IMG/VR virus record: IMGVR_UViG_2778261526_000005
Source of the DNA: a virus
Taxonomy: Duplodnaviria > Heunggongvirae > Uroviricota > Caudoviricetes
Direction: 5' to 3' (one strand)
Length of the DNA: 57,324 nt
In this document: positions 1 to 57,324 of the stretch, one piece after another
Numbering within the stretch: position 1 is the stretch's first letter
Layout of the letters: the number at the start of each line of letters is the position of its first letter
The notes under the pieces: generated by a model
Seen by the model: only the letters and a program-made list of their open reading frames with translations
What the model was told of the DNA's origin: nothing
Database searches by the model: none
Made by a program: the position numbers and the translations under genes

Positions 1-1476
1 TCAAGGCTGCCCAGTCTTACCAGCATCAGCAGAAACAGCTTTGAGGATATAGGGTTCCAGAAGTCTGGCAACGGCTTCAAATACTGGCACCACAACGGAG
101 TTACCGAACTGCCGATATGACTGAGTATCTGAAACCGGAATACGGAATGGTTTCCCTCCAGGTTTTTCAAACCCCATAAGGCGTGCGCACTCTCGGGGAG
201 TCAGCCTGCGTGGTCGACGAGCCTGGTTACTCTCATTCATAAAGTCAGCCTCTCCCGTTGCCATATCCCAACCACGATCAATAAGAATTTCTGATCCGTC
301 TTTGTGATATCTGGCAGAAAGTGTGCGTGCAATGCTTTCCTTATTCTCAGGATTGACCAACCCAAAGCCAAAACCATTCCCCTTGGCTGCATGCTTTTTG
401 GCGTAGTTATAAAGGTACTCCCATAGTTTTGGCGTAAGTATATATTTACTGTCGACTACAGGCTCCAGCAATTCACCAAATGATGGGCGGTGTTCCGGAT
501 AAAAACGACTGATATCACGCAAGGTAAACCCCTTGTGAATATTCAGATCTCGTCTAAATCCGACCAGAACAATGCGTTCACGATGCTGAGGCAAAAAATG
601 CTTCCCATCGATAATCTTTGGATCGTTTTTTCCCATTTCTGCAGCATCGGCAACTTCGTAGCCCAGCTCGTCAAGGGTCTCCATAATGACTTTGAAAGTT
701 TTACCCTTATCATGGCTCTTCAGATTTTTGACATTTTCCAGCACAAAAATTGCCGGTTTTTTTGCTCGTATAATACGTGCCACGTCAAAAAAAAGTGTTC
801 CTTGTGCTTCACATTCAAAACCATGCGCACGACCAAGTGAGTTTTTCTTACTAACACCAGCAAGGCTAAATGGCTGGCACGGGAACCCCGCAAGAAGCAC
901 ATCATGATCCGGCACATGCTCATCAATATATGCATAAGCATCCGTTTCCAATACATCGGTTTTATCACTCAGCGTGACTTCCCGAATATCGAGATTGAAT
1001 TTATGCACCTGTTCATCGTTAAACCAGTTGGCCTTGTATGTACGCACAGCATCTTTATTCCATTCACTGGTAAAAACACACTGACCTCCAATGGCCTCAA
1101 AACCTTTCCGTATCCCTCCAATTCCAGCAAATAAGTCAATGAAGCGGAAAGCATATTCCGGATGGTTTGCAGGTGGTTCTGGTAGCATCTTACGCAGAAG
1201 AGACTCTTCTACTGAAGTCAACGATTTTGGTAAACACTTGCCATTAATCCAGCGGTTAATGGTTTCACGGCTCCACTCATTTTTTCCGACTTTTCTCAGT
1301 AATTCAGCCACATACTTCTGATCATAGATTTCCAGCACTTTCTCGATAAGCTTTTTATCATTTTCCTGTCGCAGCTTTTCTTCCGCCTCGGCTTCCTTCA
1401 GCAGATGCTGTGCCAACACTTCAAATTCAGACATAATTCCTCCAAGGGGTCTAATGGGTGAAACTTTATCACTCAT
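1..1476 (-). CDS. DNA-cytosine C5-methyltransferase, Dcm/M.EcoRII-like (full length, stop at 1-3)
   Basis: Motif [11 protein letters not shown], motif [22 protein letters not shown]; collinear over whole length with E. coli Dcm as recalled. No vsr downstream. Confidence 0.85.
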
Positions 1477-1739
1477 TCAACCCAGAAGGAAATGTTTTAT
1501 CTGGATATTTAAACAGTGACTACAACGTAATCTAGCACTGGTGATGCTTTGTTAGGCATAGAGAATCATTCTATATACGACTAATGACAGAAAAACAGCA
1601 GACAAGTAGTTTGTTCATAAATTAACGCATACAACGTGCCTGCGGTTTTTGAGACCGGTCCGATCATCAAACGAAACATAAAATTAGCTCACACTATGAG
1701 GAAAAGTATCTTTTTTACTATGTAAATTCAAATGATTAG

Positions 1740-2609
<870 letters not shown>

Positions 2610-2666
2610 GTCTTTAAGTGATAAGCATAAACCGCAGCACGATCTTGCATACGACGTGCTACGGTT

Positions 2667-3041
2667 TCATTTATCTCCGACCGGAAACTTCTTATACAGT
2701 GTCGATATACCAACATCATAGATGATCGCCACCTTCTGGCGAGGAACGCCTGATGCAATTAATCGTCCGGCCTGTGCCCATTGTTCTGGTGTAAGTTTGG
2801 GACGTCGTCCACCAATTCGTCCCTGTGCGCGAGCAGCTTCCAGGCCAGCTTTTGTTCGTTCAACAATCAGTTCTCGTTCCATTTCAGCCAGGGCACCCAT
2901 CACATGAAAGAAGAAGCGCCCCATAGGCGTACTCGTATCGATGCTATCCGTCAGGCTCCGGAAGTTAACACCTTTCTCCCGCAGTTCCTCCACTAACCCA
3001 ACAAGATGTCGCATGCTGCGACCGAGGCGGTCACGCTTTCA
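2667..3041 (-). pseudogene. Serine DNA invertase (Pin/Gin/Hin family) remnant; C-terminal part intact, premature TGA at the conserved Trp codon, N-terminus degraded
   Basis: Minus-strand reading GDTLVV*KRDRLGRSMRHLVGLVEELREKGVNFRSLTDSIDTSTPMGRFFFHVMGALAEMEREL matches Pin-type GDTLVVWKLDRLGRS...; TGA at 3039-3041; no intact catalytic N-terminus upstream. Confidence 0.7.
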
Positions 3042-3174
3042 GACCACCAGCGTATCGCCTTCAGATATGCATCCTTGCTAAACTTAGATCGCCGGTCACC
3101 AACTAAGCATGCAGTATGCGTTATGTTTTTTATTGCTCCCAGGGTAATGTGTCCACTAACTAAACAAGGAGATA

Positions 3175-3729
3175 GTGATGCTGCATACTATGAATTTCAC
3201 GGTGCCCGTAAATCAGTCCACCGTTAACGCTTTAATTAGCAATTGCCTTGGAGCTATCAATCAGGGGGCGACTGAGTTAAACATTTACATTTCCAGTCCG
3301 GGCGGTGACCTCGTTGCAGGTTTTACTGCTTATCACTTTCTAAAGGCCCTACCAATCCCAGTAAAGACCCATAACCTTAGCAATGTTGAATCAGTCGCTA
3401 ATATCATTTTTCTTGCAGGGTCTGAACGTAAGGCGAATCCTGGGAGTCGGTTCTTACTGCATCCTTTTCACTGGGGCTTGATGGGCCCAAGCGTGGATCA
3501 CTCACGCGTCAGTGAGTGGAGCGCGTGTCTCAATAATGACCTGGAGCGTTTTGTCGATATTTTGGAGAGTCAGATTGAGCTCAGTAAGAGCCGCAATGAG
3601 TGGAAGGAGGTTATCTCCGCCGCCACCATAGCCAATGCCTCCACAGCTCTGGATTGGGGGATGGTTCACGAGGTTGCCGCCGCCACTTACCCGCAGGCAC
3701 CCGGCACATACTGGTGGATTAACTGTTAA
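3175..3729 (+). CDS. ClpP-like (S14 family) serine peptidase homolog
   Basis: IYISSPGGDLVAGFTAYHFL resembles ClpP IYINSPGG; Ser in VESVAN and His in LLHPF at positions equivalent to the ClpP Ser/His; strong RBS AAGGAG upstream. Confidence 0.55.
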   Translation: MMLHTMNFTVPVNQSTVNALISNCLGAINQGATELNIYISSPGGDLVAGFTAYHFLKALPIPVKTHNLSNVESVANIIFLAGSERKANPGSRFLLHPFHWGLMGPSVDHSRVSEWSACLNNDLERFVDILESQIELSKSRNEWKEVISAATIANASTALDWGMVHEVAAATYPQAPGTYWWINC

Positions 3730-3888
3730 CATAATTACCTCTCAAATTTAAATTGGGCAGAGATGCCAGCATCCAGGCTCGCGCCTGGACGATTGTCTGA
3801 TGATGAAAAGTGCAGTTTAATCTGTGGCTGGATTATCTGGATGCACTGGAGCTGGTTGATACCTCCAGTGCGCCAGATATTGAATGGC

Positions 3889-4323
3889 CTACTCCTCCGG
3901 CAGTTCAGGCCAGATGACATCCGGTGCGGTGCTGGTATCTGTTGCCGTCACAGCGTCGATATAATCCAGCACAACGTTAAGTCGGGTAGTTTCTTCTTGC
4001 GTCAGTTTGCGCCCGGCCTGCAGCTTTAACTGAATCACGCTGATATTGACCATTGCTGCGTCTATCAACGACTGTTTTTTCTGTTCAGCGTCAGCTACCA
4101 GTTCATCATGAGAACGTTCCGGAGGGAGCGGCGCAGTAAATACCCCGTCTGAATACGCCCAGCCGATTCCGGGCTGCTCACTGATATCAGAAATATTAAT
4201 GAGCTGCAGATTATCCGGCACAGTGAATTCATCCTCGCCATCCCAGACAATGACATTCACAACCATCCCATTTTCAATAACTGCATATGACGCATTCATT
4301 ATGCAAACTCCTCGATAATACAA
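3889..4323 (-). CDS. Tail fibre assembly protein (Tfa)
   Basis: Position directly after tail fibre gene; C-terminal [10 protein letters not shown] typical of Tfa family. Confidence 0.7.
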
Positions 4324-5225
4324 ACCCCATCAGCACCTTTCCCGCCCGTCATACTGGTTCCGCTATAACCTGCATCGTATGCACCACCTCCGCCTGAACC
4401 AAATGCCCTGCCTCTAACGCCACCGCCAGCGCCTGCACGTCCACCGCCTCCCCAGTACGATGCACCGCCTTCACCGCTGACGCTGATATTCCCGGACTGA
4501 CCGTCGCCTCCATCTCCACCAGTGATGCGGATATCGCCAATATTCGGTACGCCTCCGTTACCGCCGTTTGTGTTTGTGACTCCTACTTTTCCGCCGCCTT
4601 CACCACCAGGGGCTATTACCGATCCGAACGAGCTATCACCGCCCTTGAGGCCGTTCGTCGCACCAACGCCGCCGGCCCCACCTGCGCCGATAGTGACAGG
4701 ATAACTATTCTGTGTCGGGGTCAGTATGGTGATTACTGTCCCTCCGGCCCCACCGCCAGCACCGAAAAACGTTTCGTTACTGGATATAGCCTGGCAGCCA
4801 CCCCCTCCGCCACCGCCGCCCGTTATTGTGACCCTGATCCGTTTTGTTTCTGGTGATGGGGTATACGTACCTGATGACGCGAAAGCCCGGGTACTCAGCC
4901 GGCGTCCCACGTATCCGCTTGTATCTCCCAAACCAAGGTTTTGAAGAGCCGTTTTCACCGTGCCGTCCGATTTGATATCGCCAAACGGATTTTTGCGACT
5001 TAACAGCAGCGCACGAAGCGCGGTAAGCAGCTGGTCATGCCGCCCCTTCTCCAGGCTGGCACCGGATGCCTCCACCACGCTGCAGAGCTCCTCCTGCAAC
5101 ATGTCAAAGTAGTCATCATCCAGATCGGTGGCAGGCGTGCCGGTCTGGGGGTTACCACGGGTAAAACCGTTCTTACCCGCGCCGAACTTATCCTTCTGCG
5201 CGGTTTTCGTGTCTATACGATGCAT
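4299..5225 (-). CDS. Glycine-rich tail fibre protein
   Basis: Conserved phage N-terminus [34 protein letters not shown] followed by long Gly-rich repeats. Confidence 0.7.
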
Positions 5226-5228
5226 GGA

Positions 5229-5813
5229 TTACTCCGGATATTTAAAAATTACGTAGGTATGCGACGGGCAGAGTTTGTTAAGCACGCACTCGATAACGGT
5301 GTCCCCCCAGATACGCAGTGCGGAATCGCAGGGATCGCCACATGTCATCCAGGTGGTGTTGGTGGCAGCTGGCATATTGACCTGCCAGTAATACCGCCAT
5401 TCCGGCGCATTCACCGCGTCAGTACAGGCCGATGAGCAGGTGAACGTGCTTTTGTCGTATCGCGTGATGGTGGCATCTGGTCTGCCCAGGGCAGCAAGCT
5501 GCGCAAGGTAAAAATCCTCATTGATGCCACCCGCCAGGTTAACCTTCGCATCCAGCCGTTGCTGACGCTGGCGAAGGGTCTGCGTCCCTGCCGGAATACA
5601 TTCATCCGGCAGGCCGCACAGACGCTCCCAGCGGTTTATCAGTTCGGTGGTGGTGCGCGGATCCAGCTCCCGCATCAGGGCATCCGCACGCTGATGAGCA
5701 CGGGTTAATGACGGTGCCGCACCGGCAATCGCCGGATCGCTGGCTGACCACGCCGGACCGGGGGGCAACAGTGCCGACAACAGACGGATGTAATCATCGT
5801 TTGTCACGTCCAT
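5229..5813 (-). CDS. Phage tail protein, Mu gp48/YmfQ-like (DUF2313)
   Basis: Position between baseplate J and tail fibre; family recalled from Mu-like prophages. Confidence 0.55.
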
Positions 5814-6862
5814 GAAATCGTCCCCAGTACCGCCAGTTCATTTTTTGCAATGGAGATATTGTCTGCCGGTGCAAGCAACTGATGGCTGTATTCCCCGTTC
5901 GCACCGGAAATCGCCTCACTGATACGCGATACCTTCAGTTCTCCCTGCGGATAACCATCACGCAGAAGAAACGAACGCAACTCCGCGGTGATGGCGGCTC
6001 GTATTTCTGGTGTGTCCGGCGTCACGCGGATATGAAAATCCACTTTGTGCGCCACCGGCCTGAATACATACAAATCAGAGCCTGCCACCGGGGCCAGTGG
6101 CACGATATGTTGTCTTGCTGCCGTTTCCGTTGATTCTTCCGGAATGGGATTAATCAGGTCACTGCTGGCAATCATCACACCGACAGTTCCCGTTCCCATC
6201 CAGTGACGGTATGTCCATGCGCGGGTAATGCCGGGCACTTCTTTAGCCCAGACGACATAGTCCCCGTCAGCCCCGCCCTGAGGCGTCCAGTAATACCGCT
6301 CAATGACGCGGGCGCGCCACGTTTCCAGCTCTTCAGTATCAAATCCGCCTGTAAGGGTGTCAGCCACACCGGAAGACGGCAGACCATTCACCGGCGTGAC
6401 CAGGATTAATGCCGTACCGTCGTCAGCGTTACCGACCGCACCTGCACTTGAGCAGGCGATCGGCACGCGCAGGACACCACCGGAGCTGGTTGCATCGGCA
6501 GTTGCCGTGTACTGAACCAGGTCATCGCGCTGAATAACACTCCCGGCGGTCACCTTCAGGCCATCGCTGACACCTTCCCAGCGCATATACCCGCTGGCAG
6601 CCGTGGCCCCCTTGCGCGGACACCGTTTCATCGCAGCATGTCGCGCCAGCCAGGACTCATCGCACAGGTCAGGCAGCATGTTCATTGCCAGATAATCGAT
6701 GTAACCGTAAACCGTATGCAGCGCCGCCGCATACACCTTTGCCCGCACGTCTTCATCCATGCGCCGGAGCGTGTCGCTGACGTCCAGCCTGGCGAATAAA
6801 TCGTTACGGAGCATACTGATATTTTCTGCCAGCGTCGGGCGCTGAAATTCACTGTCCGCCAT
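5804..6862 (-). CDS. Baseplate J-like protein (Mu gp47 / P2 J family)
   Basis: Size and position in a Mu-type baseplate cluster; overlapping start/stop coupling with neighbours. Confidence 0.75.
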
Positions 6863-7277
6863 GCGTTATCGCACTCCACAGATCATCAAAAGAAATCATT
6901 ACCGGTCCGTCACGACGCCAGAGAGTGATACTGTTACCCAGTTCATTAATCCCGGTGCGGCGGATATCCAGATCAATACGGGACACCACGCCGTCATCAA
7001 TCATCCATTGCAGGCATTCGCGGATATACCCCCTTACCGTCTGCACCAGCTGATTGGTCAGTTTGCTGCGCTGAAGCAGCCACAGTCGGGAGCCGTAACG
7101 GTCATTCTGTACCGCAGGCCAGGTATCCCCCCACCATCCCATCGGGACGTCGGCGTTGTCATCAGGCTCCGCCCGCCGCCAGGTAAACAGGGAAATCACC
7201 ACGGCGCGGGTCAGCGGATCCAGTTCTGCGCTGGCGCAGGTGCGTTTACCGTTCACCGTCAGCCACAGTTCCATCAT
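6849..7277 (-). CDS. Baseplate protein, Mu gp46-like
   Basis: Position and size in baseplate module. Confidence 0.6.
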   Translation of the reverse strand: MMELWLTVNGKRTCASAELDPLTRAVVISLFTWRRAEPDDNADVPMGWWGDTWPAVQNDRYGSRLWLLQRSKLTNQLVQTVRGYIRECLQWMIDDGVVSRIDLDIRRTGINELGNSITLWRRDGPVMISFDDLWSAITHGGQ

Positions 7278-7822
7278 GCCTCCATCGCTTTATCAGGTTT
7301 GTCGGTGTTACTGCCCTGACCGTTCTCTCTGTGACGATGCCCGTTATAGGCAAGCCGCATCGCTGACATGGTGGTACCGCCGGAGTCGCACAGGTCTTTC
7401 ACCTGTCCGGTCACTTCCAGGTCCATTTCAAAACGTGCTCTGGGCGCATTGCGAAACGTGATCGTTTTACCTGCACCGTCCACCACGATCCCCTCCCGGG
7501 TCAGCGTCACAGACTGCCCCTGATCGTCATAGACAGCCACCTCACCCGTCTGCAGCCCTTTCAGGCGGTAGCGCCGGTCCGACACCGTAACAACCACCGC
7601 ATGAGAACGGTCGCCATCCGGAAACAACACCACCGCTTCCGCACCGCTGTTTGCCCTTGCGGTAAAACCGTAGGGTTCAAGATGTTCAACCCCGGCTTTG
7701 GGTTCACCGGCAATCAGGGACACATCCACGGTCTGACATTTCGTGGCGGCACTGATGCTTTTCACCACTGCCCGCCCAATCAGGCCGAGAAGTTGTCGCT
7801 GCATGGCTTCAATCGTCCTCAT
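7274..7822 (-). CDS. Baseplate assembly protein V / Mu gp45-like
   Basis: Position and size in baseplate module. Confidence 0.65.
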   Translation of the reverse strand: MRTIEAMQRQLLGLIGRAVVKSISAATKCQTVDVSLIAGEPKAGVEHLEPYGFTARANSGAEAVVLFPDGDRSHAVVVTVSDRRYRLKGLQTGEVAVYDDQGQSVTLTREGIVVDGAGKTITFRNAPRARFEMDLEVTGQVKDLCDSGGTTMSAMRLAYNGHRHRENGQGSNTDKPDKAMEA

Positions 7823-8901
7823 CAGAACGGGTCCTCCTGTACTCTGGCTTTTTTCTTTTTCCGCGCACCGGGATCTTCGGGTTCAGGCAGATAAGCATCA
7901 GGTGGGCCGACACGGATTTCCGTCAGGGTGCCGTTCTGGTCCTGAGTAAATGTGACTTCCGAAACAAGCAGTTCGGTATTGTCGAAACCACAGACCGGAT
8001 CAAAGACAATCACCCGCTGGTTGGGCTGCCACAGCGTACCGTTACCCTGTCGCCAGCCCTGCACCACATAGGTGGTTTCATCCGTCCGCGCCGCCCGTTG
8101 TCGGGCTTCAAAGTCCGCACGGGCAATACAGCCTGCCCCCGTAGCCTGCCCTGTCTGCCTGATATACATCGGACGGTAACGGGCAATAAATGCGTCCTCT
8201 GTGCGGGCCCGCAGCGCGGTGGTGGTGGCCTCACCGAAATCATCGTCGTTTCCGGCACGCTGCCCCGCCACCTGGTAAACAGAAAATCGCTCCCGGATAC
8301 TCTTCTCCGTATCGCAGGAAAGGATGTTTTCCCCGAGTACCAGCGCAGTATGTGCCCGCGTTGAGCCAATACCGCCAATCACCAGCCTGCCGTGCGGGTC
8401 GTCGTAAGCCAGTGCCTGCTGCTGACCGAGTATTTTGTTGATTACCTCAATCACCGTTTCACCGTGATCAGGCTGAACATCAGGAATAACACCCGACGGC
8501 GCACCGCTGTTCACCACCTCAATGCCGAAAGGCGCAGCAAGCGCCTGCGCAATCTGCACCAGCGAGCGTCCGTTAAACTGTGTCGGTTCGGCTGCACAGT
8601 CAATCAGGTCAGCCGTCAGACTACGTCCGGCAATACCGGTGCTGACCGAACGGGCATCGTAACGAACGGGAGTCGCCTCCACCCAGCCGGTGATCACCAG
8701 CTCATCACCAATCAGCACTTCCACTTTTGAACCGTTTTTAATGCGCGGCTGAAGCGTGGTGATACCCTCATCTCCCGGCCACTGGCGAGTGATCTCCACA
8801 CTGAAATCCCGCGCCAGCCGTTCAATACCGGCACCGATGCGCACCGATGTCCAGCCATTCCACTCCCGGCCATTTACCCGTAGCGTGACATTGTCGTTCA
8901 T
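7822..8901 (-). CDS. Tail/baseplate hub protein, Mu gp44 (P) / P2 gpD-like
   Basis: Position after DNA-circulation protein; size about 360 aa. Confidence 0.65.
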   Translation of the reverse strand: MNDNVTLRVNGREWNGWTSVRIGAGIERLARDFSVEITRQWPGDEGITTLQPRIKNGSKVEVLIGDELVITGWVEATPVRYDARSVSTGIAGRSLTADLIDCAAEPTQFNGRSLVQIAQALAAPFGIEVVNSGAPSGVIPDVQPDHGETVIEVINKILGQQQALAYDDPHGRLVIGGIGSTRAHTALVLGENILSCDTEKSIRERFSVYQVAGQRAGNDDDFGEATTTALRARTEDAFIARYRPMYIRQTGQATGAGCIARADFEARQRAARTDETTYVVQGWRQGNGTLWQPNQRVIVFDPVCGFDNTELLVSEVTFTQDQNGTLTEIRVGPPDAYLPEPEDPGARKKKKARVQEDPF

Positions 8902-10226
8902 TGCACTGGCACCTTCAGAGGGATCACCGGCACAAAGCCGGGATGCGTAATGGCATTACGCCGGATAATGTCCGCGTCACGCGCCGCGTTATCAAACCAG
9001 GTCGCCGCCAGCACCAGCGCGGGTAAAACCTCATCCGGCGTGCGCTGAATGATCCGTGCAGACTGTTCAAGGCGCGTGTTGATATCCGCATTCAGATCTG
9101 CTTTCACCCGGCGCAGCGCCAGAAACAGCGCATCACTGGTTGTACGGGACAACTCCTTATCAATTGCCGTATTCAGTGTGTCGCGAATGTCGGTCAGTTC
9201 TTCCCACGTTGGCAGGTCAACCGTGTTTTTCACCGCCGGTGCATTGTTCAGTGCCGGATGCGTGACAGAAGGCCAGCCTGTGCTCTGCGCGGGTGTTGTT
9301 GACTGCCCCACTGTGGCATTCTGCATCACCGCGGAAGTTGTGGGCGCAGGCAATCGTGTGACGGCATACGCCGCTTCGCTGATTGCGGTCGTACGAAGGG
9401 TGCTGGCAACCACGTTACGCTGCTGCGTCGCCGTGGCGGTGGTTTTACTGTCCGTTTTCCAGACGCCGCGCGGTTGCAGATCGCTGCCGAGGCTGACACC
9501 GGAAAGCGTTTTGATCATGGTGACCAGGTCGCTGGCGTTACCATAAAGGCGTTTCCCGGTACGCCACATTTTCTGCACCTGCTCAACGAAATTTTTGCCT
9601 GACGATGGCGGCGGCAGAAGTACCGAGATATCCCCCTGCAACAGCCTGGCGGCATCCGATACGGCAGAATCCACCACTTTCATCGCATCAGAAACATACC
9701 CAAGCATTGTGCTGGCATTACCGACGACGTCGTTCTGCACAAAATCTGCCACGCCATCGATACTGAAACCACTGAAGCTGTCACTGATGCAGTCATCCAG
9801 TGTAGAACAGGATGACATCAGCGTCTGCGCCGTCGCCGCACCTGAAGTGGGGTAAGAGAGTTCTCCCGCTTCGACAAACTTCAGGTCAAAGCGGACAATA
9901 CGCCCTTCACTCTTCGATGTGCTGACCCGAACTTCCCCGTCAACACAGACTTTCAGCTCACCGTAAGTCGGATGGACAAGCGTGCCGGGACCGGGTTTAT
10001 TCAGCGCGTCAATCAGGCGATCGCGCTGGTCAAAGCAGTCATCTCCCACCACATAAGCTGTGATGGACGGGCGGAAAGTGATTTTCCCCAGGTCTTCGGT
10101 ATAGGGTTTGTCGCGGTTCGGGTATTCGTGCGTTTCCACACGACGACCGGTTCCCGCACTTTCTTCTTCAACCTTAAATGGCACACCGCGAAATGACGCG
10201 TCCTGAAGTCTGTCTTTCCACGTCAT
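8898..10226 (-). CDS. DNA circulation protein (Mu N/gp43-like); start placed at internal MTWKD Met
   Basis: N-terminal MTWKDRLQDASFRGVPF; GGAG RBS before the internal ATG; the upstream part of the track ORF overlaps a terminator hairpin. Confidence 0.65.
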   Translation of the reverse strand: MTWKDRLQDASFRGVPFKVEEESAGTGRRVETHEYPNRDKPYTEDLGKITFRPSITAYVVGDDCFDQRDRLIDALNKPGPGTLVHPTYGELKVCVDGEVRVSTSKSEGRIVRFDLKFVEAGELSYPTSGAATAQTLMSSCSTLDDCISDSFSGFSIDGVADFVQNDVVGNASTMLGYVSDAMKVVDSAVSDAARLLQGDISVLLPPPSSGKNFVEQVQKMWRTGKRLYGNASDLVTMIKTLSGVSLGSDLQPRGVWKTDSKTTATATQQRNVVASTLRTTAISEAAYAVTRLPAPTTSAVMQNATVGQSTTPAQSTGWPSVTHPALNNAPAVKNTVDLPTWEELTDIRDTLNTAIDKELSRTTSDALFLALRRVKADLNADINTRLEQSARIIQRTPDEVLPALVLAATWFDNAARDADIIRRNAITHPGFVPVIPLKVPVQ

Positions 10227-10241
10227 ATAAACTCCGTACAT

Positions 10242-10263
10242 AAAAAATCCCACCGGAGTGGGA
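10242..10263 (-). terminator. Intrinsic terminator downstream of tape-measure gene
   Basis: Minus strand reads tcccac-tccg-gtggga followed by tttttt. Confidence 0.55.
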
Positions 10264-10286
10264 CTCATTAACAGATTAATTTTTCA

Positions 10287-12122
10287 TTACCTGCCAAAGC
10301 GCGTATAGCCAACATCATGGCTGACATCAAAACCGCTGGATCGCGTTTCCATAACCCGCATACCCGGAGGCGAATTCACAAAAGAGACCTTGATCTCACC
10401 ATCAACTTTTGGCGCAGAAGCTTTGTTAATCATGAAGGGATTCGGGCCTGTGGCACCGGAGGCGTTGTTTGACTGAGCCGGATCCACCGCCTGATAAGGT
10501 GTGTATCCCCGTGCCGGTATTCCCGTCCCATAAGCATCATAAGCACCCGCGCCCCACTGCGCAGAGTTAATGGCATCGACCGTGTCACCGGAACTGTCGG
10601 TAAACCACTCAATAATTGGCTTCAGCTTGTCCCACATATCCTGAAACCACTTAACAACCGGTCCCCAGTTATTGATTACCATCCCCAGCGGCGACCAGGC
10701 AAAAACCTTCTTCAGAAGTTCCCAGCCAGCCTCAAAATAAGGACCAATGGTTTCCCAGAGCTTCTTGAAATAAGGTCCGACAACATCCCAGTTAGTGATA
10801 ATTAATCCCGCAGCCAGGGCTATCGCCGTCGCAATCATGCCAATCGGCGTCATCGACATGATCCTGCTGACAATACTGATGGCACCGCCAACGCCCATCA
10901 ATCCCAGTTTCAGAATCGCAAGACCGGCAGCAAGCCCGACGACGCCGCGAATAACCCGGGGATTTTCATCCGCAAACTTCGTGAATTTTTCCCCTAACTC
11001 CCCCAGCCATTGCGTGATATTTTGGGCGTCACCAGAAAATGCGCCGCCAATAGCTGCAAGACCGTTAGTTGCGGTCCCCGTCATTGCCTCCCACAGGTTG
11101 GACAGCGTACCAAGCTGTGCCTGAACACGTTTATTCAGGCTGGCCTGTTTATTCATCTTCTGCTGGATCTGATCGTAACCATCCTTTCCTTTATCGATCA
11201 GAGCATTGACCACCTGAAGGGTTTCAGCATCATCACCAAATATTGCCTTAAGTACACCTGTTCGCTTAACGTCGGTCAGTTTTCGCAGCTTTGCCAGTTG
11301 CTTAAACATGTTATCAAGACCGCCAAAACTCCCTTTGCCATCAGTAAAATCGAGCTGCACTCCGAGTTTCTGGCGGGCCATGACTTTATTGACGTCCCTG
11401 ATTTTCTTAACGCTTAATCCGGACTGGATAACTTTTCGCAGGGCATTACCTGCCGACTCCCCGTTCATCCCCATCTGATCCATCATGACGCTGATAGGGG
11501 CAAGGCTCTGTGCAGCCTGAAGTCCGTCCTTGTTCACCATCTTCAGAACAGAACTGGTTTTAGTGAAGAAAGACAACATGTTGGTATCGTCAACGCCCAG
11601 ATAAAACGCCTTCTGGATAGTGTCGAACAGCCCCATCATGTCTTCTGACGCCGTTCCGGTAGCATCCTGCATCTTTGCAGCAAACTCAGCAGCCGCTTCC
11701 GGTGTTTTTTTCAGTTGTACCGCAAGATAAGCTGTCGCTTTACCCACACCACCAAGAATGTTTTCTGCCGGGATCCCCTGACGCACCAGCATCTGCATCA
11801 TGTTCTGGAAATCAGCCGTTGTACCGGGTAGCTGGTTACCCAGGCCAATAGCCAGTTTATTGATGTCCTGAAAGCTCTTTCCAACCTCGCCGTTCGCATC
11901 CATCATGGCGACTTTCAGCCCGGTGGCGGCGTTTTCCTGATCGGCATAAGATTTCAGGGAAAGCGTCAGACCCGCTGCCAGTCCGCCACCAAGCGCCAGC
12001 CCACCCTGTGACGCTTCTTCCGCCTGGCGTTTAAATCCCCGGATTTTCTTTTGCATTTTCGACAGCGCGGGAGAAAGCCTGTCGACACCGGTGATCAACG
12101 CCTTAAGCTCAAATTCAGCCAT
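10287..12122 (-). CDS. Tail tape measure protein
   Basis: 611 aa, Ala/Gly-rich helical protein with C-terminal hydrophobic segments, after the frameshifted chaperone pair. Confidence 0.85.
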   Translation of the reverse strand: MAEFELKALITGVDRLSPALSKMQKKIRGFKRQAEEASQGGLALGGGLAAGLTLSLKSYADQENAATGLKVAMMDANGEVGKSFQDINKLAIGLGNQLPGTTADFQNMMQMLVRQGIPAENILGGVGKATAYLAVQLKKTPEAAAEFAAKMQDATGTASEDMMGLFDTIQKAFYLGVDDTNMLSFFTKTSSVLKMVNKDGLQAAQSLAPISVMMDQMGMNGESAGNALRKVIQSGLSVKKIRDVNKVMARQKLGVQLDFTDGKGSFGGLDNMFKQLAKLRKLTDVKRTGVLKAIFGDDAETLQVVNALIDKGKDGYDQIQQKMNKQASLNKRVQAQLGTLSNLWEAMTGTATNGLAAIGGAFSGDAQNITQWLGELGEKFTKFADENPRVIRGVVGLAAGLAILKLGLMGVGGAISIVSRIMSMTPIGMIATAIALAAGLIITNWDVVGPYFKKLWETIGPYFEAGWELLKKVFAWSPLGMVINNWGPVVKWFQDMWDKLKPIIEWFTDSSGDTVDAINSAQWGAGAYDAYGTGIPARGYTPYQAVDPAQSNNASGATGPNPFMINKASAPKVDGEIKVSFVNSPPGMRVMETRSSGFDVSHDVGYTRFGR

Positions 12123-12297
12123 GTGTGCGTTTCTCCTGCTCTATCCTGTTTGCCTGACTGACCAGCAAGGGAATTTCACTGATCGGCATATTCAGCAATT
12201 CGAAGGGATTAATGCGCCAGTAACTGGCGCAGTCAAAGAAGCGATCAGTGAGGTATTCAGCCGTCAGGCCTGGAGGAAAAAACCGGCCACAAGCCAC
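12115..12297 (-). CDS. Tail assembly chaperone -1 frameshift extension (long form C-terminus)
   Basis: ORF in -1 frame overlapping the 3' end of the chaperone gene; reading after slip gives FFPPGLTAEYLTDR... Confidence 0.6.
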   Translation of the reverse strand: MACGRFFPPGLTAEYLTDRFFDCASYWRINPFELLNMPISEIPLLVSQANRIEQEKRTHG

Positions 12298-12533
12298 GCC
12301 GCTGCATTCAGGTCTGCCGGAGACATCTGGTCGACAGAGCTTTGCGGCACTTTCGCCAGCCGCACGATGTATTTCGATACCACATGCGCCAGAAGTCTGA
12401 CGGACTCATCCTGATTCATCTGGTAGGGATATCCCAGCTCGCGGACATCTTTCCCGGTGGGCTCATCAAACTCCAGTACGGAGAGTGTCTCGCCATGAGC
12501 GGTAATCGGTTTCTTTAACTCAAGCTCTTTCAT
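12264..12533 (-). CDS. Tail assembly chaperone (short form)
   Basis: Position between tail tube and tape measure; ends just after slippery heptamer. Confidence 0.7.
   Translation of the reverse strand: MKELELKKPITAHGETLSVLEFDEPTGKDVRELGYPYQMNQDESVRLLAHVVSKYIVRLAKVPQSSVDQMSPADLNAAAWLVAGFFLQA
12266..12272 (-). promoter_or_regulatory. Slippery heptamer T-TTT-TTC for programmed -1 ribosomal frameshift
   Basis: Minus strand GGT TTT TTC in the zero frame (plus strand gaaaaaa). Confidence 0.6.
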
Positions 12534-12889
12534 TACTGGTAATCCCCTTCTTCACCGTGGAACTCAAGATCGACCGTGCCTTCTTCGGCATTATGGTTCG
12601 CTTCGCCGTGCAGCCAGGCAGACGACAGTACATAGACCTGACCGTTTGCCAGCTCGGCAGTGATGGTCATCTCATCAGACGAGGTGATTTTGCTCACCGG
12701 AAAATTCTTCGGCACCTTGAAGGTCCCTTTGACATAAGGCGCACGGTGAGTTTCCTTGCGGTCCACTGAACCGTCCAGGCCGATGATGTCATCATTGACC
12801 GTCCTGTTCATGGGCACCTCAATGCCGCCGGTCAGCGATAGCTGCTGACCGTCAATTTTGAAATAACAGGTTCCCCCGATACGGGCCAT
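12533..12889 (-). CDS. Tail tube protein (Mu gp40-like)
   Basis: 118 aa directly after sheath gene. Confidence 0.7.
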   Translation of the reverse strand: MARIGGTCYFKIDGQQLSLTGGIEVPMNRTVNDDIIGLDGSVDRKETHRAPYVKGTFKVPKNFPVSKITSSDEMTITAELANGQVYVLSSAWLHGEANHNAEEGTVDLEFHGEEGDYQ

Positions 12890-14385
12890 TATGCAGACTC
12901 CTCTGAATACTGAAGACGGAACTGGTTAACCACGGCAAAGACACGCAACTGGTTAACATAGTCAGGCGGGAACAGCGTGTTCAGGCGGTTCGGATCGCTG
13001 GCATCACGCTCCACAACCAGGTACTGCTTGAACAGTTCGTAGTTTTCCACGATCCCCGCACGCTCAAGCTGACGGTAGGTTGCCAGCAGTTCCCCTTTGA
13101 TCACCGCCGGGGTGACAATCGCCTGACCGGGACCAAAGCGGGTACCGTCGCTGGCAAGCTTGTGACGCCCGTACTTACTGGTAATGACGGATTTCAGTTT
13201 GCGCAGTACATACGCACTGGTATGCAGCGTCTCGCTGTCGAGGTAGCTGTTATCCGCAACCCCGTAAGCGTTTTTCCTGTACGTGGTGACATCACGCTGA
13301 ATGCGCAGTACCCCGCTTTCGACATACGCCGTTGCCACGCCATGAGACAGCAGGGTCTGTTGTTCGGTCATCGTGAACCGTTTCCCCTTCGGCGCAGGCA
13401 GCATACCCACCAGCTCACCGGTCTGCGTGGGACGTGCCGGATCGTTGCGGATAAACACCGCTGCGCGGGCGGTACGGCTTGCCGCCAGCTCGTCGGCAGG
13501 CGTCTGGGTGTCTTTTTCGTACCCCGCCAGGGTAATGTGCTGCTGGTTAAACTGGTCACCTGCGGTCACCAGTTCTGACAGCGTGCCGGTCTTTGCCGTA
13601 TACACATGACCATACAGCTGACGCGCATAGCTCCAGCGACCGCTGGTATCGTTCATCTCGGTCACCAGCGTGTTAACGGAGGCCGTGTCGTTGAACGGCA
13701 GGCCAATATAATCAAACGGCTCATCCGCCATTGCAGCCACCGCGCCGGTGAGAACAGGAGAGCCCGTTCCGGCGGTACCCGTCGCCACGGCAATCTGTAC
13801 TCCCGCTGGCAGCACTTCGCCCCCACCAAAGCCGTAGTAATTGAGGCTGACAGGAATTTCATTCCCGCAAAGCCCCTTATGACGCGCGGTCAGTGTGACC
13901 ACGCCTGCCGAAGATGAAGCCGTAAACGGCAGGGTCGGAACGGCATTGATGGCATCCTGGATACTGCTGGCAATCATCGTGACGTTATCGCCGTTAGTCA
14001 CCGGTGCCTGCACGCGGGTACGTCCCACATACACATTCACCGTGCCGGTTTCGGTTGCCGCCCCGGTCACCGTCAGCGTAACCGTTGCCGCCGCGCCTGT
14101 GGATTCAGGAACGGCAATCACATACAGCTCGCCAAACGGGTCAGTCTGGCGATAAGCCTCGACCATACGCGCCAGCTGACTTCCCGCACCACAAATCTGG
14201 CGTGCATAGTCTGCCGACGGCATCAGTACCAGACTGTTGGCAACAATCTCTGCACCGTTATTGGCATGACCAATCAGCAGCGATGCTCCGCTGTCCTGTG
14301 CAGTATTCGCCGCCTGGTTATCCATTTCCGCATAAAACAACGGAACCAGCGTATTCGACGGAATGGTGTTAAAGCTTATCGTCAT
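12889..14385 (-). CDS. Contractile tail sheath protein (Mu L/gp39-like)
   Basis: 498 aa, position and size. Confidence 0.85.
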   Translation of the reverse strand: MTISFNTIPSNTLVPLFYAEMDNQAANTAQDSGASLLIGHANNGAEIVANSLVLMPSADYARQICGAGSQLARMVEAYRQTDPFGELYVIAVPESTGAAATVTLTVTGAATETGTVNVYVGRTRVQAPVTNGDNVTMIASSIQDAINAVPTLPFTASSSAGVVTLTARHKGLCGNEIPVSLNYYGFGGGEVLPAGVQIAVATGTAGTGSPVLTGAVAAMADEPFDYIGLPFNDTASVNTLVTEMNDTSGRWSYARQLYGHVYTAKTGTLSELVTAGDQFNQQHITLAGYEKDTQTPADELAASRTARAAVFIRNDPARPTQTGELVGMLPAPKGKRFTMTEQQTLLSHGVATAYVESGVLRIQRDVTTYRKNAYGVADNSYLDSETLHTSAYVLRKLKSVITSKYGRHKLASDGTRFGPGQAIVTPAVIKGELLATYRQLERAGIVENYELFKQYLVVERDASDPNRLNTLFPPDYVNQLRVFAVVNQFRLQYSEESA

Positions 14386-14539
14386 CGGTATTCACCTTTT
14401 TATTCACGCGCCGGATATCACCCGCTGCTTCACGGCGCAGCCAGTAGTTGTTCTCGTCAACATTTCGCCCTTCGGCGGGCAAAAGGTCGCCGCGGGCAGG
14501 ATCAGGAACTGACCGCCCTTTAACAGGTTTGACAAACAT
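14369..14539 (-). CDS. Small tail-module protein (Mu gp38/DUF2635-like), 56 aa, not in ORF track
   Basis: Translated by hand: MFVKPVKGRSVPDPARGDLLPAEGRNVDENNYWLRREAAGDIRRVNKKVNTDDDKL; stop overlaps sheath start. Confidence 0.4.
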   Translation of the reverse strand: MFVKPVKGRSVPDPARGDLLPAEGRNVDENNYWLRREAAGDIRRVNKKVNTDDDKL

Positions 14540-14547
14540 GAGGATCC

Positions 14548-15108
14548 TCAGGAAGGAAGGGTTATTTCGGTGTGATGTTCGATATCGCCGTCAGGCCCGT
14601 TACCGGGATCGAGATAATCAACATCAATCGCCAGCGTTCGCAGTTCATCCAGACTGTTCAGGTCATCCTGCTGGCGGGTATCGTCTTCGGTCAGCTCGCT
14701 GATGACCGAAAAATCGAACTGATAAATCAGCTCATGACGATTCAGATCCAGCAGCGTGCCGCCGTCATAGGTAATCGGGTTACCGCACGCCTCCGGGTTC
14801 CAGCCCAGCAGAGCCTTAAAGAGCATCTGCCGGACATCGTCCACCACATCATACGAGGCAAACTGACCGCGCTCATCACGCCCGTTACTCAGTATGACAA
14901 CCACGGAGAAACCCTCTTTCAGCTCCTGCCAGTAGTCGGTCTGGCTTTTGTTTTCTCCCGGAGAATCATCACCCGGTACCACATACGCCGCCGGGAGTCT
15001 CAGCTTTCCGACCTCCGGCAGATTTTTGAACTGGGCCGCGCCTGCAACCCGGTTTTCAAAATACGGACAGCGGGCACGCAGTGCAGCAATAACGGGCGTC
15101 AGTTTCAT
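14548..15108 (-). CDS. Phage protein, Mu gp37-like (DUF1834)
   Basis: Position upstream of sheath. Confidence 0.5.
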   Translation of the reverse strand: MKLTPVIAALRARCPYFENRVAGAAQFKNLPEVGKLRLPAAYVVPGDDSPGENKSQTDYWQELKEGFSVVVILSNGRDERGQFASYDVVDDVRQMLFKALLGWNPEACGNPITYDGGTLLDLNRHELIYQFDFSVISELTEDDTRQQDDLNSLDELRTLAIDVDYLDPGNGPDGDIEHHTEITLPS

Positions 15109-15611
15109 CTGTGTCGTCGCTCCGGCTTCAGTGATTTACGCAATTCCCGCGCCAGAAAATAGCGTGTCCAGCTGCGGTTCTTTTCAAGAGTTTCCACCAT
15201 GAAGTTATTACGTGGAGCCAGTCGCCAGCCGCTGCCACCGGATGCACCACGATGATGGCCGCGACGACGCTTTGCCCCTCGCCTCACGCCATAGAACAAA
15301 AAAGCCGGATAAAAATCACCGGTGATACGGCGGTTTCCCTCTCCATTACGCTGGTTAGGGGCTATACGTGCCATAAAACCAGGGCGATGTTTACTGGCTC
15401 TGGGTACCATGTAACCAATTGAACGAGCCAGGCGTCCGGTCTGATAACCGGGGTTTTCACCCGGTGCCGACCGCGCACGGCGCATCACCAGCCGACGGGC
15501 ATCACGCATATGACGCTGACCAATCGTGACAAACGCCCGCCGGACACGGGCGCGGTTAAAGCGCATCTCCGCGGGCTGCTGAAAATCAACGTGCAAAAAG
15601 GAAGTCGTCAT
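15105..15611 (-). CDS. Arg-rich tail completion / neck protein (HK97 gp10-like)
   Basis: Position between head-closure and tail genes; basic composition. Confidence 0.45.
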   Translation of the reverse strand: MTTSFLHVDFQQPAEMRFNRARVRRAFVTIGQRHMRDARRLVMRRARSAPGENPGYQTGRLARSIGYMVPRASKHRPGFMARIAPNQRNGEGNRRITGDFYPAFLFYGVRRGAKRRRGHHRGASGGSGWRLAPRNNFMVETLEKNRSWTRYFLARELRKSLKPERRHR

Positions 15612-15996
15612 TGTTGCCTCCGTGACTCTGCCTACATTCGCCCAGCTCCGTACACTCCAGCAGCAGAAAGCGCCGCGCCCCGTTCAAATCGCGCTGACGT
15701 TTCACCCGGTACACACTGTCACCGCAGACCACCTCATAATCAGCGGTGATCCCCCGGCGGTAACGAATGGTGATGTAATGGGTGATGGCGTCCCCGGTCT
15801 GCGCGGTTTCCTGCCAGGTGGTGGCACTGGTCTGGATAACCTTCGCCCATGTCCGGAACGTAACCGGGTATTGAGGCTCCACGCCAAAGTTATCCGCGGG
15901 CATATCCACCCGCTGGCGGATCAGGACGCGTTTATTCAGTTCACCGGGGTCCGGCAGAATGTAGGTTGCGCTGGTCTGCGCCTGACGAATTTTCAT
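15586..15996 (-). CDS. Head closure / head-tail adaptor protein
   Basis: Position after connector protein. Confidence 0.5.
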   Translation of the reverse strand: MKIRQAQTSATYILPDPGELNKRVLIRQRVDMPADNFGVEPQYPVTFRTWAKVIQTSATTWQETAQTGDAITHYITIRYRRGITADYEVVCGDSVYRVKRQRDLNGARRFLLLECTELGECRQSHGGNNDDFLFAR

Positions 15997-16316
15997 TGCG
16001 GGAAATACCTGTACGGGCCGACAAGCCAGTTAAAGCTCATTGGCAACTCCATTTTCTCAACGTCTGTAACCGACGAGCGATTTTCGTAAAAATGGCTGAT
16101 AAGCATCAGCATCCCCAGACGAATATCATCCGGCAGGTGCAGCCCGTCCGGATCGCTGTCCGGAATGGTTTCATCCGGAGCATAGAGCTTCCGGTTCAGA
16201 TACGTTTCCGTCCGCTTTTGCGCCGCACAGGCCAGCAGTTGCAGATGGCGGTCATCAGCATCGAAATCCTCATCCAGCCGGAGTTGGGCTTTAATCTCTT
16301 CCATTGTCAGAAGCAT
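15993..16316 (-). CDS. Head-tail connector protein (gp6-like)
   Basis: Position downstream of major capsid gene; size about 107 aa. Confidence 0.55.
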   Translation of the reverse strand: MLLTMEEIKAQLRLDEDFDADDRHLQLLACAAQKRTETYLNRKLYAPDETIPDSDPDGLHLPDDIRLGMLMLISHFYENRSSVTDVEKMELPMSFNWLVGPYRYFPQ

Positions 16317-16318
16317 AC

Positions 16319-16519
16319 TCAGCTCTCTTTACTGGTCGTGGCTTTTTTCTCTTTTGCCGCTTTACTGCTTTTTGCACGGGTTCCGCGCTCAGCTAACCCG
16401 GCCTGAAGTGCAATCTCCTGCACCCGGACAGGAAGCGCCCCGTCGTCATACTCACCGGCCCGAATGACCTCAACACGCATACCGTCCGGTGACCATTTCA
16501 GATCTTGCTTCAGGATCAT
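16319..16519 (-). CDS. Small hypothetical head-module protein with Lys-rich tail
   Basis: ORF between capsid and connector genes. Confidence 0.35.
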   Translation of the reverse strand: MILKQDLKWSPDGMRVEVIRAGEYDDGALPVRVQEIALQAGLAERGTRAKSSKAAKEKKATTSKES

Positions 16520-16568
16520 GATTCTTCACCCGTCAGAACAGGGGGCGCGGTTCCGCGCCCCTGAGTGA

Positions 16569-17774
16569 TTACGCCGCTGCAATCTTCAGCAGTTTGATGG
16601 CCTGCGAATCGACCAGCATCCCGCCGGTGCGCTTGGTGGTATAAAAACCGACAAACGGTTTATTGGTGTACGGGTCACGCAGAATGCGGGTGCCGATACG
16701 GTCAACGATGGTGTAACCCCGTTTGAAGTTACCAAATGCAATGGCTTTCGCATCAGCGGCGATATCCGGCATCTGTTCGTTTTCAGCGATACCGTAACCC
16801 GCCAGAGAGGACGGCTGCCCCAGTTCCAGCCCCGGACGCCACAGATAGTTACCCTCGGTGTCTTTCAGCAGACGGATGGCAAACAGGCTGTTGTTGTTCA
16901 TCATGAACTTCGCGCCAGTGCGGTGTGCCTTACGCAGCGTGTAAATCAGTTTGATAATGGCGTCTGCGGTCACCGCGGTCGCTTCGCCGGATACAATATG
17001 CTGAAGTTTGCCGAACGCCCGGACCTTGTCGGTTTCATCAGTGGATTCATACGCCAGGAACCCTTTCGGCTTCTTGGTGCCATCGCCTGAGGTAAAGGCA
17101 ATTTCTTCCTGTTCGGCAAATTCGGTTGCCAGCTCGCTGTTGATCCAGGCCTCCACGTTGAAGAAGGCATCGTCCAGCATTTTCTGGGTAGCCTGCGGGT
17201 TGCCGTAGATTTCCCCCATGAGAGGTTCAATCAGCTCCAGTCTGGAGGTGGCAGTCTGGGATCGCGTATCCGTTTCCCCCACCCATCCGGAAGCCGTACC
17301 GCCCAGATTCACCAGTTTTTTGTAGTCGGAACCGCCAACGGTGATCACCGTGGCTTCCTGACGCATCACCACTTCATCTTTCAGCAGGTTAAGAATGTTG
17401 CGATCCAGTTCTTCCGGCACGGCGTAGCCACCGTCTTCATCGGTACCCACCTGCAATGCCTTACGCTCCAGATCGCGCAGACCGTCTTCACGGCCTTTAC
17501 GCAGGAAGCCCACAAACGCCTCTTTATGCTCGGTGGCCAGTTTATTTTGCGCTCCACCTGCCGGACGTTTCAGCTCAAGCAGCTCTTTTTCAAGGTCGCT
17601 TTTGAGATTTTCCAGCTCGCTGAGTTTCCCGTTCAGGGTTTCCACCTGCCCGGCAAGCTTGCCTTTTTCCTGCTCAATCGCATCCACGCGCTTGTCGTTC
17701 TTTGCTTTGAAGTCGTCAAACTTCTGCTGCAGCTCCTGCGCGACCTGTTCGACATCTTTAATATCAACCGCCAT
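16569..17774 (-). CDS. Major capsid protein, HK97 family
   Basis: 401 aa with N-terminal coiled-coil delta domain and HK97-fold C-terminal region; follows the prohead protease. Confidence 0.9.
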   Translation of the reverse strand: MAVDIKDVEQVAQELQQKFDDFKAKNDKRVDAIEQEKGKLAGQVETLNGKLSELENLKSDLEKELLELKRPAGGAQNKLATEHKEAFVGFLRKGREDGLRDLERKALQVGTDEDGGYAVPEELDRNILNLLKDEVVMRQEATVITVGGSDYKKLVNLGGTASGWVGETDTRSQTATSRLELIEPLMGEIYGNPQATQKMLDDAFFNVEAWINSELATEFAEQEEIAFTSGDGTKKPKGFLAYESTDETDKVRAFGKLQHIVSGEATAVTADAIIKLIYTLRKAHRTGAKFMMNNNSLFAIRLLKDTEGNYLWRPGLELGQPSSLAGYGIAENEQMPDIAADAKAIAFGNFKRGYTIVDRIGTRILRDPYTNKPFVGFYTTKRTGGMLVDSQAIKLLKIAAA

Positions 17775-17788
17775 CGTATTTCTCCTGA

Positions 17789-18475
17789 TTAGAAGTTCAG
17801 ATTTTTCAGTGCATTCAGTGCAGAGCCCACATCCTCAGCGTCGCGCAGGGACAGTGCGCCATAGCCCCCGGCCATGAATGCTTTGGCCTGGGTACGGGAG
17901 AGTCCGACATCACGCAGGACTCTTTCGATTTTTTTCTGTTCGGGGATTTCCCCGCGGGCCAGTGCGTTCTTGACGTCGCTGATCCGCGCCTCGTCGTTAG
18001 ACGGGAACGTCACCAGGCTGACTTCCCAGAGGTCGATTTCTTTCAGCAGAAAGGCTTCTTTGCTCCGGTCGTATTCCCAGTCTTTCAGGACGTACCCAAT
18101 AGAAAGGCCGGTTAACGAACCGGCCTTCATGTGTGCATGTGCGCGTTTTGCGAGGGGATCATCATCAATAAGCAACCGTCCCCTGACGTAAAGCCCGACA
18201 TCGTCTTCCTTCATTTCGGTGTAAACACCGATGGGTTCATCCATGCGGTGCTGCCAGAGCAGCGCAGGTAACGCTTTTCTGTCACTCCACGCCCGCAGGG
18301 AAGCAGCAAATGCCCCGGACATCACCACATCATCGTGGCTGTCCTTTACACCAAAGACGGAGCCATACCCTTCAAACTCACCGGAGTCACTGACAGATTT
18401 CAGACTCAGCGGTACATCAAGACGTTGTTTCGTCTGCATTGGCGTTATCCTTCTGCTTACCGGCTTTACTGCCAT
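17789..18475 (-). CDS. Prohead protease, HK97 family (start may be an internal Met)
   Basis: Position between portal and capsid; family recalled. Confidence 0.8.
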   Translation of the reverse strand: MAVKPVSRRITPMQTKQRLDVPLSLKSVSDSGEFEGYGSVFGVKDSHDDVVMSGAFAASLRAWSDRKALPALLWQHRMDEPIGVYTEMKEDDVGLYVRGRLLIDDDPLAKRAHAHMKAGSLTGLSIGYVLKDWEYDRSKEAFLLKEIDLWEVSLVTFPSNDEARISDVKNALARGEIPEQKKIERVLRDVGLSRTQAKAFMAGGYGALSLRDAEDVGSALNALKNLNF

Positions 18476-19658
18476 CGGAGGGTTTCGTGGTCATGTTCAT
18501 CGGTGTGAGATAGACATCACCACCGGGACGCGGATTCATATCTTCCAGGTCGCGGCAGTCATTGGGAGAGTAAATTCCCCAGTTGATCCCGGTGGCGTAG
18601 GCTTCAAAACGGGACTTCATATCCCCGCGCAGTAACGCCCCGGCGTTAAATTTGGCGTAATAAACGCCCTGCTTACTTTTTCGTACCAGTCCGGTGTTGA
18701 TCCGCTGTTCGATGCGGGTCAGATACGGCACCAGTGAATAGTTGATAAATCCCAGCCCCAGCTCTTCGATATTGTTGAAGGTGGCGCGATCGGTGTTCTG
18801 CACCATGTGCAACGGCACCCGGAACAGACGACAGATTTCTTCAAGCTGAAACTTGCGGGTTTCCAGGAACTGGCTGTCCTCGGCGTTCAGCGCCATCGAC
18901 TTCCAGTCCAGCCCCATCTCAAGGATCATCGGGCGGTGAGCATTGCCAAGCCCGGTGTGACGCTCCTCAAAATCTTTCTTCAGGCGCTCGTAAGCCTGAT
19001 CTGACAGCGTCTGCTCTGTACGCAACACACCCGACGTCACCGCACCATTGCTGAACAGTCTGGCCCCGTGCTCTTCGGTCGCTGCCGCCAGCGATATTGC
19101 CTCGCGGGCATAGGCGACGGGATTCAGCCCCACCAGTCCGTCCAGCGTCAGCGTGCGCACATGCCAGATATCCTCCTGGCTCAGTACATCCGTGGAGCCA
19201 TCCGGGAATGTGACCTGATAGACCGGCTCCCAGCTACTGTTAAGCTTCGGTACCACACAGCCGGGATCGACGGGCAGCAGTTCAGCCACTTCGCCAAATG
19301 CTTTCACTTTGTAGGCGTAAAAGTTTCCCCGCAGGCACAGACAGGTGACCACCAGCTCCCAGAACTCCTGCGGCGTCATATAGCCATTGGGATGCGTGGA
19401 GATCAGCTTATGCAGACGTTCGCCAGTGGCTCTCTGCTTCAGGCTGCCGTTCAGGTGATACAGGTTGCAGGGCAACATCCCGACCGACTCCGCCAGCACC
19501 CTGACACAGGAAAAAACCGCCGTCAGTCGCATGGCCCGCTGGCTGCTGATCTGCTTTCCGGTATAGGTGTCGTAGGACAACCCGATAGCATCCGCCAGCT
19601 CTGCTGGCGTGGTCACCGGTGCGTCACTTTTTCGTTGAAATAATCCCGAAAAGAACAC
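18417..19658 (-). CDS. Portal protein, HK97 family
   Basis: 413 aa, position after terminase. Confidence 0.85.
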   Translation of the reverse strand: MFFSGLFQRKSDAPVTTPAELADAIGLSYDTYTGKQISSQRAMRLTAVFSCVRVLAESVGMLPCNLYHLNGSLKQRATGERLHKLISTHPNGYMTPQEFWELVVTCLCLRGNFYAYKVKAFGEVAELLPVDPGCVVPKLNSSWEPVYQVTFPDGSTDVLSQEDIWHVRTLTLDGLVGLNPVAYAREAISLAAATEEHGARLFSNGAVTSGVLRTEQTLSDQAYERLKKDFEERHTGLGNAHRPMILEMGLDWKSMALNAEDSQFLETRKFQLEEICRLFRVPLHMVQNTDRATFNNIEELGLGFINYSLVPYLTRIEQRINTGLVRKSKQGVYYAKFNAGALLRGDMKSRFEAYATGINWGIYSPNDCRDLEDMNPRPGGDVYLTPMNMTTKPSDGSKAGKQKDNANADETTS

Positions 19659-19840
19659 TATTTACCTCCGCCGACAGACGACTGTGTACGGTCGAGATAT
19701 CGCGCCACCAGCCACGACCAGAACAGGCACAACGCCCCGGCAACAACAAACCCCGCCGGGGGATAAATCAGCCAGGCACCATACGCCAGCAAAAGCGCCC
19801 CCAGTACGCCCACCAGAGGCGCGAGAATCAGCATGATCAT
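19658..19840 (-). CDS. Small 2-TM membrane protein between terminase and portal
   Basis: Hydrophobic 60-aa ORF with GAGG RBS. Confidence 0.35.
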
Positions 19841-19851
19841 AATTACCTCAG

Positions 19852-21585
19852 TTAAAGCGAGCGGATCCCATAGAACTCAATGTGGTCAGACAGCGTGTCT
19901 TCTTTCTCGTACAGCATGGCTCTGCCAACCGCCATAATCAGCGCAACTGCACCATCGATTTTGTTTTCCGCCTGCTCTTTGACGGGCTTCACCACATCAT
20001 CGTTACCCGGAATGGTTTTGCCGACCACGTTGCCGATACACCAGGTCATGATGGGATTGCCATCATGATGAAAGCGCCCCGATTCAATTGCCGCTTCCAG
20101 CTCTTTCATCGGGTCGGACATGTTGGTGTAGTTCTGAATGATGGTGACGGGGTTCAGGTCTTCATCAGCAAGGTCATGTGAGAGCCCGGTCGCCCCGAAG
20201 GGGTCGATGGGTGACTCACTGACCGGGCTGATTTTGTTCGCCGCTTTGGCCTCCTCAAGGATGTAGCGATAATCCACCTCCGCACCATCGGTAACGGTCA
20301 GAACGCCCATTTCCACCCATTTCTGAAAGCGTTCGGCTGTCCGACGATCTTCATTTTTCTCGACGCTGTACACCGTGTCATACGGTACCCAGAAACGCGG
20401 GGCCACACTGTAGTAATGCGTTTTACCGTCAATCTCGCGGGTATAAAGTCGCGCCATGCTGTTCATATCCAGCTTACGCGCCAGGTCAAAGGCCAGAATG
20501 CACGGCTGCCCCCCGAACTGCTCAAGGGACAGTGATTTATCCTCGCAGCTCTGCCAGCTCACCAGGTTGAAATACGCAGAACGCGCCGACACCCAGATAT
20601 TGAGGTGTTTTGTTTTAAAGACGTTTGCCAGACGGGCGTTATTTTTCGCACGCTGCTGCTGACTTAACAAAAATTCGCGATAAACCGACACGCCAATATT
20701 TGGATTGGCTTTTTCCAGCACCTGCGGGTCGGTCCAGTCGTCACCTTCATCAACGGTATAGATGATCCCGAACAGTTCATCGTTAGGCACCGAGCCGTTG
20801 AGCATCTCGATGACTTCCCGCCGCTTGTCGTAGCACGGCCCCTCAATGTTGTACCCGGCGGTGGTGATAGCCCACATCAGTGGCTGACGTCGCGCCCCCA
20901 TCCCGGTAAGCATCGTGGTGTAAAGCGCATCGGTGGCGTGCTCGTGATATTCATCCACCACAGCACAGTGGGGTGATGAACCATCACCTGGGTTGCCGAT
21001 CAGCGGTTCAAACCGCGCGCCATCCTCCGGACGGTTCATGTTTGAGGCGTTAACCTCAATCCCGAACGCTTCCGTCAGCATGGGTGTGCGTTTACACATC
21101 AGTCGCGCCGGGCGAAAGACTTCCCACGCCTGTTTCTCTGTCGTGGCACCGGAATACACTTCCGCGCCAAACTCGTTATCACAGGCAAAACAATACAGGG
21201 CAACACCGGCAGAGATTGCTGATTTGCCGTTCTTACGGGGGATTTCGGTGTACACCTCCCGGAAGCGGCGCAACCGGGTGCCTTTATTGACCCAGCCAAA
21301 CGCACAGCAGATCACAAATAGCTGCCACGGCTCCAGCGTGATGGGCATCCGTTTGAATGCCCACTCCCCCTTGGTGTGCGGCAACAGCTGAATAAATTTC
21401 GCGGCCCGTTCAGCCAGGTCCTTGTCGAAGCGGTAACGAAACGACTTACTTTTTTCCGCCATCAGGTCATCAAGATGGCGCTGGCAGGCCTGAATCACAA
21501 ACTGGCAGGCAACAATCTTTCCGCGCACGACATCCCGGGCATACTGATTTGCAGCATTTACGTTGGGGTAAGATTTCCGGCTCAT
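19852..21585 (-). CDS. Terminase large subunit
   Basis: 577 aa, ATPase/nuclease architecture, position after small subunit. Confidence 0.9.
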
Positions 21586-22085
21586 GATTCGATAATTTTC
21601 AGAAACGGGTTAGTGGCTTTCTTCTTCCCCGCCAGGCCAATCAGACGCTGGCGGCTGCTGGGGTCGAGTCCGAGCATTGCCCCCGTACTGCTCATCTCGG
21701 ACTCCTGTTCTTTTTTGGCGGTCAGCTCCGGATTTTTGACCATACCGCCCATTGCACCGGTGATGGTGTTGCCCTGTCTGGCAATATTTTTCACGGCACG
21801 TCGCCAGAACTCGTAGGCCACGCACCACCGCTCAAGCACCGCGAGGTCAGTCACGCACAGCAGGCCCTGACCGCAGAGTTCTTTGGTTGTCAGTTGCCAC
21901 ATGATCGTGGCGAGAGGGAGATCTTCTTCAGCGAACCACTCCGGTGGCTCAACACCTTTGATGGGCGTAAAAACAGGTTCATCTTTATTCAGGGCTCGCT
22001 TGCCGGGGTTTCCGGCCAGCGCCTTGCGCGCCGTTGGCTTGGGGCGACGCCCGGAACGCCCCGCCGTTCCAGCCATATGCGGCAC
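21582..22085 (-). CDS. Terminase small subunit (P27 family)
   Basis: Overlaps large subunit start; family recalled. Confidence 0.75.
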
Positions 22086-22201
22086 TCCTGGTTAAATTTC
22101 ATTTTTCGCGGGTATAAAAAAACGATGGGGCGGGCAGTCCGGAAGACGTCAGGTCACAGAGATTTGACCCGCCCCTCCCCTCAGACAGTTGAGAATTATG
22201 A

Positions 22202-22552
22202 TCACTTTAGCCGTTCACGGGCCGTCTTCGCCTTATGGCACGGCCAGCACAGGCTCTGCAGATTGCTGTCGGCATCTGTGCCGCCATGCGCTTTAGGGAT
22301 GATGTGGTCAACGGTTTTCGCCTCACGTACCACACCAGCACGCAGACATAACTGACACAGGCCTTTGTCACGTTGCAGCACACGCACACGGATAACATCC
22401 CACTTAGAACCATAACCGCGCTGATGACGGGACTGACCTGGCTTGTATTGCTTCCAGCCTTCGCTTTTGTGGCTTTCGCAATAGCCTGACGAGTCAGTGG
22501 TGGTATGGCGGCAGCCGCGAACGCGGCAGGCTTTTGGGGTTCGTGGGGGCAT
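22202..22552 (-). CDS. HNH endonuclease (terminase-associated)
   Basis: Cys/His-rich: CRVRGC...C..H, HIIPKAHGG, CWPCH; immediately upstream of terminase. Confidence 0.85.
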   Translation of the reverse strand: MPPRTPKACRVRGCRHTTTDSSGYCESHKSEGWKQYKPGQSRHQRGYGSKWDVIRVRVLQRDKGLCQLCLRAGVVREAKTVDHIIPKAHGGTDADSNLQSLCWPCHKAKTARERLK

Positions 22553-22560
22553 AAAAACAC

Positions 22561-22588
22561 CAGTAAAAAGCCTCGCTAATGCGAGGCT
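22561..22588 (-). terminator. Intrinsic terminator after the moron membrane-protein gene
   Basis: Minus strand: agcctcgc-atta-gcgaggct followed by ttttactggtgtttt. Confidence 0.5.
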
Positions 22589-22630
22589 AATTCATAGTAA
22601 CAATTTACTCTGACAGTACCACGACTGTAG

Positions 22631-23320
22631 TTAAATCTTTGTTCGCTGATAATCAGCAGAATCAATTAAATTATACATACCATTCATATCATGCTCATAA
22701 TGATATTCAGATTCATACGAATACCCCAATATACTCTCATAAGTCAAAACGACCCGAAAATGTTCAGGCACATCTCCAGCATTTATTTTATTTTTAGGAA
22801 GTTTAATTGCGCCATTGCTACTTCTAAAAAAATGCGAGCTATATTCCCCGATAGGAGGGTCAAAAGTTAAGCTTATATTTTTCGCTGTTTTACCATCACT
22901 AAATACCGACCAATTATACTCATACTGATCACCACTTTTAACTGACCATCCCAGATTCAACATATATAGATCAGGCTTCGTTTCTTTTTCTCTTTCCAGC
23001 CTTTCTGTCATGGCTTTGATTGATTCATTTTCTAATTGCTGTTTAGAAACGGAAACCATCTCTTTATATTGTTCGACTGAGTTTTTCAACTCAGTGGCTT
23101 GTAACTTTAACGCTTCAGTATTTTGCTGTAGTTCTTTTTGTTGCTGTAAATACCCAAGCACAAGCCAAAAAAAGGCCACTGGGGAAAATGCACCAGCAAG
23201 AAAATCTCCAAACTCATTCCACGACGTCATCTGGTTCAAATCAAGAACATGGATCGTAATACCTAAGCCAAAGAAATAAACGACACTAACTAAAACACCG
23301 CACCCAAAAATTCTCATCAT
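22631..23320 (-). CDS. Moron membrane protein (2 N-terminal TM helices, coiled coil, C-terminal domain); start at MMRIF
   Basis: AT-rich gene between Rz and HNH; GGAG RBS; own promoter-like and terminator-like elements. Confidence 0.5.
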   Translation of the reverse strand: MMRIFGCGVLVSVVYFFGLGITIHVLDLNQMTSWNEFGDFLAGAFSPVAFFWLVLGYLQQQKELQQNTEALKLQATELKNSVEQYKEMVSVSKQQLENESIKAMTERLEREKETKPDLYMLNLGWSVKSGDQYEYNWSVFSDGKTAKNISLTFDPPIGEYSSHFFRSSNGAIKLPKNKINAGDVPEHFRVVLTYESILGYSYESEYHYEHDMNGMYNLIDSADYQRTKI

Positions 23321-23341
23321 TCTCTCCCCATTTGGAGAAAA

Positions 23342-23371
23342 CATTTAACAACTGTCAAATAGTCAAGGTCA
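23342..23371 (-). promoter_or_regulatory. Candidate sigma70 promoter for the moron gene
   Basis: Minus strand TTGACC-N18-TTAAAT. Confidence 0.3.
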
Positions 23372-23830
23372 ATGCAAACACTGCAACTTTACATACTCCT
23401 GCAAGTAGTTAACCTGCGCCGTTATCTTGTCGATTCCACTTCGGAGACGGTAATAATTGAGTTCAGCATCTGCTGTAAGTCTTGGACTTTCTCCATCGCC
23501 CATGCCGCTGGCTCTGGTCGTTGACTTTGCACAGGTGGCAGCGACTTGCAGGCGCTTACGCCCAGCAGAAACATCAGCACGGAGACTTTCGATAGTCGCG
23601 TTAGCATCAGCAAGCTCCTTTGTGTATCTGGCGTCAAGTTCTGCTACGTCACGTTGACGCTTCTGCATATCAGAGATGGTCGCCATAGCCGAATCTAATG
23701 CCATAGCATTCTCATCACGCTGCTTTTTGTATTCAATAGCTTTATTGTGGTAATGATTCACTGAACAGATAAAAGAACCAACGACAGAAACGAAGAAAAC
23801 AGCGATAACCAGCTTATAGCTCAACTTCAT
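23369..23830 (-). CDS. Rz: i-spanin Rz
   Basis: Close to lambda Rz as recalled (AVNHY...QRDKNA..., DVAALDA.YTKELADA). Confidence 0.85.
   Translation of the reverse strand: MKLSYKLVIAVFFVSVVGSFICSVNHYHNKAIEYKKQRDENAMALDSAMATISDMQKRQRDVAELDARYTKELADANATIESLRADVSAGRKRLQVAATCAKSTTRASGMGDGESPRLTADAELNYYRLRSGIDKITAQVNYLQEYVKLQCLH
23422..23607 (-). CDS. Rz1: o-spanin Rz1 lipoprotein embedded in Rz (+1 frame)
   Basis: Signal peptide with lipobox LGVSAC, proline-rich mature part. Confidence 0.65.
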   Translation of the reverse strand: MLTRLSKVSVLMFLLGVSACKSLPPVQSQRPEPAAWAMEKVQDLQQMLNSIITVSEVESTR

Positions 23831-24290
23831 TTACCACCCCACCAGCCTCTTTAAACCGGGCAATCAGGTCATCGATTTTATGTTCATACTGACCGTAACC
23901 CGCACCGGGTAACGACGCCCAGATATTGCTGCAACGATCGATAGCCTGACGGATATCACCGCGATCAATCATCGGTAAAGCACCACGCTCTTTAATCTGC
24001 TGTAATGCCACTGAGTCCTGGCTTTTGGGAGAGAAGTCTTTCAGCCCAAGCTGCTTGCGGTAAGCATCCCACCAGCGTGAAAGAAGTTGATAACGGCCTG
24101 CAGCTGTTGATTTGAGTTTCGGGTTTAGCATGACAAGTTTACGAGGGTGATCGGAGTAATCAGTGAACAGTTCGCCACCGACAATAACATCATAACCATG
24201 ATTTCTCGTTTTCTGCCGTCCGTTATCCGTTCCTTCTGACCATGCCACCATATCCAGGAAAGCTTTACGCTGGGAATTTAGTACCTGCAT
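23814..24290 (-). CDS. R: Endolysin, lambda R-type lytic transglycosylase
   Basis: Near-identical to lambda R as recalled (NQRKAFLDM.AWSEGTDNGRQKTRNHGYDVIVGGELFTDYSDHPRK...). Confidence 0.9.
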   Translation of the reverse strand: MQVLNSQRKAFLDMVAWSEGTDNGRQKTRNHGYDVIVGGELFTDYSDHPRKLVMLNPKLKSTAAGRYQLLSRWWDAYRKQLGLKDFSPKSQDSVALQQIKERGALPMIDRGDIRQAIDRCSNIWASLPGAGYGQYEHKIDDLIARFKEAGGVVNEVEL

Positions 24291-24293
24291 AAA

Positions 24294-24620
24294 TTACTCC
24301 TTAGAGCCACCAAACTTATTACCGATTACTCTCATTGCAGCCCCACGAATAGCATCGACCCCGATCAGCCCAACGCCGCCACCAATGGCAACAGAAAGAG
24401 ATTTAGGCCATCCGACATACTCAAGAGCGGATGCAAAAGTCAGCGTCAGAGCACCACAGAGCAAAATCTCGAGCGTTTTTCGTTTCCAGCCACCACCACC
24501 GCCAAAATAGGCAATGCGCAAGCCAGCCATAACGATCGACATAATCACTGCGCCCAGCGGTGTGTCTCCACGCCACCAGCTCTGGACCAACTCCAGCCAG
24601 GTATTTGGGTTATGAGGCAT
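24294..24620 (-). CDS. Holin (class I, three TM helices)
   Basis: 108 aa, three hydrophobic helices, directly upstream of endolysin. Confidence 0.75.
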   Translation of the reverse strand: MPHNPNTWLELVQSWWRGDTPLGAVIMSIVMAGLRIAYFGGGGGWKRKTLEILLCGALTLTFASALEYVGWPKSLSVAIGGGVGLIGVDAIRGAAMRVIGNKFGGSKE

Positions 24621-24771
24621 TTGTAGTTATCTCTCACCTCGCTGATACAGCAGGTGCAAATTGAGGGAACATCATGTACCGCAAATCAGAAGCGGAAACA
24701 TCAAAGAAGCCGAACCGATGGAGAACTGCGGAATAGGCCAGGACCAACGAATCCCCAGCCACAGAAACGAC

Positions 24772-24794
24772 AAAACCCGCTCGACGGCGGGTTT
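24772..24794 (-). terminator. Intrinsic terminator upstream of holin (tR'-like)
   Basis: Stem aaacccgc/gcgggttt; minus strand followed by ttttgtcgtttctg. Confidence 0.4.
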
Positions 24795-24916
24795 AAGCTG
24801 TGTGGCGAAGTAACCACTCTTAACAGATTACAATGTTTTTTGCGGACCGCGCTAATGATTTCCTCTTTTTTTTGTTGTATTTTTCACACGGTTGCTAAAA
24901 TTATTTCGGATCGATA

Positions 24917-25858
24917 ATGAGTACAGAAAATAAGAATAAAACCAGGCGAGTGAGAGTTGGTTTTTTCACTGGTAATGGAAGCAAAAAAGATGGCACATCT
25001 GCTGCAAAACTAGCCTTTGAGCAAATGACCACAGCAGATACTGTAACTTTTCCAATAACTTACACAACAGACACCCCAAATCGAGGGTTAAAGTTAGTTA
25101 TTCTTCAAAAAGATACCACACTGCAATGTTACTTTGGTTACGTATCGTGGAGAAGGGAATGCCTACTACCGTTCATCGAGGATGCTACAGGTAGTGAGAG
25201 AACAATTCCTTTAAATGATAAAGATTCTGTAGTTGAAAGAACATATTTTATCTATTACTACGAAACGGACTTATTAGCTATGACCCTCAACCATATAGGG
25301 CCCAAAGTAAATGATCTGGCATTCATTTTGTATAACAAAACTGATTTAAAAAGCGTCACTTTTGAAGCCATTTGGAAACAAGAGAGCATGAAGGAACTGC
25401 TTGAGGACGGAAATATCCTACGTAGTTTCGATCTTATAGTTGCTGCTCCAAGAAACTTTAACAAAGCTAATTATAAGATTAAAAACCCTTTAGCTAATGA
25501 AATTATTGACATGGTTGTTGGTATGGGCGGGTCGCATCTAAGATTAAATATGCGAGGTCGGATTCGCCCGAAAAAACAAGGGTTTAACTATCTAAAAACT
25601 TCTGTCACCGATGCTATTAAGGAACTACTTGAACTTTTTCCAAAAGGTTCTGGAGGTCTAAAAATTAAAAAAATTGATGTAACAGAGCCATCCAATAGAA
25701 CGCCCAAAAGTCTACTTGACCAAGTATTGGTCAGTACAAAGACAATCATTGTCAAAAGCGGTTATCCATCCGATTCTGATATCAGAACGGCGATGATATC
25801 TGCTAAAATTGATAACGCGAACTATCTTGCACAGTATGAGCTCGCTAGCAGAGACTAA
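24917..25858 (+). CDS. Hypothetical 313-aa soluble protein, first gene of opposite-strand cassette
   Basis: AT-rich; plus strand inside minus-strand late operon; no recognised motif. Confidence 0.5.
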   Translation: MSTENKNKTRRVRVGFFTGNGSKKDGTSAAKLAFEQMTTADTVTFPITYTTDTPNRGLKLVILQKDTTLQCYFGYVSWRRECLLPFIEDATGSERTIPLNDKDSVVERTYFIYYYETDLLAMTLNHIGPKVNDLAFILYNKTDLKSVTFEAIWKQESMKELLEDGNILRSFDLIVAAPRNFNKANYKIKNPLANEIIDMVVGMGGSHLRLNMRGRIRPKKQGFNYLKTSVTDAIKELLELFPKGSGGLKIKKIDVTEPSNRTPKSLLDQVLVSTKTIIVKSGYPSDSDIRTAMISAKIDNANYLAQYELASRD

Positions 25859-25867
25859 TAACCAAGC

Positions 25868-26329
25868 ATGGAGGACACAATGAGAGAATTAGCCACTTTT
25901 CTCTGGAAATGCGTCCTCTGGATTCTGTTGACCTATGCAGCGACAAAACTGTTTAAACCGATGAAGCATGCTGACGTACTCACAACAGCGGGGGTGCTCT
26001 CGACTATATCAGGCATCCTGTTTGGTTTTGTTCTGGCTGCAATATCTATATTTAGTAGTGCAAACAGCGATAAGGAAGGAGCAATTAATGCCCTTAAGCA
26101 AAACAACGTGTTACCAACTCTGGTAAATAGATTACTTTCAACAGGGTTAACTCTCATCGTCGCATGTATATTTCCATTGATAGCGATGTTTCTACCTGAT
26201 GATGTTATTGTTGCGGGCAAACCTATTGATTTCCTGTTCATACTGTTAGGCTTATCCTCCCTTATAATTTCGCTATATACCTTCGGAAGGTGTTGGTTAG
26301 TGTTACGAAAAATCTTCCCCCACTTGTGA
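25868..26329 (+). CDS. Hypothetical 4-TM membrane protein, second gene of cassette (start likely MRELATF at 25880)
   Basis: Four hydrophobic helices; GGAGG RBS before the internal Met. Confidence 0.5.
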   Translation: MEDTMRELATFLWKCVLWILLTYAATKLFKPMKHADVLTTAGVLSTISGILFGFVLAAISIFSSANSDKEGAINALKQNNVLPTLVNRLLSTGLTLIVACIFPLIAMFLPDDVIVAGKPIDFLFILLGLSSLIISLYTFGRCWLVLRKIFPHL

Positions 26330-26364
26330 CAGGTTGGCCTCATATGGGGCCAACCTGTGCAACC

Positions 26365-26733
26365 CTAAGCGTCCATTTCAAGGTTAACATCCAACATTGA
26401 AAGGCAACCATCAATAAATCCTTCGGCTAGTTGTATTTCTATGCGTACCAATTTTTCATCCTTTCCACGCACCTTTGCAATCTTACGCTTGGATATTCTG
26501 TATAAATAATGTGCCACAAGCAGCGAGTGCTCATCTGGCTTTTTTTGCTTTAGACGAGCAAGACAACCTTCAATAATTAATGCATCACTATCTGAACAAG
26601 CCTGACGTGTTTTGCTTGTGTAGGGAAGAAGCCCCTTAAACCCAGCAGCTATAGGCGAATAGTCTACTCCAGAACTATCACTCGCCGCCCATGCTCCCCA
26701 ACGCTCCAGAACCATCTGAATATCACGCATCAA
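26365..26733 (-). CDS. Late-gene antiterminator Q-like protein
   Basis: Position between DUF968 gene and lysis module; ERWGAWAA...DYSP resembles Q-family proteins. Confidence 0.55.
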   Translation of the reverse strand: MMRDIQMVLERWGAWAASDSSGVDYSPIAAGFKGLLPYTSKTRQACSDSDALIIEGCLARLKQKKPDEHSLLVAHYLYRISKRKIAKVRGKDEKLVRIEIQLAEGFIDGCLSMLDVNLEMDA

Positions 26734-26747
26734 CTTTCTCCACCAAA

Positions 26748-27743
26748 TCAGGCCAACACCCCAATCGCCAGCGCGCGATCGATAAAACGAAATATCAGCT
26801 CCAGTTGGGAGCCATACTTCTCTTCAAATGCCACGGTATCCGCATGCAGCTCGTCGTGATGCTTTCTGCACAAAGGCAACACAAAGAGGTCATGCGCTTT
26901 TGTACCCATTCCACCCTGACCGTGACCTATCAGGTGGTGGGGATCATCAGCAGGCTTTCCACAACATGCACACGGCTGTGTCTTAACCCAGCGCGTGTAC
27001 TTTTCATTAACCCAGCGGCGGCGTTTTGGGCGTAACATAAAAGACTCCAGCGACTCCGGATCCACTTTCAGCGCCAGCACCTTTTTCGCTTTATCCTGGA
27101 TAATGCTGGTGGCAGGAACCGAAGGCACAAGGTCACTTTCCCGGGTGACCGCCTGCACAACAGGCTTCGGTAATCTCAGTGCCTTACGGGCTGCACTTTC
27201 CGGTAAGGCATCCGCCAGGTCATTACGAATCAGCCACCAGCACAGTTCCGGTATTGTCACAACGTGACTATCATCAAAACCGAGATCCCGACGCACAACA
27301 GACAACACCCAGCGGGCACAGTTATCCGTTGCCATTGATTCCAGCCGTTCCGTGAACTGATCGCGCAGCTGGTTATCGCAGTGCCAGCACAAACGGATTG
27401 CGCCCGGAGCGTGTCGCATTGTTGTCATGTTCTCGCTGTGCCAGTCGGAATGAGGCCACTGGCAGCCTTTTTCACGAAGTAACCAGCTTTCAAGACATTC
27501 CACGCCACCAGCACGACGGATCACTGCCTCATTGCGGAATACGGCCCGAACGGCAGGATCATCCGCCAGCGGTTGTGATGCCGCCGGAACGGCACCACTG
27601 GCGAAAGATGAATAACGTTCCGGCTCAGGCTCCAGCAGGACACGCCCCTGCATAAACAGGGGCATCAACTCTGAACCTGGCCTGAACAATACGATCCCCA
27701 TACGCGGGGCAATTTCAGGGGTCAGTAGTGCTCTCACGGTCAC
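26748..27743 (-). CDS. DUF968-like prophage protein with C-terminal HNH-like Cys/His cluster
   Basis: CACCGKPADDPHHLIGHG...CRKHHDELH; size about 330 aa. Confidence 0.5.
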   Translation of the reverse strand: MTVRALLTPEIAPRMGIVLFRPGSELMPLFMQGRVLLEPEPERYSSFASGAVPAASQPLADDPAVRAVFRNEAVIRRAGGVECLESWLLREKGCQWPHSDWHSENMTTMRHAPGAIRLCWHCDNQLRDQFTERLESMATDNCARWVLSVVRRDLGFDDSHVVTIPELCWWLIRNDLADALPESAARKALRLPKPVVQAVTRESDLVPSVPATSIIQDKAKKVLALKVDPESLESFMLRPKRRRWVNEKYTRWVKTQPCACCGKPADDPHHLIGHGQGGMGTKAHDLFVLPLCRKHHDELHADTVAFEEKYGSQLELIFRFIDRALAIGVLA

Positions 27744-27744
27744 C

Positions 27745-28542
27745 TCAATGAACGGTATCGAGCAGCTTTAACAGCTCAGGGAATCGGGATTCGAAGAAAT
27801 GCGGCTGCGTCTCGCGCGGATTTGCGGGACTGGTGATGTTCTTGCCGAACATGCAGCCTTTCGCTGTCAGCGACCAGAATTTTTTGATGTTGTTAATCGC
27901 GGTACGGCTGTATCGTTCGCGCTGCTCGACGATCCCCAGCTTCACCATCTGGTGATATGCCTGATTAGCCGTCAGGCGGATACCATACTGTTTCAGCAGT
28001 GCACTCAGTGACAGCGTAGGGCGACTTGAGCCATCGTGTGCATCAGCAGGAGCATCAATGGCATAGCGCGGTGCCAGATTCGGTAAGCCAACAGCCTCCT
28101 GAAGTTTCTGACAGGCTCCAAGCACTGAAGAGTTAGACAGATTTAACTCCCGGCGCATAAAGTCCAGCAGAATCACGCCAGCCTGCATCTTGTCAGCAGC
28201 CTGTCCGGATAATTTTTCAGGTGCGCTGGTTACCATGTCGAAAGTACGGATCACCTTCAGATGGAATGACGGGCTGATCCACATTGCATAGGCATACACC
28301 AGTTCTTTGCAGACATACGTCCCCTGGTTATTTCCACCACGAATAACGTTAACTGGCTCTATATTGACCGAGTTGCAAATCTGCAACTCGCTTATTAAAC
28401 GTTCAGTTTGCTCATTGCGGAGCCAGAATGCAGGCTTATGCTTATCCAGAGAACCGGCAGCCCTGTGCAGATCGTTCAGGCTGTAACGCCCATAAGCATC
28501 ACGACGAACTTCAATACCATCAATGACCATCAGATTATTCAT
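27745..28542 (-). CDS. KilA-N domain protein (antirepressor-like)
   Basis: N-terminal KilA-N-like region. Confidence 0.5.
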   Translation of the reverse strand: MNNLMVIDGIEVRRDAYGRYSLNDLHRAAGSLDKHKPAFWLRNEQTERLISELQICNSVNIEPVNVIRGGNNQGTYVCKELVYAYAMWISPSFHLKVIRTFDMVTSAPEKLSGQAADKMQAGVILLDFMRRELNLSNSSVLGACQKLQEAVGLPNLAPRYAIDAPADAHDGSSRPTLSLSALLKQYGIRLTANQAYHQMVKLGIVEQRERYSRTAINNIKKFWSLTAKGCMFGKNITSPANPRETQPHFFESRFPELLKLLDTVH

Positions 28543-28561
28543 ACTTCGTTTCTCCTCTTAA

Positions 28562-28951
28562 TCAGGCGGCTGCACCCGCCGGTTTCTCGTACTTACTGAT
28601 AGTGATCTCGACCTTCCCTTCCGGGATAACCGGTCCCCACTCCACCAGCATTCTTTTCACCTGACTGTCGTCTTCCCACACACCCGCGTGGGTCAGGGCG
28701 TCAAACAGCGCCTTGTTATAGTTGTCCAGATCGCGGATCCGGTTATCCGGAGGAAACAACACGATCTCCACTGAAGCAGGTGCCGACGTTGGTTTCGGCA
28801 GACGACGTAACTGCTCAACTATTGCTGCGCACGCCGCGCTCTGGAATTTTCGCCCCGCCGCGCTTATCAGGCTCTTACCAGCAAACGCCCCTTTGTTGGG
28901 GTGTCGCCAGTACGTGTTCACGCTGGGCGGAAAAGGCAGAATCAGCTTCAT
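28562..28951 (-). CDS. rusA: Holliday junction resolvase RusA
   Basis: LPFPPSVNTYWRH, RDLDNYNKALFDALT match RusA motifs. Confidence 0.85.
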   Translation of the reverse strand: MKLILPFPPSVNTYWRHPNKGAFAGKSLISAAGRKFQSAACAAIVEQLRRLPKPTSAPASVEIVLFPPDNRIRDLDNYNKALFDALTHAGVWEDDSQVKRMLVEWGPVIPEGKVEITISKYEKPAGAAA

Positions 28952-29274
28952 ACTTTCAGGCCCCTCTCATGTAACCAGTGGGCTGCACGCAGCCTGGCGT
29001 TTTCCTCACCGGCAAGCAGTGAGCGGATAATCCCGACCGCCTCGCTGTCGTCGTCCTTCACCGCGGTATGAAGCGTTATCCCCCGGGCCACGCCACGCTT
29101 TATCGTGATGACGCCTTTTTTCTCCAGCGCACGAAGATGCTCCACCGCTGCATTCACCGAACGGTATCCCAGCATGGTTGCCACCTCCTGATTGGTTGGC
29201 GGGAAACCACGTTCTTTCTGATAAGAAATCAGCATATCCAGCACCTGCTGCTGGCATTGAGTTAACGTCGTCAT
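28948..29274 (-). CDS. LexA-type winged-helix DNA-binding protein (no peptidase domain)
   Basis: Resembles LexA N-terminal domain (ERGFPPT, LEKKGVI). Confidence 0.5.
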   Translation of the reverse strand: MTTLTQCQQQVLDMLISYQKERGFPPTNQEVATMLGYRSVNAAVEHLRALEKKGVITIKRGVARGITLHTAVKDDDSEAVGIIRSLLAGEENARLRAAHWLHERGLKV

Positions 29275-29923
29275 GCCGCCATCTCCCTGACCAGTTTTTC
29301 CGCCTGCTGACGAACCTGCTCCAGAAACGCCTCACCACATGCCTCAAGTTCATCGCGCCCGATGTAGCTGATTGCCGGTCCCTTCCAGGTCTTGTCGAAA
29401 ACAGCAATAGCACCAGCGAAGAAAGCGCCTGTCGGCACCTGCTTCTCATCCTTCGGGATAAACCAGGCAGGCAGTTCAAAACCAATACGCCCGCGAATAA
29501 AAGCAATATGATCTGCATCTTCCGGCCACCACACTTCGCTGGTGGCAGCTTTGATCAGGAAAACATAGCGCCCGCCTTTATCACGCATGGCACTGGCATG
29601 TTTCATGATGTAACGCATGCCGGTGATGTATTGCCCCTCATGCTGACTGGCGCGGCTGTATGGGGGATTACCAAAGGCAGCACCTTTAAGCTCCGCAAGA
29701 CGTTCTGACCAGTCATGCGCCAGCGCGTTGTCTTCCGCCGTGTAATACGCGGCACATTTGGCGTTATCACCGTCAGTAAAAAGATCCAGAACAAACGGGC
29801 CAAACAGAGTGTTAATTCCCCAGAAAATGTTATCCGGCGTGCGCCACTGATCGCCCACTTCCTTCAGTTCATGGGCTGGTTTGTTCCGTAGTTCCACCAG
29901 CGCCTGGCAATATTTATTACTCA
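29271..29923 (-). CDS. Phage N6-adenine DNA methyltransferase (Dam-like); start at MSNKY
   Basis: NPPY motif (FGNPPYS); start codon abuts upstream stop. Confidence 0.75.
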
Positions 29924-30418
29924 TTAAGCCCCCACGTAATTCCCTGACAGATACCACTCATCACTCGATACAGCGCGCTTGCTGCTTTTCCGTAAACACT
30001 GCTCACGACGCGCCAGAAAATTGTTTCGTTCTGGCTGGGAGTGGCTTTCACGGAATGCCGCCATCCACACCGTTGCAGCACGACGGTATAAGCCCCTGGA
30101 CTCCAGTTCTTCCGCCTGGCGGGTCAGGCACAAAATCACCCGGGGATCGTTAGTGCCGACATAGAAATTGCGCACAGGTCTGGTTTCACGAACTGGTTGT
30201 GGTTCCGGCTCCTGCGCTCTCTCAGTCAGGCGCGGGAAATGTCTGCGTGTATCTCCTTCACAACGGTGAGCCACACGCCCACTCTGACGTAACTTGCTTG
30301 CAGACTGCAGAACGCGCTGCCGTGAGTAACCTGCAAAAGCATCCGCAATGTCTCCGGAAGTACACCCCGGATGGGCTTCAATGAATTTCTGAACGTCATT
30401 TAACAGACTCATGATCAC
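29924..30418 (-). CDS. Hypothetical protein with PerC-like C-terminal motif
   Basis: EELESRGLYRRAATVWMAA resembles the PerC/Pch regulator motif as recalled. Confidence 0.35.
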   Translation of the reverse strand: MIMSLLNDVQKFIEAHPGCTSGDIADAFAGYSRQRVLQSASKLRQSGRVAHRCEGDTRRHFPRLTERAQEPEPQPVRETRPVRNFYVGTNDPRVILCLTRQAEELESRGLYRRAATVWMAAFRESHSQPERNNFLARREQCLRKSSKRAVSSDEWYLSGNYVGA

Positions 30419-31356
30419 CCCCTGAATCCTGCCGGGATCTGGCTGTAGTCCACGTTGTCGTAACTGGATTTGAAGTACGGGTCTTCGCGTTTTTCGGTGT
30501 ACGTGCTGACGGACGGTGATAAGCGCAGGGAAAGCTCATCCCATTTTTCCCGCAACTTCGACGGGCTGAGCACGTTACGGCACCAGAACGGATCGCGGCT
30601 GACGCGGCTGTACATCTCGCAGATTTGTTTGTGAGTACGACCATCCTGCACACACATCAGGCGAATTTCGTTTGCCCAGGCTGTCCAGTTCGGTTCTTTG
30701 GGACGAACCACCTCGCCGTCACATTCGGCGGCTTGCTCGTACAGGGCGATGATTTTTTTCCAGAGCCACTGTGCGCAGGTCAAATCATCCTGCGTTCCCC
30801 ACTGGCGCTTTTTAGGGCTGAATACAACCGCATCAGGATGGCGAGTTAAAAAATCCTGTTCATCCGTCTGCGTGTCCGGTTGCGAAGCGTCCGGACGAGA
30901 AGGTTTTTTATCTGACGGATCATGTTTTGATTTTACTGACGGATCCCCGCCAGATTCTGACGGGTGAAAACCCGCTTTTTTGCCAGATTTCGACGCATCA
31001 AATTTTGACGGGTCAGATTTTGATGCGTCAGATTTTGACGGGTCAGAATCTGACAGTTGAGAAAATGCCGCTGCCTGAAGCTTCGCAACGTTAAGCTGAT
31101 AAACATTCGACGCATTGCGGTTACCCTGGCGACGCGCCTTACGCGTTAACCAGCCTTCTGCTTCCAGCCGTGCGATAGCCGTCCTGACGGTACTCATCCC
31201 CGCGCCAATCTGACGGGCAATAGTTTCAATTGATGGCCAGCACACACCTTCGTCATTACTGAAATCAGCCAGGCGGGCCATAATTGCCACGCTGGATAAT
31301 TTCATGCCTGATGCAGCGCAACCATCCCATACATAGCCGGTTAATTTAGTGCTCAT
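30415..31356 (-). CDS. Replication initiation protein (O-like, N-terminal winged helix) with internal origin repeats
   Basis: HTH-like N-terminus; internal Ser/Asp/Lys repeats encoded by DNA iterons. Confidence 0.65.
   Translation of the reverse strand: MSTKLTGYVWDGCAASGMKLSSVAIMARLADFSNDEGVCWPSIETIARQIGAGMSTVRTAIARLEAEGWLTRKARRQGNRNASNVYQLNVAKLQAAAFSQLSDSDPSKSDASKSDPSKFDASKSGKKAGFHPSESGGDPSVKSKHDPSDKKPSRPDASQPDTQTDEQDFLTRHPDAVVFSPKKRQWGTQDDLTCAQWLWKKIIALYEQAAECDGEVVRPKEPNWTAWANEIRLMCVQDGRTHKQICEMYSRVSRDPFWCRNVLSPSKLREKWDELSLRLSPSVSTYTEKREDPYFKSSYDNVDYSQIPAGFRG
30905..31060. repeat. Iteron array (about 8 copies of a ~15-bp unit, consensus cagattttgacgggt); probable origin of replication
   Basis: Tandem near-repeats visible directly inside the initiator gene. 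Confidence 0.6.
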
Positions 31357-31704
31357 GACCGACCTCTATTTCCCTGAATTTACGACGAAACTGTTCGAGC
31401 GGGCTGAAGCACTCATGCTCATAGCCTTCGCGGAGGTAGATAACTCGTTGTGTTTCCGGCTCCCAACGAATGACTCTGACGGGCACTCCGTAGTGATCTT
31501 TGAACCAGCGGTTAACTTGTCGCAAAGGACTGTCTCCTTCTGCCGGTTGAAATCACCCACAGCCCACTCAGCAAAGCTGTGGGTTACAATTTCCCTGTCA
31601 CCTGGTACATTAACTGCATAGCAATACTCCACCTTCGCTTTTCCACCCGGTACAGGAAGCGCAATCAGTTGCGAGCGACGGTAGTGTGTTGTTAAACTGT
31701 TCAT
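31346..31704 (-). pseudogene. Hypothetical early gene with apparent frameshift
   Basis: Frame 1 gives a plausible N-terminus then low-quality sequence; an alternate frame gives [33 protein letters not shown]... ending over the O start. Confidence 0.3.
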
Positions 31705-32309
31705 GCGTTAGTTTCTCCACAGTCACGACACGCCACGGCGCCCGGAGCTGCACACTCGCGGGCGTCATTACTTTCTGAAATGCAAAAGATTTTGTAGACC
31801 AGTGCTGCATGCTCCTGCAGCTTCGAAATTGAGAGATACAGCTCGTCGTTAATTGCTGTCTTCTCATGCGGTTCCACCACACCGTCTTCGATTGCCGAAC
31901 GAATCTGTCTGGAATAACTGCCAATCTGTTCAATGACTTCCAGCAGGCGCTGGTTAATATCGGCGTTGTCCACATCCTCGACGTCAGGAAGAGACACAAA
32001 GACGCCATTTGCAGACTGCGCCACAGCGTCAGCAATGAAGTGAGTTCCACCAGCACGTTGCAAAATCATTGCCCATCCCAGCGGGAAAATCTGATCGCCA
32101 TCGGCACGAAGGCGGTTAAATAATGCGTTTTCTGTTACATCCAGCCAGTCAGCTGCTTCAGCGTAACCACCCGGCAACGCTGCGATAGTTTTTCTGACAG
32201 CTTTCACGTACCACTCAGGCTGTTTTTCTACTTTCCAGTGATGCTTACCCACGGTTAGCCTCATCGTTCTGTGGTTTCTGTTAATCGATTTATCCATTAG
32301 ATTTTTCAT
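31701..32309 (-). CDS. Putative CII-like/YdaT-like early regulator (start uncertain; track ORF extends to 32366)
   Basis: Position immediately downstream of cro. Confidence 0.3.
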
Positions 32310-32490
32310 AAAGCTCAGGTTTAAATGGCAACCGTCCGCAAGTTCTATATGCAGCTTCTGCTGCACGTCCTTTTGGAATTAACTGGCCCGGACGGTTTCG
32401 CCACTGATAAACGGCTTCAGTTGTTATGCCGAAAAAAGCAGCAACTTTCTCAATACTGCCGAAGTAGCTTTCGATATCGTCAGTTGTCAT
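32290..32490 (-). CDS. cro: Cro-like HTH regulator
   Basis: 66 aa, divergent from the repressor gene; AVYQWR HTH-like segment. Confidence 0.7.
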   Translation of the reverse strand: MTTDDIESYFGSIEKVAAFFGITTEAVYQWRNRPGQLIPKGRAAEAAYRTCGRLPFKPELYEKSNG

Positions 32491-32587
32491 ACGCCCTCCA
32501 AACTAAGTTTTATTAGATGCTAATTACAAATCTATCTTTGGTCAATAAAAACTAAGATTACTTAGCAATTCAAGAAATGGTGCTCCT
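32491..32587. promoter_or_regulatory. Immunity switch region with CTAAG-containing palindromic operator candidates and pR candidate
   Basis: aaactaagttt (32500-32510) and ctaagattacttag (32552-32565); minus-strand TTGACC-N17-TAGCAT before cro. Confidence 0.45.
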
Positions 32588-33214
32588 ATGGAAACGGTTG
32601 GTCAGCGTATAAAAGCTCTGAGAAGAGTTACCGGAACGTCCCAGAAAGAATTGGGTAAATTTTGTGGAGTAAGCGACGTTGCTGTGGGGTACTGGGAGAA
32701 AGACATCAATACCCCTGGTGGGGAGGCACTTTCGAAATTAGCGAAGTTCTTCAATACGTCAATAGATTACATTCTTTATGGTGCTGAGTTTGAAGGCAAA
32801 CTCGTCACAAACATGCGCAGAGTTCCTGTAATATCGTGGGTTCAGGCTGGGCAGTTTACTGAGTGCAGGGCAGCAGAAGTGTTTAGTGAAGTGGACAAGT
32901 GGGTAGATACATCATTAAAGATTGGTGATAACTCATTTGCATTAGAGGTTAAAGGTGACTCCATGACTAACCCTAATGGCCTCCCAACAATACCAGAAGG
33001 CGCAACAGTGATTGTAGATCCAGATGCAGAACCTCGTCATGGAAAAATAGTCATCGCTCGACTTGATGGAACAAACGAAGCTACAGTAAAAAAATTAGTC
33101 ATCGATGGCCCTCAAAAGTTTTTAGTGCCATTAAATCCTCGGTATCCCAACATCCCTATCAATGGTAATTGCCTTATCATTGGTGTAGTCAAAGGAGTTC
33201 AATACGAACTCTAA
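32588..33214 (+). CDS. cI: CI-type repressor (HTH plus S24 LexA-like peptidase)
   Basis: N-terminal HTH (QKELGKFCGVSDVAVGYWEKD), C-terminal GDSM serine and Lys of S24 peptidases. Confidence 0.85.
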   Translation: METVGQRIKALRRVTGTSQKELGKFCGVSDVAVGYWEKDINTPGGEALSKLAKFFNTSIDYILYGAEFEGKLVTNMRRVPVISWVQAGQFTECRAAEVFSEVDKWVDTSLKIGDNSFALEVKGDSMTNPNGLPTIPEGATVIVDPDAEPRHGKIVIARLDGTNEATVKKLVIDGPQKFLVPLNPRYPNIPINGNCLIIGVVKGVQYEL

Positions 33215-33378
33215 GACCTCTCTTCTCTAACTAAGGCACCGAACTAAGAAAAGTTTGGTGTTTTCTCTTGCCATAATAACTAAGTTAAATTAGATTTTAT
33301 ATCAAAGATAACGAACAGGCAGGACGCCCACGAAGTAGCCGCCTGGGGCATATGAAGTCCAGGATGATTCGTTGAGTC

Positions 33379-33696
33379 ATGTTGTGCCACCAGGCACTCA
33401 TGTTAAAGCAGGTGTATGAAATGAAAGTCCAGATTTTAAACAATAACTGTGAAGTCGTTTGGTCATACGACATAGCCGCCCCTGTAGATCAGAGCGGCGA
33501 TAGCTGGACCAATGGGAAACATCAGATTATGGCTGGAGTTGTGTTCTCTTTACGCCGTGCTTTGGAACAGGCTGAAGTATTTCCATCAGACCCTGAATGG
33601 AAATGGCCTTTTTCTATTTGTCCAAATTCGGAGAGCACATTTCAGAAAATTGGTCAGAAAGTCGCACTCGAAGAGCATCAGCCAACTGTTTCCTGA
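33379..33696 (+). CDS. Hypothetical protein downstream of cI
   Basis: ORF only. Confidence 0.3.
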   Translation: MLCHQALMLKQVYEMKVQILNNNCEVVWSYDIAAPVDQSGDSWTNGKHQIMAGVVFSLRRALEQAEVFPSDPEWKWPFSICPNSESTFQKIGQKVALEEHQPTVS

Positions 33697-33859
33697 TTTT
33701 TTCAGGTAACTCGTCGGCATCGCAGAAACAACAACGCTCGATCATGTTGAAAGCCGATTCGTAGAACTGTTTCTGCTGAGTGTCGCTGAGACAGGAAAAG
33801 AGCGACGTTACGATGATTTTATTAATTGCATTATCAAGTTCTTTTTCATCAAAAGTCAT
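33614..33859 (-). CDS. Hypothetical protein, convergent and overlapping the previous ORF
   Basis: ORF only. Confidence 0.3.
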   Translation of the reverse strand: MTFDEKELDNAINKIIVTSLFSCLSDTQQKQFYESAFNMIERCCFCDADELPEKIRKQLADALRVRLSDQFSEMCSPNLDK

Positions 33860-34372
33860 TTGATTTTCCTTTTATGTATACGGGCTTAAAAGGATACCAC
33901 CGAGCCTGAAGTGGTGAAAAGACAGGCACATAACAGCTAAGTATTTTCAACCAAAGAGAATCCTTAGCGTTGTGGTGAATGCGGCTCAGCGCACGCGGGT
34001 TAAGGTTGAGGCTGACAGTCGACCTTCTGTGGATACCCACCCGCCTGGTGTGCAACCTTCGCCAGGCACCGGGAGGCACCCTGCACCACAACTTTATGCT
34101 GTGTGTAGTCTTGGCGGTACCAGTTTGTACCCTTGCTTCCGGCTGGTACCATCCTTTTTACAAAACAGAGAAGAGCATCATCGGACGACAGGCTCATAAC
34201 CCAATCCATCCGGGCGGCTGCCACCGCAGGTGTTCTTCTCTGTTTTGTGGAGAAACTAACCGCCCCTACGGGGGCATTTATGGAAATGTAATTGACTCAA
34301 TAATCGCCGGACGGTGAGGGCTTCCTTTTACCCGAATTCAGCGCGGTGCAGCGCATATACGTGGAGAACAAA

Positions 34373-34909
34373 ATGTCATTTATTAAAACTTTTTCCGGGA
34401 AGCATTTTTATTATGACAGGATAAATAAAGACGACATCGTTATTAACGATATCGCGGTTTCCCTTTCAAATATCTGTCGCTTTGCAGGACATCTTTCACA
34501 CTTCTACAGCGTCGCCCAACATGCGGTGCTTTGCAGCCAGCTGGTACCGCAGGAATTTGCTTTTGAAGCGTTAATGCATGATGCAACAGAAGCGTATTGC
34601 CAGGACATCCCGGCTCCACTGAAACGCCTTCTTCCTGACTATAAACGGATGGAAGAAAAAATAGACGCCGTAATCCGTGAGAAATACGGGTTACCCCCGG
34701 TTATGAGTACACCCGTGAAATATGCCGATCTCATCATGCTGGCAACCGAACGCCGCGATCTCGGGCTTGATGATGGCTCTTTCTGGCCTGTGCTGGAAGG
34801 TATCCCGGCAACAGAGATGTTCAACGTGATTCCACTGGCTCCAGGCCATGCCTACGGGATGTTTATGGAACGCTTTAACGAATTATCGGAGTTACGCAAA
34901 TGCGCATGA
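34373..34909 (+). CDS. HD-domain phosphohydrolase (YfbR-like)
   Basis: HD motif in ALMHDATEAY; GGAG RBS before MSFIK. Confidence 0.7.
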   Translation: MSFIKTFSGKHFYYDRINKDDIVINDIAVSLSNICRFAGHLSHFYSVAQHAVLCSQLVPQEFAFEALMHDATEAYCQDIPAPLKRLLPDYKRMEEKIDAVIREKYGLPPVMSTPVKYADLIMLATERRDLGLDDGSFWPVLEGIPATEMFNVIPLAPGHAYGMFMERFNELSELRKCA

Positions 34910-35262
34910 ATGTTTTCGAAATGGAAGGGTTTCTTCGCGGGAAATGTGTACCGCGAGATCTGAAAGTGAACGAAACAAATGCTGAGTACCTGGTACGTAA
35001 ATTCGACGCGCTTGAAGCTAAATGTGCGGCACTGGAAAGCAAAATAATACCAGTGTCAGCTGAACTGCCTCCAGCAAATGAAAGTGTTCTGTTATTTGAT
35101 GCTAACGGAGAAGGCTGGCTGATTGGCTGGCGTTCTCTCTGGTACACCTGGGGACAAAAAGAAACCGGAGAATGGCAGTGGACATTTCAGGTCGGGGACC
35201 TTGAAAACGTCAATATCACTCACTGGGCAGTAATGCCGAAAGCACCAGAGACTAAGAAATGA
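34900..35262 (+). CDS. DUF551 domain protein
   Basis: C-terminal THWAVMP motif. Confidence 0.6.
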   Translation: MRMNVFEMEGFLRGKCVPRDLKVNETNAEYLVRKFDALEAKCAALESKIIPVSAELPPANESVLLFDANGEGWLIGWRSLWYTWGQKETGEWQWTFQVGDLENVNITHWAVMPKAPETKK

Positions 35263-35474
35263 GCGTGATAAAAACTCATACAGGAATTGTTATCACCCGA
35301 GACGGTGAAAAGCGGATGAAATTACATTCCACTGAAACGTCCTGGGTTGCCGGACGTTGTGAATCCTACGACAAAAAGACTGGTTACCGTTGGGGTGCAC
35401 CTAACATGCGTCGCCGTCTGCTACTGGACAGCATCAGGCCAATAAAACAGGTAGCAACCAGGGAACAAAATTAA
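35259..35474 (+). CDS. Hypothetical small protein
   Basis: ATGA-coupled to previous gene. Confidence 0.35.
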   Translation: MSVIKTHTGIVITRDGEKRMKLHSTETSWVAGRCESYDKKTGYRWGAPNMRRRLLLDSIRPIKQVATREQN

Positions 35475-35521
35475 TTATCAGGACTGGAATTTGGTATTAC
35501 TGCCCGTGTGCAGCGGGCTAA

Positions 35522-35740
35522 GTGGAGAAACATATGCTGAACCTCGATTGTGTTCCAATCTCAACTTATTGCAAAGAAACTGGCGAAACTCCTGAAGCAA
35601 TAAACAAACGTGTACAGCGCGGTGTTTGGCGTGAAGGTGTTCAGGTTTTAAAGGTTGAAGGCGTTAAGGAGAGGTGGATTGATCTTAGTGAGGTTGCAAA
35701 ATGGGCCAGACAAAACTGCTCAAACTACCGCGCGGCGTAA
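35522..35740 (+). CDS. xis: Excisionase-like protein
   Basis: 72 aa directly upstream of and overlapping int. Confidence 0.5.
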   Translation: MEKHMLNLDCVPISTYCKETGETPEAINKRVQRGVWREGVQVLKVEGVKERWIDLSEVAKWARQNCSNYRAA

Positions 35741-36897
35741 CAATCAGGAAACACCGCCAGGGCGAAACGATCAATATAACTTTCACCTACAAAGGAGTTA
35801 AATGTCGTGAGCCTCTTTCCAATCTGGAAGTAACACCAAAGAACATTAAATACGCCGAGCGCACACTCGGCGAAATTCATAATAAGATCGAAAGGGGAAC
35901 ATTCATTTATGCGGAATATTTTCCCCGTTCTGCTCGTTTGAAAATTTTTGGTAATGCTGCTGCAGGCAAAACGGTAAAAATGTACCTGGACGAATACCTT
36001 GAAATCTGCGAAACGAGAAAACTCTCACCCTCAACGATTGGTGGTTATAAAAAATGCCGTAGTGCGTTAGCCTCACTCCACATTTGCCCTGCAAGTGAAT
36101 TAACACCAGCAATCCTGAAAGCGTGGATTCAAAGCCAGAAAACGACCTTAAAAACAATTCGCAACCAGTTATCTTTCCTGCGGTCAGCACTTGATGAAGC
36201 CGTAACCGATGGGATACTTCAAATTAACCCCGTATCGTTGGTAACTGCTTCGCGCTACCAAAGTGATAAGTCAGAAGCAGAAAGCTGCTACGTGGTTGAT
36301 CCGCTATCACCAACAGAAGTTGATGCATTACTAGCAGCAGCCGGAAACAAACAATGGGAGAATCTGTTCCGGTTCGCTATACATACAGGCCTGCGTAGTT
36401 CTGAATTATGTGCCCTTAGATGGCGTGATATCGACTTTGTTGGAAAAACTGCCCATGTCCAGAGTGCAAGTGTTGTCGGTGTTATCAAAGGAACAAAGAC
36501 AAAGGCCGGTACTCGTAAAGTTGAACTGACAGAAGAGGCTATGTTGGCGCTGATAAATCAGAAGCCATTTACATTCATGAAGGATGCTACTGTCTTTGAA
36601 GACCCAAAGACCAATAAGCCTTGGGCAAGTGCTGATGCAATCAGGAAAAAAGCATGGGTGCCAACATTACGGAAAGCAGGTATTCGATACAGAAATCCAT
36701 ATCAAACTAGGCATACATTCGCCACCAGCCATATCAGCCGAGGAGCAAATCTGTTTTGGCTTGCAGCTCAAATGGGGCATAAAGGGCCGGAAATGCTTTT
36801 CAGGCATTATGGTTCGTATCTCGTAGACTATGATGGCAAGACAGCTTGTAAGGACCAAGTATCAAAAAATCCGGAGAACATGAAAATTGAGAAGTAA
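35701..36897 (+). CDS. int: Tyrosine integrase (lambda Int family)
   Basis: Catalytic region with RHTFAT and HYGSY (His/Arg/Tyr). Confidence 0.9.
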   Translation: MGQTKLLKLPRGVTIRKHRQGETINITFTYKGVKCREPLSNLEVTPKNIKYAERTLGEIHNKIERGTFIYAEYFPRSARLKIFGNAAAGKTVKMYLDEYLEICETRKLSPSTIGGYKKCRSALASLHICPASELTPAILKAWIQSQKTTLKTIRNQLSFLRSALDEAVTDGILQINPVSLVTASRYQSDKSEAESCYVVDPLSPTEVDALLAAAGNKQWENLFRFAIHTGLRSSELCALRWRDIDFVGKTAHVQSASVVGVIKGTKTKAGTRKVELTEEAMLALINQKPFTFMKDATVFEDPKTNKPWASADAIRKKAWVPTLRKAGIRYRNPYQTRHTFATSHISRGANLFWLAAQMGHKGPEMLFRHYGSYLVDYDGKTACKDQVSKNPENMKIEK

Positions 36898-37007
36898 AAC
36901 GCCCGATAGCACTAGCCCCCCTTCGCAAAACAGTAAAGCTTACAAGAATGTTAGCAGGATGATGAGGATAGTGTACAATGGTTTTAGTGTGCATTAAATG
37001 CAAAGAT

Positions 37008-37038
37008 TTGACGTTTTTTGTCAAATTTGTGCTATAAA
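37008..37038 (+). promoter_or_regulatory. Candidate promoter with palindrome upstream of the ATPase gene
   Basis: TTGACG-N19-TATAAA; palindrome tttgac-N7-gtcaaa. Confidence 0.3.
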
Positions 37039-37087
37039 ATCACTTTTAGTGGTTTTTAAGCTATGGGAAGTTAAAAGGGTATAAATT

Positions 37088-38353
37088 ATGTTGATTGAGT
37101 TTACAGTACAAAACTATAAATCTATTTCAGAGAAACAAACACTGAGTTTAGTTGCATCAAAACTTAACGATTTGCCTAATAATCTGTTCAGTATTGATGA
37201 ACCTAAATCTCTTGAATTGCTTAAAAGTGCTGTGATTTATGGCCCTAATGCTGCCGGAAAATCAAACATTATTAACGCTATTACAACTATGGCTGAACTT
37301 ATTGTCCGGTCTGCTACAGGTTATAAAAGTGGTGATAAACTTGATATCACGCCTTTTAGACTAGACTCAAAGAAGATTAATCAACCATCTGAATTTGAAA
37401 TTAACTTTATTTCCGAAGGCATCAGATACCAGTATGGTTTTTCTGCAACAGAAGATTTTATTCACGACGAATGGTTATTTGCATTCCCCAAAGGCAGACC
37501 ACAAAAATGGTTTTTACGTCTATGGGATGAAGAAAAACAAACCCATGAATGGGAGTTGGGGCCATCGTTGACAGGAGAAAAACAAACATGGTTGAAATCA
37601 ACCAGGCCTAATGCGCTCTTTCTTTCTACAGCGGTACAATTAAACAGTGTACAACTAAAACCTGTATACGATTGGTTTTATTACAAAGTTAAATTTACTG
37701 AATTAACAGGTTGGGATAGTGATTACAGTGCAAAGCAATGCTTAAATGATAAGAAAGATGAGATTCTCAATTTTTTAAAAGCTGCCGATGTAGGTATTGA
37801 TGACATTCATGTAACAAAAGAAAAATTCAATCCCAATGCTCTTCCTGATGATATGCCTGCAGCCATCAAGGAACTAGTGATTAAGAATATGCAAGGCAAG
37901 GAAGAATATGTCATTAAAACACTTCATAATAATGAGGATGGAGAGCCAATTCCATTCGATTTAAAAGATGAATCGCATGGAACTAGAAAAATCTTTAGTT
38001 TCGCGGGTCCCTTATCACATTCACTCGAGACAGGAAACATCCTGTTTATTGATGAATTAAATGATAACTTACACCCCAAATTAGTTGAGTTTATTGTAGG
38101 TTTATTTCACGATAAAAATATCAATAAGAATGGTGCCCAGTTAATCTTTACAACTCATGAGACGTCTATTTTAAATCAAGATGTTTTCAGACGAGATCAG
38201 ATTTGGTTTGTAGAAAAAGACAATTCAAAGCAAACAAATCTTTTCCCACTTACGGATTTTAGTCCAAGAAAAGGAAGGGAGAATTTAGAAGCTTCTTATC
38301 TTGACGGTAGATATGGGGCTTTACCACTCATTGGGAAATGGGAGAGATATTAA
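37088..38353 (+). CDS. AAA/ABC-type ATPase (AbiLi-like, OLD-family ATPase module)
   Basis: Walker A GPNAAGKSN; Walker B ILFIDELNDNLHP. Confidence 0.65.
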   Translation: MLIEFTVQNYKSISEKQTLSLVASKLNDLPNNLFSIDEPKSLELLKSAVIYGPNAAGKSNIINAITTMAELIVRSATGYKSGDKLDITPFRLDSKKINQPSEFEINFISEGIRYQYGFSATEDFIHDEWLFAFPKGRPQKWFLRLWDEEKQTHEWELGPSLTGEKQTWLKSTRPNALFLSTAVQLNSVQLKPVYDWFYYKVKFTELTGWDSDYSAKQCLNDKKDEILNFLKAADVGIDDIHVTKEKFNPNALPDDMPAAIKELVIKNMQGKEEYVIKTLHNNEDGEPIPFDLKDESHGTRKIFSFAGPLSHSLETGNILFIDELNDNLHPKLVEFIVGLFHDKNINKNGAQLIFTTHETSILNQDVFRRDQIWFVEKDNSKQTNLFPLTDFSPRKGRENLEASYLDGRYGALPLIGKWERY

Positions 38354-39039
38354 TGGGAAGCGAAGATCTGTTCAAAAAAAGAAAGGCTCGGCGTAATAAT
38401 GAATTCAAACGAGTTAGTAAAGCACGAGCTCAAATGAAGAAAATTCTTATCGTCTGTGAGGGAGAGAAGACTGAGCCCGCATATTTTACAGATTTTATAA
38501 AACATTGCCGTATAAGCACGGCAAGCATAGTTGAGATTTCTGGAGAGTGCGGCTCAAGCCCTATGAATGTGGTATCTTGGGCAAAAGAAAAATATAATAC
38601 GGAAAAAAAAAGGAGCGACCCTTATGATAAGGTTTATTGTGTCTTTGATAGAGACGCTCACCCTAACTATGATGAAGCTCTTAGCAGGATTAATTCCTTA
38701 AATCCAAAAGGGATTTTTGTTGCTATAACTTCCATACCATGTTTCGAGTACTGGCTGATACTACATTTTGGATACACCCGAAAATCATTTTCACCTCAGA
38801 AAGGCAAAAGTGAAGGCGCACAAATGCTAGCTGAGTTAAAAAAATACATGCCAGATTATGAGAAAAAGGCATCAGGTGTATTTAATAAATTGCAAGATCG
38901 GCTCGATACGGCATTAATCAATGCTAAAAGAGTCGAAGATGCCGCCAAAAAAGACGGTTCGATAAATCCTTCAACTAAAGTTGGCGCTTTGATTACAGAT
39001 CTAATTAACATTCGTGATGACTTTGAAAATGAGAAGTAA
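38338..39039 (+). CDS. RloB-like (TOPRIM-like) protein, AbiLii-like
   Basis: ILIVCEGEKTEPAYF matches the RloB motif as recalled; overlaps the ATPase gene. Confidence 0.6.
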   Translation: MGEILMGSEDLFKKRKARRNNEFKRVSKARAQMKKILIVCEGEKTEPAYFTDFIKHCRISTASIVEISGECGSSPMNVVSWAKEKYNTEKKRSDPYDKVYCVFDRDAHPNYDEALSRINSLNPKGIFVAITSIPCFEYWLILHFGYTRKSFSPQKGKSEGAQMLAELKKYMPDYEKKASGVFNKLQDRLDTALINAKRVEDAAKKDGSINPSTKVGALITDLINIRDDFENEK

Positions 39040-39165
39040 AAATAACATGTCATGATGTAGCGACGGCAGCATGTTTAAGTTCAAATGGCAAAGTGTACGC
39101 GAAGTATACGCGGCTCAAAAACAATAGAAAAAACGTATATTTTACAAAAGATTATATAAATTTTG

Positions 39166-39195
39166 ACGCGGGTTCAACTCCCGCCAGTTCCACCA
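39166..39195 (+). other. tmRNA (ssrA) 3'-end copy, about 30 nt: att core of P4-like element
   Basis: gacgcgggttcaactcccgccagttccacca matches the ssrA 3' end (T-arm, acceptor, CCA) with one mismatch; upstream is not ssrA-like. Confidence 0.7.
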
Positions 39196-39230
39196 AATAA
39201 TGATCCGGATACGTCCGGTGAAGTACAGAA

Positions 39231-39264
39231 AGCCCGCATGGCACAAGCCCTGCGGGCTTTTTTG
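39231..39264 (+). terminator. Terminator-like hairpin after ssrA fragment
   Basis: agcccgca...tgcgggct followed by tttttt. Confidence 0.4.
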
Positions 39265-39379
39265 TGTTTGTCGTTGTCCGAGAACATCCGGCTAAATCCG
39301 ATGATTATTGGTATACGTTTCGGTATACGGTAGGATGTATACCTAAAAGCGTATACCAATTCATGAAGGAGCGGCCACA

Positions 39380-40579
39380 GTGGCACGGACAACACGCCCC
39401 CTGACCAACACCGAAGTTCTGCGCGCGAAAGCGTTAGAGAAGGATCTAACGCTGCATGATGGCGATGGGCTTTTCCTGATAGTGAAAACTAGCGGCAAGA
39501 AACTCTGGCGCTTTCGCTATCAACGCCCAGCAACAAAACAGCGGACTATGATGGGACTTGGTGCTTTTCCTGCCCTTTCTCTTGCTGATGCCCGAGGGTT
39601 AAGAGCAGATTACCTTGCCCTATTAGCCAACGGAATCGACCCGCAAATTCAAGCTGAAGTTGCAGAGGAACAGCAGCAAATCGCTCTGGACAGTATTTTT
39701 TCGACGGTCGCCGCTAACTGGTTCCAGCTCAAAAGCAAAAGCGTTACCCATGATTACGCTAAAGATATATGGCGTTCACTGGAAAAAGACGTATTCCCCA
39801 CCATCGGGGAGATCCCTGTCCAGCAAATCAAAGCCCGAACACTGGTTGAAGCCCTTGAACCGATCAAAGCTCGTGGGGCGCTGGAGACGGTGCGCCGGTT
39901 GGTGCAGCGTGTTAACGAGATAATGATTTATGCCGTAAATACTGGTCTTATTGATGCCAATCCAGCATCAGGCATTGGAATGGCCTTTGAGAAGCCAAAA
40001 AAACAAAATATGCCTACGTTGCGCCCAGAAGAATTGCCTATGCTGATGCGTTCTCTCGTCATGTCAAATTTGTCTGTTCCGACTCGCTGCCTCATTGAGT
40101 GGCAACTCCTGACTCTAGTTCGTCCTTCTGAGGCTTCCGGTGCTAGGTGGGCTGAGCTCGATCTCGATGCAAAGCTCTGGACTATCCCAACTGAACGAAT
40201 GAAGGCTAAGCGGGAACACATAGTCCCTCTATCTCCTCAGGCATTAGAGATTCTTGATGTGATGAAGCTAATCAGTGCCCATCGTGAACATGTTTTCCCG
40301 AGTCGGAATGACCCAAAGCAACCAATGAATAGCCAGACGGCAAATGCTGCTTTAAAAAGGATTGGATTTGGTGGTAGATTGGTTGCTCATGGATTGCGTT
40401 CAATTGCCAGCACCGCATTAAATGAAGCGGGTTTTAATGCAGATGTAATTGAGGCTGCTCTTGCACATAGTGATAAAAATGAAGTGCGCAGAGCATATAA
40501 TCGTTCAACTTACCTTGAGCAACGAATAGGACTTATGAATTGGTGGGGCCAAAAAGTGTACGAGCGCAATCAATATTAG
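39380..40579 (+). CDS. Tyrosine integrase, P4/CP4-57 IntA-like (GTG start)
   Basis: Closely resembles E. coli IntA as recalled; AGGAG RBS. Confidence 0.9.
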   Translation: MARTTRPLTNTEVLRAKALEKDLTLHDGDGLFLIVKTSGKKLWRFRYQRPATKQRTMMGLGAFPALSLADARGLRADYLALLANGIDPQIQAEVAEEQQQIALDSIFSTVAANWFQLKSKSVTHDYAKDIWRSLEKDVFPTIGEIPVQQIKARTLVEALEPIKARGALETVRRLVQRVNEIMIYAVNTGLIDANPASGIGMAFEKPKKQNMPTLRPEELPMLMRSLVMSNLSVPTRCLIEWQLLTLVRPSEASGARWAELDLDAKLWTIPTERMKAKREHIVPLSPQALEILDVMKLISAHREHVFPSRNDPKQPMNSQTANAALKRIGFGGRLVAHGLRSIASTALNEAGFNADVIEAALAHSDKNEVRRAYNRSTYLEQRIGLMNWWGQKVYERNQY

Positions 40580-40608
40580 TTAACTTGTTATACATGGAGA
40601 TATAGTTC

Positions 40609-41067
40609 ATGGAGAATAATCTAGATAATTTATGTTATGAATTCTTTAGAGAGTTTTCACGTTATGAATATTGCCTTAAGGCATGTGGACTTCATCATAA
40701 AATAAAAGATGCTAAAGCGAACTGGGATGAGTATGCAAAGCAAGTTTCTGAAATCATAAATAACACAACTGATCCAGAGCTAATTGCTGCTATCACCTAC
40801 TTTAAAGAACACCCACCCAAAAAACAAATCATAGAAGATGACTCTTTAGTTTGGGATGATTCTTTACCACAAGAAAAAGATTTAGCAAAATTTCTTTTTT
40901 TGTTAATCCGCCGTGTAAGAAACAATCTTTTTCACGGAGGAAAATTTAACGGGAAATGGTTTGAACCTGAACGTAGTGAGGCGTTACTGCAACATGGCCT
41001 TGTTATTTTGAGGCATTGCGGCACAAGGCATAGTGAAGTAAGCAAAGCCTATTCTGGAATAGCCTGA
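40609..41067 (+). CDS. Hypothetical 152-aa protein in int-psu hotspot
   Basis: AT-rich ORF convergent with the helicase gene. Confidence 0.45.
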   Translation: MENNLDNLCYEFFREFSRYEYCLKACGLHHKIKDAKANWDEYAKQVSEIINNTTDPELIAAITYFKEHPPKKQIIEDDSLVWDDSLPQEKDLAKFLFLLIRRVRNNLFHGGKFNGKWFEPERSEALLQHGLVILRHCGTRHSEVSKAYSGIA

Positions 41068-41159
41068 GCGGTGTTATAAAAGAGAAGTTTTTGTTACTGG
41101 AAGAATGATAAAATTCAAAAACTTCTCTATTGATTGTTTAAAAAATCGTCTAAATAAGA

Positions 41160-43742
41160 CTATTGTACCCAAAAGTTACGAAATATATTATGTATTTCGT
41201 TTTGAACTAATTGTGGCAGTTCTTCCATGTCAACTTTATTGTCCTTAATCCAATTAATGCATTCTTCCTCATCTAAACTATCATTAGGAATAAGCTCTGA
41301 AATCATTACAGCAGCAGTTCTTGAAAAGCCAAGCCCTATTAGTGAAATCTGAGTTTTTAAACTTACACCCAGTTCTAAATAAACACCGATATCTTCAACA
41401 TCTTTTGCTAAGTCTGTGCGATCTATCGAAAGATAAAAGCTTTTTAATAAATCATTATAACATCCTAAAAGCCTTGGAGCTTGATAGCGAGCGATCTCTT
41501 CAACATCCTTCATAACCCCTCGTATTAAAGTCGCTTCTTTGAAAACAATATTTTTCTTTTTGTTATATCTTATTCTATCCGAGATCAATCTTGCTAGGGG
41601 ATAACCTTTCATCCACTTGGAAACTAACAAGGCCTGTACGTAAGCTCCTTTTGAATTATAACCTAGCTTCTTACTCAGAGTATCACTAATTCTAGAGAAT
41701 GCGGATACATATGAATCTAACGCATCATTACTACCAGGTTCAGAAAGCAGTAATCTCTCTACAGGTTTGTTTGTATCCCGCGAAAATCTATCCCAAAGGT
41801 TTTGCATTAAAAGCGGGCTTATACCAGGATGCCGCACAACCAATTCGTGTGGAAAAGTTAAAGAATCAAAAACATCAAATATTGCTTCATTTAAAACATC
41901 GATATTTTTTATATTGTACTTTTCCATGTAAGGATTATTATCCAAGCCATTATAAAAATAAAATGATGAACATAAATAACTAAATAGACTCTGGAGATTA
42001 GGATTCCGCTCAGACATACCAAAATGATGCTCTGAAAAAATATAGGAAACCAACTTATCCATGTCATGGGAAATAGCATCCGTGGCGCGAGTTATAAATA
42101 TATTTTTTTTGGTTTTTGGAGGCTCTCCATTCCAAATTTTTTCATTGTCGCTATCGATGCAGATGACATTACCTTGGAATTCTTTTCCCCAACGACCAGC
42201 TCTGCCAGCAAGATTCCAAAAATCCTCTTCTCGCATCGGGGTTGAATTACCCTTTTTAGGGCCTCTTATAAAAATATTTTTACAAGCCATGTTTACGCCC
42301 TCAACTAAAGTTGAGGTACAAATTAAAAAATCAATCTTACCTTTACTAAACAATCGTTCAATCTCGCCCTTTATTATTAAAGGCATGTTGCCATAATGAA
42401 AAGCGACTCTCTTTTTTAGAGTGCGATTTAATGCGAAATTTTTATGTATAATTGTCTCACTAAGCTCAACGAGAGCTAAAATTTCTTCATCCTCAGTCTC
42501 ATTTTCTATACTTGCAGATATTAGCTTGGAAGTAGATTCTGCTTCAGCGGCTCCATTTACGTAAACTACGTTACCAGAAGCCCCCTTACCTAAACAAAGA
42601 GCTACAAAAGGCAATCTTTTACTTTCAGGAGATGGTGCATTTTCTAAAGAAAAGTTTCCTAACTCGCGTTTTTCACCGTTTGCAAAATAATACATCAACC
42701 AATCTTTGGTCTTGCGTGGTTTTTGTTCTACCCATATTAAATTTTGATTAACTGTAACATAGTCACTTTTTATAGTTCTTTTGTTTTTTAATATTGGAGC
42801 ATCACTGAGCAATATTTCAGGATTTAAGGTGAAAGGACTTGCAAAGATAACTTTTGAATCAGGGTTATTTAGACAAGTCAGTTCAATTACATGTTGAAGA
42901 ATAACACCTCTTCCACCATCACCGATCTTGTGTGCTTCATCAACAACTAAGACGTCTATCTTTGGAATTTGTGAGAAATGATTGTAGAATAAATTTAATC
43001 TTTCCTGTGTAAATATGAAGACATTAGATTTTTCGCTCTGGTATACATTACTCAATGGTAGTGTCTGAATATTAACTATATTTGTTAAATTAGGATCCAA
43101 ACGTTTTTGCAACTCAGAATATACTTCTGAAATCAATGCCCTTGTTGGTACGATATAAATAACTAAGCAATTCTTATTTCTTTTTACAAACTGCTCCACC
43201 CAAGATTCCAGGATAAATGATTTTCCTACAGAGGTAGGAGCAGAGACACTAACCCATGAGTTTTCTTGTACCGCATCCCAAAACTCTGATTGAAACCTAT
43301 TAGCATAAATATGCTTATCAGCATCTATTTCAATTGTATATAGAATTTTTCTTTTAGTTAGTTCTAACTGAGCCTTTAAGGGTAATCTTTCTTCGAAATC
43401 AGGGTTAAGATACCCCCTATTTTCAGCAAGTTGTATTGCTGGATTATTAGATAATGAATCAAGAATTAATGCAGCACTATCTTTTCTTGCTTCACTTTTT
43501 TCATTCAATAAGCAATACTGTGCAATCCTTAAGGCTGCATCTTGGCATTTCTCATCACTTGAGAAAGCCAAAGAACTAGCACATGTTAAAAGATAGCCGA
43601 CATCCTCAGAACTAATCTGTGGGATTACATCTGATTTTAACTCTGGAAATTGATCTTTTATCGAGTTAGCGACTAATGCCTGATATTTTCTTAAGAATCC
43701 TTGATTCTTAATCAACCACCCAGATAAATCTCGCAACGACAT
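41160..43742 (-). CDS. Superfamily II helicase, Hachiman HamB-like
   Basis: Motif I SAPTSVGKSF, motif II VVDEAHKI, motif VI-like AGRAGRWG. Confidence 0.6.
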   Translation of the reverse strand: MSLRDLSGWLIKNQGFLRKYQALVANSIKDQFPELKSDVIPQISSEDVGYLLTCASSLAFSSDEKCQDAALRIAQYCLLNEKSEARKDSAALILDSLSNNPAIQLAENRGYLNPDFEERLPLKAQLELTKRKILYTIEIDADKHIYANRFQSEFWDAVQENSWVSVSAPTSVGKSFILESWVEQFVKRNKNCLVIYIVPTRALISEVYSELQKRLDPNLTNIVNIQTLPLSNVYQSEKSNVFIFTQERLNLFYNHFSQIPKIDVLVVDEAHKIGDGGRGVILQHVIELTCLNNPDSKVIFASPFTLNPEILLSDAPILKNKRTIKSDYVTVNQNLIWVEQKPRKTKDWLMYYFANGEKRELGNFSLENAPSPESKRLPFVALCLGKGASGNVVYVNGAAEAESTSKLISASIENETEDEEILALVELSETIIHKNFALNRTLKKRVAFHYGNMPLIIKGEIERLFSKGKIDFLICTSTLVEGVNMACKNIFIRGPKKGNSTPMREEDFWNLAGRAGRWGKEFQGNVICIDSDNEKIWNGEPPKTKKNIFITRATDAISHDMDKLVSYIFSEHHFGMSERNPNLQSLFSYLCSSFYFYNGLDNNPYMEKYNIKNIDVLNEAIFDVFDSLTFPHELVVRHPGISPLLMQNLWDRFSRDTNKPVERLLLSEPGSNDALDSYVSAFSRISDTLSKKLGYNSKGAYVQALLVSKWMKGYPLARLISDRIRYNKKKNIVFKEATLIRGVMKDVEEIARYQAPRLLGCYNDLLKSFYLSIDRTDLAKDVEDIGVYLELGVSLKTQISLIGLGFSRTAAVMISELIPNDSLDEEECINWIKDNKVDMEELPQLVQNEIHNIFRNFWVQ

Positions 43743-43743
43743 T

Positions 43744-44685
43744 TCAACTCTCCAATGCTTTAATTAAACTAGCCCTAAATGCTTTTACTGAAGGAAAAGG
43801 AAGAATAAAAACATGCATAGCAAAGCGATCAAGTTTTTTATTAACTATACCACCTTGCACACTAGTTGACCATTTCCCGACTTTAGTATTAATCAAAGCA
43901 ACTAGTTCACTGATATCAATTGAACTGGGCCCTTGTGGATAATCTTTAAGATCAAACCCAACTAAGCATATTCCTCTGTATTCCAATTTATTAAAATCCG
44001 GGCTATCAGGATCTAAGAATCTTTTCAACGCTTGTTCTAGTTCTATATCATCAACATTTAAGTGCGACTCCAGCAACTGCATATCACGTGTCTCAGCGCC
44101 TTCTATTCCCATAGAACTTTGAAGTAATGGAGCTATACTATCCATACACTCAGAAATACCTTTGCTCAGATTGGAATAGAGTTTAGACTCGCCCCAGTAT
44201 AAACATAATTTTTTATTATCTTTATCTACGCCTATATGTATTCCATCTGCACCATGGTAATGCATTTGAGAACTCGTTTTCAGGCTCATTTTGCAAATAA
44301 TTTGTGGAAATCTAAGGAATTGCTCTGCAAATAAAAAAAGAATAAATTCACCGCCTTCGCCACTATTTGCAAGCCTAGTAAATAATTTTTTTGCTTGATT
44401 TGCTAATTTTGTTATTTTCGCTGTTGATTGTGTTTCATTAAAATATTGCACTGCCTCATTGATTTTTTTCCTTGGAATAGCATAATCAACTACTTTATCG
44501 TTCAAGAATTGGATTAACGCGTCTACCCGAGGACGTCCATTGCCATCAAGATTAAGGCAATGAAAATGACAAGTTGCATTTGTATTTTCAATCAATGAAT
44601 TAACTTTAACTTCACTAAAATAACTATTTAGTGTTTGACCATCATCTCTAATCAGATTTTCAAGCGCGACATGCAGTGCATCCAT
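43744..44685 (-). CDS. HamA-like protein (possible PD-(D/E)xK nuclease)
   Basis: 313 aa immediately upstream of the helicase; D...ESK-type motif (GVDKD...WGESKL). Confidence 0.45.
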   Translation of the reverse strand: MDALHVALENLIRDDGQTLNSYFSEVKVNSLIENTNATCHFHCLNLDGNGRPRVDALIQFLNDKVVDYAIPRKKINEAVQYFNETQSTAKITKLANQAKKLFTRLANSGEGGEFILFLFAEQFLRFPQIICKMSLKTSSQMHYHGADGIHIGVDKDNKKLCLYWGESKLYSNLSKGISECMDSIAPLLQSSMGIEGAETRDMQLLESHLNVDDIELEQALKRFLDPDSPDFNKLEYRGICLVGFDLKDYPQGPSSIDISELVALINTKVGKWSTSVQGGIVNKKLDRFAMHVFILPFPSVKAFRASLIKALES

Positions 44686-45110
44686 GAGTAGGTCCTTGCA
44701 TATTTTATTTTCCTCATCATTTGCAATATATACTTATTTCAATAGCTTGCAACATTTTTACTCGACAATGATACTTACACCACACTCGCTGCTTAAAATC
44801 ATTGTTATCGCTTTAACGTGATAAACGATTCTTTCAATCAGGTACTCATTGAAAGTTAAAAGTTACTTTGACCATACACAGCGTGCGCTGCCCCGCCCGC
44901 CTGCCCGCTTCACTTAACAGACTGGTTTTCATGCACCCCGTAAATCGTCTCAGAAGCCACCACACAAGGGCTTTCGCGTCAAAAATGGCGCATGAGACTC
45001 ATGCGTTTTCATGCGCTATAGATATGCACTCATACGCCTTCAGGCCAGCCAGGGAAAAGGCGTAAAAAATCCCGGTACTGGACCGGGACTACGTGGGCGT
45101 ATTTTGCTAA

Positions 45111-45383
45111 TCAGACAGGAATTAGCTGACGGCTTGACAGCTTTGACGCGGAGCCATAGCGGTTGAGAGTTTGCTGTTGTTTTTCTGGCATTTGTTCTTT
45201 GTCTGATTCCTGTTCATTGCGCCAAGGCTTCATAATTATCGTATCCACGCTTTCCAGAGCGGTAAATGTGCAGGAACATTCCAGATTCTGGCACTGATAC
45301 CATGAGCGTTTAACCGATGGAGCTTCATAGGCGCTGGTTCTGGCGTGAGCGACCGTCCCACATTCAGGACACTTCAGGGCCAT
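45111..45383 (-). CDS. ogr: Ogr/Delta-family zinc-finger late activator
   Basis: CPECG...HARTS...YQCQNLECSCTF matches Ogr pattern. Confidence 0.7.
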   Translation of the reverse strand: MALKCPECGTVAHARTSAYEAPSVKRSWYQCQNLECSCTFTALESVDTIIMKPWRNEQESDKEQMPEKQQQTLNRYGSASKLSSRQLIPV

Positions 45384-45384
45384 A

Positions 45385-45939
45385 TCAGTACCCTCCTTTT
45401 TCATTAAGTCGGTTAAGGCGGGCCAGGAAAACTTTATGTTGTGCCGGGGTGAAACTGGTTGAAGCATCAGCGTACATTGATGCATCCACCGTTAATCCGG
45501 TTTCGTCGATAATGCTCTTGTATGCTGCTGAAATTACCGGAGTACGCACTTCCGTTTGTCGGGCTACAGCGGTTCGTAATATTTTCATTGCCGCCTCAAG
45601 CCCGTATGGAGCGCAAAGAAAAGGAGCCAGTGCGTCAGTGAGTGCATCACCATGCTCGCTCATGAAGTTTTCCGTTGCGCTTGTAACACAACTCTCCAGC
45701 ACAATCTGGTGAGCATAAAGACCATCCCGTGCAGCACAGTTAATCTGCCATTCGAGGACAGCAAGACGCTCACGAAGCTCCTCAAGCTGGCTGGCATATG
45801 CTGCCGGTTTTTCTTCAGTATTCAGCAGAGCCGCCAGACGAAGCTGGTAGGTACTTTGCGTATTACGTAGTGTCAGCCAGCTTTTTATCGCCGAGCGGTA
45901 ATCGTTGAGAGCTTCCTGAGTAATGGTTCCGGCATTCAT
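45385..45939 (-). CDS. psu: Polarity suppression protein Psu
   Basis: Recalled P4 Psu segments conserved (ALAP.L, FTPAQ). Confidence 0.7.
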   Translation of the reverse strand: MNAGTITQEALNDYRSAIKSWLTLRNTQSTYQLRLAALLNTEEKPAAYASQLEELRERLAVLEWQINCAARDGLYAHQIVLESCVTSATENFMSEHGDALTDALAPFLCAPYGLEAAMKILRTAVARQTEVRTPVISAAYKSIIDETGLTVDASMYADASTSFTPAQHKVFLARLNRLNEKGGY

Positions 45940-46721
45940 TTCTTCTCGCCCCCTTTAACCATGTCACGCTGTTTAAGCATCCGTGAACGCGCTGCAGGGC
46001 TGGGGGATTGTCTGGCATCCTGGATGGCTTTATCGTCCGCATAAATGCTGATCCCCGGCAGGGTAATATCATCCTTTGAAGATACGTTACAGGACAGTGC
46101 CGGAGTGGTGAGTTGCTCGCTGATAAATTGCTTCAGCACACTTTCGGGGTCGTTTACGGTATGAACTACACCGATAACAGCAGAAGCGCTTCGGCCCAGA
46201 GTCATTTTCAACAGTCCAAGGATCTGAATAAGTTTCTGGCCGTGTTCCTTCATAAACTCATTCCAGAGCCACACTGCATGAGTTTCAATCAGGCGATTAT
46301 GTTCGCTGATGTAGTGGTTTGCAGCATCCGCAGTTTTCCAGGGCAGGAATTCATTTTCTGCCACCTGAGCTGCCAGCAAATCTTCGAACTCATCCAGTGT
46401 TTCGCGTCCGAGGGCGATTTCTGCCCGCAGTTTTTTCATGCGTGGTGTCATATTTCCCTGATTCTCACGAAACAGGTTTCGCCATTCATCATTAAGCGCC
46501 TGCGTTTCCGTTTTTGTATCTTCCTGACGTTTACGGATAGTTTCAATCATTGCAGCAGCTTCAGTTTGTTTTCGCCGTTCTTCCTGCCAGACAGCTTTTG
46601 CTGCCTTAACTTTTTCCACCGCTTCGCGAATTTTCGGCGGGAGGGAGGATGTAATGTTTGCATCAGAGATCTGGTTAACAGTAGTCATGAATGCTCCGGT
46701 AGTGTTTTGTTGTCGTGTCAA
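45936..46721 (-). CDS. Putative Sid-like capsid size determination protein (start possibly 46688)
   Basis: Coiled-coil-rich protein first in the late operon. Confidence 0.4.
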   Translation of the reverse strand: MTRQQNTTGAFMTTVNQISDANITSSLPPKIREAVEKVKAAKAVWQEERRKQTEAAAMIETIRKRQEDTKTETQALNDEWRNLFRENQGNMTPRMKKLRAEIALGRETLDEFEDLLAAQVAENEFLPWKTADAANHYISEHNRLIETHAVWLWNEFMKEHGQKLIQILGLLKMTLGRSASAVIGVVHTVNDPESVLKQFISEQLTTPALSCNVSSKDDITLPGISIYADDKAIQDARQSPSPAARSRMLKQRDMVKGGEKK

Positions 46722-46760
46722 TTGTGCCGATGCCCATACAAGCGCACTACCGAGGGGGAT

Positions 46761-46778
46761 TGTGTCAGTGACAGAACA
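46761..46778. promoter_or_regulatory. TGT-N12-ACA element (Ogr/Delta-type activator site)
   Basis: tgt-gtcagtgacaga-aca read directly. Confidence 0.45.
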
Positions 46779-47601
46779 ATGACCTTGTTCTGGCTAGCCA
46801 GAGAAATGTGTCATGTCTGATCTTCAACTTTCCTTTAATAAATACTATTCACTACTGTTCACTTTGATAAAAAAATTGATAATACAGCTAGTTAAGAGGT
46901 GAAGGGTTGACAAGGCAGTATTCAGTGACTGTTCATGAGTGTTCATCGGAAGGTAGCGTGATTTATGATTTTTTTTCATCAAAAGTGAAATTTTTATTCC
47001 GAATGATTATTTCATTATTGTTCCTCACAACTATTCACCACTCTTCAGTAGTATTCAACAGATGATGAAATAGACGATTTTTCTTTGCCGGGAAATAACA
47101 TGATTCCCCCCTTTCCCTGGTGTTGCATTTCAATCTGATTTTTATAAAACTAGAACTGCTCGGTCTTTTATGAATTTATTTGGATATATTTTTAGGTTAA
47201 GAATGCGTGGTTATTGATTTTATGCGGTTCTAATTCTTCTGAGCTTGATGCAATTCATGAGTATATCCTGAAGTTAGGTTTGCAATGTAAAGCCATATGT
47301 AGAAATTGTGCATCCCTGCTGAATGGGTTGCGGTTTCAGTACCATTAAGTTCTATGACTTATGGGGTAGTAACCCCTGGATGAAAGTTAGTTCCTATTAA
47401 TGTCCCTGTATTTATAGTTCGCAGACATAATATCTATCATGCCATTTTATGTGGTTTGATATAGTTTTAAATTCCATTAAATCAATATGTGACGCTAAAT
47501 AAATAATGGGTGCGTAAGCGAGAAATATATACATAATAAGGAACTACCTGAATCCGGGGGGATTTATCCGGACTGATGAAGGAATTAAAGAGGGTAGATA
47601 A

Positions 47602-47862
47602 ATGCATGATATTTCTGTTTCTGCGCCAGCTCCGGCTGCGCCATTATTTCCTGTGCTGAACCAGCATGAGCGATTTTTACGTCTTCCCGAGGTGATGCAT
47701 TTATGCGGCTTGTCCCGCTCAACTATATACGACCTGATAAGCCGCGATGCTTTCCCGAAGCAGATCCCGCTTGGTGGTAAAAATGTTGCCTGGGCACAGT
47801 CAGAGGTAAGCGCATGGATGGCGGATCGTATAAGTGCCCGCGGACGGGGATGTGATGCATAA
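47602..47862 (+). CDS. alpA: AlpA-family HTH regulator
   Basis: [21 protein letters not shown] resembles AlpA. Confidence 0.6.
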
Positions 47863-48221
47863 TGATGCCTGAACGCATTAATCCCCATTTTTCTGGCTTG
47901 CATCCTGCAGTCATTTCCAGGTATAGTTTTTCCGCTGCCGCAAAATCGGCAGCCGGAATTGGCGTTCCGCGAAACTCAATGGCGACACCAGACGCGCCAA
48001 GCGTCTTTTTTTTCGTCGAAGCTCTGGCACACCCATTTTCCAGGCTGTGGTGTTTATGCGTACACCGTGGTTCTTTCGAGATAATGGCAGTCCGGGCGGG
48101 GCAGCCTTCGGGCTGGCCGGTATCCATTGAGGCCGGTTACGCCAACCCCGTTCGGGCTGCCACCAGTGAAATTGGCGTTTCCGGTGGTAGCAATAACCGC
48201 TACTCAATGGAGGCTGCCATC

Positions 48222-48413
48222 ATGGCTACAACCCTCACCCCGTTTTACCCGCAATATGTCTTTGTGCTTGCCGCAATCCGCCGTGCTGACACTCAACCCC
48301 GCATCTGTATGCTTCGCACCGTGGCCTGCGATGAGCGCTTTGCACGCCTTTCGCTGGTCCGTGATTATGTGCTCTCCCTTTCTGCACGGCTGCCTGCCGG
48401 GGAGGTGATGTGA
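48222..48413 (+). CDS. Hypothetical small protein
   Basis: GGAGG RBS; ATGA coupling to next gene. Confidence 0.3.
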
Positions 48414-48637
48414 TGAATCACGCCGCAATTTCTTATGACGATATTGTCCGCCTCAAGCATCTTCGTAACGTGGGGGAATTTGTCACCGGAATGGCTGTTC
48501 TTCAGGACTGCTATGAAAAACCTGCAGGTGCTCAATGTGAGCAACTGGTTTCCCTGATTTATCTGATGACAGAACAGCTTGATGGCGTGGTACAGCGTTG
48601 CCAGGATGACCTGATGAACAAGGAGGTGGTGCAATGA
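48413..48637 (+). CDS. Hypothetical small protein
   Basis: GGAGG RBS; coupled chain of small ORFs. Confidence 0.4.
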
Positions 48638-48957
48638 AATCACGCACTCTTCCCCTCTCACTTCGGCTGGCGTTATATCGCCGCGCGGTTGCCTGCGCCT
48701 GGCTGAGTATCTGCCATCAGCACAACCGCCACCTGCAGCTCACTCTGGATGAAATTGAAACCGCCATTGCCCGTGAGCTTGAAGGTTTTTATCTGCGACA
48801 GCACGGGCAAACAAAAGGCATGGAAATCGCCTGCGCCCTGCTTTCAGACCTGATGGAATCCGGTCCTCTAATGTCCTGCCCCGCACTCTCCCAGCTCGGA
48901 ATAGCCGTAATGGATGAGTTATGCGTCCGTCACATTATAAAGCCGGTTTTACACTGA
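48634..48957 (+). CDS. Hypothetical protein upstream of primase
   Basis: ATGA-coupled ORF. Confidence 0.4.
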
Positions 48958-48971
48958 GGGAGAACTGCATC

Positions 48972-51305
48972 ATGTCAGGAATGAAAGTCAGTCAGGCCGT
49001 GAAGGCTGCCCGCGGTCACTGGGCGCGGATTTTGCCAGCGCTGGGTATGAACATACTGAAAAATCGCCATCAGCCTTGTCCGGTCTGCGCCGGTAAAGAT
49101 CGTTTTCGCTTCGACGATCTGGAAGGACGTGGAACATGGTTCTGCAACCAGTGCGGGGCTGGGGACGGTTTAGCGCTTGTCAGCAAGGTACTGAATGTGG
49201 ATATCAGTGAAGCAGCAGACAGGATACATGGACTGACACATAGTCTGTCTTCAGCCTCTTCTGGAGTCTGGACGTCAACCGCAGATACAGATGGCGGGAA
49301 ACAGGCGGCAGCAGCACTTGCCGCGCGACTACTGCAAGCCTCGCGTGAATCTGCCGGAAATACTTATCTTACACATAAAGGTTTCCCGGAGCATATTTGC
49401 CATGAGCTGACTTCAGGTCATAAAACCGGTGGGGTGATGTTCCACCCCGGTGATTTGATCGTCCCGCTCTATAACGCTGACGGGGAACTGGTGAATATTC
49501 AGCTTATCAGTGGCAATGGTAGCAAGTGTTTTCTTAAAGGAGGTCAGGTTAAGGAGGCCTATCATCTGATAGAAGGGGGCGGGAGTTCTGTAAGAAGGAT
49601 GTGGATTGCGGAAGGTTACGCCACGGCGCTTACCATTCGTCATCTGACAGGAGAAGCCGTCATGGTGGCATTTTCGTCGGTCAACTTTCTTTCTCTGGCC
49701 AGCGTTGCCCATAACAAGTATCCGGGATATCAGTTAATTATTGCAGCGGACCGCGATCTGAATGGTTCAGGCCAGAACAGGGCTGAAACTGCTGCAAAAG
49801 CGTGTCAGTGTGACATTGTGCTGCCACCGGTTTTTGGTGACTGGAATGATGCGCTTACCCAATACGGAGAGGAATCCACCCGGAAGGCAATTCTTGAGGC
49901 TTTGAAGCCACATAACGCCAGTCCTTTCGACACAATGAGTGAAGCAGAATTCACAGCGATGAGTGTCAGCGAAAAAGCTCAGAGGGTTCGGGAGCATTAC
50001 AGGGATGCACTGGCGGTTGATCCGAACGGGCAGCTTTTATCCCGCTACGAGTCTGGAGCGTGGAAAGTGATTTCTCAGTCAGATTTTGCCCGAGATGTCG
50101 CAGCCCTTTTCCAGCGCCTCGGTGCACCGTTTTCCTCAGGAAAAATTGCTTCACTGGTGGAAACATTAAAGTTAATTGTTCCGCAGCAGCAAAATCCGGC
50201 ACGTCATCTGATCGGTTTTCGTAATGGCGTCCTCGATACGCGAACAGGGCTGTTTAGTCCGCACTGTAAAGAGAACTGGCTGCGTACCCTGTGTGAAGTC
50301 GATTTCACGCCACCGGTAGAGGGGGAAACGCTTGAAACTCATGCCCCGGCATTCTGGCGCTGGCTGGACCGGGCTGCCGGACACAAGCCAGAAAAACGCG
50401 ACATTATTCTTGCGGCGTTATTTATGGTGCTGGCGAATCGCTATGACTGGCAGCTCTTTCTGGAAGTGACTGGCCCTGGTGGAAGTGGCAAAAGTATTCT
50501 GGCTGAAATTGCGACCATGCTTGCTGGAGAGGATAACGCCACCTCTGCGACCATTGAAACGCTGGAGTCCCCGCGAGAACGTGCGGCTCTGATAGGTTTT
50601 TCTCTTATTCGCCTGCCTGATCAGGAGAAGTGGAGCGGCGACGGCGCCGGGCTTAAGGCTATAACTGGTGGCGATGCGGTATCGGTGGACCCCAAATATC
50701 AGAATGCTTATTCAACACATATTCCGGCGGTTATCCTGGCCGTAAATAATAATCCTATGCGCTTCACTGATCGCAGTGGTGGTGTGTCCCGCAGGAGAGT
50801 TATTCTGCATTTTCCTGAGCAGATAGCACCGGAAGAACGCGATCCGCAGCTGAAAGATAAAATTGCACGAGAACTGGCTGTGATTGTTCGCCAGCTCATG
50901 CAGCGTTTCAGCGATCCGATGAGCGCCAGAACATTGCTTCAGTCGCAGCAGAATTCTGATGAGGCTCTCACCATCAAGCGTGATGCTGATCCAGCATTTG
51001 ATTTTTGTGGCTATCTTGAGGCATTACCTGACACCAACGGCATGTTTATGGGGAACGCCAATATTGTCCCACGCCAGCCACGTACCTACCTTTACCATGC
51101 CTACCTCGTATACATGGAGGCTAATGGATATAAAAACACCCTGAGTCTTACGATGTTTGGCAAAGGGTTGCCAGTCATGCTGAAGGAGTACGGGCTACAT
51201 TATGAGAAACGGCGAACTAATCAGGGAATGCAGACTAACCTCACTTTAAAAGAGGAAAGTAATGCAGACTGGCTACCCAAGTGCGATGAGCCAACAATCA
51301 AATAA
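48972..51305 (+). CDS. Primase/helicase, P4 alpha-like
   Basis: Zinc-binding CPVCAGKDRF...CNQCG, TOPRIM-like middle, Walker A GPGGSGKS. Confidence 0.8.
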   Translation: MSGMKVSQAVKAARGHWARILPALGMNILKNRHQPCPVCAGKDRFRFDDLEGRGTWFCNQCGAGDGLALVSKVLNVDISEAADRIHGLTHSLSSASSGVWTSTADTDGGKQAAAALAARLLQASRESAGNTYLTHKGFPEHICHELTSGHKTGGVMFHPGDLIVPLYNADGELVNIQLISGNGSKCFLKGGQVKEAYHLIEGGGSSVRRMWIAEGYATALTIRHLTGEAVMVAFSSVNFLSLASVAHNKYPGYQLIIAADRDLNGSGQNRAETAAKACQCDIVLPPVFGDWNDALTQYGEESTRKAILEALKPHNASPFDTMSEAEFTAMSVSEKAQRVREHYRDALAVDPNGQLLSRYESGAWKVISQSDFARDVAALFQRLGAPFSSGKIASLVETLKLIVPQQQNPARHLIGFRNGVLDTRTGLFSPHCKENWLRTLCEVDFTPPVEGETLETHAPAFWRWLDRAAGHKPEKRDIILAALFMVLANRYDWQLFLEVTGPGGSGKSILAEIATMLAGEDNATSATIETLESPRERAALIGFSLIRLPDQEKWSGDGAGLKAITGGDAVSVDPKYQNAYSTHIPAVILAVNNNPMRFTDRSGGVSRRRVILHFPEQIAPEERDPQLKDKIARELAVIVRQLMQRFSDPMSARTLLQSQQNSDEALTIKRDADPAFDFCGYLEALPDTNGMFMGNANIVPRQPRTYLYHAYLVYMEANGYKNTLSLTMFGKGLPVMLKEYGLHYEKRRTNQGMQTNLTLKEESNADWLPKCDEPTIK

Positions 51306-51315
51306 TTACAACTAA

Positions 51316-51341
51316 CCCGGCTGATGCCGGGTTTTATTTTT
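51316..51341 (+). terminator. Intrinsic terminator after primase gene
   Basis: cccggc-tgat-gccggg followed by ttttattttt. Confidence 0.6.
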
Positions 51342-51603
51342 GCTGGCACAAGAATGTAGAGTTATCTGTTCACTCTTCACCGTACAGTTAACTTCTATTT
51401 CCTTGATTTTGAATGGTAAAAATCCAAAGTGAACAGTGTGAACAATTTATTGAAAAAAGAGTTTTTTTGAATATAGAAGACCTATTTAGCGTGATTTTTT
51501 TAAAGTTCAATAAGTATTGCACCCCGCTATTGGTATACGCTTAGGTATACAAACAAAAACAACTTAAATAAATAACCAATTAAAACATAGATATAACATA
51601 CAA

Positions 51604-51627
51604 ATTCAGACTCCGCCAGCCAATCAT
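51604..51627 (+). repeat. Degenerate ssrA 3'-end-like repeat (candidate att)
   Basis: attcagactccgccagcc resembles ttcaactcccgccagc. Confidence 0.35.
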
Positions 51628-51782
51628 GATTGGACGGTATAAGGACAACACCAATAAAAACAGGAAGTTAGCAGTCTCAGCAGGACACCGACCAGACGGT
51701 GAAGAGACATAAAAGGATACGCAAAGGAGCCGCGGCTCCTGGTGACATGAAAGCCCACAGATGTGGGCTTTTTCGTTGATGG

Positions 51783-52109
51783 TCAGAACGACCAGTTCAC
51801 ACCAGCTACCCCGTTCCACGGGGATTCCACACCGGCACCATGGCTATACCCCACCCCAAGATGCCCGCTTAACGTACTGCTGAATGAGGCTTTAATACCT
51901 GCCTGGTATATTCCACGTCTGCCCGACAAATCATTGACGAAATTACCGTCACTATTCACTTTCACCCGGTTATCATCGACAAATTCTTTGCGCACAGCCG
52001 CCTTCAGCCACGGCTCAACTTCCATACCGTTCCCCAGACGCATGTTGTAACTCAGCGTTGCACCCAGTTCACGATATAAACTGCGGGTATCGACTGATTT
52101 CGATTCCAT
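51783..52109 (-). pseudogene. C-terminal fragment of autotransporter beta-barrel
   Basis: Ends in aromatic C-terminus ...GVNWSF; too short for a complete barrel. Confidence 0.45.
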
Positions 52110-52137
52110 GCCATTGGATAAATGATATTCAGGGTTA

Positions 52138-55044
52138 TCAGCGGTGAACCCCCGTTAACGATGCATACGGCGTCAGGTTCCAGTTACCATCGGTAAATCG
52201 CATCCCGGTTTCAATGTGACCGCCCAGCCCGTTGCTGCGATAACTGCCGTTGGCGGCTCCACCGCTGCCAACCGTGGAGTCGCGAGCTTCGGTACCTGCT
52301 AATACCAATAAATTACCGCCATTTTCCAGCAACATATTGGTCGCTAAATTGCCGGAAATGGAAAAAGTGCCGTACTGGTGAGTACCGCTGATTTCAATAC
52401 CGTTAGCCGTGCTCGTCTGGAGAGCGGCACCGCTGTTCTGGACGATATCTGTCGCTTTGCCATTATCGTTAACTGTCAGCGTACCGCCTTCATTGATCTT
52501 TGTTTTTATTGCCTCTCCGTTAGCTGAAACTGTTTGTATTCCGCCGTCGTTAATCGTTGTCTCATTCGCCACCCCCTCGACGATTTGTTCGCCGCCGGTG
52601 AGCGTCGTGCCTGTCGCAGTGGCTTTTGTTTTGACGATCTCCCGTCCGCCCGTATTGACCTGTGTTTTGTCAGAAGAGGTGTCTGACTCCACGGTTAACA
52701 CGCCGCCATTTGCCAGCAGGATATTGTTCGCCGCACCCTGCTCGATGCTGAACGCGACGCCATCCGCGCGTGTTCCTGTGACCCGCGTCGCCCTGGTGGT
52801 TGCAACCAAAGCGCCCTGGCTACTCTGCTGTATCCCCGTTGCGCTGCCTTTCTCCCGCACATCGAGTGTGCCGCCGTCATTAAGCACCGAGTTTTCAGCC
52901 AGACCGCCCTCATTAACTACCTGTGAACACCCATTAATAATGGAACCTTCCGCTATCCCGTTTGCCATAATTTGTTGTAGGCCAGAGACGATATCGGTAT
53001 TGATCGCCTTACCATAATTCTGAACGGTTTGTGTGCCGCCATTGATGTGCGTTTTGTCAGTTGACCCACCATCAACAATTTGTTCACCACTTTCAATATT
53101 TGCCTCAGTGGCTAAACCATATACCGTTTGCTTGCCACCTTTGATATTTGCTTTATCAGAAGTGGCACTGGCATATATTGTTTGGGTGCCAGCACTATTA
53201 AGTACAGTGCCAACATCTTTTCCATAAACATCCATTTTGCCGTTGGCATTAATAATCGTATCAACTGCCCGGGAACCAGTGACGACTGTTAATGAGCCAG
53301 CGTTTTCCAGCACTACATTTTTAGCTTCTGAATTCCTGATGTAGAAAGCATCACCATAACTGTTGGTTCCTTCGATAAGGGTTCCGGAAGTTGTGGAAGC
53401 AATTAATGCGCCGCCGGATTGTTGCTCAACATGCTTAGCCTCACCACCGTCCTGAACCTCCAGAACGCCACCATTATTAAGTCTGGTGGTATCTGTTTTA
53501 GCCTCCTTCTGGACAATCAGCTTACCGCCAGCATCAACGGTAGTATTTTTCGCCGAGGTTTTAGCCACTACCGTCAGTTCGCCGGTATTTTCCAGCACAA
53601 CATAATTAGCCTCCCCTCCGGTAATAGTGAAGTGAGAGAGCTTGTTGTATCCTTCAATATCAGTCCCTGCGCCCGTGTTGGCAACTAAAGCACTGCCCGT
53701 CTCCTGGTTAACCCCATGTGCAATACCGCCGGTATAGACAATCAGCGAGCCTCCGGCGCTAATATTGCTGCCAATTGCCGTACCATCTTTCTCAACAACT
53801 TGCTGGCTCCCGGAGGATATAATTGTTGTGTCAGCTTTCCCACCGCTTTTGATATTTTGCGTTCCGCTGTTGATATTGGTGCCTGTGGCTATGCCATAAT
53901 TATTAAGATTCTGTGTGCCACCATTAATTATGGTATTTGTCGCGTTTCCTGCAACATCCATAACCCCGCCATTATCTATTCGGGTCGCATCAGCTTTAGC
54001 ATTCGTTAAAACTGACATTGTTCCTTTATCTTTAATAATCGTCTTGTTTGCGGAATGAGATACTTCTAAATGGCCTCCATTTTCCAGCAACACATTGTCT
54101 TCCACTTTATTGTGGATGGAGAATGCACCTTCACTATTCGTACCGCTCACCGTCGTACCGTTAGTGTTTGTTTTTAAAATTGCACCATCGTGCTGGGTAA
54201 CATTTGTTGCCGTACCACCACTAACATCAAGCACGCCACCGGAATAAACTTCAATAACATCCGAGGTGCTGGTGTTATCAACAATTTGCGTGCCACCAGA
54301 ATAGATCTGCGTAATTTTTGCCGTTGACTTACTATTCAGAGACTGAGTTCCGCCTTCAATCGTCGTGTCCAGCGCACGGCTCTCATATACTCTTTGCTCA
54401 CCGCCATTTTTAATGGTTGTTGTTTCTACTGTGCTCTGTTCAACATACTGTCGACCACCATTTATGGTTGTGTTCGTTGCCAGACTTCCTTGTACTACGT
54501 CCTGAGAGCCAGACTTATTTATCGTTGTACCATCAGCATGCCCTTGAACTTTTACTATCTGGCTACCACCATCAATGAGTATTCCATTCGCACTCCCTCC
54601 CTCTACGCGTGAAGCACCGCCCTTAATTGTCGTTCCATTGCTGATACCCCCTTTATAAACGTCCTGATTGCCACTCTCGATTGTCGTACCTGTGGAAATA
54701 CCCCCGTCATGAATTGACTGTCTGCCACCGTTAATGGTTGTATTATTAGCCTGCCCCACAAAATTGTTATGACTTCCTATATCTTGATATCCACCAGATT
54801 CAATAAGACTTCCATTAGATACCCCGCCATGAACATTCTGCTGGCCATGGTTGATAATATGAGTGTTATTTGTTGTACCTCGTTCATCCACTTTTTGGTT
54901 GCCATCTACAGTCTCATCGTTTACCACACCAATAACATCAGGAGTGAAGGCCGCCATACCGGGCGGGGCATATATCAAGGCAGATATCAATAAGGAAAGT
55001 ACTGAGCGGCGACAATAATGGGGACTGGTCCTGTTCATAAATTT
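52138..55044 (-). pseudogene. Autotransporter adhesin passenger domain; beta-barrel translocator disrupted
   Basis: Extended signal peptide, repetitive passenger, junction motif FTDGNWNLTPYASLTG then stop. Confidence 0.5.
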
Positions 55045-55376
55045 CATCCTCTGAAAAGTGAATACTGAGTAGCGTTTAAGCGACCTTAGCTCTGCTGCAA
55101 CATCAGCCCACAGGCACCAGACCAGGGGATTCATCCTGAAGAGACAGCGCAAGTGTATTGTGTTCACCGCTCATCAAAGACATCATGATGAAATGATGAT
55201 ATTCCACATAAGAAAGAAGCATTTTTTAAACGCAGTGCGCTGAAGTATGGTTGGATAAAAAAGTCAATCTATTCAGGGAATACGGGGGTATTCTTTTCTT
55301 TCGACAATCAGGTCGTCGGCAAAATAAAATGATTTACATAATCGTTTCTGATGAATATCTTCTGCTCACATAAAAA

Positions 55377-55616
55377 TCACACAATAACTTTGAGATCGCA
55401 GATTCTTTTACTTTTACAGCATTCGTCCCCCCATTGTTGGGCAAATATAGATTGGGCCAGAGCACGAAAGTTAATACCACGTTTGCACAGCTCCTCCAAC
55501 AGCACGACAAGATGCCACATACTGCGCCCCAGTCGGTTCGGTTTACAGACTACCCGTGCGTCCACCGCCGATAATGTCCTGAGCAGTTTTTTCAGTCCGG
55601 ACCTCCTGCCACGGTT
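55377..55616 (-). pseudogene. Serine recombinase fragment lacking catalytic N-terminus
   Basis: VVCKPNRLGRSMWHLVVLLEELCKRGINFRAL resembles resolvase/invertase core; stop immediately upstream. Confidence 0.55.
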
Positions 55617-55619
55617 TTA

Positions 55620-55690
55620 CGTTGAAGAGGTAACCCTGAGCACGCAGTTCATCAGTCAGGCGTGGTGTACCGTAACCCTATTATTGATGG
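55620..55690 (-). mobile_element. Short IS3-family (IS911-like) transposase fragment
   Basis: Encodes GYGTPRLTDELRAQGYLFNVK, recalled as IS911 OrfB-like; flanked by stops. Confidence 0.3.
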
Positions 55691-55762
55691 GTAAGATCAA
55701 AAAAACTTTCAGGCAGCTAAGGAAAGTTGAACCAGACATTAGAATAAATATTTCAACCAATT

Positions 55763-55785
55763 ACAGCACCAATTCAGACACCGCC
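55763..55785 (+). repeat. Second degenerate ssrA 3'-end-like repeat
   Basis: ttcagacaccgccagctcaacaa shares 17 of 23 positions with ssrA 3' end. Confidence 0.4.
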
Positions 55786-55950
55786 AGCTCAACAAATAAA
55801 TCAAGGGGTTACGTGAAAGCGTAGCCCCTTTTTCTTTGGTAGTGGCAGCAAAATGGTTGTAGTGTAAAAAATAATCCCGTTTAATCAATCAATAATACAT
55901 ATTGTTTCAATCTACGTTATTATCTCTTTGTAAAAAGAGCCATTTATTAA

Positions 55951-57324
55951 TCATTGAAAACTGCTTTTAGAACTTGATACAACGGGACTAGTCACAACAG
56001 GACTATTCTCAACGGGATCATCCTCAGAGGAACTATCATCAAAGTCATCATCCATAAATAAAATATCATCGAATGGTGCCACGCCCGTGATGAGTTTTAT
56101 TTTATTATTACGATCAGTCAAGACTCCACTTAAACCGTTTTCGCTCACAGGTTTTAATGATTTTTCATTACTCTTGTTGTAAGCAGGCGCATTAAAAATA
56201 CACGGAGTATCAAGATCAAACAATGACGTTCCCCAGTTCACATATTGAATATCATAGTTACTGAAGTTCTGTCCAGAAAAGAAGCATCCCTTAAAATCCA
56301 ATCCACCTAAATTATATAAACCATCCTCTTCTTTTTGGAGAGTAATGTTAATTTTGGCTATCTCCCGGACATCATCGCCATTTTTATATTTGAATACCGT
56401 TTCAAGATTTTCCCCACACAGTTTGACTTCTGGAAATAATTTGAAATCAAAGCCTATATTATTATGTATCAACGTAGATGAACAAAAGATGGAGAAAGCT
56501 TGCAGTGCTGAATTATAGCTTTCGATTTTATCCTGAGGCTGCGCTCTTGGTAAAAACTCATAGCAACATTCATAAAAATTAAGTAGAAACTCTGAAGACC
56601 TTCCATTTTTATCAAATAATATCCCCTTGAACTCATTCACAAACGCATCTTTTTTTTCTTGAATATCTATGGGGTGTTCCTTTGACTCTGACAAAGATGA
56701 AATCTCATCTATTTTGTTTTCATATGAATTACGTGATTCCATACAGACATTTGGCGGCGTTTCTAAAATAACACTACGCGTACTACTTGGCTTAAGTAAA
56801 CCAACATGAAAATCACTTTTTCTTATATTATCGAAAAGGTTCTGTTCATTTCTTTTAGCGCATTCAAAAAACTGATCGGCATTATTTTTATTCGATAATT
56901 TTTTAGTTTCAGAAAACACATTTTCATTGTTTTCCAGCTTTAGTTTAATGAGAAGATTTTCCCAGACCTGCTTGCTTAAACATATTACGTCAGGCTCACC
57001 AGAACTAACTAACTCGTGATTATTATTAAAGTGTACGTTGAATACCTTTAAGTTATTTTCACCAACTTCATATTTAATACGTTTTAATTGTTCTCCAGCT
57101 CCCATAATGACAAAGGCGTTGCCTTCTTGATATATACATTCAGACATCATTTTTTGTAAAGTTTCAAGAGCACCGCGATACGTCTCTGATGCAGCTTCCT
57201 TACAAATTAATTTTAAAATACTATGAGCTAGTAGCTCCATGTGTTTAGAAGATTTATTTTCATTATAACTTCCACTACCCAAAACTGCGCTAGCGTTAAA
57301 TCCGTTGCTTTTACTAACTAACAT
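55951..57324 (-). CDS. Hypothetical AT-rich protein, 5' end at window edge
   Basis: Long low-GC ORF with acidic Ser-rich C-terminus. Confidence 0.4.
   Translation of the reverse strand: MLVSKSNGFNASAVLGSGSYNENKSSKHMELLAHSILKLICKEAASETYRGALETLQKMMSECIYQEGNAFVIMGAGEQLKRIKYEVGENNLKVFNVHFNNNHELVSSGEPDVICLSKQVWENLLIKLKLENNENVFSETKKLSNKNNADQFFECAKRNEQNLFDNIRKSDFHVGLLKPSSTRSVILETPPNVCMESRNSYENKIDEISSLSESKEHPIDIQEKKDAFVNEFKGILFDKNGRSSEFLLNFYECCYEFLPRAQPQDKIESYNSALQAFSIFCSSTLIHNNIGFDFKLFPEVKLCGENLETVFKYKNGDDVREIAKINITLQKEEDGLYNLGGLDFKGCFFSGQNFSNYDIQYVNWGTSLFDLDTPCIFNAPAYNKSNEKSLKPVSENGLSGVLTDRNNKIKLITGVAPFDDILFMDDDFDDSSSEDDPVENSPVVTSPVVSSSKSSFQ

What the first reader, a model, noticed from the sequence alone, without database searches (positions are those of the whole stretch)
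2667..3729. ClpP-like peptidase beside a decayed tail-fibre invertase
The invertase has a TGG to TGA change at the conserved Trp codon and a degraded N-terminus. Where an invertible alternate fibre segment would normally lie there is a plus-strand ClpP-like peptidase with a strong RBS and Ser/His at positions equivalent to those of ClpP. The phage already has an HK97 prohead protease, so this looks like accessory cargo.
Basis: partly seen in the sequence, partly recalled or inferred. Interest (0 to 1): 0.5.

Follow-up and report, generated by a model that had tools for sequence, protein, structure and literature searches.

The report
Prophage cargo gene: truncated ClpP-type peptidase
An E. coli prophage has lost half of its tail-fibre switching cassette and carries there an intact, conserved gene for a shortened ClpP-type protease, one of a family that hops between prophages as stand-alone cargo and has not been studied in phages.

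Summary
Window 2667-3068(-) is the C-terminal 133 codons of a Pin/Gin invertase. It has TGA in place of Trp61, and its first 51 codons, including the catalytic Ser, are deleted. Window 3178-3729(+) is an intact 183-aa gene with AAGGAG 6 nt upstream of the ATG. It sits where the alternate fibre half of an e14-type invertible segment should be. One gix-like site survives inside the fibre gene.

The protein belongs to Pfam CLP_protease. It lacks about 26 N-terminal residues of mature ClpP and keeps Ser and His, but has Ala where ClpP has the catalytic Asp. Its nearest characterised relative is Pseudomonas plecoglossicida ClpP1 (PDB 9UXT; TM 0.93). That protein is a wide-pored tetradecamer of low activity that does not bind ClpX and co-assembles with canonical ClpP.

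dN/dS is about 0.05-0.09. Relatives occur as single genes in at least six prophage settings. In 37 of 80 viral contigs the gene overlaps an mnt-like repressor gene by 4 nt.

It is not the head protease, because the phage has its own S78 enzyme. Its role is untested: no defence model matches it and I found no paper on it. It is a new member of a known kind, of moderate interest.

The parts
2667..3068 (-). Remnant of a Pin/Gin-family serine invertase: the C-terminal 133 codons, comprising the end of the resolvase domain and the HTH_7 domain. The first 51 codons, with the catalytic Ser, are deleted.
   Evidence: Pfam Resolvase 1e-21 (profile positions 79-144 only) and HTH_7 1.9e-13. blastn to e14 pinE covers 2666-3067 at 83.6%. 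Protein alignment pairs it with PinE residues 52-184. RefSeq marks it as a pseudogene.
3039..3041 (-). In-frame TGA at the position of the conserved Trp61 of PinE (GDTLVV*K).
   Evidence: Translation, alignment, and the sequence itself (+ strand TCA).
3109..3177 (+). Leader that travels with the gene: 66 nt shared with the 90%-identical allele, containing the RBS AAGGAG at 3166-3171. No convincing sigma-70 promoter was found.
   Evidence: blastn homology to L015-L018 starts at 3109. The promoter scan finds nothing on the + strand in 3015-3175. RBS read from the sequence.
3178..3729 (+). Intact gene for a 183-aa N-terminally truncated ClpP-type (MEROPS S14) peptidase. Ser is at 3391-3393, His at 3460-3462, and Ala at 3622-3624 in place of the catalytic Asp. 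The C-terminal YWWINC motif is conserved.
   Evidence: Pfam CLP_protease. phmmer to PDB 9UXT 5.5e-38. AF2 model pLDDT 91.5. Foldseek 9uxt_A TM 0.93, rmsd 1.7 A. Alignments. dN/dS 0.05-0.09.
3781..3917 (+). 3' remnant of the second (inverted) tail-fibre-assembly gene tfa'. It marks the right edge of the replaced stretch.
   Evidence: RefSeq pseudogene 'tail fiber assembly protein, frameshifted, missing N-terminus'. Homology to the e14 tfaP/tfaE 3' ends covers 3818-4074.
3889..4323 (-). Active tail-fibre-assembly gene.
   Evidence: Pfam Caudo_TAP 3.4e-21.
4299..5225 (-). Glycine-rich tail-fibre gene (StfP-type constant N-terminus plus variable C-terminus).
   Evidence: Pfam Gly_rich_2 7.2e-14. 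The constant part 4926-5400 is 94-96% identical to L015 and L017, starting exactly at the gix-like site.
4926..4944 (-). Surviving gix/pix-like crossover site (TCAAAACCTTGGTTTGGGA) at the constant/variable junction of the fibre gene. Its partner next to pin has been deleted.
   Evidence: It is the only zero-mismatch match to the pattern in the window. In relatives it pairs with an inverted copy beside the invertase.
1785..2609 (+). Neighbouring cargo: a PD-T4-3 GIY-YIG defence gene. It lies on the same strand as the ClpP-like gene, upstream of it.
   Evidence: PADLOC PD-T4-3 2.7e-140. Pfam LEM-3_GIY-YIG.
17789..18439 (-). The phage's own prohead protease (HK97 type). It shows that the ClpP-like gene is not needed for head maturation.
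   Evidence: Pfam Peptidase_S78 1.1e-31. RefSeq 'HK97 family phage prohead protease'.

Best explanation
Shown. The gene at 3178-3729 is a functional, self-contained accessory gene (a moron) of an e14-like prophage integrated at ssrA. An illegitimate replacement removed the 5' third of pin, the pin-proximal crossover site, the alternate fibre C-terminus and most of the second tfa gene (window about 3068-3817). The ClpP-type gene with a 66-nt leader was left in their place. The fibre cassette is now frozen and the invertase is dead.

Inferred from the homologue PpClpP1 (PDB 9UXT). The protein assembles into a ClpP-like double-heptamer chamber that uses a Ser-His pair. It lacks the N-terminal gating loops and helix. 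By my recalled residue list it also lacks most of the hydrophobic pocket that binds ClpX or ClpA. It would therefore have a wide open pore and low intrinsic activity, and it would not dock an unfoldase itself. It most likely acts either alone on peptides and unfolded chains, or stacked on a ring of host ClpP, which would change the output of host ClpXP/ClpAP.

Inferred from context. It is expressed from the prophage in the lysogen. It alters host proteolysis to the prophage's benefit, either by excluding competing phages or by stabilising lysogeny. It does not serve virion assembly.
For: Structure and chemistry
- Pfam CLP_protease is above its cut-off.
- The best solved relative is 9UXT, at 5.5e-38.
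- The AF2 model has pLDDT 91.5 and superposes on 9uxt_A at TM 0.93 and 1.7 A, against about 0.82 for canonical ClpPs.
- Ser and His are invariant in the 31-sequence alignment and kept in 136 of 138 wider family members. The Asp position is A/G/P/R/S in the commonest classes, with no Asp among the eight commonest residues listed.
- Window residue 4 aligns with mature E. coli ClpP residue 27.
- Six of eight pocket residues of E. coli ClpP are replaced by polar or small residues (the residue list is from my memory).

Properties of PpClpP1 (PMC12900304)
- It is a tetradecamer with a 42.7 A pore.
- Ser and His are essential; the third residue is dispensable.
- It does not bind ClpX.
- It forms a heterotetradecamer with canonical ClpP that degrades substrates faster with ClpX.

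The gene is functional
- dN/dS is 0.09 at dS 0.56 against the 90% allele, and 0.04-0.09 for further pairs.
- It is intact and 99-100% identical in 25 complete E. coli genomes.

Moron behaviour
- DNA homology between contexts is confined to the CDS and RBS.
- Lone copies lie beside tail genes in an Enterobacter P2-like prophage, between Rz/LysC and terminase in Klebsiella prophages, beside fibre or baseplate genes in Chromobacterium and Pantoea, and in the P22-type immI module.
- In 74 of 80 IMG/VR loci the downstream gene is convergent.
- In 37 of 80 an Arc/Mnt-type repressor gene overlaps the start by 4 nt, with a divergent Arc and a P22 antirepressor alongside. In P22, mnt is a lysogen-expressed gene (established knowledge).
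- Neighbouring genes are often toxin-antitoxin or defence cargo.

Breakpoints.
Against: - No expression or activity data exist for any phage-borne member.
- No sigma-70 promoter was predicted upstream in the window.
- No PADLOC model matches the protein, and no paper links the family to phage biology.
- Identity to PpClpP1 is only 40-45%, and the third 'triad' residue differs (Ala here, Pro there).
- Co-assembly with E. coli ClpP is extrapolated from one Pseudomonas pair.
- The Pseudomonas clade is chromosomal, among stress-type genes rather than in phages, so the biological role need not transfer.
Confidence: 0.6

Rival explanations
1. It is a dedicated single-gene anti-phage defence or superinfection-exclusion factor. 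The open-pored peptidase, alone or with host ClpP, would destroy proteins of an incoming phage, for example unfolded ejected proteins or unstable replication initiators.
For: It sits in positions where prophages keep defence cargo. In the window these are PD-T4-3, a Dcm-type methylase and the frozen fibre cassette at the prophage end. The same slot in e14 carries mcrA. Other copies lie beside the fibre-assembly gene of P2-like prophages, at the lysis/terminase junction and in the mnt operon of P22-like phages. Neighbours include Panacea/SocA and YafO toxin-antitoxin genes.
Against: There is no hit in PADLOC-DB. The word 'Clp' does not occur in the main text of the two P2/P4 hotspot surveys I checked. 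Guilt by association is weak for prophage morons, which also carry virulence, regulatory and counter-defence genes. No sensor or partner gene is conserved.
Confidence: 0.25
2. It is a regulator of the prophage's own switch. It would degrade or buffer the antirepressor (Ant) or another unstable regulator, which would explain why it is wired to mnt.
For: In 37 of 80 viral loci it is translationally coupled to an Arc/Mnt-type gene inside an arc-ant module. That module travels with it into both P22-like and lambda-like genomes.
Against: The window and the P2-like, Klebsiella, Pantoea and Chromobacterium contexts show no mnt, arc or ant next to the gene. The link to Ant is therefore not obligatory. 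The mnt operon may simply be a convenient lysogen-expressed transcript.
Confidence: 0.1
3. It has a virion-related function. It might be a leftover or second head-maturation protease, as automatic annotation of phiv205-1 says. It might instead be a fibre-maturation protease linked to glycine-rich fibres.
For: PHROG 94 'head maturation protease' gives 1.6e-27. NCBIfam Clp_rel_HeadMat gives 2.8e-13. Three contexts lie beside Gly_rich_2 fibres.
Against: The NCBIfam score of 50 is far below the cut-off of 120. The gene is never next to portal or capsid genes in the loci inspected. It is usually convergent with the structural gene downstream of it. The window's phage has its own S78 protease. Many contexts have no glycine-rich fibre. 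The best structural match is a cellular ClpP paralogue.
Confidence: 0.05
4. It is a decaying, non-functional passenger: a pseudogene in the making, like the invertase next to it.
For: Its neighbours pin and tfa' are pseudogenes. The catalytic Asp is missing. No promoter was predicted.
Against: The frame is intact and the RBS is ideal. dN/dS is 0.04-0.09 over pairs reaching saturation at synonymous sites. Ser and His are conserved in 136 of 138 family members. The gene is intact in 25 E. coli genomes. Lack of Asp is a family trait that is compatible with activity.
Confidence: 0.03

Closest known systems
Pseudomonas plecoglossicida ClpP1 (PpClpP1; PDB 9UXT; PMC12900304)
   Same: Both are about 183 aa. 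Both lack the N-terminal loops and helix. Ser73 and His96 are at identical positions and both have a non-Asp third residue. Identity is 40% in the Foldseek alignment (42-45% to members of the same clade in MAFFT), with predicted-fold TM 0.93.
   Different: The third residue is Ala here and Pro in PpClpP1. The window protein belongs to an Enterobacterales clade carried by prophages. The PpClpP1 clade is chromosomal in Pseudomonas, beside KGG, DUF2383, DUF72 and PLD-type genes. Oligomer state, activity and pairing with host ClpP are untested for the phage clade.
Canonical ClpP (E. coli ClpP, MEROPS S14, TIGR00493)
   Same: Same fold, with TM about 0.82. Same nucleophile Ser and general-base His. 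Pfam PF00574 is above its cut-off.
   Different: Identity is only about 20%. About 26 N-terminal residues of the mature protein are missing. Asp171 is replaced by Ala. Six of eight unfoldase-pocket residues are not conserved. The NCBIfam equivalog scores are 28-44 bits against cut-offs of 228-361. The gene is on a prophage.
ClpP-related phage head-maturation proteases (NF045542, PHROG 94)
   Same: They are distant sequence relatives and are also phage-encoded.
   Different: The score is below the curated cut-off. The gene is a lone gene away from the head module, and the phage already has an S78 prohead protease.
e14 / Mu-type invertible tail-fibre cassette (stfP-tfaP | tfaE-stfE | pinE; Mu S-U-U'-S'-gin)
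   Same: The gene order and strands are the same. A gix-like site lies at the constant/variable junction of the fibre gene. The pin homologue is 83.6% identical over its 3' 400 nt.
   Different: The alternate fibre half is replaced by the ClpP-type gene. The invertase lacks its catalytic N-terminus and carries a stop codon. One crossover site is gone, so the cassette cannot invert.
Lambda RexB as a lysogen-expressed modulator of host ClpP-dependent proteolysis (recalled from the literature, not checked here)
   Same: It is a prophage gene expressed in lysogens that changes what host Clp proteases degrade. This is a functional precedent for the proposed role.
   Different: RexB is an unrelated membrane protein and an inhibitor. 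The present gene encodes a protease subunit homologue.

Membership tests
ClpP / peptidase S14 (Pfam PF00574) | Sequence match above Pfam's gathering score | tested here: met
   49.7 bits against 20.2, covering residues 7-169.
ClpP / peptidase S14 (canonical, ATP-dependent) | Ser-His-Asp catalytic triad | tested here: not met
   Ser and His align with E. coli ClpP S97 and H122. The D171 position is Ala.
ClpP / peptidase S14 (canonical, ATP-dependent) | N-terminal axial loops and helix A that gate the pore and contact the unfoldase | tested here: not met
   The protein starts at the equivalent of mature E. coli ClpP residue about 24-27. The model begins with strand 1.
ClpP / peptidase S14 (canonical, ATP-dependent) | Hydrophobic pocket for the IGF/LGF loops of ClpX or ClpA | tested here: not met
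   Y60, F82, I90, F112, L114 and L189 are replaced by N, A, H, K, N and A. Only Y62 and M92 (as L) are kept. The residue list is from memory.
ClpP / peptidase S14 (canonical, ATP-dependent) | NCBIfam equivalog or subfamily score above cut-off | tested here: not met
   The best score is 44.4 bits against 228. TIGR00493 gives 28.2 against 308.6.
PpClpP1-type short ClpP (PDB 9UXT) | Length of about 183 aa, N-terminal truncation, Ser73/His96 with a non-Asp third residue | tested here: met
   phmmer 5.5e-38, with Ser73 and His96 at matching positions and only two 1-residue gaps later in the alignment. The third residue is Ala.
PpClpP1-type short ClpP (PDB 9UXT) | Same three-dimensional fold | tested here: met
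   AF2 pLDDT 91.5. Foldseek rank 1 is 9uxt_A, with TM 0.93/0.94 and rmsd 1.7 A over 183 columns.
PpClpP1-type short ClpP (PDB 9UXT) | Tetradecamer, low Ser/His-dependent peptidase activity, no ClpX binding, heterocomplex with canonical ClpP | not testable with these tools
   Known only for PpClpP1 (PMC12900304). Biochemistry is needed.
ClpP-related head maturation protease (NF045542) | Score above cut-off and location in the head module | tested here: not met
   50.2 bits against 120. The gene lies between the invertase remnant and tail-fibre genes. The head module has an S78 protease.
Pin/Gin/Hin serine invertase (the neighbour at 2667-3068) | Complete resolvase domain with catalytic Ser near the N-terminus, open frame, and two inverted crossover sites | tested here: not met
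   Only Pfam Resolvase profile positions 79-144 are present. PinE residues 1-51 are absent and there is a stop at W61. Only one gix-like site remains.
Phage moron (independent accessory gene) | Present or absent between related phages, found in unrelated genome positions, homology confined to the gene | tested here: met
   At least six contexts. The alignment shows similarity only from the RBS to the stop codon. It occurs in 159 of 5426 E. coli genomes.
Phage moron (independent accessory gene) | Own promoter and terminator | tested here: inconclusive
   No sigma-70-like site upstream and no T-tract terminator downstream in the window. By eye, clear terminator hairpins follow the gene in phiv205-1 and Chromobacterium. 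In many phages it rides on the mnt transcript.
Known anti-phage defence systems (PADLOC-DB v2) | Match to a model of a known or candidate defence protein | tested here: not met
   0 families at E <= 0.1.

The most novel reading that the evidence does not exclude
Temperate phages of Enterobacterales carry a captured, gate-less ClpP subunit as a lysogen-expressed gene. In P22-like phages it is hard-wired into the mnt operon. Its product would stack onto host ClpP rings and reprogram ClpXP/ClpAP proteolysis. It would thereby act as a new single-gene system for superinfection exclusion or for control of the lysogenic switch. In relatives with an intact invertase and both crossover sites (for example GCA_048591945.1), its orientation relative to the late tail operon could even be switched by DNA inversion.
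Probability: 0.2. Interest if true: 0.7.

Novelty: new member of a known kind. Interest (0 to 1): 0.42.

Why it matters
ClpP is the core of a major bacterial protease and is a drug target. ClpXP also decides the fate of phage proteins such as lambda O and the Mu repressor, and of several antitoxins (from memory, not checked here).

A family of truncated ClpP subunits that moves between prophages as single-gene cargo is under strong purifying selection. It is often co-transcribed with a lysogeny repressor. Together these suggest that phages tamper with host Clp proteolysis by supplying their own chamber subunit.

The only characterised family member (PpClpP1, 2026) shows that such a subunit can co-assemble with canonical ClpP and raise its output. 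Nobody appears to have looked at the phage-borne clade.

For annotation, the finding also matters in a practical way. These genes are currently labelled 'ATP-dependent Clp protease proteolytic subunit' or 'head maturation protease'. Neither label fits the evidence.

The locus is also a clean example of cargo replacing half of an invertible fibre cassette, after which the invertase decays. Relatives show invertases of 187, 147 and 88 aa, or none.

Tried and rejected
(1) Fusion of the fibre constant part to the ClpP-type ORF after inversion. In relative L017 the frame entering from the crossover site reads ENLGLGEVLGDFLLKVDIPTQYT and then stops, about 140 nt before the gene (hand translation of the sequence). 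No fusion would form, so I rejected this.

(2) Natural inversion of the ClpP-bearing segment.
- A chimeric junction query found no full-length match in 5426 E. coli genomes.
- The exact junction patterns for both orientations gave 0 hits in IMG/VR.
- An orientation-neutral pattern adjoining the crossover site gave 0 hits in JGI metagenomes.
- All 10 contigs inspected with the 90% allele have the same orientation, including 3 with a full-length invertase.
This is inconclusive, because the arrangement is rare in these collections.

(3) A conserved promoter or leader across contexts. There is none: homology starts at the RBS, apart from 66 nt shared with the closest allele.

(4) A conserved partner gene. 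None is universal. The mnt-like gene is present in 37 of 80 viral loci only.

(5) Literature. Five searches and term look-ups in two hotspot surveys gave no report on phage-borne short ClpPs. The only relevant paper is PMC12900304.

(6) Coordinates from NZ_CP081192.1. They stop mapping beyond about 40 kb, because the window's P4-like satellite carries different cargo (error, resolved).

(7) One context look-up (P0058) found no record.
Full report
**What is there**

The window is an E. coli prophage region integrated beside ssrA. Window 2500-4400 is 100% identical to E. coli EC1722-1 (NZ_CP081192.1) and two other genomes. RefSeq annotation of that genome gives the gene order. In window coordinates and strands it is:

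- a Dcm-type methylase, 1-1476(-)
- a GIY-YIG gene, 1785-2609(+), which PADLOC identifies as PD-T4-3 (2.7e-140)
- an invertase remnant, 2667-3068(-)
- the ClpP-type gene, 3178-3729(+)
- a fragment of a second tail-fibre-assembly gene, 3781-3917(+)
- the active tfa, 3889-4323(-)
- a glycine-rich fibre, 4299-5225(-)
- YmfQ/gp48, baseplate J and the rest of a Mu-like contractile tail
- a lambdoid head module with an HK97-type prohead protease, 17789-18439(-), Pfam Peptidase_S78 1.1e-31

**The invertase**

The minus-strand translation reads ...GDTLVV*KRDRLGRSMRH...GDK. Alignment to e14 PinE pairs it with PinE residues 52-184 and places the stop opposite Trp61. That codon is + strand TCA at 3039-3041.

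DNA homology to pinE ends at 3067. The first 51 codons, which include the catalytic serine, are therefore absent rather than mutated. So are the promoter region and the pin-proximal crossover site. The enzyme is dead twice over.

**Position relative to a normal cassette**

e14 of K-12 has stfP-tfaP | tfaE-stfE | pinE-mcrA. In the window's orientation this predicts pin(-), alternate fibre end(+), tfa'(+), tfa(-), fibre(-). The ClpP-type gene occupies the place and strand of the alternate fibre end plus most of tfa'.

Homology to the e14 tfa 3' ends resumes at 3818. A perfect gix-like site (TCAAAACCTTGGTTTGGGA) survives at 4926-4944 inside the fibre gene. The fibre's constant part is 94-96% identical to relatives from exactly that site onward. 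This is the signature of a crossover junction. The replaced stretch is about 3068-3817.

**The protein**

The start is ATG 3178, with AAGGAG 6 nt upstream. GTG 3175 is too close to the RBS. All homologues begin MLHT.

- Pfam CLP_protease is above its cut-off. NCBIfam ClpP equivalogs and the ClpP-related head-maturation model are all far below theirs.
- Against the PDB, one entry stands out: 9UXT at 5.5e-38, with canonical ClpPs at 1e-9 or weaker.
- An AlphaFold2 model built on 27 homologues has mean pLDDT 91.5. It superposes on 9uxt_A at TM 0.93 and 1.7 A, against about 0.82 for ordinary ClpPs.
- Alignment with E. coli ClpP puts Ser73 on Ser97, His96 on His122 and Ala150 on Asp171. This numbering counts from GTG 3175; subtract one for the real protein. 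Residue 4 aligns with mature residue 27, so the axial loops and helix A are missing.
- Six of eight residues that I recall as forming the ClpX/ADEP pocket of E. coli ClpP are replaced by N, A, H, K, N and A.
- A C-terminal WW motif is conserved in the close family. Its role is unknown.

**What 9UXT is**

PMC12900304 describes P. plecoglossicida ClpP1. It is 183 aa and N-terminally truncated, with a Ser73-His96-Pro151 arrangement. It forms a homotetradecamer with a 42.7 A pore. Its catalytic efficiency is 13-fold lower than that of the canonical paralogue.

Ser and His are essential. Changing Pro to Ala or Asp leaves about 60% of the activity. The protein does not bind ClpX. It forms a stable heterotetradecamer with the canonical ClpP, and that complex degrades substrates faster with ClpX.

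**The family**

A profile search of 1.84 billion representatives finds 95 clusters at E <= 1e-30 and 2344 at E <= 1e-10, mostly 180-195 aa. In 138 aligned members Ser and His are each kept in 136, and the commonest residues at the Asp position are A, G, P, R and S.

Two clades matter here.

- A Pseudomonas clade (40-47% identity, including PpClpP1) is chromosomal, one copy per species. It often lies beside KGG-repeat, DUF2383, DUF72 and PLD-type genes rather than in prophages.
- The Enterobacterales clade (50-100% identity) is phage-borne, with 123 confirmed hits in IMG/VR.

**Contexts of the phage clade**

1. e14-like fibre cassettes, as in the window.
2. Enterobacter P2-like prophages, between gpU and the fibre-assembly gene.
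3. Klebsiella lambdoid prophages, between Rz/LysC and the small terminase.
4. Chromobacterium and Pantoea prophages, beside fibre or baseplate genes.
5. P22-like phage phiv205-1, in the immI region.
6. Lambda-like PhiR12 phages, where the same immI-type module sits between tail genes L and K.

In 80 IMG/VR loci the downstream gene is convergent in 74. In 37 an 82-aa Arc/Mnt-type ribbon-helix-helix gene lies directly upstream on the same strand with a 4-nt overlap. A divergent Arc and a P22-type antirepressor flank it.

DNA similarity between contexts begins at the RBS and ends at the stop codon. Neighbours include Panacea/SocA and YafO toxin-antitoxin genes. No universal partner gene exists.

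**Selection and frequency**

dN/dS is 0.091 against the 90% allele (dS 0.56) and 0.04-0.09 for further pairs. The window's allele is present at >=99% identity in 25 of 5426 complete E. coli genomes. One genome has an 80-90% allele and 133 have a distant allele. Every record listed that carries the window allele also shows the recombinase (invertase) remnant beside it, which is consistent with a single replacement event.

**Relatives with a live cassette**

The 90% allele (P0002) lies in invertase(-) | ClpP(+) | short tfa(-) | glycine-rich fibre(-) modules on at least two different baseplate backgrounds. In L017 the invertase is full length (187 aa, with the YVRVST catalytic motif).

An inverted repeat brackets a 1.6-kb segment that contains the ClpP-type gene. 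Its arms are AAAGGTTGGTTTGGGA beside the invertase and TCCCAAACCAAGGTTT in the fibre gene. Homology to ordinary invertase-fibre loci ends a few bases past the invertase-side repeat.

Inversion would give a truncated fibre and would put the ClpP-type gene in the sense of the late operon. It would not make a fusion (hand translation). Other copies have invertases of 147 or 88 aa, or none.

My reading is inference. Once cargo replaced the alternate fibre, inversion became harmful and the invertase decayed repeatedly. I found no inverted copy, but the arrangement is too rare in the collections for that to mean much.

**How it most likely works**

Shown: the gene is intact and constrained. It encodes a ClpP-fold protein with Ser and His, without Asp and without the N-terminal gate. 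It moves between prophages as a single gene.

Inferred from PpClpP1: it forms a double-ring chamber with an open pore, has low intrinsic activity and does not dock an unfoldase. It possibly stacks on host ClpP.

Inferred from context: it is expressed in the lysogen. The coupling to mnt supports this, as does its convergent orientation to the structural or lysis gene downstream of it. In the window it lies on the same strand as PD-T4-3, with no predicted terminator between them. Its role would be in phage-phage or phage-host conflict, not in assembly.

Whether it protects against other phages, tunes the prophage switch or alters host physiology cannot be decided here.

**Comparison with known things and verdict**

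The protein is a member of Pfam PF00574. It is a member of the PpClpP1-type short ClpP group by sequence, architecture and predicted fold. It fails the tests for a canonical ATP-dependent ClpP subunit: no Asp, no N-terminal gate, little of the unfoldase pocket, and equivalog scores below cut-off. It also fails the test for a ClpP-related head protease.

No PADLOC model matches it, and no paper in the library deals with phage-borne members.

I rate it a new member of a known kind. It is real and biologically coherent, and worth a bench test, but it is not a new class of system on present evidence.

Noticed in passing
window 1785-2609 (+), 1-1476 (-): The prophage end next to ssrA is a small defence island. 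It holds a PD-T4-3 GIY-YIG gene (PADLOC 2.7e-140) and a Dcm-type cytosine methylase (type II MTase model, 4e-230). The partner restriction endonuclease lies just outside the window in NZ_CP081192.1. e14 carries mcrA in the equivalent slot.
   Followed up: partly
window 37088-38353 (+) and 38338-39039 (+): An AbiL-type two-gene system (AbiLi 4.2e-101, AbiLii 3.2e-29 in PADLOC) sits just past the prophage integrase at 35701-36897. RefSeq calls these genes an AAA ATPase and an RloB family protein.
   Followed up: partly
window 39380-51305: This is a P4-like satellite, with integrase, psu/delta/sid-type genes and primase by RefSeq annotation of the related genome. Its hotspot carries a Hachiman system: HamB at 41160-43742(-) and HamA at 43744-44685(-). 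In NZ_CP081192.1 the same slot holds an nSTAND1 (Avs-type) NTPase instead. The window is therefore not from that strain. IMG/VR contig IMGVR_UViG_2778261542_000002 (57,194 nt) has the ClpP-type gene at the same coordinates and may be the source.
   Followed up: partly
L165 5374-5922 (+) and 6 other IMG/VR loci: In 7 Klebsiella-type loci a 182-aa gene with no Pfam hit lies directly upstream of the ClpP-type gene on the same strand. It contains an RNKRSH stretch that resembles an Rx4H HEPN motif. It may be another accessory or abortive-infection gene, but this is untested.
   Followed up: no
L133/L138 (IMG/VR), downstream of the ClpP-type gene: A Panacea/SocA antitoxin-domain gene with a 139-aa partner lies directly downstream of the mnt-ClpP unit in P22-like and lambda-like phages. 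In other loci a YafO-type toxin gene does. The immI-side moron slot collects toxin-antitoxin cargo.
   Followed up: no
window 3730-3732 and family C-termini (window codons 3712-3726): A C-terminal aromatic motif (YWWINC, NWWVTC, RWWVL) is conserved in the phage clade. It is modelled as a short edge strand (residues 178-182). Canonical ClpP has nothing equivalent, and its role is unknown.
   Followed up: no
L005-L008 (Enterobacter P2-like prophages): The FI-FII-E-T-U tail gene block is inverted relative to the V-W-J-I-H-G block, compared with the P2 gene order as I recall it. The ClpP-type gene lies at the junction. The junction may be a rearrangement-prone cargo site.
   Followed up: no
phiv205-1 (MN340231.1) 10718-11254; RefSeq WP_016244976.1: Public annotation of this family is inconsistent: 'head maturation protease', 'ATP-dependent Clp protease proteolytic subunit' or 'hypothetical protein'. 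The evidence here supports none of the specific names.
   Followed up: yes

Follow-up and report, generated by a model that had tools for sequence, protein, structure and literature searches.

A cassette gene of a lambdoid E. coli prophage with an AbiC-type membrane module: a candidate defence gene

We have analyzed a gene found in a lambdoid, HK97-type prophage of E. coli, contained in a stretch of DNA of 57,324 nucleotides (the window). The gene forms part of a replaceable cassette among the late genes and codes for a membrane protein with an Ig-like domain. We consider it a candidate for a prophage-borne, AbiC-like single-protein defence gene. More precisely, we give about even chances to the following reading: the gene is prophage cargo, and its product is an anti-phage protein which acts alone from the inner membrane by abortive infection and whose membrane module links it to AbiC. 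This reading is based on the homology of the membrane module, a published prediction, the conservation of this module as opposed to the variable domain, the modular reuse of the former and a sporadic distribution in mobile elements.

The cassette and its flanks

The cassette and the genes around it are the following:
22553..23393: replaceable cassette of about 840 bp, limited by the end of similarity to other E. coli prophages and phages
23369–23830, minus strand: Rz i-spanin (PF03245, 3.6e-38)
23422–23637, minus strand: Rz1 o-spanin, an ORF embedded in Rz, with the lipobox LLGVSAC
22202–22552, minus strand: HNH endonuclease (PF01844, 2e-16)
21582–22085, minus strand: P27-family small terminase (terS), after HNH
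19852–21585, minus strand: large terminase (terL), after terS; the portal gene is next

The Pfam matches and the terS, terL and portal genes which follow agree with the order of Rz, the gene and HNH/terminase given in the preliminary description. The edges of the cassette are the HNH start codon (22552–22557) and a point eight codons ahead of the Rz stop (23394–23397). The cassette is AT-rich, as already noticed from the sequence: its GC content is 0.34–0.39, versus 0.53–0.60 on the HNH/terminase side.

The cassette is present in only 12 of 5,426 complete E. coli genomes, and the prophages of these 12 genomes differ in their remaining cargo. About 2,450 of the genomes lack the cassette but match the Rz or the HNH flank. 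The prophages with both flanks which we have examined have different cargo in between, and the window gene is absent. The locus documents the junction between Rz and HNH/terminase in HK97-like E. coli prophages as a hotspot for cargo genes.

The gene and its start codon

22631..23320, minus strand: coding sequence, 229 amino acids plus stop, identical to RefSeq WP_000984534.1, with 116 homologues
23322..23329, minus strand: Shine-Dalgarno sequence GGGGAGAG, read from the sequence, separated from the two ATGs of an ATGATG start by 1 and 4 nt, respectively

The RefSeq entry is named "hypothetical protein", and PGAP places its start at 23320 (MMRIFG...). The open reading frame counted from its first ATG (22631..23344, minus strand) is in the same frame and gives 237 amino acids; inspection of the sequence revealed no Shine-Dalgarno in front of this ATG at 23344. 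The N-termini of the homologues align with M2 of the window protein. Given the Shine-Dalgarno of the 23320 start and homologues which begin at the equivalent of M2, the correct length is 228 or 229 amino acids. The 229 amino acid protein described previously, which is also the PGAP/RefSeq one, is therefore acceptable.

Two E. coli alleles have 14 nucleotide differences in codons 1–116, every one synonymous, and all their 11 amino acid changes lie within residues 121–215. Antisense ORFs of 52–89 amino acids inside the gene were rejected, because the 14 differences in codons 1–116 are all synonymous in the minus-strand frame. An Rfam scan of positions 22000–24000 detected no RNA family.

Protein architecture

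The AlphaFold2 model (pLDDT 95) consists of a two-helix membrane hairpin, a stalk helix of about 55 residues and an Ig-like beta-sandwich. These parts correspond to the following positions:
23243..23311, minus strand: TM helix 1, residues ~4–26, with a conserved face (G8, S/T12, Y15, L19)
23105..23248, minus strand: AbiC-like module, residues 25–72, homologous to the N-terminus of PF16872 proteins according to profile comparison
23147–23203, minus strand: TM helix 2, residues 40–58, within the AbiC-like module
22979..23146, minus strand: stalk helix, residues 59–114, continuous with TM2 (AlphaFold2 and conservation)
22634..22972, minus strand: C-terminal Ig-like beta-sandwich, residues 117–229 (AlphaFold2 pLDDT >95)

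The model has one helix at residues 2–25 and a single unbroken helix at residues 34–114, and the Kyte-Doolittle profile shows hydrophobic 19-mers at residues ~4–26 and ~40–58: The two N-terminal TM helices of the preliminary description are confirmed by both methods. The AbiC-like module includes the end of the loop (SWNEFGD, predicted to be periplasmic), TM2 and the first turns of the stalk (QQxKEL). Residues 59–96 of the stalk are nearly invariant on one face, and conservation along residues 59–112 has a period of 3.6 residues, which corresponds to one conserved helix face. The coiled coil of the preliminary description is an inference from this face, and the stalk presumably serves for oligomerisation.

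Lysine and arginine content falls from 1.2 in the ~6 N-terminal residues to 0.65 in the 14-residue loop and rises to 2.0 over the 20 residues past TM2. This charge distribution favours an N-in/C-in topology, from which we infer that the beta-sandwich is most likely cytoplasmic. Neither a signal peptide nor a lipobox is present at the N-terminus, which is formed by the TM hairpin. Structure searches with the beta-sandwich yielded only sandwich matches of a generic kind (ASF1, RhoGDI and the cytoplasmic domain of KirBac, among others). We propose that this is a sensor domain.

Relation to AbiC-type proteins

The preliminary description regarded the function as unknown and suggested a remote homology search. 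This search has detected the N-terminal module of the PF16872 (putAbiC) proteins. Alignment by hhalign of the family profile with 35 PF16872 proteins gave Prob 94.3 and E 9.8e-8 over 49 columns, while reversed-profile controls only reached Prob 1.4–2.6. With single PF16872 proteins encoded on plasmids of Vibrio and Cupriavidus, Prob was 92 and 81, respectively. The invariant or near-invariant columns coincide in both families (W, FGDF, G, P, WL, Q, EL). These alignments show homology between the N-terminal membrane modules of the family and of the PF16872 AbiC-type proteins.

Both groups of proteins share an N-terminal two-TM hairpin with the motif W-x-FGDF-x-x-G-x3-P...WL...Q-x-EL, followed by a helix after TM2, and both are encoded by single stand-alone genes carried by mobile elements. 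On the other hand, PF16872 proteins have a helical domain of about 80 residues in their C-terminal half, whereas the window protein has a stalk of about 55 residues and the Ig-like beta-sandwich. It is also shorter, 229 amino acids versus ~285–345 in PF16872 proteins. The PF16872 domain itself, which is found at residues 169–262 and 224–301 in genuine members, has no match at E <= 1 in the window protein or in any of 63 family members. The FGDF two-TM module is also found on other C-terminal domains, both in PF16872 proteins and in 242 amino acid proteins of E. coli, Salmonella and Klebsiella plasmids. This effector-like module is thus used in a modular way.

AbiC was described in 1992. It blocks phages after DNA entry, and the amount of capsid protein is reduced. 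To our knowledge, its mechanism is not known, so the label "AbiC-like" has little mechanistic content. The AbiC of Lactococcus lactis has two TM helices and an extra-membrane domain; that of pTN20 has been grouped as AbiC/P, and in the related AbiP the TM segment is required for the Abi phenotype (PMC13064643). Our comparison covers the PF16872 proteins only.

The cluster of WP_000984534.1 is already listed as a "putative novel defense gene" in DefensePredictor Table S10 (Science 2026), with a mean log-odds of 7.65 (the strict cut-off is 4) and an HHblits match to AbiC with Prob 97.6 which covers 19% of the query (q_cov 0.19). In that work 94 transcription units were assayed, of which 45% were validated; this cluster is outside those 94. 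GC content and neighbouring genes are among the inputs of DefensePredictor, which ties its score to the AT-rich, inserted character of the gene, its moron signature. For this protein and its family the defence role is a prediction, in the published case one by machine learning. In any case, the homology of the module and this previous listing improve on a gene of unknown function. The accession does not appear in the main texts in the literature, and papers on HepS and Tai proved to be unrelated on reading.

Conservation within the family

At 50% identity, the family comprises 4,444 clusters. Neither the window protein nor any of 63 aligned members had a significant match in Pfam, NCBIfam or PADLOC. 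There is a full-length match to PHROG 9267 (E 1e-42), a phage protein family with neither a name nor functional information. In the phage genome collection no cultured phage has a close relative, with three weak matches, none of them full-length.

The membrane module is strongly conserved and the beta-sandwich is hypervariable: mean pairwise identity reaches 0.65 in the loop and TM2 and 0.67 in the proximal stalk, as against 0.20 in the beta-sandwich. The same pattern is found in Rhodobacterales, where the gene has a fixed place behind parE, to which it is translationally coupled. Identity at this locus is 80% for parE, 67% for the N-terminal module and 19% for the C-terminal domain. We should note that such a parE-coupled position, maintained across a whole order, is unusual for a defence gene.

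The nearly invariant periplasmic loop (SWNEFGD) might also touch a conserved host component used for DNA entry. In that case this prophage-encoded inner-membrane protein could be a superinfection exclusion protein like P22 SieA, T4 Imm or HK97 gp15, which would be expressed in the lysogen and stop DNA entry at the inner membrane, with survival of the cell. We consider this very unlikely: neither sequence comparison nor PHROGs tie the protein to any Sie family, only about 13 residues are predicted to be periplasmic, and the variable domain, presumably the one which determines specificity, is predicted to be cytoplasmic.

Terminator, promoter and orientation

22559..22588, minus strand: intrinsic terminator GCCUCGC-AUUA-GCGAGGC plus a U-run, 42 nt past the stop codon and 17 nt ahead of the HNH start
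23343..23372, minus strand: candidate promoter found by eye, TTGACC (23372–23367, over the Rz stop codon), 18 nt, TTAAAT (23348–23343)
23366–23361 and 23358–23353, minus strand: two more TTGAC hexamers, read from the sequence

The terminator proposed in the preliminary description is confirmed, and it is a strong one. Its hairpin (22588..22569) has an 8-bp stem with six GC pairs, UUUUU is next, and the fold has z = -3.07 versus shuffles. A near-identical stem, with the loop flipped, is found upstream of HNH in a prophage with other cargo.

The promoter-like element claimed for the gene fared worse. A scan with the sigma-70 consensus found no site on the coding strand upstream of the gene, and the four sites in the region compare with 3.4 expected by chance. 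There remains the candidate found by eye, whose -10 hexamer is poor, as it lacks the A at -11. Of three divergent homologous loci, two have a similar layout (TTGACN, 18 or 19 nt, TTAAT-like), in part forced by the conserved C-terminal codons of Rz; as a sign of a promoter, this recurrence of sequence is suggestive only. The gene has the orientation of the Q-dependent late operon in the eight enterobacterial contexts we have analyzed, all of them lambdoid prophages, so late transcription is the sole expression implied by gene order itself. Of the lysogen-expressed moron previously proposed, the presence/absence polymorphism, the deviant GC content and the downstream terminator stand; expression in the lysogen from its own promoter is putative.

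Co-orientation with the late operon is equally compatible with a role in the lytic cycle of the phage itself. The gene might code for a late accessory protein, acting in superinfection exclusion during late growth or as a modulator of lysis timing, a partner of holin or spanin; it would be transcribed by Q-antiterminated read-through and be silent in the lysogen. The gene is located 24–56 nt behind Rz in five of the eight loci (the window, L007, L010, L092 and L093), no convincing promoter of its own was found, and class II holins are also two-TM hairpins with N-in/C-in topology. Weak matches to Phage_holin_1 (3 of 63 members, E at least 0.007) and, for the coiled coil, to an Rz-like PHROG (phrog_739, E 0.09) point in the same direction. 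Nevertheless, we find this explanation unlikely. Most family members are found outside phages. In prophages of Klebsiella, Enterobacter and Serratia it is apart from Rz or ahead of the holin, unlike in the window, and in the Mu-like prophage of an Acinetobacter it is on the strand opposite to the late genes. The window already has a full lysis set without it (holin, endolysin, Rz and Rz1), and the gene must be dispensable for lysis, as the examined prophages with both flanks do without the cassette, besides the many genomes with a match to the Rz or HNH flank and no cassette. A hypervariable cytoplasmic domain would also be unexpected in a lysis regulator.

As for membership in the class II holins or the spanins, it was rejected, given matches at chance level, the complete lysis set and the relatives with both flanks which lack the gene. 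No homology to a structural or lysis protein, the finding which the preliminary description had named as contrary to its proposal, has been detected.

Comparison with bor and other morons

The gene resembles lambdoid morons, a concept defined by Hendrix and co-workers, of which lambda bor is an example. It has been added between conserved late genes which in other prophages enclose other cargo, its base composition differs from that of its neighbours, a factor-independent terminator is found directly downstream, and some related prophages have it while others do not. The name "bor-equivalent" is correct as far as position is concerned. It does not extend to the sequence, with no match to the Bor family in Pfam, NCBIfam or PHROGs, and lambda bor is oriented opposite to the late operon, whereas the window gene has the same orientation.

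The shared slot, the moron traits (deviant GC, terminator) and the membrane location of the product could indicate a lysogenic-conversion gene, a functional analogue of bor or lom, which would provide the host with a benefit unrelated to phages, such as resistance to envelope stress or serum or improved colonisation. The chromosomal relatives which lie among housekeeping genes, or beside parE in Rhodobacterales, would fit such a role. However, the protein resembles neither Bor nor Lom nor any virulence family, it lacks a signal peptide or lipobox, and its bulk is predicted to be cytoplasmic. Its only detectable homology is to abortive-infection proteins, and the fast turnover of the C-terminal domain points to genetic conflict. 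We therefore see lysogenic conversion of this kind as distinctly improbable.

Proposed mechanism and significance

If the gene is indeed an abortive-infection gene, its product could act as follows. Made in the lysogen, it would form an N-in/C-in helical hairpin in the inner membrane. Its TM2 would extend into the long stalk helix, at whose end the Ig-like beta-sandwich would be held in the cytoplasm. This fast-evolving domain would bind a product of the infecting phage, and the conserved stalk would relay this binding to the conserved TM2/TM1 module. The TM module might then oligomerise and compromise the membrane. Either the proton-motive force would be lost or the cell would lyse prematurely, and infection would give no phage yield.

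A more general proposal seems possible to us, although doubtful. A portable membrane "executioner", made of the FGDF hairpin and the proximal stalk, would be common to AbiC-type proteins, to the 242 amino acid plasmid proteins and to the present family with its more than 4,000 clusters. In this family it would be fused to a diversifying cytoplasmic Ig-like domain which binds phage proteins directly: a one-protein sensor-effector receptor of an undescribed kind. Its distribution would extend over Proteobacteria and, in a scattered way, over genomes from other phyla, and would include a parE-coupled "immune slot" in Rhodobacterales.

With a role in phage defence, a very large orphan family without a Pfam model would gain a function, and the N-terminal hairpin of AbiC would become a reusable membrane module which works with different C-terminal domains. 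As TM2 and the stalk are near-invariant and the Ig-like domain is hypervariable, it is straightforward to map triggers and to swap domains. Without a defence role, this would be an ordinary prophage accessory gene.

Genomic neighbourhoods

Outside prophages the gene stands by itself; its neighbourhoods are unrelated to each other, and toxin-antitoxin or defence genes appear in them sporadically. Beyond Enterobacterales, the wider neighbours are housekeeping genes for the most part. No conserved partner gene was found across 80 genomic loci, except for parE in Rhodobacterales, which represents one lineage.

The Cap15 effector of CBASS has two TM helices and a beta-barrel, and the window protein likewise combines an N-terminal two-TM hairpin with a C-terminal all-beta domain, predicted to be cytoplasmic, which could receive a signal. 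An effector of the CBASS or Pycsar type was nevertheless rejected: there is no conserved neighbour, such as a cyclase/CD-NTase gene, except parE in one order, PADLOC gave no match, and structure searches only found generic Ig-like sandwiches instead of a nucleotide-binding beta-barrel.

Scattered PADLOC matches (AriA, GajA-like, AbiLi, DrmD, DndE and others) are found among the immediate neighbours, which we report as occurrences and not as an enrichment. Some of the "mad8" matches among these neighbours may be due to the GHKL ATPase domain of parE.

Position of the gene

The gene in question lies in the midst of a lambdoid late region, found on the minus strand of the window:

26365-26733, minus strand: Q antiterminator
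24294-24620, minus strand: lambda-family holin
23814-24290, minus strand: GH24 endolysin
23369-23830, minus strand: Rz
23422-23637, minus strand: Rz1, embedded in Rz
22631-23344, minus strand: ORF in question, from its first ATG, between Rz and HNH
22202-22552, minus strand: HNH endonuclease, 3' of the ORF in question
Beyond HNH, minus strand: P27-family small terminase, then large terminase, portal, HK97-type protease and capsid

This agrees with the preliminary description, which placed the gene between Rz and the HNH and terminase genes and gave its product 229 aa. The gene is genuine, with clear limits. No ribosome-binding site is found upstream of the ATG at 23344; GGGGAGAG is found upstream of the ATG at 23320, the start of the 229 aa protein, and homologues align from the second Met of this protein. 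E. coli chromosomes such as EC1722-1 are 100% identical to the stretch, and PGAP labels the product there as a 229 aa "hypothetical protein" (WP_000984534.1).

A hydrophobic 60 aa ORF (19658-19840, minus strand), annotated as YmfR-like in RefSeq, is squeezed in between the genes for large terminase and portal, whose ends it overlaps by a few bases.

Base composition, terminator and promoter

The gene had been described as AT-rich, with its own intrinsic terminator, and both features are found. GC content across the gene is 0.34-0.39, versus 0.53-0.60 on the terminase side. The terminator (22588..22569, 42 nt past the stop codon) has an 8 bp stem with six GC pairs and a U-run; its fold has a z of -3.07 versus shuffles. 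No RNA family was found at the locus in Rfam. The terminator may be part of the slot no less than of the gene, since a prophage with other cargo between Rz and HNH has nearly the same stem: in strain T309.Ta3 (L002:1660-1700) the stem GCCTCGC/GCGAGGC, just upstream of HNH, is the same as at window 22559-22588, with the 4 nt loop inverted (ATTA vs TAAT).

The promoter-like element also proposed is a candidate at most, judging from the arrangement of the sequence. The distance from the Rz stop to the start codon of the gene is just 24-48 nt. Three TTGAC hexamers are found at or just past this stop, overlapping or following it, the first of them in part imposed by the conserved C-terminal codons of Rz. 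TTAAAT, a poor -10 that lacks the -11 A, is found 18 nt downstream of one hexamer, and a TTGACN-18/19-TTAAT-like arrangement is present in two of three distantly related loci. On the other hand, a sigma-70 scan upstream of the gene on the coding strand gave no site, and promoter-like sites in the region are as numerous as expected from shuffling.

From gene order and lambda biology, the gene would be transcribed during lytic growth by Q-modified polymerase, through the terminator into HNH and terminase. Such transcription would suit a late-expressed protein for the phage's own lytic cycle, a reading which we consider unlikely. No homology to a structural or lysis protein has been found.

A replaceable cassette

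The locus is an exchangeable cassette. Other prophages and phages are similar up to eight codons short of the Rz stop (23394-23397) on one side, and up to the HNH start codon (22552-22557) on the other. Among 5,426 complete E. coli genomes, the cassette is present in 12 and the Rz or HNH flank is matched in about 2,450; of the latter genomes, those examined with both flanks have other small genes between Rz and HNH. Cassette-bearing prophages vary in their remaining cargo: for example, an OLD-like nuclease and Dcm are found where the window has a 313 aa/153 aa pair, in the Q-holin interval. Cargo of this kind might also serve a lysogenic-conversion function unrelated to phages, which seems to us distinctly improbable.

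The boundary inside Rz (window 23394-23371) is a recombination joint within coding sequence: The last eight Rz codons move together with the cargo gene rather than with the remainder of Rz.

Protein family and genomic contexts

A word-indexed search gave 116 relatives. Those in Enterobacterales have 40-64% identity over their full length, those in remoter Proteobacteria match mainly in the N-terminal half. A profile search against 1.84 billion cluster representatives gave 4,444 clusters with E <= 1e-3, of which 1,348 reach E <= 1e-30; the best 150 are, but for a few, 205-260 aa long, nearly all with full-length matches. No Pfam, NCBIfam or PADLOC model covers the family, and PHROG 9267 (unknown function) matches at 1e-42.

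All eight enterobacterial loci examined (the window, Enterobacter 638, Pantoea ananatis, a JGI contig, two Citrobacter loci, Klebsiella quasipneumoniae and Serratia oryzae) are in lambdoid prophages, with the gene between Q and terminase in late-operon orientation. It is directly after Rz in five, and away from Rz or before the holin in three. An Acinetobacter member is in a Mu-like prophage, on the opposite strand. In 80 loci obtained by scanning species-representative genomes, no conserved partner gene was found. Their immediate neighbours are mixed (ParE and HicA toxins, resolvase, AAA ATPases, sporadic PADLOC matches) and wider neighbours are for the most part housekeeping genes. Only topoisomerase IV subunit B (parE) recurs as a neighbour, in Rhodobacterales. 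The family gene is right behind it, in most cases with overlapping stop and start codons:

~7900-8680 of each Rhodobacterales locus (L008, L030, L041, L052, L055, L060, L066, L070, L073, L079, L088, L090): family gene behind parE

A hypervariable gene is translationally coupled to a housekeeping gene in this order.

HicAB pairs are found in the same late-region slots of the homologue-carrying prophages of Serratia oryzae (L091) and Enterobacter 638 (L005), and a SieB-family gene in the former:

L091:1504-2037 and L091:8883-9517 (Serratia oryzae): accessory or defence-type cargo
L005:4635-5297 (Enterobacter 638): accessory or defence-type cargo

Protein architecture and conservation

Hydropathy bears out the two N-terminal TM helices first described (residues ~4-26 and ~40-58). 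The AlphaFold2 model, obtained from a 63-sequence alignment (mean pLDDT 95.2), has a helix at 2-25, a short loop, an unbroken helix at 34-114 (TM2 and a stalk of ~55 residues) and a beta-sandwich at 118-226. Structure searches gave generic matches to Ig-like sandwiches, nothing more specific. The N-terminus (~6 residues) has a Lys+Arg count of 1.2, the 14-residue loop 0.65 and the stretch of 20 residues past TM2 2.0. This distribution favours an N-in/C-in topology, so stalk and sandwich would be cytoplasmic. An injection-blocking Sie protein would also be a membrane protein, we consider this reading very unlikely.

Residues N35 to about Q95 are extremely conserved, with G43, P47, G56, Q59, Q60, E63, Q74 and L78 invariant. 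In the stalk, conservation has a period of 3.6 residues, which gives one conserved face, as would be expected for helix-helix packing.

Mean pairwise identity across the family
TM1: 0.29
Loop + TM2: 0.65
Proximal stalk: 0.67
Distal stalk: 0.24
Beta-sandwich: 0.20

Comparison of the two E. coli alleles gives 37 differences in 690 nt. Fourteen of these fall in codons 1-116, every one synonymous, and the 11 amino acid replacements are confined to residues 121-215. In 11 Rhodobacterales genomes, mean identity is 80% for parE, 67% for the N-module of the adjacent gene and ~19% for its C-domain. A constrained membrane/stalk module with a fast-turning-over domain would be the pattern expected of an effector-sensor fusion in genetic conflict. 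Relaxed constraint on the C-domain is an alternative, but AlphaFold2 models this domain with high confidence.

Relationship with AbiC

A tblastn search of plasmids with residues 27-100 matched genes annotated as "putative phage abortive infection protein". The PF16872 (putAbiC) domain of these proteins is in their C-terminal half, and their N-termini have the family motif W-G-x-FGDF-x-G-G-x3-P...YWL...Q-K-x-EL. Profile-profile comparison of the family with PF16872 proteins gave Prob 94.3 and E 9.8e-8 over 49 columns, which comprise the loop end, TM2 and first stalk turns; reversed-profile controls gave Prob 1.4-2.6. Invariant columns of both sets coincide. The N-terminal module is common to both, while the C-terminal domains are unrelated. 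The system is of a known kind, but its architecture is a new variant in which the AbiC-type membrane module is joined to another C-terminal domain. The function, originally given as unknown, may be narrowed through this AbiC-like membrane module. L. lactis AbiC has two TM helices and an extra-membrane domain; it is grouped with AbiP, its mechanism is unknown and major capsid protein is reduced (2026 review, PMC13064643).

The module also heads 242 aa proteins in IncX4 and ColRNAI plasmids of E. coli, Salmonella and Klebsiella. They share the N-terminal FGDF two-TM module with AbiC-type and window proteins, but have a different helical C-terminus. A 276 aa gene precedes the 242 aa gene in both E. 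coli plasmids inspected:

L097:1566-3121 and L098:1081-2636 (E. coli IncX4 and ColRNAI plasmids): two-gene module, 276 aa + 242 aa, overlapping stop/start codons

Many Salmonella and Klebsiella plasmids give N-terminal-only matches to the FGDF module.

Defence as a possible function

The defence prediction and the AbiC hint are already public, as a prediction, since the cluster is listed in Table S10 of DefensePredictor (Science 2026, PMC13092281), which contains 1,041 predicted, uncharacterised defence clusters. The listed member is WP_126677051.1 and the cluster representative, WP_000984534.1, is exactly the window protein. The entry has a mean log-odds of 7.65 (strict cut-off 4) and an HHblits match to AbiC UniRef50_A0A807NHB6 (Prob 97.6, 19% of query). 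In our analysis, this AbiC has PF16872 at residues 238-317. The score is not fully independent of the moron signature, because the inputs of the model include GC content and gene neighbourhood (PMC13092281). The 94 units put to the test, 45% of which were validated, do not include WP_000984534.1 (PMC13092281).

The best-supported reading, on which our opinion is about evenly balanced, is that the prophage carries, as cargo, an AbiC-like membrane protein which would act in defence on its own. A phage product would be sensed by the cytoplasmic Ig-like domain, and the conserved TM2/stalk module would form oligomers and damage the membrane. The candidacy of the gene for defence is already in a published supplementary table. 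The family is large and experimentally tractable, but for a specialist nothing here is very surprising before a phenotype is known.

A second cargo slot

Another AT-rich cassette (GC 0.35-0.44) is found between Q and holin, opposite to the late genes:

24917-26329, plus strand: 313 aa WP_001446998.1 (PHROG 7651) and 153 aa multi-TM WP_001208502.1 (PHROG 8552)

Neither protein has a Pfam or PADLOC match, and both are absent from the DefensePredictor tables searched. The cassette is present in 73 of the 5,426 E. coli genomes. In strain WP4-S18 the same slot contains an OLD-like ATP-dependent nuclease and Dcm, in another locus (L010) DUF6731 and a 144 aa gene. It looks like a second cargo hotspot, and the 313 aa/153 aa pair like a candidate two-gene defence system.

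Follow-up and report, generated by a model that had tools for sequence, protein, structure and literature searches.

A two-gene prophage cassette between Q and the late promoter that probably encodes a highly diverged relative of the lambda RexA/RexB exclusion system

What is encoded by a pair of AT-rich genes that runs against its neighbours between the antiterminator Q and the holin of an Escherichia coli prophage, and does the pair belong to a known kind of system? The question was raised by a 57,324-nucleotide stretch of Caudoviricetes DNA (IMG/VR record IMGVR_UViG_2778261526_000005, hereafter the window, meaning the whole stretch analysed), in which a first-pass annotation made from the letters alone had described a 313-residue soluble protein followed by a four-TM membrane protein on the plus strand. 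ORF calls, hydrophobicity and the Pfam assignment of both neighbours agree with this description: the soluble protein A, which has no hydrophobic segments, is followed by the four-helix membrane protein B, and the pair is flanked by the genes for holin S and Q. The features of the locus are as follows:

24294-24620, minus strand: holin S (PF05106, E 5.7e-25), context outside the cassette
24772..24860, minus strand: conserved late-promoter unit, putative pR' and tR', back-to-back with the cassette and forming its left boundary
24857..24916, plus strand: AT-rich, cassette-specific region 5' of A, expected site of the A promoter and ribosome-binding site from a reading of the sequence with 15 alleles compared
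24917-25858, plus strand: gene A, 313 aa, soluble, divergent DUF6731 member and putative remote RexA homologue
25868-26329, plus strand: gene B, 153 aa (149 aa from 25880), four TM helices, putative remote RexB homologue
26325..26362, no strand assigned: GC-rich hairpin with a 13-bp stem and the loop ATAT, occupying the space from the B stop to the Q stop
26365-26733, minus strand: antiterminator Q (PF06530, E 7.7e-52), convergent with B

The more AT-rich composition that had been reported for the cassette was confirmed, with a GC fraction of 0.377 in A and 0.413 in B against 0.52-0.59 in most neighbouring genes. A and B are separated by 9-21 bp in the window allele and overlap in other alleles; a start of B at Met5 (25880) is favoured by homologues of 149 aa and by RefSeq. 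A consensus scan upstream of A identified no strong or convincing sigma-70 promoter. Candidate promoter elements in the AT-rich region are TTGTAT at 24875-24880, which lies inside the block GTAGTATTTTTCA kept among close alleles, and, as an alternative, TTGTTG-18-TAAAAT at 24872-24901, and a GGA is found 6 nt 5' of the A ATG. In lambda, rexB is served by the promoter pLIT; no second promoter comparable to it was evident in the cassette. The hairpin between B and Q has a folding energy of -27.3 kcal/mol (z -3.0). Its position is occupied by a hairpin in nearly all alleles, in several of them by a canonical bidirectional terminator, and the hairpin of the window allele has no U-tract; it is likely to represent the 3' end of the cassette or a transcription barrier. 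An Rfam scan of 24400-26800 found no RNA family. With its deviant GC content, its 3' hairpin and its replacement or absence between near-identical flanks, the cassette is an autonomous, moron-type unit.

The position of the cassette relative to the late transcript was read from an adjoining element and from related phages. A 74-bp element on the minus strand (24772-24845), present in one copy in the window against 0 expected by chance, is conserved across phages, SfII, cdtI and 434 included. The putative pR' contains the palindrome GCGGTCCGC (24842-24850), the initial transcribed segment of the unit is conserved (TGTTAAGAGTGGTTAC...), and an intrinsic terminator returned by a terminator scan at 24794-24773 was read as tR'; the element would be the Q-dependent late promoter with its early terminator (pR'/tR'), with a predicted start near 24826-24830 and predicted termination at about 24772. 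Downstream of pR'/tR', the late (lysis) transcript begins with the gene for holin S. In the cargo-free phages PhiR49_2 and 1720a-02 (the latter an Stx2 phage), whose Q is 77% identical to that of the window, the element starts directly after the Q stop codon, and in the window only 35 bp lie between the B stop and the Q stop; the cassette therefore lies upstream of the late transcript, in the interval from Q to pR', and, being also convergent with Q, outside that transcript. The annotation had placed it inside the minus-strand late operon and at the position of stx, and on both counts the placement has to be revised, since stx lies downstream of pR' and the cassette upstream. The window Q is distantly Q21-like, Q21 structures being matched at E 0.002. 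Comparison with relatives gave cargo boundaries of ~24857 and 26371, the flanks being 93-96% identical from 26372 on and the cassette ~45% identical in protein; the cargo slot is bounded on the right by the 3' end of Q.

The same slot is occupied by SfII_50/49, which is the PADLOC candidate system PDC-M53, in phage SfII and by the porin NmpC/Lc in 434, PA-2 and DLP12. Slot, orientation and the flanking pR' element are common to these cargoes and A-B, whereas the proteins are unrelated, and the junction of the Q stop and pR' defines a hotspot for opposite-strand cargo with at least three unrelated occupants (A-B, PDC-M53 and the NmpC porin). Among 80 IMG/VR viral loci, B directly follows A in 79, and in 75 the pair occupies precisely the interval from Q to the pR' element. 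Identities to window A and window B co-vary (r 0.98, 43 unique pairs), and each of six distant DUF6731 genes (~19-31% identity) is directly followed by a small multi-TM gene with the TM2 motif of B; the best BFVD matches of A and of B belong to one virus, ctylc9. The pair was also found adjoining SopE in a P2-like prophage, within the tail module of a siphovirus, following Mor in a Mu-like element and adjoining the integrase in a PM2-like Vibrio prophage. It is mobile between unrelated prophage types, and its alleles are replaced at the cargo hotspot; of 5426 complete E. coli genomes, at least 127 (at least 2.3%) have an allele. Elsewhere in the window, a 237-aa AT-rich gene at 22631-23344 was considered as a homologue of phi80 Tai (orf63) and rejected, as tblastn gave no match to phi80, and a search of the repressor region of the prophage found no rex-like genes.

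Scans of Pfam, NCBIfam and PADLOC gave no family match for A or B, so that the defence-system predictor that the annotation had suggested as a check returned neither protein. Its statement that the two matched no known family holds for these three libraries but not beyond them: A belongs to PHROG 7651 (E 5e-146) and B to PHROG 8552 (E 1.7e-44), both of unknown function, and A can be traced to a superfamily related to RexA. Window A itself did not match Pfam DUF6731 (PF20505) even at E<=5; the model is matched by 22 of 37 close A homologues and by 111 of 123 wider relatives (best E 1.2e-20), homologues at 45-60% identity are DUF6731 proteins, and RefSeq labels other E. coli alleles of A as 'DUF6731 family protein'. 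The placement of A in the DUF6731 superfamily holds, as a sequence assignment, by transitivity only. A profile search with A collected 172 clusters at 50% identity, and a literature search for DUF6731 or PF20505 found no paper.

Comparison of A with RexA was carried out at the level of single sequences, family models and widened alignments. Window A did not match the RexA HMMs of Pfam (PF15969) and PADLOC, on which lambda RexA scores ~1e-98 and ~1e-110, and profile searches of PDB sequences found neither RexA nor RexB. When the alignment of 123 wider A relatives (111 of them DUF6731) was compared with that of 27 RexA sequences using hhalign, residues 13-310 of A were aligned with residues 2-273 of RexA over 255 collinear columns at Prob 84% and P 7.6e-6, a probability that, like the 79% obtained for B (see below), falls short of the 95% usually regarded as comfortable. 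The controls for A gave P 0.14-0.17 with the reversed sequence and P 0.35 in the cross comparison, within the range of P 0.14-0.48 spanned by all reversed and cross controls of the A and B profile comparisons. A narrow A profile gave P 0.12 against the lambda RexA sequence and P 0.032 against the RexA family, and for A-RexA as for B-RexB significance was reached only once both families were widened. The fold of A is RexA-like, with a split globular domain (7-stranded sheet), an inserted domain corresponding to the RexA dimerisation domain (4-stranded sheet with helices), and a C-terminal helix. Scores of A for the RdgC / IML3-CHL4 fold of DNA-clamping dimers were much weaker than for RexA, and those proteins have no membrane partner and act in recombination and at the kinetochore. 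Foldseek searches of BFVD with A and B did not have lambda RexA or RexB among their matches. The widened profile-profile comparison points to a link of both proteins with RexAB. A is a putative cytoplasmic sensor or DNA-binding dimer.

Protein B has hydrophobic helices at residues 4-22, 39-57, 85-103 and 118-136, and its AF2 model consists of four long helices (pLDDT 79). It is similar in size to RexB (149 against 144 aa), the four TM segments are at near-identical positions, and an N-in/C-in topology is favoured in both. The RexB models of Pfam (PF15968) and PADLOC were not matched by B, and a narrow B profile gave P 0.66 against RexB. With a widened B alignment, hhalign aligned residues 16-82 of B with residues 20-85 of RexB at Prob 79% and P 1.7e-5 (controls, P 0.22-0.48), in a comparison whose RexB side holds 4 sequences and whose 62 columns are largely transmembrane. 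This short, suggestive match covers the conserved His loop, TM2 and the central loop, and TM2 and the central loop are the most conserved regions of B. Conserved features of B include His30 and a GFxxA motif in TM2. The second-best viral Foldseek match of the B model was a protein of Sbash (prob 1.0, TM 0.53) that at 165 aa has the length of gp31. A weak match of the B profile to a lipid phosphatase among PDB sequences (E 7e-4) was attributed to transmembrane composition and set aside. B is regarded as a four-TM inner-membrane protein and putative membrane effector.

The identity of A and B with lambda RexA and RexB (PF15969/PF15968; PDB 8TWQ) is about 14-18%. In lambda, rexAB lies in the immunity region and is co-transcribed with cI from pRM; the lambda genes are found beside the repressor, whereas A-B, encoded on the opposite strand and with its own signals, is placed between Q and pR'. 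A location next to the repressor is also missing in Sbash and Butters (PMC11077077) and is therefore not a defining trait of the wider Rex group, for which only five systems have been described so far (PMC12894663, 2026). The Rex partner trait, a small (about 140-165 aa) four-TM inner-membrane protein encoded immediately downstream, is present in A-B. RexABpp of the Pseudomonas putida prophage P1 (PP_5643/PP_5644), from another host and near a CI-like repressor (PMC12894663), was set beside A-B by description only; its RexB-like partner has no detectable RexB homology, whereas B has a weak RexB profile match. Gp30/gp31 of mycobacteriophage Sbash and gp44/gp43 of Gordonia phage CarolAnn are two-gene Rex-like abortive-infection systems of actinobacterial hosts, the Sbash pair being displaced from the repressor. 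Using the Sbash genome KP027201, hhalign detected no sequence similarity between A and gp30, which is larger (372 aa), or between B and gp31. Gene 31 of Sbash encodes a validated RexB-like effector of 165 aa (PMC6426596). Mutations within gp31's cytoplasmic central loop abolish defence, and this functionally important loop is conserved in B.

The cassette is, in our judgement, probably a self-contained prophage moron whose products are highly diverged homologues of RexA and RexB, the exclusion system of lambda. The distant kinship with RexA and RexB, together with the Q/late-promoter site in a prophage, makes it most likely a candidate anti-phage cargo of an already described type and not a novel type of system, and RexAB-type abortive infection is its most likely predicted function. 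Two-gene abortive-infection cargo had been proposed by the annotation, and this reading gains partial support from the remote homology to both Rex proteins, the moron-like anatomy and the hotspot behaviour of a site that carries PDC-M53 in SfII. A mechanism can be proposed on the pattern of lambda RexAB, Sbash gp30/gp31, CarolAnn gp44/gp43 and P. putida RexABpp. Low-level joint expression of A and B in the lysogen would be driven by a promoter within the 60 bp of AT-rich sequence 5' of A. The cytoplasmic RexA-fold dimer A would sense an infecting phage by binding DNA or a complex of DNA with a phage protein and, once activated, would trigger B, which would oligomerise in the inner membrane to form a channel or membrane lesion; with membrane potential and ATP lost, growth would stop and the infection be aborted. 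Upon induction, early read-through from Q would run antisense into the cassette and may damp it. The sensing of infection by RexA is still unexplained 70 years after Benzer's observation (PMC12894663), and exclusion as the 'true' function of Rex is debated even for lambda (PMC11077077).

A developmental role has also to be weighed, in which A, alone or with B, would mainly be a RexA-like tuner of the phage's own lysis-lysogeny or late switch, the module having moved next to Q/pR' and exclusion being secondary or absent. In lambda, RexA biases the CI/Cro switch without needing RexB, and binding to DNA by RexA homologues is non-specific (PMC11077077); both findings suit such a role, as does the arrangement back-to-back with the late promoter in the 75 loci. 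We consider it unlikely, however, because the pair also occurs in the P2-like, Mu-like, siphoviral and PM2-like prophages, which have no Q/pR', and close phages carry PDC-M53, the NmpC porin or nothing at the slot, as expected of dispensable, exchangeable cargo; a function of A alone is further argued against by the retention of B in all but one of the 80 loci. The control between the two proteins might also run the other way, as described for the mycobacteriophage pair Butters gp30/gp31, which is counted as Rex-like (PMC12894663): soluble A would then be the toxic or antiviral effector, sequestered by B until infection. The direction of A-B control cannot be read from anatomy, yet of the five Rex-like systems described, four have the membrane protein as their effector (PMC12894663). 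The conservation of B, moreover, peaks in TM2 and the central loop, as expected of a channel-forming effector, and the loss of defence in the gp31 mutants likewise speaks against the reversed order, which is held to be quite unlikely.

Superinfection exclusion factors are often small membrane proteins, and phages of the 434/PA-2 type carry the porin NmpC/Lc in the slot, so that the pair could also serve in exclusion at the envelope (a block of DNA entry), in altered permeability or virulence, or in another benefit to the host that involves no sensing of phage. Such a cargo is very unlikely, given the specific remote kinship of A with RexA and, as the short match suggests, of B with RexB, and given that a simple superinfection exclusion protein would not be expected to have a conserved cytoplasmic partner. 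The resemblance to Kiwa, to which the annotation had drawn attention, is one of size only, KwaA and KwaB also combining a small four-TM protein with a soluble protein of ~310 aa. In Kiwa the order is opposite to that of A-B (four-TM KwaA, then KwaB, DUF4868) and the fold differs from the RexA-like fold of A, and the PADLOC Kiwa models were not matched; a Kiwa-like system with inverted gene order is extremely improbable.

A broader reading, quite improbable in our estimate, is that DUF6731 and its four-TM partner form a large, unrecognised branch of a Rex superfamily whose RexA-like DNA-binding protein would act on the Q/pR' switch or sense it, in the same phage or in a superinfecting relative, and so couple exclusion to late antitermination. 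In lambdoid phages with a small PF06530-type Q, the branch would have taken up a place adjoining the Q-binding late promoter in back-to-back orientation, and a parallel was drawn with the coupling of lambda RexA to the CI/Cro switch. To return to the preferred reading, a diverged RexA/RexB homologue, the profile comparison is taken to show that DUF6731 is RexA-related, and if the family and its membrane partner, which are missed by current defence finders, are linked to RexAB, they would constitute a sizeable and diverse addition, with the 172 clusters and the share of complete E. coli genomes given above. The case is bioinformatic throughout, and its practical value rests on phage challenge. 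For the mapping of specificity, the alleles provide a usable natural series, covering 45-100% identity in near-identical phage backgrounds.

The window represents a lambdoid E. coli prophage resembling e14 and SfII, and from ORF calls and Pfam matches the cassette, which consists of gene A (soluble protein) and gene B (four-transmembrane protein), was found to be bounded by a holin gene and the gene for antiterminator Q. The locus is arranged as follows.

24294-24620, minus strand: lambda-family holin (PF05106)
24772-24845, minus strand: 74-bp element, unchanged among SfII, cdtI, 434-type and Stx phages
24794-24773, minus strand: intrinsic terminator closing the 74-bp element
24842-24850, minus strand: GCGGTCCGC palindrome, directly upstream of the 74-bp element, between the -35-like and -10-like hexamers of a putative late promoter, pR'
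24917-25858, plus strand: A, an ORF of 313 aa without hydrophobic segments
25868-26329, plus strand: B, an ORF of 153 aa
26325-26362: hairpin with a perfect 13-bp GC-rich stem and no U tract (-27 kcal/mol), filling the gap between the convergent stop codons of B and Q
26365-26733, minus strand: small antiterminator Q (PF06530)

The first-pass description of an AT-rich plus-strand pair encoding a soluble 313-aa protein and a 4-TM protein was borne out. GC content is 0.377 in A and 0.413 in B, compared with 0.52-0.59 in most neighbouring genes. B homologues are mostly 149 aa long, and the RefSeq start of B is the equivalent of 25880. Strain EC1722-1 is 99.5% identical to the window over 36 kb, and both A and B are annotated there as 'hypothetical protein'. 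A GC-rich hairpin separates B and Q in nearly all alleles and is a canonical bidirectional terminator in several.

The 74-bp element occurs once in the window (chance expectation, none) and opens with a predicted conserved initial transcribed block. It starts directly after the Q stop codon in two cargo-free phages with a Q protein 77% identical to that of the window, PhiR49_2 and the Stx2 phage 1720a-02. The GCGGTCCGC palindrome, around which the hexamers TTAGCG-17-TGTAAT are placed, is kept in every allele examined and is a candidate Q-binding element for the Q family of the window, itself distantly related to Q21 (PDB 6p18, E 0.002). Because of this position behind Q, the palindrome and hexamers and the conserved transcribed block, the unit was read, following the lambda/82/21 paradigm, as a putative Q-dependent late promoter with an early terminator (pR'/tR'). 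Given the gap of only 35 bp between the B and Q stop codons, the cassette would thus separate the Q gene from the late promoter pR', to which it stands back-to-back, and would not be inside the late transcript as initially annotated; nor would its position be that of stx, which lies downstream of pR'. Comparison with relatives set the cargo limits at ~24857 and ~26371. On the Q side, starting at 26372, the window shares 95.8% identity with an E. coli prophage (L002) and 93.0% with phage cdtI, and in the pR' element it shares 90.6% with cdtI, while the cassette alleles of these two relatives have only 45-47% protein identity to that of the window.

Eighty IMG/VR loci with a gene for a relative of A (43-100% identity) were compared. 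B lies directly behind A in 79 of them, the lone exception having a truncated A, in 75 B is immediately followed by a convergent Q of the PF06530 type, and the pR' element is found upstream of the cassette on the other strand in most. Contigs of Yersinia, Pectobacterium and E. coli have an identical layout beside varied lysis and head modules, and A and B diverge in step from their counterparts in the window (r 0.98 between the identities, 43 unique pairs). The pair was also found beside the genes for the effector SopE and for tail-fibre assembly in a P2-like prophage of Salmonella (L095, 324-1744), within a siphovirus tail module, directly behind Mor in a Mu-like contig (L105, 1439-2492) and adjoining the integrase gene in a PM2-like (Vinavirales) prophage of Vibrio, 14.6 kb in length (L014, Vibrio phage 10N.286.54.F4_PE001, 1389-2896), where A and B are 34% and 31% identical to those of the window. 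The slot between Q and pR' holds the unrelated genes SfII_50/SfII_49 in phage SfII (L010, 2786-4400), which match PDC-M53A/B, a candidate defence system of PADLOC (E 2e-32 and 3e-54), and the NmpC/Lc porin in 434-type phages (L009, from 1951 onward). As both cargoes, like the cassette, are on the strand opposite Q and are flanked by the pR' element, the slot is an opposite-strand cargo hotspot, at which the pair has the hallmarks of an exchangeable moron. When four alleles were used as DNA queries against 5426 complete E. coli genomes, they were present in 73, 18, 25 and 11, chromosomal in all cases; other E. coli alleles carry the RefSeq label 'DUF6731 family protein'.

The initial statement that neither protein could be matched to a familiar family held for Pfam, NCBIfam and PADLOC v2, in which A and B had no match, but not beyond these libraries: A matched PHROG 7651 and B PHROG 8552, both of unknown function, A homologues at 45-60% identity carry Pfam DUF6731, and remote homology to RexA and RexB, the exclusion pair of phage lambda, was detected. 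No paper mentioning DUF6731 or PF20505 was found.

A profile search with A against 1.84 billion representatives returned 172 clusters at E<=1e-3, of which 123 (15-62% identity to A) formed a widened alignment; DUF6731 was matched by 111 of these relatives. Against 27 RexA sequences this alignment gave an hhalign probability of 84% (P 7.6e-6), with 255 columns in collinear order and A 13-310 matching RexA 2-273, while reversal of either alignment gave P 0.14-0.17. The narrow A family alignment gave P 0.032, with the match at a topologically equivalent place. The globular domain of RexA is split and contains a sheet of seven strands; next come an inserted domain for dimerisation, made of helices and a sheet of four strands, and a C-terminal helix that returns. 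The structural relatives listed for RexA include RdgC, IML3 and CHL4 (PMC11077077). The RexA order of elements is repeated in the medium-confidence model of A, which has seven strands and two helices at residues 8-151, four strands and three helices at 155-280 and a C-terminal helix at 286-304. CENP-N is presumably the human counterpart of CHL4.

In the model of B (pLDDT 79) four helices form a bundle, and the central loop contains a short helix. The transmembrane segments of B (4-22, 39-57, 85-103, 118-136) lie at almost the same positions as those of RexB, which is 144 aa long (8-26, 48-66, 84-102, 116-134), and the positive-inside count favours N-in/C-in for both. Directly downstream of six of six distant DUF6731 genes lies a gene for a multi-TM protein of 132-152 aa (two run off the contig end), and the TM2 motif SG.L.GF..A..S is common to B and these partners. 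The B family widened with them was aligned with four RexB sequences from beside RexA homologues, giving an hhalign probability of 79% (P 1.7e-5) for a short, largely transmembrane match to a small profile (B 16-82, RexB 20-85), which includes TM2 and the central loop as well as a conserved loop 1 His. Reversed controls gave P 0.22-0.28 and cross controls (A family with RexB, B family with RexA) P 0.35-0.48.

Foldseek against the viral models of BFVD did not return lambda RexA or RexB. The best matches of A (A0A8S5S8L2, E 6.6e-14, TM 0.66, 14% identity) and B (A0A8S5S8H0, E 0.013, TM 0.61, 20% identity) both belong to the uncultured virus Siphoviridae sp. ctylc9, suggesting an even more remote version of the pair. 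The second-best match of B was a 165-aa protein of mycobacteriophage Sbash (prob 1.0, TM 0.53), likened by its length only to gp31, the 165-aa, experimentally validated RexB-like effector (PMC6426596).

On these profile comparisons A and B are judged remote homologues of rexA and rexB, and because order and sizes are also alike, a RexAB-type two-component exclusion system is the best-supported function of the cassette. The earlier guess of an abortive-infection-type pair thereby gained support, although the curated RexA/RexB models were matched by neither protein. By analogy, A would be a cytoplasmic DNA-binding sensor that activates B upon infection, and activated B, a small membrane protein, would collapse membrane energetics and so abort the infection. 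Alternatively, the roles of A and B may be reversed, as in the Rex-like pair of mycobacteriophage Butters, or A may act in the prophage's own developmental switch. Under the exclusion reading, the cassette is rated an addition to the RexAB-type systems, at a genomic location new for them, and not a new kind of system; it ties an uncharacterised Pfam family (DUF6731) and two PHROGs to Rex, and enlarges, in an easily tested form, a group of which only five members have been described. Since the cassette lies outside the late transcript and is convergent with Q, expression in the lysogen from a weak promoter of its own is suggested, and antisense damping during induction is possible, a logic comparable to that of the opposite-strand gene Tai in phi80 (PMC11364771); no convincing promoter was found upstream of A.

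A second AT-rich cargo gene (22631-23344, minus strand, GC ~0.35) lies between the spanin and HNH/terminase genes, at the lysis/packaging junction that is the site of Tai in phi80. Its 237-aa product, which has TM helices at the N-terminus and a region of coiled coil, matched PHROG 9267 (unknown function) and had no PADLOC match; homology to phi80 orf63 (Tai) was rejected, as tblastn did not hit phi80. Two defence systems and a P4-like satellite were also located beside the prophage, as follows.

37088-39039, plus strand: AbiL system, flanked by two integrase genes and lying just beyond the integrase of the prophage
39380-51305: P4-like satellite adjoining the prophage
39380-40579: satellite integrase
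41160-43742 and 43744-44685, minus strand: HamB and HamA of a Hachiman system, in the integrase-psu hotspot of the satellite
45385-45939: satellite Psu
48921-51305: satellite alpha-type primase

AbiLi is an AAA ATPase (421 aa, E 4e-101) and AbiLii is RloB-like (228 aa, E 5e-29). The similarity between the window and EC1722-1 stops at 40506, and the slot that holds Hachiman in the window is occupied in EC1722-1 by an nSTAND1 NTPase.

Follow-up and report, generated by a model that had tools for sequence, protein, structure and literature searches.

Small RNAs of the STnc100 family (RF02076) and the PasD1 and PasD2 RNAs of EPEC prophages are the closest described relatives of the structures reported here. 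PasD is an Hfq-dependent sRNA that was confirmed by Northern blotting, with further evidence from RIL-seq (PMC8550237), and it has been related to STnc100 (bioRxiv 10.64898/2026.05.13.724894). These RNAs and the present locus have in common a GGUG/CACC closing helix, an AAU junction and a GCG-containing loop on the first hairpin, as well as an invariant CACCGGGAGGCACCCGGCACC and an intrinsic terminator at the 3' end, and all reside in Enterobacterales prophages; furthermore, the Hfq dependence of PasD has a counterpart in the Hfq chimeras that the E. coli K-12 homologue of the locus gives. A second point of comparison is offered by the put RNAs, which consist of two stem-loops of about 70 nt, lie right after the promoter and occur as an L and an R copy (PMC9378689). 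Like the present region, putL and putR of HK022 are structured RNAs in early transcripts of N-less lambdoid phages, with terminators to pass.

The locus occupies positions 33860-34345 of the window, by which is meant the whole 57,324-nt stretch of phage DNA that was analysed. It is probably the untranslated leader of a prophage early-left operon with two conserved structured RNA modules, Module A being an sRNA of the STnc100/PasD family and Module B a putative initiator-tRNA mimic, and this degree of confidence is attached to leader, sRNA and mimic jointly.

A modular leader in the early-left operon

The region lies on the + strand between cI/pL and yfdR-xis-int (ORF list and PGAP annotation), in an early-left (integrase-side) operon that runs from pL through a ymfJ-like ORF, the leader, yfdR, yfdS and xis to int, and the gene order matches in SfV, ST64B, cdtI and e14. 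Its placement at the head of the leftward early operon, as proposed in an earlier note on this DNA, was borne out by a pL-like early-left promoter outside the region (TTGCCA-17-TAGATT, 33268-33296, + strand), which defines the transcript and is overlapped by AACTAAG operator repeats common to the cI/cro intergenic region. pL is repressor-controlled, the region begins about 650 nt downstream of it, and this promoter-operator block also stands in front of the leader in many viral contigs.

The earlier note had been drawn to the region by its inverted repeats. The 15-nt pair is real, with acaaaacagagaaga at 34160-34174 and tcttctctgttttgt at 34234-34248, the second arm having been placed one base off, at 34235-34249; it extends to 25-nt arms (34160-34184 and 34224-34248) with 84% complementarity, and the RNA that it closes, which is conserved and bears an initiator-tRNA-like loop, had escaped the note. 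An 8-bp ggtaccag/ctggtacc stem was likewise found, at 34116-34123 and 34143-34150. Folding of 34105-34345 gave z = -3.6, with one of 200 shuffles as good, and comparison of homologous prophages, a check that the note had suggested, revealed covarying helices in both modules. By fold z-score and helix covariation across relatives the repeats exceed chance, and they form part of RNA structures that are conserved on the + strand. The description of the region as GC-rich applies relative to its flanks only (0.50-0.55 versus 0.39-0.44 GC).

The region is also a mosaic of separately mobile modules, which had gone unnoticed. A small hairpin, GCCCC-UACG-GGGGC (34262-34275, + strand), is present as the note had reported, and relatives have different hairpins at the same place. 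It opens a + strand spacer (34262-34372) whose homologue lies between yfdQ and yfdR in K-12 CPS-53; the similarity extends over 34262-34345, and yfdR starts at 34373. Positions 34262-34345 match 4874-4957 of L132 at 91.7%, while similarity to SfV and cdtI stops at 34273; the window is a variant from which yfdP and yfdQ have been deleted. In CPS-53 neither module was found, the yfdQ-yfdR spacer alone matching. No second copy of the region occurs elsewhere in the window. The window copy has six private substitutions and may be impaired, because four of them lie in conserved helices and weaken them, namely in P5, at the base of the terminator, in the arm stem and in the tRNA-like stem.

The STnc100/PasD-type module and its terminator

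Module A (33969-34159, + strand) is a divergent STnc100/PasD-type sRNA in which a structured domain (33969-34092) is followed by a linker and then by a terminator. Two hairpins precede it on the same strand: one formed by ACCACCGAGCCUGAAGUGGU plus 14 nt (33896-33929), whose stem scored as a terminator-like site on the - strand and whose end corresponds to a strong 3' end in K-12 e14, and a GCUAAG...CUUAGC hairpin just before the domain (33936-33968), at the place where ST64B has UAAGAG...CUCUUA. Within the domain, a closing helix P1 (33969-33977 with 34084-34092) and a P2 hairpin (33981-33996) both covary. An H-type pseudoknot (34002-34008 with 34053-34059) forms inside the loop of the hairpin 34044-34050/34060-34066, and the P5 hairpin (34069-34083), CCGGG-AGGCA-CCCGG in the common allele, reads CCCUG in the window, the private G34082T breaking one pair; this is the sole such case among 33 sequences.

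A covariance-model search of Rfam, as the earlier note had suggested, was productive for this module and gave no match for Module B. At gathering and permissive thresholds the sole match in the region was to STnc100, with 29.9 bits (E = 1.5e-4) at 33947-34162, and close relatives scored 45.2, 40.6, 39.5, 35.1 and 33.4 bits; the Rfam gathering score for the family is 47 bits, so that family membership of the window and its close relatives is sub-threshold. The GGUG/CACC closing helix, the AAU junction and the first hairpin of STnc100 are nevertheless present and covarying. For P1 and P2 together, the paired share of cells is 92.7% and double-change cells number 70, as opposed to 27 in shuffles (none of 500 as good), whereas slid controls were 37-49% paired; five pairs of helix 1 have changed on both sides, as have three of helix 2, which is 99.4% paired. 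The pseudoknot totals 14.1 bp versus 6.8 +/- 0.9 in shuffles, and a test of cognate against non-cognate strands gave p = 1.8e-5, the helices having been parsed per sequence with shuffle and non-cognate controls because MAFFT lost the pseudoknot register. Taken alone, Module A has an unremarkable minimum free energy (z = -1.3), a value that is uninformative because the fold is pseudoknotted. These counts are to be read with the sampling in mind: many family sequences were retrieved with patterns that themselves impose some of the conservation, and close relatives dominate the alignments, the effective sequence number of the models being 1.3-1.8. Both G-U pairs and the downstream terminator place the Module A RNA on the + strand.

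The single-stranded linker UUUAUGCUGUGUGUAGUCUU (34093-34112, + strand), a putative seed, is conserved in the window, SfV, ST64B, phiES15, LLS and e14, and four unrelated terminators come after it. Its complement was not found elsewhere in the window at up to three mismatches, and no linker target was found in the window. The terminator in the window (34113-34159, + strand) is intrinsic, with a GGCGGUACCAG...CUGGUACC stem, which is the 8-bp stem described above, and a tract of five U residues; the rho-independent 3' end typical of STnc100 is thus present.

Evidence that the homologous locus yields sRNA-like RNAs with terminated ends comes from e14 in E. coli K-12, where the locus is 89.8% identical and is annotated as the 'protein' ymfH (b1142). 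Term-seq of K-12 placed a 3' end at 1201195(-), the last U of the homologous U-tract, which corresponds to window position 34159, a second at 1201257(-), corresponding to 34096 inside the linker, and a strong one at 1201423(-), corresponding to 33929 (PMC7815308, supplementary file 1). The last of these is possibly a processing site that creates the 5' end of the sRNA at about 33930, in which case transcripts ending at the U-tract would yield an sRNA of about 230 nt. In RIL-seq, 'ymfH' appeared in 81-117 Hfq chimeras with three to four partners, always as the second RNA in the chimera, and its sRNA score of 0.113 lies above the authors' cutoff of 0.1 (PMC8175672, Table S1). Judging from its architecture and from the data on its relatives, the Module A sRNA most likely binds Hfq and would pair with target RNAs via the linker. 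The note's suggestion of a small RNA thus stands for the left half of the region, a terminator-ended structured RNA related to STnc100/PasD whose K-12 homologue has mapped 3' ends and Hfq chimeras.

Across the wider family, a terminator follows the domain at a distance of 15-50 nt in 21 of 31 diverse members, and domains of the Module A type occur as tandem genes, each with promoter and terminator, just upstream of holin/lysis genes. About one-third have no terminator and lie in 5' UTRs (phage P1, L124 and L016), which indicates that the domain is not solely an sRNA body. Matches of the search pattern outside Enterobacterales were discarded, as they did not pass the helix checks and were in line with what the pattern would match by chance, and a full-text literature search with the P5 sequence returned no paper.

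A long hairpin with an initiator-tRNA-like loop

Module B (34155-34258, + strand) is a second, undescribed RNA motif, a long hairpin with a three-way top that is supported by covariation and captured in model R2. Its long stem (34160-34179 with 34229-34248), which is the 15-nt repeat of the earlier note, covaries; above it are a lower arm stem (34181-34185 with 34209-34213), an initiator-tRNA-like hairpin (34190-34202) and a variable right arm (34214-34217 with 34224-34227), and the 3' tail is GGAGAAA. Model R2 scored 111.1 bits on the + strand of the window and 38.9 on the - strand, and its cells are 93.1% paired, with 39 double-change cells versus 12.2 in shuffles (0 of 500 as good). Rfam holds no matching family at gathering or permissive thresholds. 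About 51% of complete E. coli genomes contain the module, as do phage P1 and other Enterobacterales phages, and the terminator U-tract abuts its long stem in 132 of 134 loci. The genes that follow it differ (yfdP, yfdR or recT-like), no partner protein being encoded adjacent to it, and in P1 and an environmental contig (L027) it precedes an STnc100-like domain rather than a ribosome-binding site.

Conservation in Module B is highest in the apical arm rather than in the long stem. In the common allele this arm reads GGG-CUCAUAA-CCC, which is the top of the anticodon stem and the loop of E. coli tRNA-fMet, and in the window AGG-CUCAUAA-CCC; identity to metY spans 14 nt in the former and 12 nt in the latter. 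A census of the loop, in which 105 unique sequences were retrieved via the 3' stem strand only and four were unrelated chance matches, contained GGGCTCATAACCC in 71 of them, with CAU kept in nearly all real loci. The two copies in P1 read GGG-UUCAUAU-CCC and GGG-GUCAUAU-CCC, and L027 has GGG-ACUCAUAA-CCC; both retain U33, CAU, A37 and the G-C pairs, with every surrounding stem different, so that across lambdoid phages, P1 and an environmental contig the loop motif has persisted as the stems changed. Position 38 varies. The proposed mimic therefore combines three G-C pairs, a 7-nt loop and conserved U33, CAU and A37 with flanking helices that covary. Its likeness to tRNA-fMet ends at the anticodon arm: no similarity was seen outside it, acceptor, D and T arms are absent, ARAGORN found no tRNA in the window, and the Rfam tRNA model had no match in the region. 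The G-C pairs of the 3-bp stem are perhaps kept for stability alone. Pairing of the loop with the linker, with the loop of a promoter-proximal hairpin or with downstream starts was looked for by eye, and none of these pairings covaries.

Module B would be made whenever polymerase passes the Module A terminator, and its loop may act as a functional mimic recognised by a reader of the initiator anticodon arm. The likeliest such reader is the 30S P site with IF3, because both CAU and the G-C pairs are conserved; other candidates are MetRS and an anticodon nuclease. RNase III could also plausibly cut within the long stem, which would split the sRNA from the downstream mRNA. A more far-reaching proposal, which is less likely than not, is that Module B, alone or with the adjacent STnc100-like pseudoknot domain, mimics the initiator anticodon arm so as to engage 30S/IF3, MetRS or a VapC-type nuclease, and thereby tunes early expression or blunts defence. 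On this proposal ymfH might be this RNA, and its triggering of a retron toxin an RNA effect.

A less probable account, and an unlikely one, is that Module B is merely an RNase III processing or stability hairpin, whose tRNA-like loop is a coincidence or the relic of a tRNA gene. RNase III sites with similar duplexes are present in lambda and T7 early transcripts, Module B has a nearly perfect duplex of 20-25 bp, and a 3-bp stem needs G-C pairs in any case. However, a processing duplex does not account for an apical arm that is more conserved than the long stem, or for U33, CAU and A37 being kept in three lineages in which all stems have changed. A tRNA-gene relic is disfavoured because there is no tRNA-fMet similarity beyond the anticodon arm and ARAGORN was negative.

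Alternative readings and comparison with known systems

The earlier note's other suggestion, a cis-acting antitermination RNA, fared poorly. It would make the region an HK022 put-like RNA for processive antitermination, which modifies its own polymerase and leads to read-through into xis and int. Several observations speak for such a role, namely that these phages have no recognisable N gene, that a terminator lies inside an operon whose distal genes need expression, that these leaders have Module B in common, and that put-type antitermination was suggested, given the missing N, by the authors of work on LLS, which carries Module B (PMC12315714). However, BLAST found no sequence similarity to HK022 putL, which shares none of the motifs, and models R1 and R2 do not match HK022; as Rfam has no put model, the lack of an Rfam match is uninformative on this point. 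Whereas put lies immediately after early promoters, with one copy per early operon, the region begins about 650 nt after pL, and the rightward operon, including the sequence downstream of cro, has no putR-like second copy of Module B or R1. Furthermore, Module B comes after the terminator and not before it, the homologous terminator works in K-12, and the Module A family occurs as tandem terminated genes upstream of holin, where self-antitermination would be lethal. This reading is accordingly improbable.

An element better placed for that role lies outside the region, directly after the promoter. This candidate put-like leader element (33306-33378, + strand) comprises two hairpins closed by RCGAAC/GAUUCGY, scores 95.4 bits with model R1, occurs once per prophage in SfV, ST64B, F1055, sal3 and e14, and lies behind promoters belonging to at least five immunity types; the stem of its hairpin 2 covaries. 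A likeness of the element to putL (ACGAAC...CAGGAUGA) was dropped, since covariation showed CCAGG to be a stem strand and not a put-type hairpin. These observations narrow the search for the early antitermination mechanism of N-less lambdoid phages.

About as doubtful is the view that Module A and its terminator form a riboswitch or protein-controlled attenuator that sets transcription into yfdR-xis-int. The domain is highly conserved and pseudoknotted with invariant junction nucleotides, a terminator or ribosome-binding site comes next, as with riboswitch aptamers, and PasD2 was the RNA bound most often with CsrA in EPEC (bioRxiv 10.64898/2026.08.12.744399). Yet no Rfam riboswitch class matches, the conserved 20-nt linker parts the domain from the terminator, an alternative pairing between the P1 3' strand and the terminator was not seen when read by eye, and the domain occurs in unrelated contexts with no common downstream gene.

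That the region encodes a small protein, either YmfH-like or the product of the 112-aa ORF, is very improbable. The earlier note had seen no convincing ORF, which is correct in that codon-position bias and a protein family are lacking, although + strand ORFs of 112 aa (33979-34317) and 75 aa do exist, PGAP annotates a frameshifted pseudogene at 33972-34291, ymfH is annotated in K-12, and a ymfH clone gave a phenotype in a retron screen. Against a coding function, substitutions are spread evenly over codon positions (12/12/11, 10/12/11 and 16/20/18), all homologues are frameshifted relative to ymfH, with single-base indels in the window, SfV, ST64B and cdtI, no Pfam or NCBIfam family matched the ORFs, and conservation follows RNA helices with compensatory changes. 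The ymfH ORF is not conserved and the region is non-coding. A stretch annotated as a hypothetical protein or pseudogene, including K-12 b1142 ymfH, is thus reassigned to structured RNA.

Action of the repeats as DNA (protein sites or a cruciform) or as a retron-like msr/msd has almost nothing to recommend it despite long, perfect arms, the likeness to a retron that the earlier note raised and the triggering of a retron toxin by K-12 ymfH overexpression, because the G-U pairs would turn into A-C mismatches if the opposite strand were the RNA, the asymmetry of 111 versus 39 bits between strands points to RNA, and neither the ORF list nor PGAP shows a reverse transcriptase gene in or near the operon, as the note itself had held in setting a retron aside.

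Compared with STnc100, the locus has a P2 of the type GCGGC...GCGC rather than CCCCC...GGGG, an extra helix, and an H-type pseudoknot that is absent from the Rfam structure line. It is also linked to Module B, and it lies in an early-left leader, whereas type-1 members of STnc100/PasD are late, near Q-like, StxB, NanS and holin genes; no such late-region context (Q, stx, nanS-p or holin) is found here. STnc100/PasD thus represents the visible fraction of a much larger family of pseudoknotted RNAs, with subfamilies in early operons and P1 that are sub-threshold in Rfam. Unlike put, the region is single, lies 650 nt downstream and has its own working terminator, and its domain also forms stand-alone terminated genes. 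As in the msr/msd of retrons, a structured RNA is followed by a long hairpin, but here in a phage operon leader and without a reverse transcriptase.

The E. coli thrS operator mimics tRNA-Thr, and viral tRNA-like structures are related cases. As in such anticodon-arm mimics, a leader hairpin presents an anticodon loop, here identical to tRNA-fMet over 12-14 nt including the G-C pairs, and its conservation follows tRNA rules (U33, the anticodon and purine 37); in contrast to tRNA-like structures, Module B has no acceptor arm, T arm or CCA end. The initiator-tRNA anticodon loop is its best-conserved feature, and if the mimicry is functional, it would give temperate phages a new route to translation initiation or to defence directed at tRNA, one that is directly testable in existing strains because the element is present in K-12 e14 and P1.

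Two RNA modules in the early-left transcript

The region at 33860-34345 carries two RNA modules, both on the + strand. Its left half contains Module A (33969-34159), an STnc100/PasD-type RNA forming a new subfamily within a known kind of sRNA, and it is for this half that the small-RNA reading of the earlier note is supported. The right half contains Module B (34155-34258), a long hairpin with a three-way top, which is a structured RNA not previously described and has a loop like that of initiator tRNA. The repeats listed in the earlier note are present, including an 8-bp stem (34116-34123 / 34143-34150), a GCCCC...GGGGC hairpin (34262-34275) and a 15-nt inverted repeat, the second arm of which lies one base lower than had been noted (34160-34174 / 34234-34248). 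The arms of this pair can be extended to 25 nt each, and only 1 of 200 shuffles folds as well as the segment containing it. The GC content is 0.50-0.55 versus 0.39-0.44 in the flanks; the region is GC-rich only relative to these.

The window holds a lambdoid prophage with a LexA-type repressor gene (32588-33214, +) and cro (32290-32490, -). Located 3' of the repressor gene is a promoter (TTGCCA-17-TAGATT, 33268-33296), overlapped by AACTAAG repeats that also occur between this gene and cro. It is followed on the + strand by a ymfJ-like ORF, the region itself, yfdR (34373-34909), yfdS, two small ORFs, one of which occupies the excisionase position, and the integrase gene. The region therefore lies within the early-left transcript, ~650 nt from its start, and the same layout is seen in SfV, ST64B, cdtI, phiES15 and e14. 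The ymfJ-like ORF (33421-33696, +) overlaps a ymfI-like ORF on the opposite strand (33614-33859, -); each is annotated in some records, and Pfam and NCBIfam give no match for either.

By BLAST against phages, the region breaks up into pieces that move separately. In phiES15 and a Salmonella phage, 33953-34117 has other flanks, and P1 has a 32-nt core of it; 34111-34273 stands alone in cdtI, mEp460 and many Stx2 phages. Positions 34262-34345 match the spacer between yfdQ and yfdR in K-12 CPS-53; the window is therefore a variant in which yfdP-yfdQ have been lost. Of 5426 complete E. coli genomes, 1844 have Module A and 2768 have Module B.

The proposal that the region encodes an antitermination RNA was not borne out. 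HK022 putL, once located and read, had no BLAST similarity to it, Rfam contains no model for such put RNAs, and model searches of the rightward operon found no second copy of Module B or of a promoter-proximal element at 33306-33378 (+). This element, a covarying two-hairpin RNA of ~62 nt closed by RCGAAC / GAUUCGY, is a better placed candidate for a put-like antiterminator, should these N-less phages rely on RNA for antitermination, as has been suggested for phage LLS (PMC12315714). Elements of this type lie 10-20 nt 3' of early-left promoters that belong to five or more immunity types, with one copy per prophage in the window, SfV, ST64B, F1055, sal3 and e14, and no copy in cdtI, phiES15, LLS or HK022.

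Module A, its relatives and ymfH

In a permissive Rfam scan, the sole meaningful match was STnc100 at 33947-34162 (+), at 29.9 bits (gathering score, 47), and no family matched Module B. Relatives in which P5, the CCGGG-AGGCA-CCCGG hairpin of Module A, is intact score 33-45 bits. A pattern derived from the two conserved ends retrieved >120 viral loci with 93 distinct cores. Genome matches that passed helix checks were from Enterobacterales, except for two very short contigs labelled otherwise; remaining matches outside Enterobacterales failed these checks in numbers that fit chance and were rejected.

Helices of both modules covary across homologues. In Module A these are the closing helix and first hairpin, with 92.7% of cells paired in 33 diverse sequences (slid controls, 37-49%) and 70 double-change cells versus 27 in shuffles (0/500). 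The CCGGG/CCCGG hairpin is invariant, which is partly forced by the search pattern, and is also upper-case in the Rfam consensus. In almost all members, base pairing joins the segment immediately 3' of the first hairpin to the loop in the last variable hairpin, through sequences that vary by member (CCAGUC/GGCUGG, AAGGUUG/CAACCUU, UGGUUAU/AUAACCA, AGACUGACAAA/UUUGUCAGUCU). The two helices of this H-type pseudoknot, which is missing from the Rfam structure line of STnc100, together average 14.1 bp versus 6.8 +/- 0.9 in shuffles, and cognate duplexes exceed non-cognate ones (p = 1.8e-5).

An intrinsic terminator lies 15-50 nt 3' of the domain in 21 of 31 representatives; a ribosome-binding site and ATG take its place in a few others. 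The linker (34093-34112; UUGCUGUGUGUAGUCUU) is kept in the SfV/ST64B/phiES15/LLS/e14 subgroup despite four unrelated terminators that follow it, which would be the signature of a putative seed. PasD, related to STnc100 according to a 2026 preprint (bioRxiv 10.64898/2026.05.13.724894), is represented in EPEC by PasD1 and PasD2, abundant Hfq-stabilised sRNAs confirmed by Northern blot (PMC8550237), and the most abundant CsrA-bound pair includes PasD2 (preprint, bioRxiv 10.64898/2026.08.12.744399).

Tandem arrays also occur. A Superficieibacter electus prophage has three STnc100-type genes (L178 6250-7110, -) directly 5' of holin, endolysin and Rz, and every one of them has a TTGACA promoter and a terminator of its own; Pantoea plasmid pAPP145_2 (L170/L179/L191) has seven copies. 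In cdtI, a third variant of the domain, GUUGUGGUAAUCCGCG...CCCCACCACAAC (L003 2870-2995, +), undetected by Rfam, takes Module A's place; in this variant the closing helix and the AAU junction are preserved and the CCGGGAGGCACCC hairpin is absent.

K-12 e14 has a copy of 33891-34273 with 89.8% identity, listed there as a protein gene, ymfH (b1142; L253 5070-5381, -; window 33972-34291). A conserved protein was rejected on the even substitution across codon positions in homologues (12/12/11, 10/12/11, 16/20/18) and the frameshifts in every homologue compared; furthermore, ORFs of the region match no Pfam or NCBIfam family. The annotated gene ymfH is this RNA locus. Term-seq of MG1655 (PMC7815308) places 3' ends at three sites in this copy: 1201195(-), which is the final U in the predicted U-tract (window 34159); 1201257(-), within the linker (34096); and 1201423(-), 14 nt past a hairpin at 33896-33915 (33929). 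In RIL-seq, 'ymfH' formed 81-117 Hfq chimeras with 3-4 partners, always as the second RNA, and its sRNA score of 0.113 was just above that of dicF (PMC8175672). The YmfT iModulon includes ymfH. A ymfH clone set off the retron-Sen2 toxin RcaT in a preprint screen (10.1101/2020.06.22.160242), and the trigger may have been RNA rather than protein.

Module B and its tRNA-like arm

A 20-bp stem (34160-34179 / 34229-34248) is built around the 15-nt repeat and closes a three-way junction. Across a set of 20 diverse sequences, pairing is kept in 93.1% of cells (slid controls, 36-53%), and two-sided changes at 11 pairs affect 39 cells versus 12.2 in shuffles (0/500). The + strand was assigned because of G-U pairs and model score (111 bits versus 39 on the - strand). 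A U-tract abuts the stem in 132 of 134 distinct loci; the domain 5' of Module B is STnc100-like in 27% of these, a GUGGUAAU variant in 27% and other in the remainder.

The left arm, (G)AC-GGG-CUCAUAA-CCC-AAUCC, is the most conserved part, and a motif search with it also retrieved phage tRNA genes. Its identity to the initiator tRNA anticodon arm (K-12 metY) extends over 14 nt in the common allele and 12 nt in the window. Among 105 unique sequences, fetched with nothing but the long stem's 3' strand and including four unrelated chance matches, GGGCTCATAACCC occurs in 71, GGGCTCATTCCCC in 12 and GGGCTCATTACCC in 5, with CAU lost in only a few. The ban operon of P1 (AF234172) has two Module B-like hairpins, GGG-UUCAUAU-CCC and GGG-GUCAUAU-CCC (L004 2149-2255 and 2429-2507, +), opposite the annotated plp and upl, and an environmental contig (L027) has GGG-ACUCAUAA-CCC. 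U33, CAU, A37 and the G-C pairs are constant and position 38 is variable; these constants are the anticodon-loop pattern, and we take the arm to be a putative functional mimic of the initiator tRNA anticodon arm.

The P1 and L027 hairpins differ in their stems and run straight into a type-2 STnc100-like domain. P1 also carries partial 5' copies of this domain (L004 1996-2027 and 2224-2254, +) and a full one (2496-2630, +) just 5' of tciA; all of its RNA elements in 1996-2630 (+) lack annotation in the record. The 3' tail of Module B, UGUGGAGAAAC (34251-34258, +), is similar to UGUGGUGAAU, with which the STnc100-like domain begins, and this likeness, together with the hairpins running into the domain, suggests an ancestral repeated B-then-A unit.

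The window copy and other RNAs

Six private substitutions distinguish the window from the allele that ECCHD184 and phage SKA5 share (33954, 34082, 34124, 34151, 34181, 34190). Five are G:C to A:T transitions. Conserved helices are weakened by four of the six, in P5, at the base of the terminator, in the arm stem and in the tRNA-like stem. Among complete genomes, only one is identical to the window. At 38862-39263 (+), a tmRNA-like match (30.2 bits; gathering score 47) is followed by an IsrM-like fragment. ARAGORN found no tmRNA in the window, and this segment may be a remnant at an ssrA-type integration site. About 11 kb past the integrase gene, at 47921-48167 (+), c4-a1b1, isrK (76.7 bits) and C4 antisense RNA (84.6 bits) make up a P1/P7-type antirepressor control region. 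In SfV, ST64B and cdtI, these RNAs are located in the rightward operon, whereas in the window they lie beyond the integrase gene.

Follow-up and report, generated by a model that had tools for sequence, protein, structure and literature searches.

The DNA analyzed here is a 57,324-nt stretch of an Escherichia coli chromosome (hereafter, the window) that includes a prophage, and the question raised by this locus is what two genes lodged at one end of the prophage, between the integrase and a copy of the 3' end of ssrA, do for the prophage and its host. A previous, sequence-only reading had proposed that these genes encode an AbiL-like ABC-type ATPase and an RloB-like protein, equivalent to a split module of the OLD family. 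AbiL and RloAB belong to a defense family that combines an ABC ATPase with a Toprim protein and for which the trigger, the substrate and the assembly are unsolved in the literature (PMC13064643, PMC10802264). The observations described below make it likely, with a probability of roughly 0.8, that the prophage carries the pair as an anti-phage module of two genes, of the AbiL/RloAB kind. Systems of this kind are already catalogued, as AbiL in the predictors and by family as RloA/RloB, and the exact proteins are present in RefSeq, where the first is WP_044527605.1 ("AAA family ATPase") and the second is WP_032211342.1 ("RloB family protein"). In this respect, little of the analysis is new: a standard run of PADLOC would identify the pair as AbiL.

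Genomic location of the gene pair

The region 36900-39400 is 99.8% identical to the chromosome of E. coli strain EC1722-1 (NZ_CP081192.1), and the identity between this chromosome and the first 4.5 kb of the window is 100%. The prophage is a mosaic in which the head is of the HK97 type, the tail is contractile and sheathed, and the Q, cI/Cro and holin genes are lambda-like. The label "lambdoid", previously applied to the integrase, is therefore a loose one: the lambda-like features belong to the genes for regulation and lysis.

The integrase forms the left border of a slot of about 2.3 kb that holds the ATPase and RloB genes and extends to the ssrA 3'-end copy (Table 1), which is where the pair had been placed from the start. 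The att copy, limited to the terminal ~30-45 nt of ssrA, was detected by a pattern search and by alignment; neither ARAGORN nor Rfam at gathering thresholds identified a tmRNA in the window. The number of matches to the 28-nt pattern expected by chance is 0, and the copy aligns with the true ssrA of the near-identical strain with a single C>T change; the intact ssrA of that strain lies ~1.5 kb beyond the left edge of the window. In genomes that lack the prophage, the match to the window begins at 39151-39159, and in genomes with a different downstream island, it ends at 39195. These boundaries locate the prophage/att junction, so that the pair lies just inside the integrase-side end of the prophage.

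Table 1. Coordinates of the gene pair and the flanking features in the window
Feature	Position	Strand	Remarks
Prophage tyrosine integrase	35701..36897	+	Pfam Arm-DNA-bind_2 5e-23, Phage_integrase 5e-16
AT-rich upstream region of the module	36898..37087	+	Inverted repeat and promoter-like hexamers
RloA/AbiLi-type ABC ATPase, 421 aa	37088..38353	+	
RloB/AbiLii-type protein, 228 aa, putative Toprim-like metal-dependent nuclease	38353..39039	+	
ssrA 3'-end copy, prophage/att junction	39151..39195	+	Exact pattern match 39168-39195 (28 nt)
P4-like element integrase	39380..40579		Separate element downstream of the att copy

The slot between the integrase and the att copy is a variable cargo site, which goes beyond the earlier description of it as a typical cargo position. 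Similarity to sibling prophages ends inside the 3' end of the integrase gene, at ~36812-36852 (1112-1152 of the query 35701-36950), and the siblings carry different cargo: a 578-aa AAA ATPase together with a Dam-type methylase, a single hypothetical protein of 260 aa, or a three-gene set that includes a STAS-like protein. The integrase is common to ~396 complete E. coli genomes, and about 15 of these, among 5,426 complete genomes altogether, hold the pair. The pair is dispensable cargo, given that it is missing from most of the sibling prophages. Its GC content is 36.1% compared to 52.4% for the prophage and, together with the differing cargo of the siblings, this foreign composition makes the pair look acquired. 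Copies of both proteins with 100% identity are also present in a large protein collection, and strains from China and the USA that are not related to each other share the same protein accessions.

The neighborhood of the pair is rich in defense genes. Beyond the att copy, the prophage gives way to a P4-like element, which carries HamB and HamA (Hachiman) along with C4 and isrK RNAs. At the other end of the prophage, the near-identical strain carries a type II restriction-modification (R-M) system, which consists of an m5C methyltransferase and a type II endonuclease; within the window, the methyltransferase gene and the pair are ~37 kb apart. The ssrA locus, where a prophage that bears cargo at each of its ends is in tandem with a Hachiman-bearing P4-like satellite, is an example of how defense cargo gets arranged.

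Organization of the two genes and the upstream region

The overlap of the two genes noted originally was confirmed, with a refinement of its extent. The longest open reading frame (ORF) for the second gene, 38338..39039 (233 aa), is on the same strand as the ATPase gene and overlaps it by 16 nt. Homology favors the ATG at 38353, which is also the PGAP choice in three near-identical genomes: the residues M1 and G2 that follow from this start are invariant among 36 RloB homologs, and a Shine-Dalgarno motif, GGGAGAG, is located 8 nt upstream. With this start, the overlap is 1 nt and the two genes are joined by a TAATG stop-start, which suggests translational coupling. The first possible start codon of the ATPase gene is 80 nt downstream of position 37008, and the interval 37008-39039 includes 5' non-coding DNA.

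The AT-rich region upstream of the ATPase gene is a candidate for the module's own promoter and operator. It contains an AT-rich inverted repeat (36989-37012/37020-37043) with the core TTTGACG-N5-TGTCAAA; the predicted DNA fold of this repeat has a z-score of -2.6, with 4 of 200 shuffled sequences folding equally well. A P2-like phage of Klebsiella has the identical 17-nt core upstream of its homologous pair, and much stronger palindromes occupy the same relative place in the copies from Ewingella (z -6.6) and Neisseria (z -10.2); no such palindrome was found upstream of the homologous copy embedded in an R-M locus. It is conceivable that the conserved palindrome accompanies the module as an operator for autoregulation. 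Promoter-like hexamers (36951-36979) score 9/12, but the promoter scan of the upstream region yielded fewer sigma-70-like sites than shuffled sequences and cannot support a promoter claim. The expression signals of the pair are consensus-level guesses.

The ATPase

The first protein matches the Pfam AAA_21 family (PF13304) with an E-value of 1.3e-38 (134 bits against a gathering cut-off of 27) and, less strongly, AAA_15 (9e-09). The PADLOC models that it matches include AbiLi (PDLC02335, 4.2e-101, profile positions 49-290 of 326) and AriA (PDLC02980, 2e-37). The identification of the protein as an ABC-type ATPase with Walker A and B motifs is borne out by the sequence, which contains Walker A (GPNAAGKS, residues 52-59), a signature-like motif (ESHGT, 295-299), Walker B with the catalytic Glu (ILFIDE, 318-323) and an H-loop (TTHE, 355-358). 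Every one of these motifs is invariant among 25 homologs, down to 55% identity, and the length of the protein, 421 aa, falls within the range of the homologs (419-425 aa). Neither protein of the pair has a dedicated NCBIfam model, and in PHROGs both fall in families of unknown function.

The AF2 model of the ATPase (pLDDT 79.6) clearly assigns the predicted fold to the Rad50/SMC-head ABC class. When the model was compared to the PDB using Foldseek, the best matches were PtuA, Rad50 and SMC heads (E-values from 4e-11 to 1e-8); PtuA of Septu and type I-A retrons came first, followed by Rad50, with Thermus OLD and retron-Eco8 lower. A PDB sequence search with the ATPase produced no useful relative, the sole match being FtsE (E-value 0.0097), and the weak matches to NCBIfam RecF and Pfam SMC_N cover the Walker A region only. 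A profile of the ATPase aligns with P2 Old over the signature, Walker B and the H-loop with an E-value of 4.5e-5.

RloB and the Toprim question

The sequence-only reading hinged on the second protein matching RloB or Toprim models, and the RloB part of this expectation was borne out in full. The protein matches Pfam RloB (PF13707) over the entire model (positions 1-195 of 195; E-value 1.1e-39, 137 bits against a cut-off of 31.5), as do all 36 homologs, and also matches PADLOC AbiLii (PDLC02337, 3.2e-29, profile positions 11-95 of 170), so that both AbiL models recognize the pair. The CEGEKTE-type motif that had been spotted in this protein spans residues 35-41 and is followed by DRDAH (99-103) and PCFEYWLILH (129-138); the residues E36, D99, D101, H103, E132 and H138 are invariant among the 36 homologs, down to 43% identity. 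At 228 aa, the protein is of the same size as its homologs (221-229 aa).

In the predicted structure of RloB (pLDDT 85.8, pTM 0.80), strands 29-35, 58-63, 93-99 and 122-128 alternate with helices, and the C-terminal part is helical. E36 directly follows strand 1 of this four-strand alpha/beta core, and D99 and D101 are at the end of strand 3; as modeled, this placement of the Glu...DxD residues is the Toprim arrangement. Comparisons at the level of sequence profiles and whole folds gave no Toprim relative. With 36 homologs as queries, Pfam at E-values up to 10 reported RloB only and no family of the Toprim clan; the profile of these homologs retrieved only designed helical proteins from the PDB sequences; an hhalign comparison with P2 Old gave a probability of 0.3% and no similarity to the Toprim region of Old; a PDB sequence search with the protein itself returned no meaningful match; and Foldseek found nothing in the PDB at an E-value of 0.001 or lower. 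The query from which the OLD Toprim profile was to be built, the C-terminal 207 aa of P2 Old, collected five fragments only.

The description of the pair as a split OLD-family module is, accordingly, supported only indirectly. In its favor are the Glu...DxD core in the model, the match of the ATPase to P2 Old and the published grouping of such systems (PMC11464382, PMC10440598, PMC13064643); against it, comparisons of the RloB profile with Pfam, the PDB sequences and P2 Old yielded no Toprim relative.

The two proteins share a further feature, namely, a terminal tail that is highly conserved and yet has a pLDDT below 50 in the respective model, at the C-terminus in the ATPase and at the N-terminus, where it is basic (MGSxDLFxKRK), in RloB. 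These tails could form a latch or contact between sensor and effector.

Conservation of the gene pair

The RloB homologs with 46-52% identity are always preceded by a gene for an AAA_21 protein of ~420 aa, and across homologs with 46-68% identity, the pairing of ATPase and RloB is retained in three other settings. In the first of these, the pair (with a homolog at 46% identity) is located between hsdS and hsdR in type I R-M operons of Alloalcanivorax and metagenomes. In the second, it lies between gpA and the portal gene of an Ewingella prophage that is P2-like; a deposited P2-like phage of Klebsiella carries a homologous pair in the same slot, which in P2 is the site of old/tin. In the third, it is a stand-alone pair in a Neisseria chromosome. 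The sequence identities of the ATPase and RloB fall in step over shared contigs (86/77, 84/75, 64/51, 61/50 and 56/48%), and distant versions of the pair reside on very small plasmids of 3.9-5.25 kb. The conservation of the pairing in unrelated contexts fits a predicted mobile two-gene defense module.

Relationship to known defense systems

The name Rlo stands for R-linked ORFs and refers to the place of these genes in type I R-M loci of Campylobacter jejuni. The pair in the window shares with C. jejuni RloA/RloB the order of the two genes, with the AAA_21-type ATPase encoded first and the RloB-family protein second, and UniRef names an ATPase homolog with 58% identity "RloA protein". The pair differs in location: the site that gave RloAB its name is between the hsd genes of a type I R-M locus, whereas the pair in the window is carried as prophage cargo beside the integrase, although the homolog with 46% identity does occupy the hsd site. 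RloAB itself has no demonstrated function (PMC10802264).

The same bicistronic layout, an ABC ATPase followed by an RloB/TOPRIM protein, is found in AbiL (AbiLi and AbiLii) of Lactococcus lactis plasmid pND861, a system that has been grouped among the ABC ATPase plus TOPRIM defense systems (PMC11464382, PMC10440598). In the window, the PADLOC models for AbiLi and AbiLii match adjacent, coupled genes, which is how the predictor defines AbiL. The prototype comes from a Gram-positive plasmid, and its kinship to the E. coli pair is remote: a tblastn search with RloB against 72,556 plasmids detected no Lactococcus record at an E-value of 1e-3 or lower, so that it is the PADLOC models that tie the pair directly to the prototype. 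Among the relatives considered here, AbiL alone has a demonstrated abortive-infection phenotype, the anti-phage activity of this distant lactococcal system having been shown by Deng et al. 1999 (cited in PMC13064643); in the latter review, from 2026, the stage at which lactococcal AbiL aborts infection is listed as after transcription and the mechanism is listed as unknown.

PARIS (AriA and AriB) is likewise split into an ABC ATPase (AAA_15/21) and a Toprim nuclease, is often carried by phages and satellites and works in a toxin-antitoxin-like manner as sensor and effector. The proteins are different: AriA is ~55 kDa compared to the 421 aa of the ATPase described here, and the effector of PARIS is DUF4435/AriB rather than RloB. 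Membership in PARIS was rejected, given that Pfam detected no DUF4435 even at E-values up to 10 and PADLOC reported no AriB match; no AriA structure is among the best 50 Foldseek matches of the ATPase model. The authors of the PARIS study consider AbiL and RloAB structurally distinct from PARIS (PMC10802264), and hence the PARIS-style sequestration model may not transfer to the pair.

P2 Old is a single polypeptide, whereas the module analyzed here consists of two ORFs with a stop codon between them, which excludes class 1 OLD (P2 Old type); none of the 120 RloB homologs listed is longer than 249 aa. Septu/retron PtuA proteins are the solved structures closest to the ATPase model (9n69, 9e91, 8sux and 8eea; E-values from 4e-11 to 4e-9), and Septu PtuAB also is a two-gene combination of an ATPase and a nuclease, but the nuclease is the HNH protein PtuB, not RloB. 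Septu was rejected because the partner of the ATPase has no HNH match and the NCBIfam PtuA model gives 25 bits against a cut-off of 500. Gabija consists of GajA, a fused ATPase-Toprim protein, and GajB, a UvrD-like helicase. It was rejected because the module includes no helicase gene, the next features being the att copy and the integrase of the P4-like element. In related systems that combine an ABC ATPase with a Toprim protein, the ATPase acts as a sensor that controls a nuclease effector; among these effectors, P2 Old and PARIS AriB cleave tRNA (PMC11464382, PMC12409363, bioRxiv 10.64898/2026.07.10.737580).

Proposed function and alternatives

For the pair in the E. coli clade, we infer a defense function, a split between sensor and effector, a trigger and a substrate, as follows. 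The product of the upstream gene, the Rad50/SMC-like ABC ATPase, probably would serve as the infection sensor and regulator, and the product of the downstream gene, RloB with its predicted Toprim-type acidic site (Glu36, Asp99 and Asp101), probably would be a metal-dependent nuclease. If the analogy to PARIS, P2 Old and Gabija applies, the ATPase would keep the nuclease inactive in the lysogen until some cue from a superinfecting phage frees or activates the nuclease, which then would cut host and phage nucleic acid (tRNA, other RNA or DNA) and so abort the infection. Such abortion would protect the lysogen population along with the resident prophage, a form of superinfection exclusion.

It is also conceivable, although unlikely, that the pair is mainly a toxin-antitoxin (TA)-style addiction module, in which RloB is the toxin and the ATPase is the antitoxin, and the prophage is stabilized by post-segregational killing. 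There is precedent for such a division of roles in the NetFlax pairs of AAA antitoxins and TOPRIM_OLD toxins that were validated in toxicity-neutralization assays (PMC10440598); furthermore, addiction would make sense for the small plasmids that carry the distant versions, and the upstream palindromes are reminiscent of autoregulated TA operators. However, Pfam detects no recognizable DNA-binding domain for autoregulation in either protein, the module recurs in defense hotspots (the P2 old/tin slot and type I R-M operons), and the TA activity would be compatible with defense, as PARIS is both (PMC13064643).

In another, quite unlikely alternative, the pair is an R-M accessory or guard that responds to the anti-restriction proteins of phages and not to infection generally, much like PARIS, which senses Ocr. 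For RloAB, such a role has been suggested by Deep et al. (PMC10802264), and the homolog embedded between hsdS and hsdR as well as the type II R-M system at the other end of the prophage in the near-identical strain are consistent with it, but the pair is far from the methyltransferase gene and outside any R-M operon, and many homologs have no R-M system close by, being encoded in phages or as stand-alone pairs. Extended to all RloAB-type modules, including the prophage copy, the proposal is that the ATPase detects anti-restriction DNA mimics and unleashes RloB as a second line of defense. This generalization is still more doubtful; if true, it would explain both the first discovery of these genes between hsdS and hsdR and the presence of R-M at the other end of the prophage.

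A role in prophage DNA metabolism, with a Rad50/RecF-like ATPase and a nuclease that function in recombination or repair rather than immunity, is very improbable. The best structural neighbors of the ATPase model do include Rad50, SMC and RecF heads, and the weak RecF and SMC_N matches at Walker A point in the same direction. Against such a role, there is no long coiled-coil and no Mre11-like partner, the pair is absent from the great majority of the siblings and is dispensable, and it shows both a foreign GC content and a slot behavior like that of known defense genes. That the pair is a decaying, non-functional remnant is hardly credible given that both ORFs are full length compared to their homologs, every catalytic residue is intact and identical accessions recur in unrelated strains.

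Implications

The pair is a compact, intact copy of AbiL/RloAB that is native to E. coli and comes with its own upstream region. As such, it would be a convenient model for the study of the AbiL/RloAB family with E. coli phage collections.

Genomic context of the ATPase-RloB module

Comparison of the window with L011, L012 and L013, sibling E. coli prophages that share its integrase, identified the int-distal end of this prophage family as a variable cargo slot (approximately 36812-39150) whose left breakpoint falls within the last ~15-28 codons of int. The alternatives that emerged from this comparison are a 578-aa AAA ATPase together with a DNA adenine methylase, a single 260-aa hypothetical protein, and a reverse-strand set of three genes, one of which encodes a STAS-like protein. 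Cargo is also present at the prophage end opposite the ATPase-RloB pair (1..3729). In the near-identical strain EC1722-1 (NZ_CP081192.1), which is identical in this region, a type II restriction endonuclease gene followed by ssrA is located just past the position of the window's left edge; therefore, defence genes are found at both ends of the prophage.

The P4-like satellite beyond the att copy carries a Hachiman system in its cargo hotspot; in other strains, this slot is occupied by an nSTAND NTPase or by an HNH and AAA pair. The adjacent 152-aa ORF matched PHROG 19013, a family of unknown function, over its full length (E = 1e-93), with no match in Pfam or NCBIfam and no convincing match in PADLOC; the ORF may have an accessory role in the Hachiman cargo.

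Features of the window and of related loci
Feature	Coordinates	Strand	Remarks
DNA cytosine methyltransferase	1..1476	-	cargo, far prophage end
LEM-3-like GIY-YIG protein	1785..2609	+	cargo, far prophage end
ClpP-like protease subunit	3175..3729	+	cargo, far prophage end
AT-rich inverted repeats	36989-37043		window
AT-rich inverted repeats	4626-4686		L008, Ewingella prophage
AT-rich inverted repeats	4680-4730		L010, Neisseria chromosome
AT-rich inverted repeats	~4600-4640		L015, Klebsiella phage
ATPase C-terminal tail	38264..38350		residues ~393-421
RloB N-terminal tail	38353..38412		residues 1-20
P4-like satellite	39380-51305		directly beyond att copy; P4-type integrase, Hachiman, C4 antisense RNA, isrK
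152-aa ORF	40609..41067	+	between P4-like integrase and hamB
HamB (Hachiman)	41160..43742	-	PADLOC HamB, E = 0
HamA (Hachiman)	43744..44685	-	adjoins hamB; annotated DUF1837/HamA
isrK RNA	47934..48011		in satellite
C4 antisense RNA	48080..48167		in satellite

Conserved features of the module in other replicons

In P2-like phages, namely the Ewingella prophage (L008/L009) and Klebsiella phage ST13-OXA48phi12.1 (L015), the pair is located between the gpA replication gene and the portal gene, the site of old and tin in P2. On very small, mostly mobilizable plasmids from E. coli, Salmonella and Klebsiella, a large part of the sequence is occupied by a distant pair of RloB (about 32-34% identity to that of the window) and an ATP-binding protein; NZ_AP027671.1 (3.9 kb) and NZ_CP024043.1 (5.25 kb) are examples.

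The C-terminal tail of the ATPase (invariant K395, R397, E398, Y404, G407-G410 and P413) and the N-terminal tail of RloB (MGSxDLFxKRK) are strongly conserved, yet both are predicted to be disordered in monomer models (pLDDT <50), and hence are candidates for the sensor-effector interface.

In several contexts, the ATPase gene is preceded by AT-rich inverted repeats, with DNA-fold z-scores of -2.6 in the window, -6.6 in Ewingella and -10.2 in Neisseria, where the 25-nt arms are perfect. The repeat core, TTTGACGTTTTTTGTCA, is the same in the E. coli and Klebsiella phage copies although the coding DNA is only ~68% identical. The upstream repeat may act as an operator or form a 5' hairpin, and would travel with the module.
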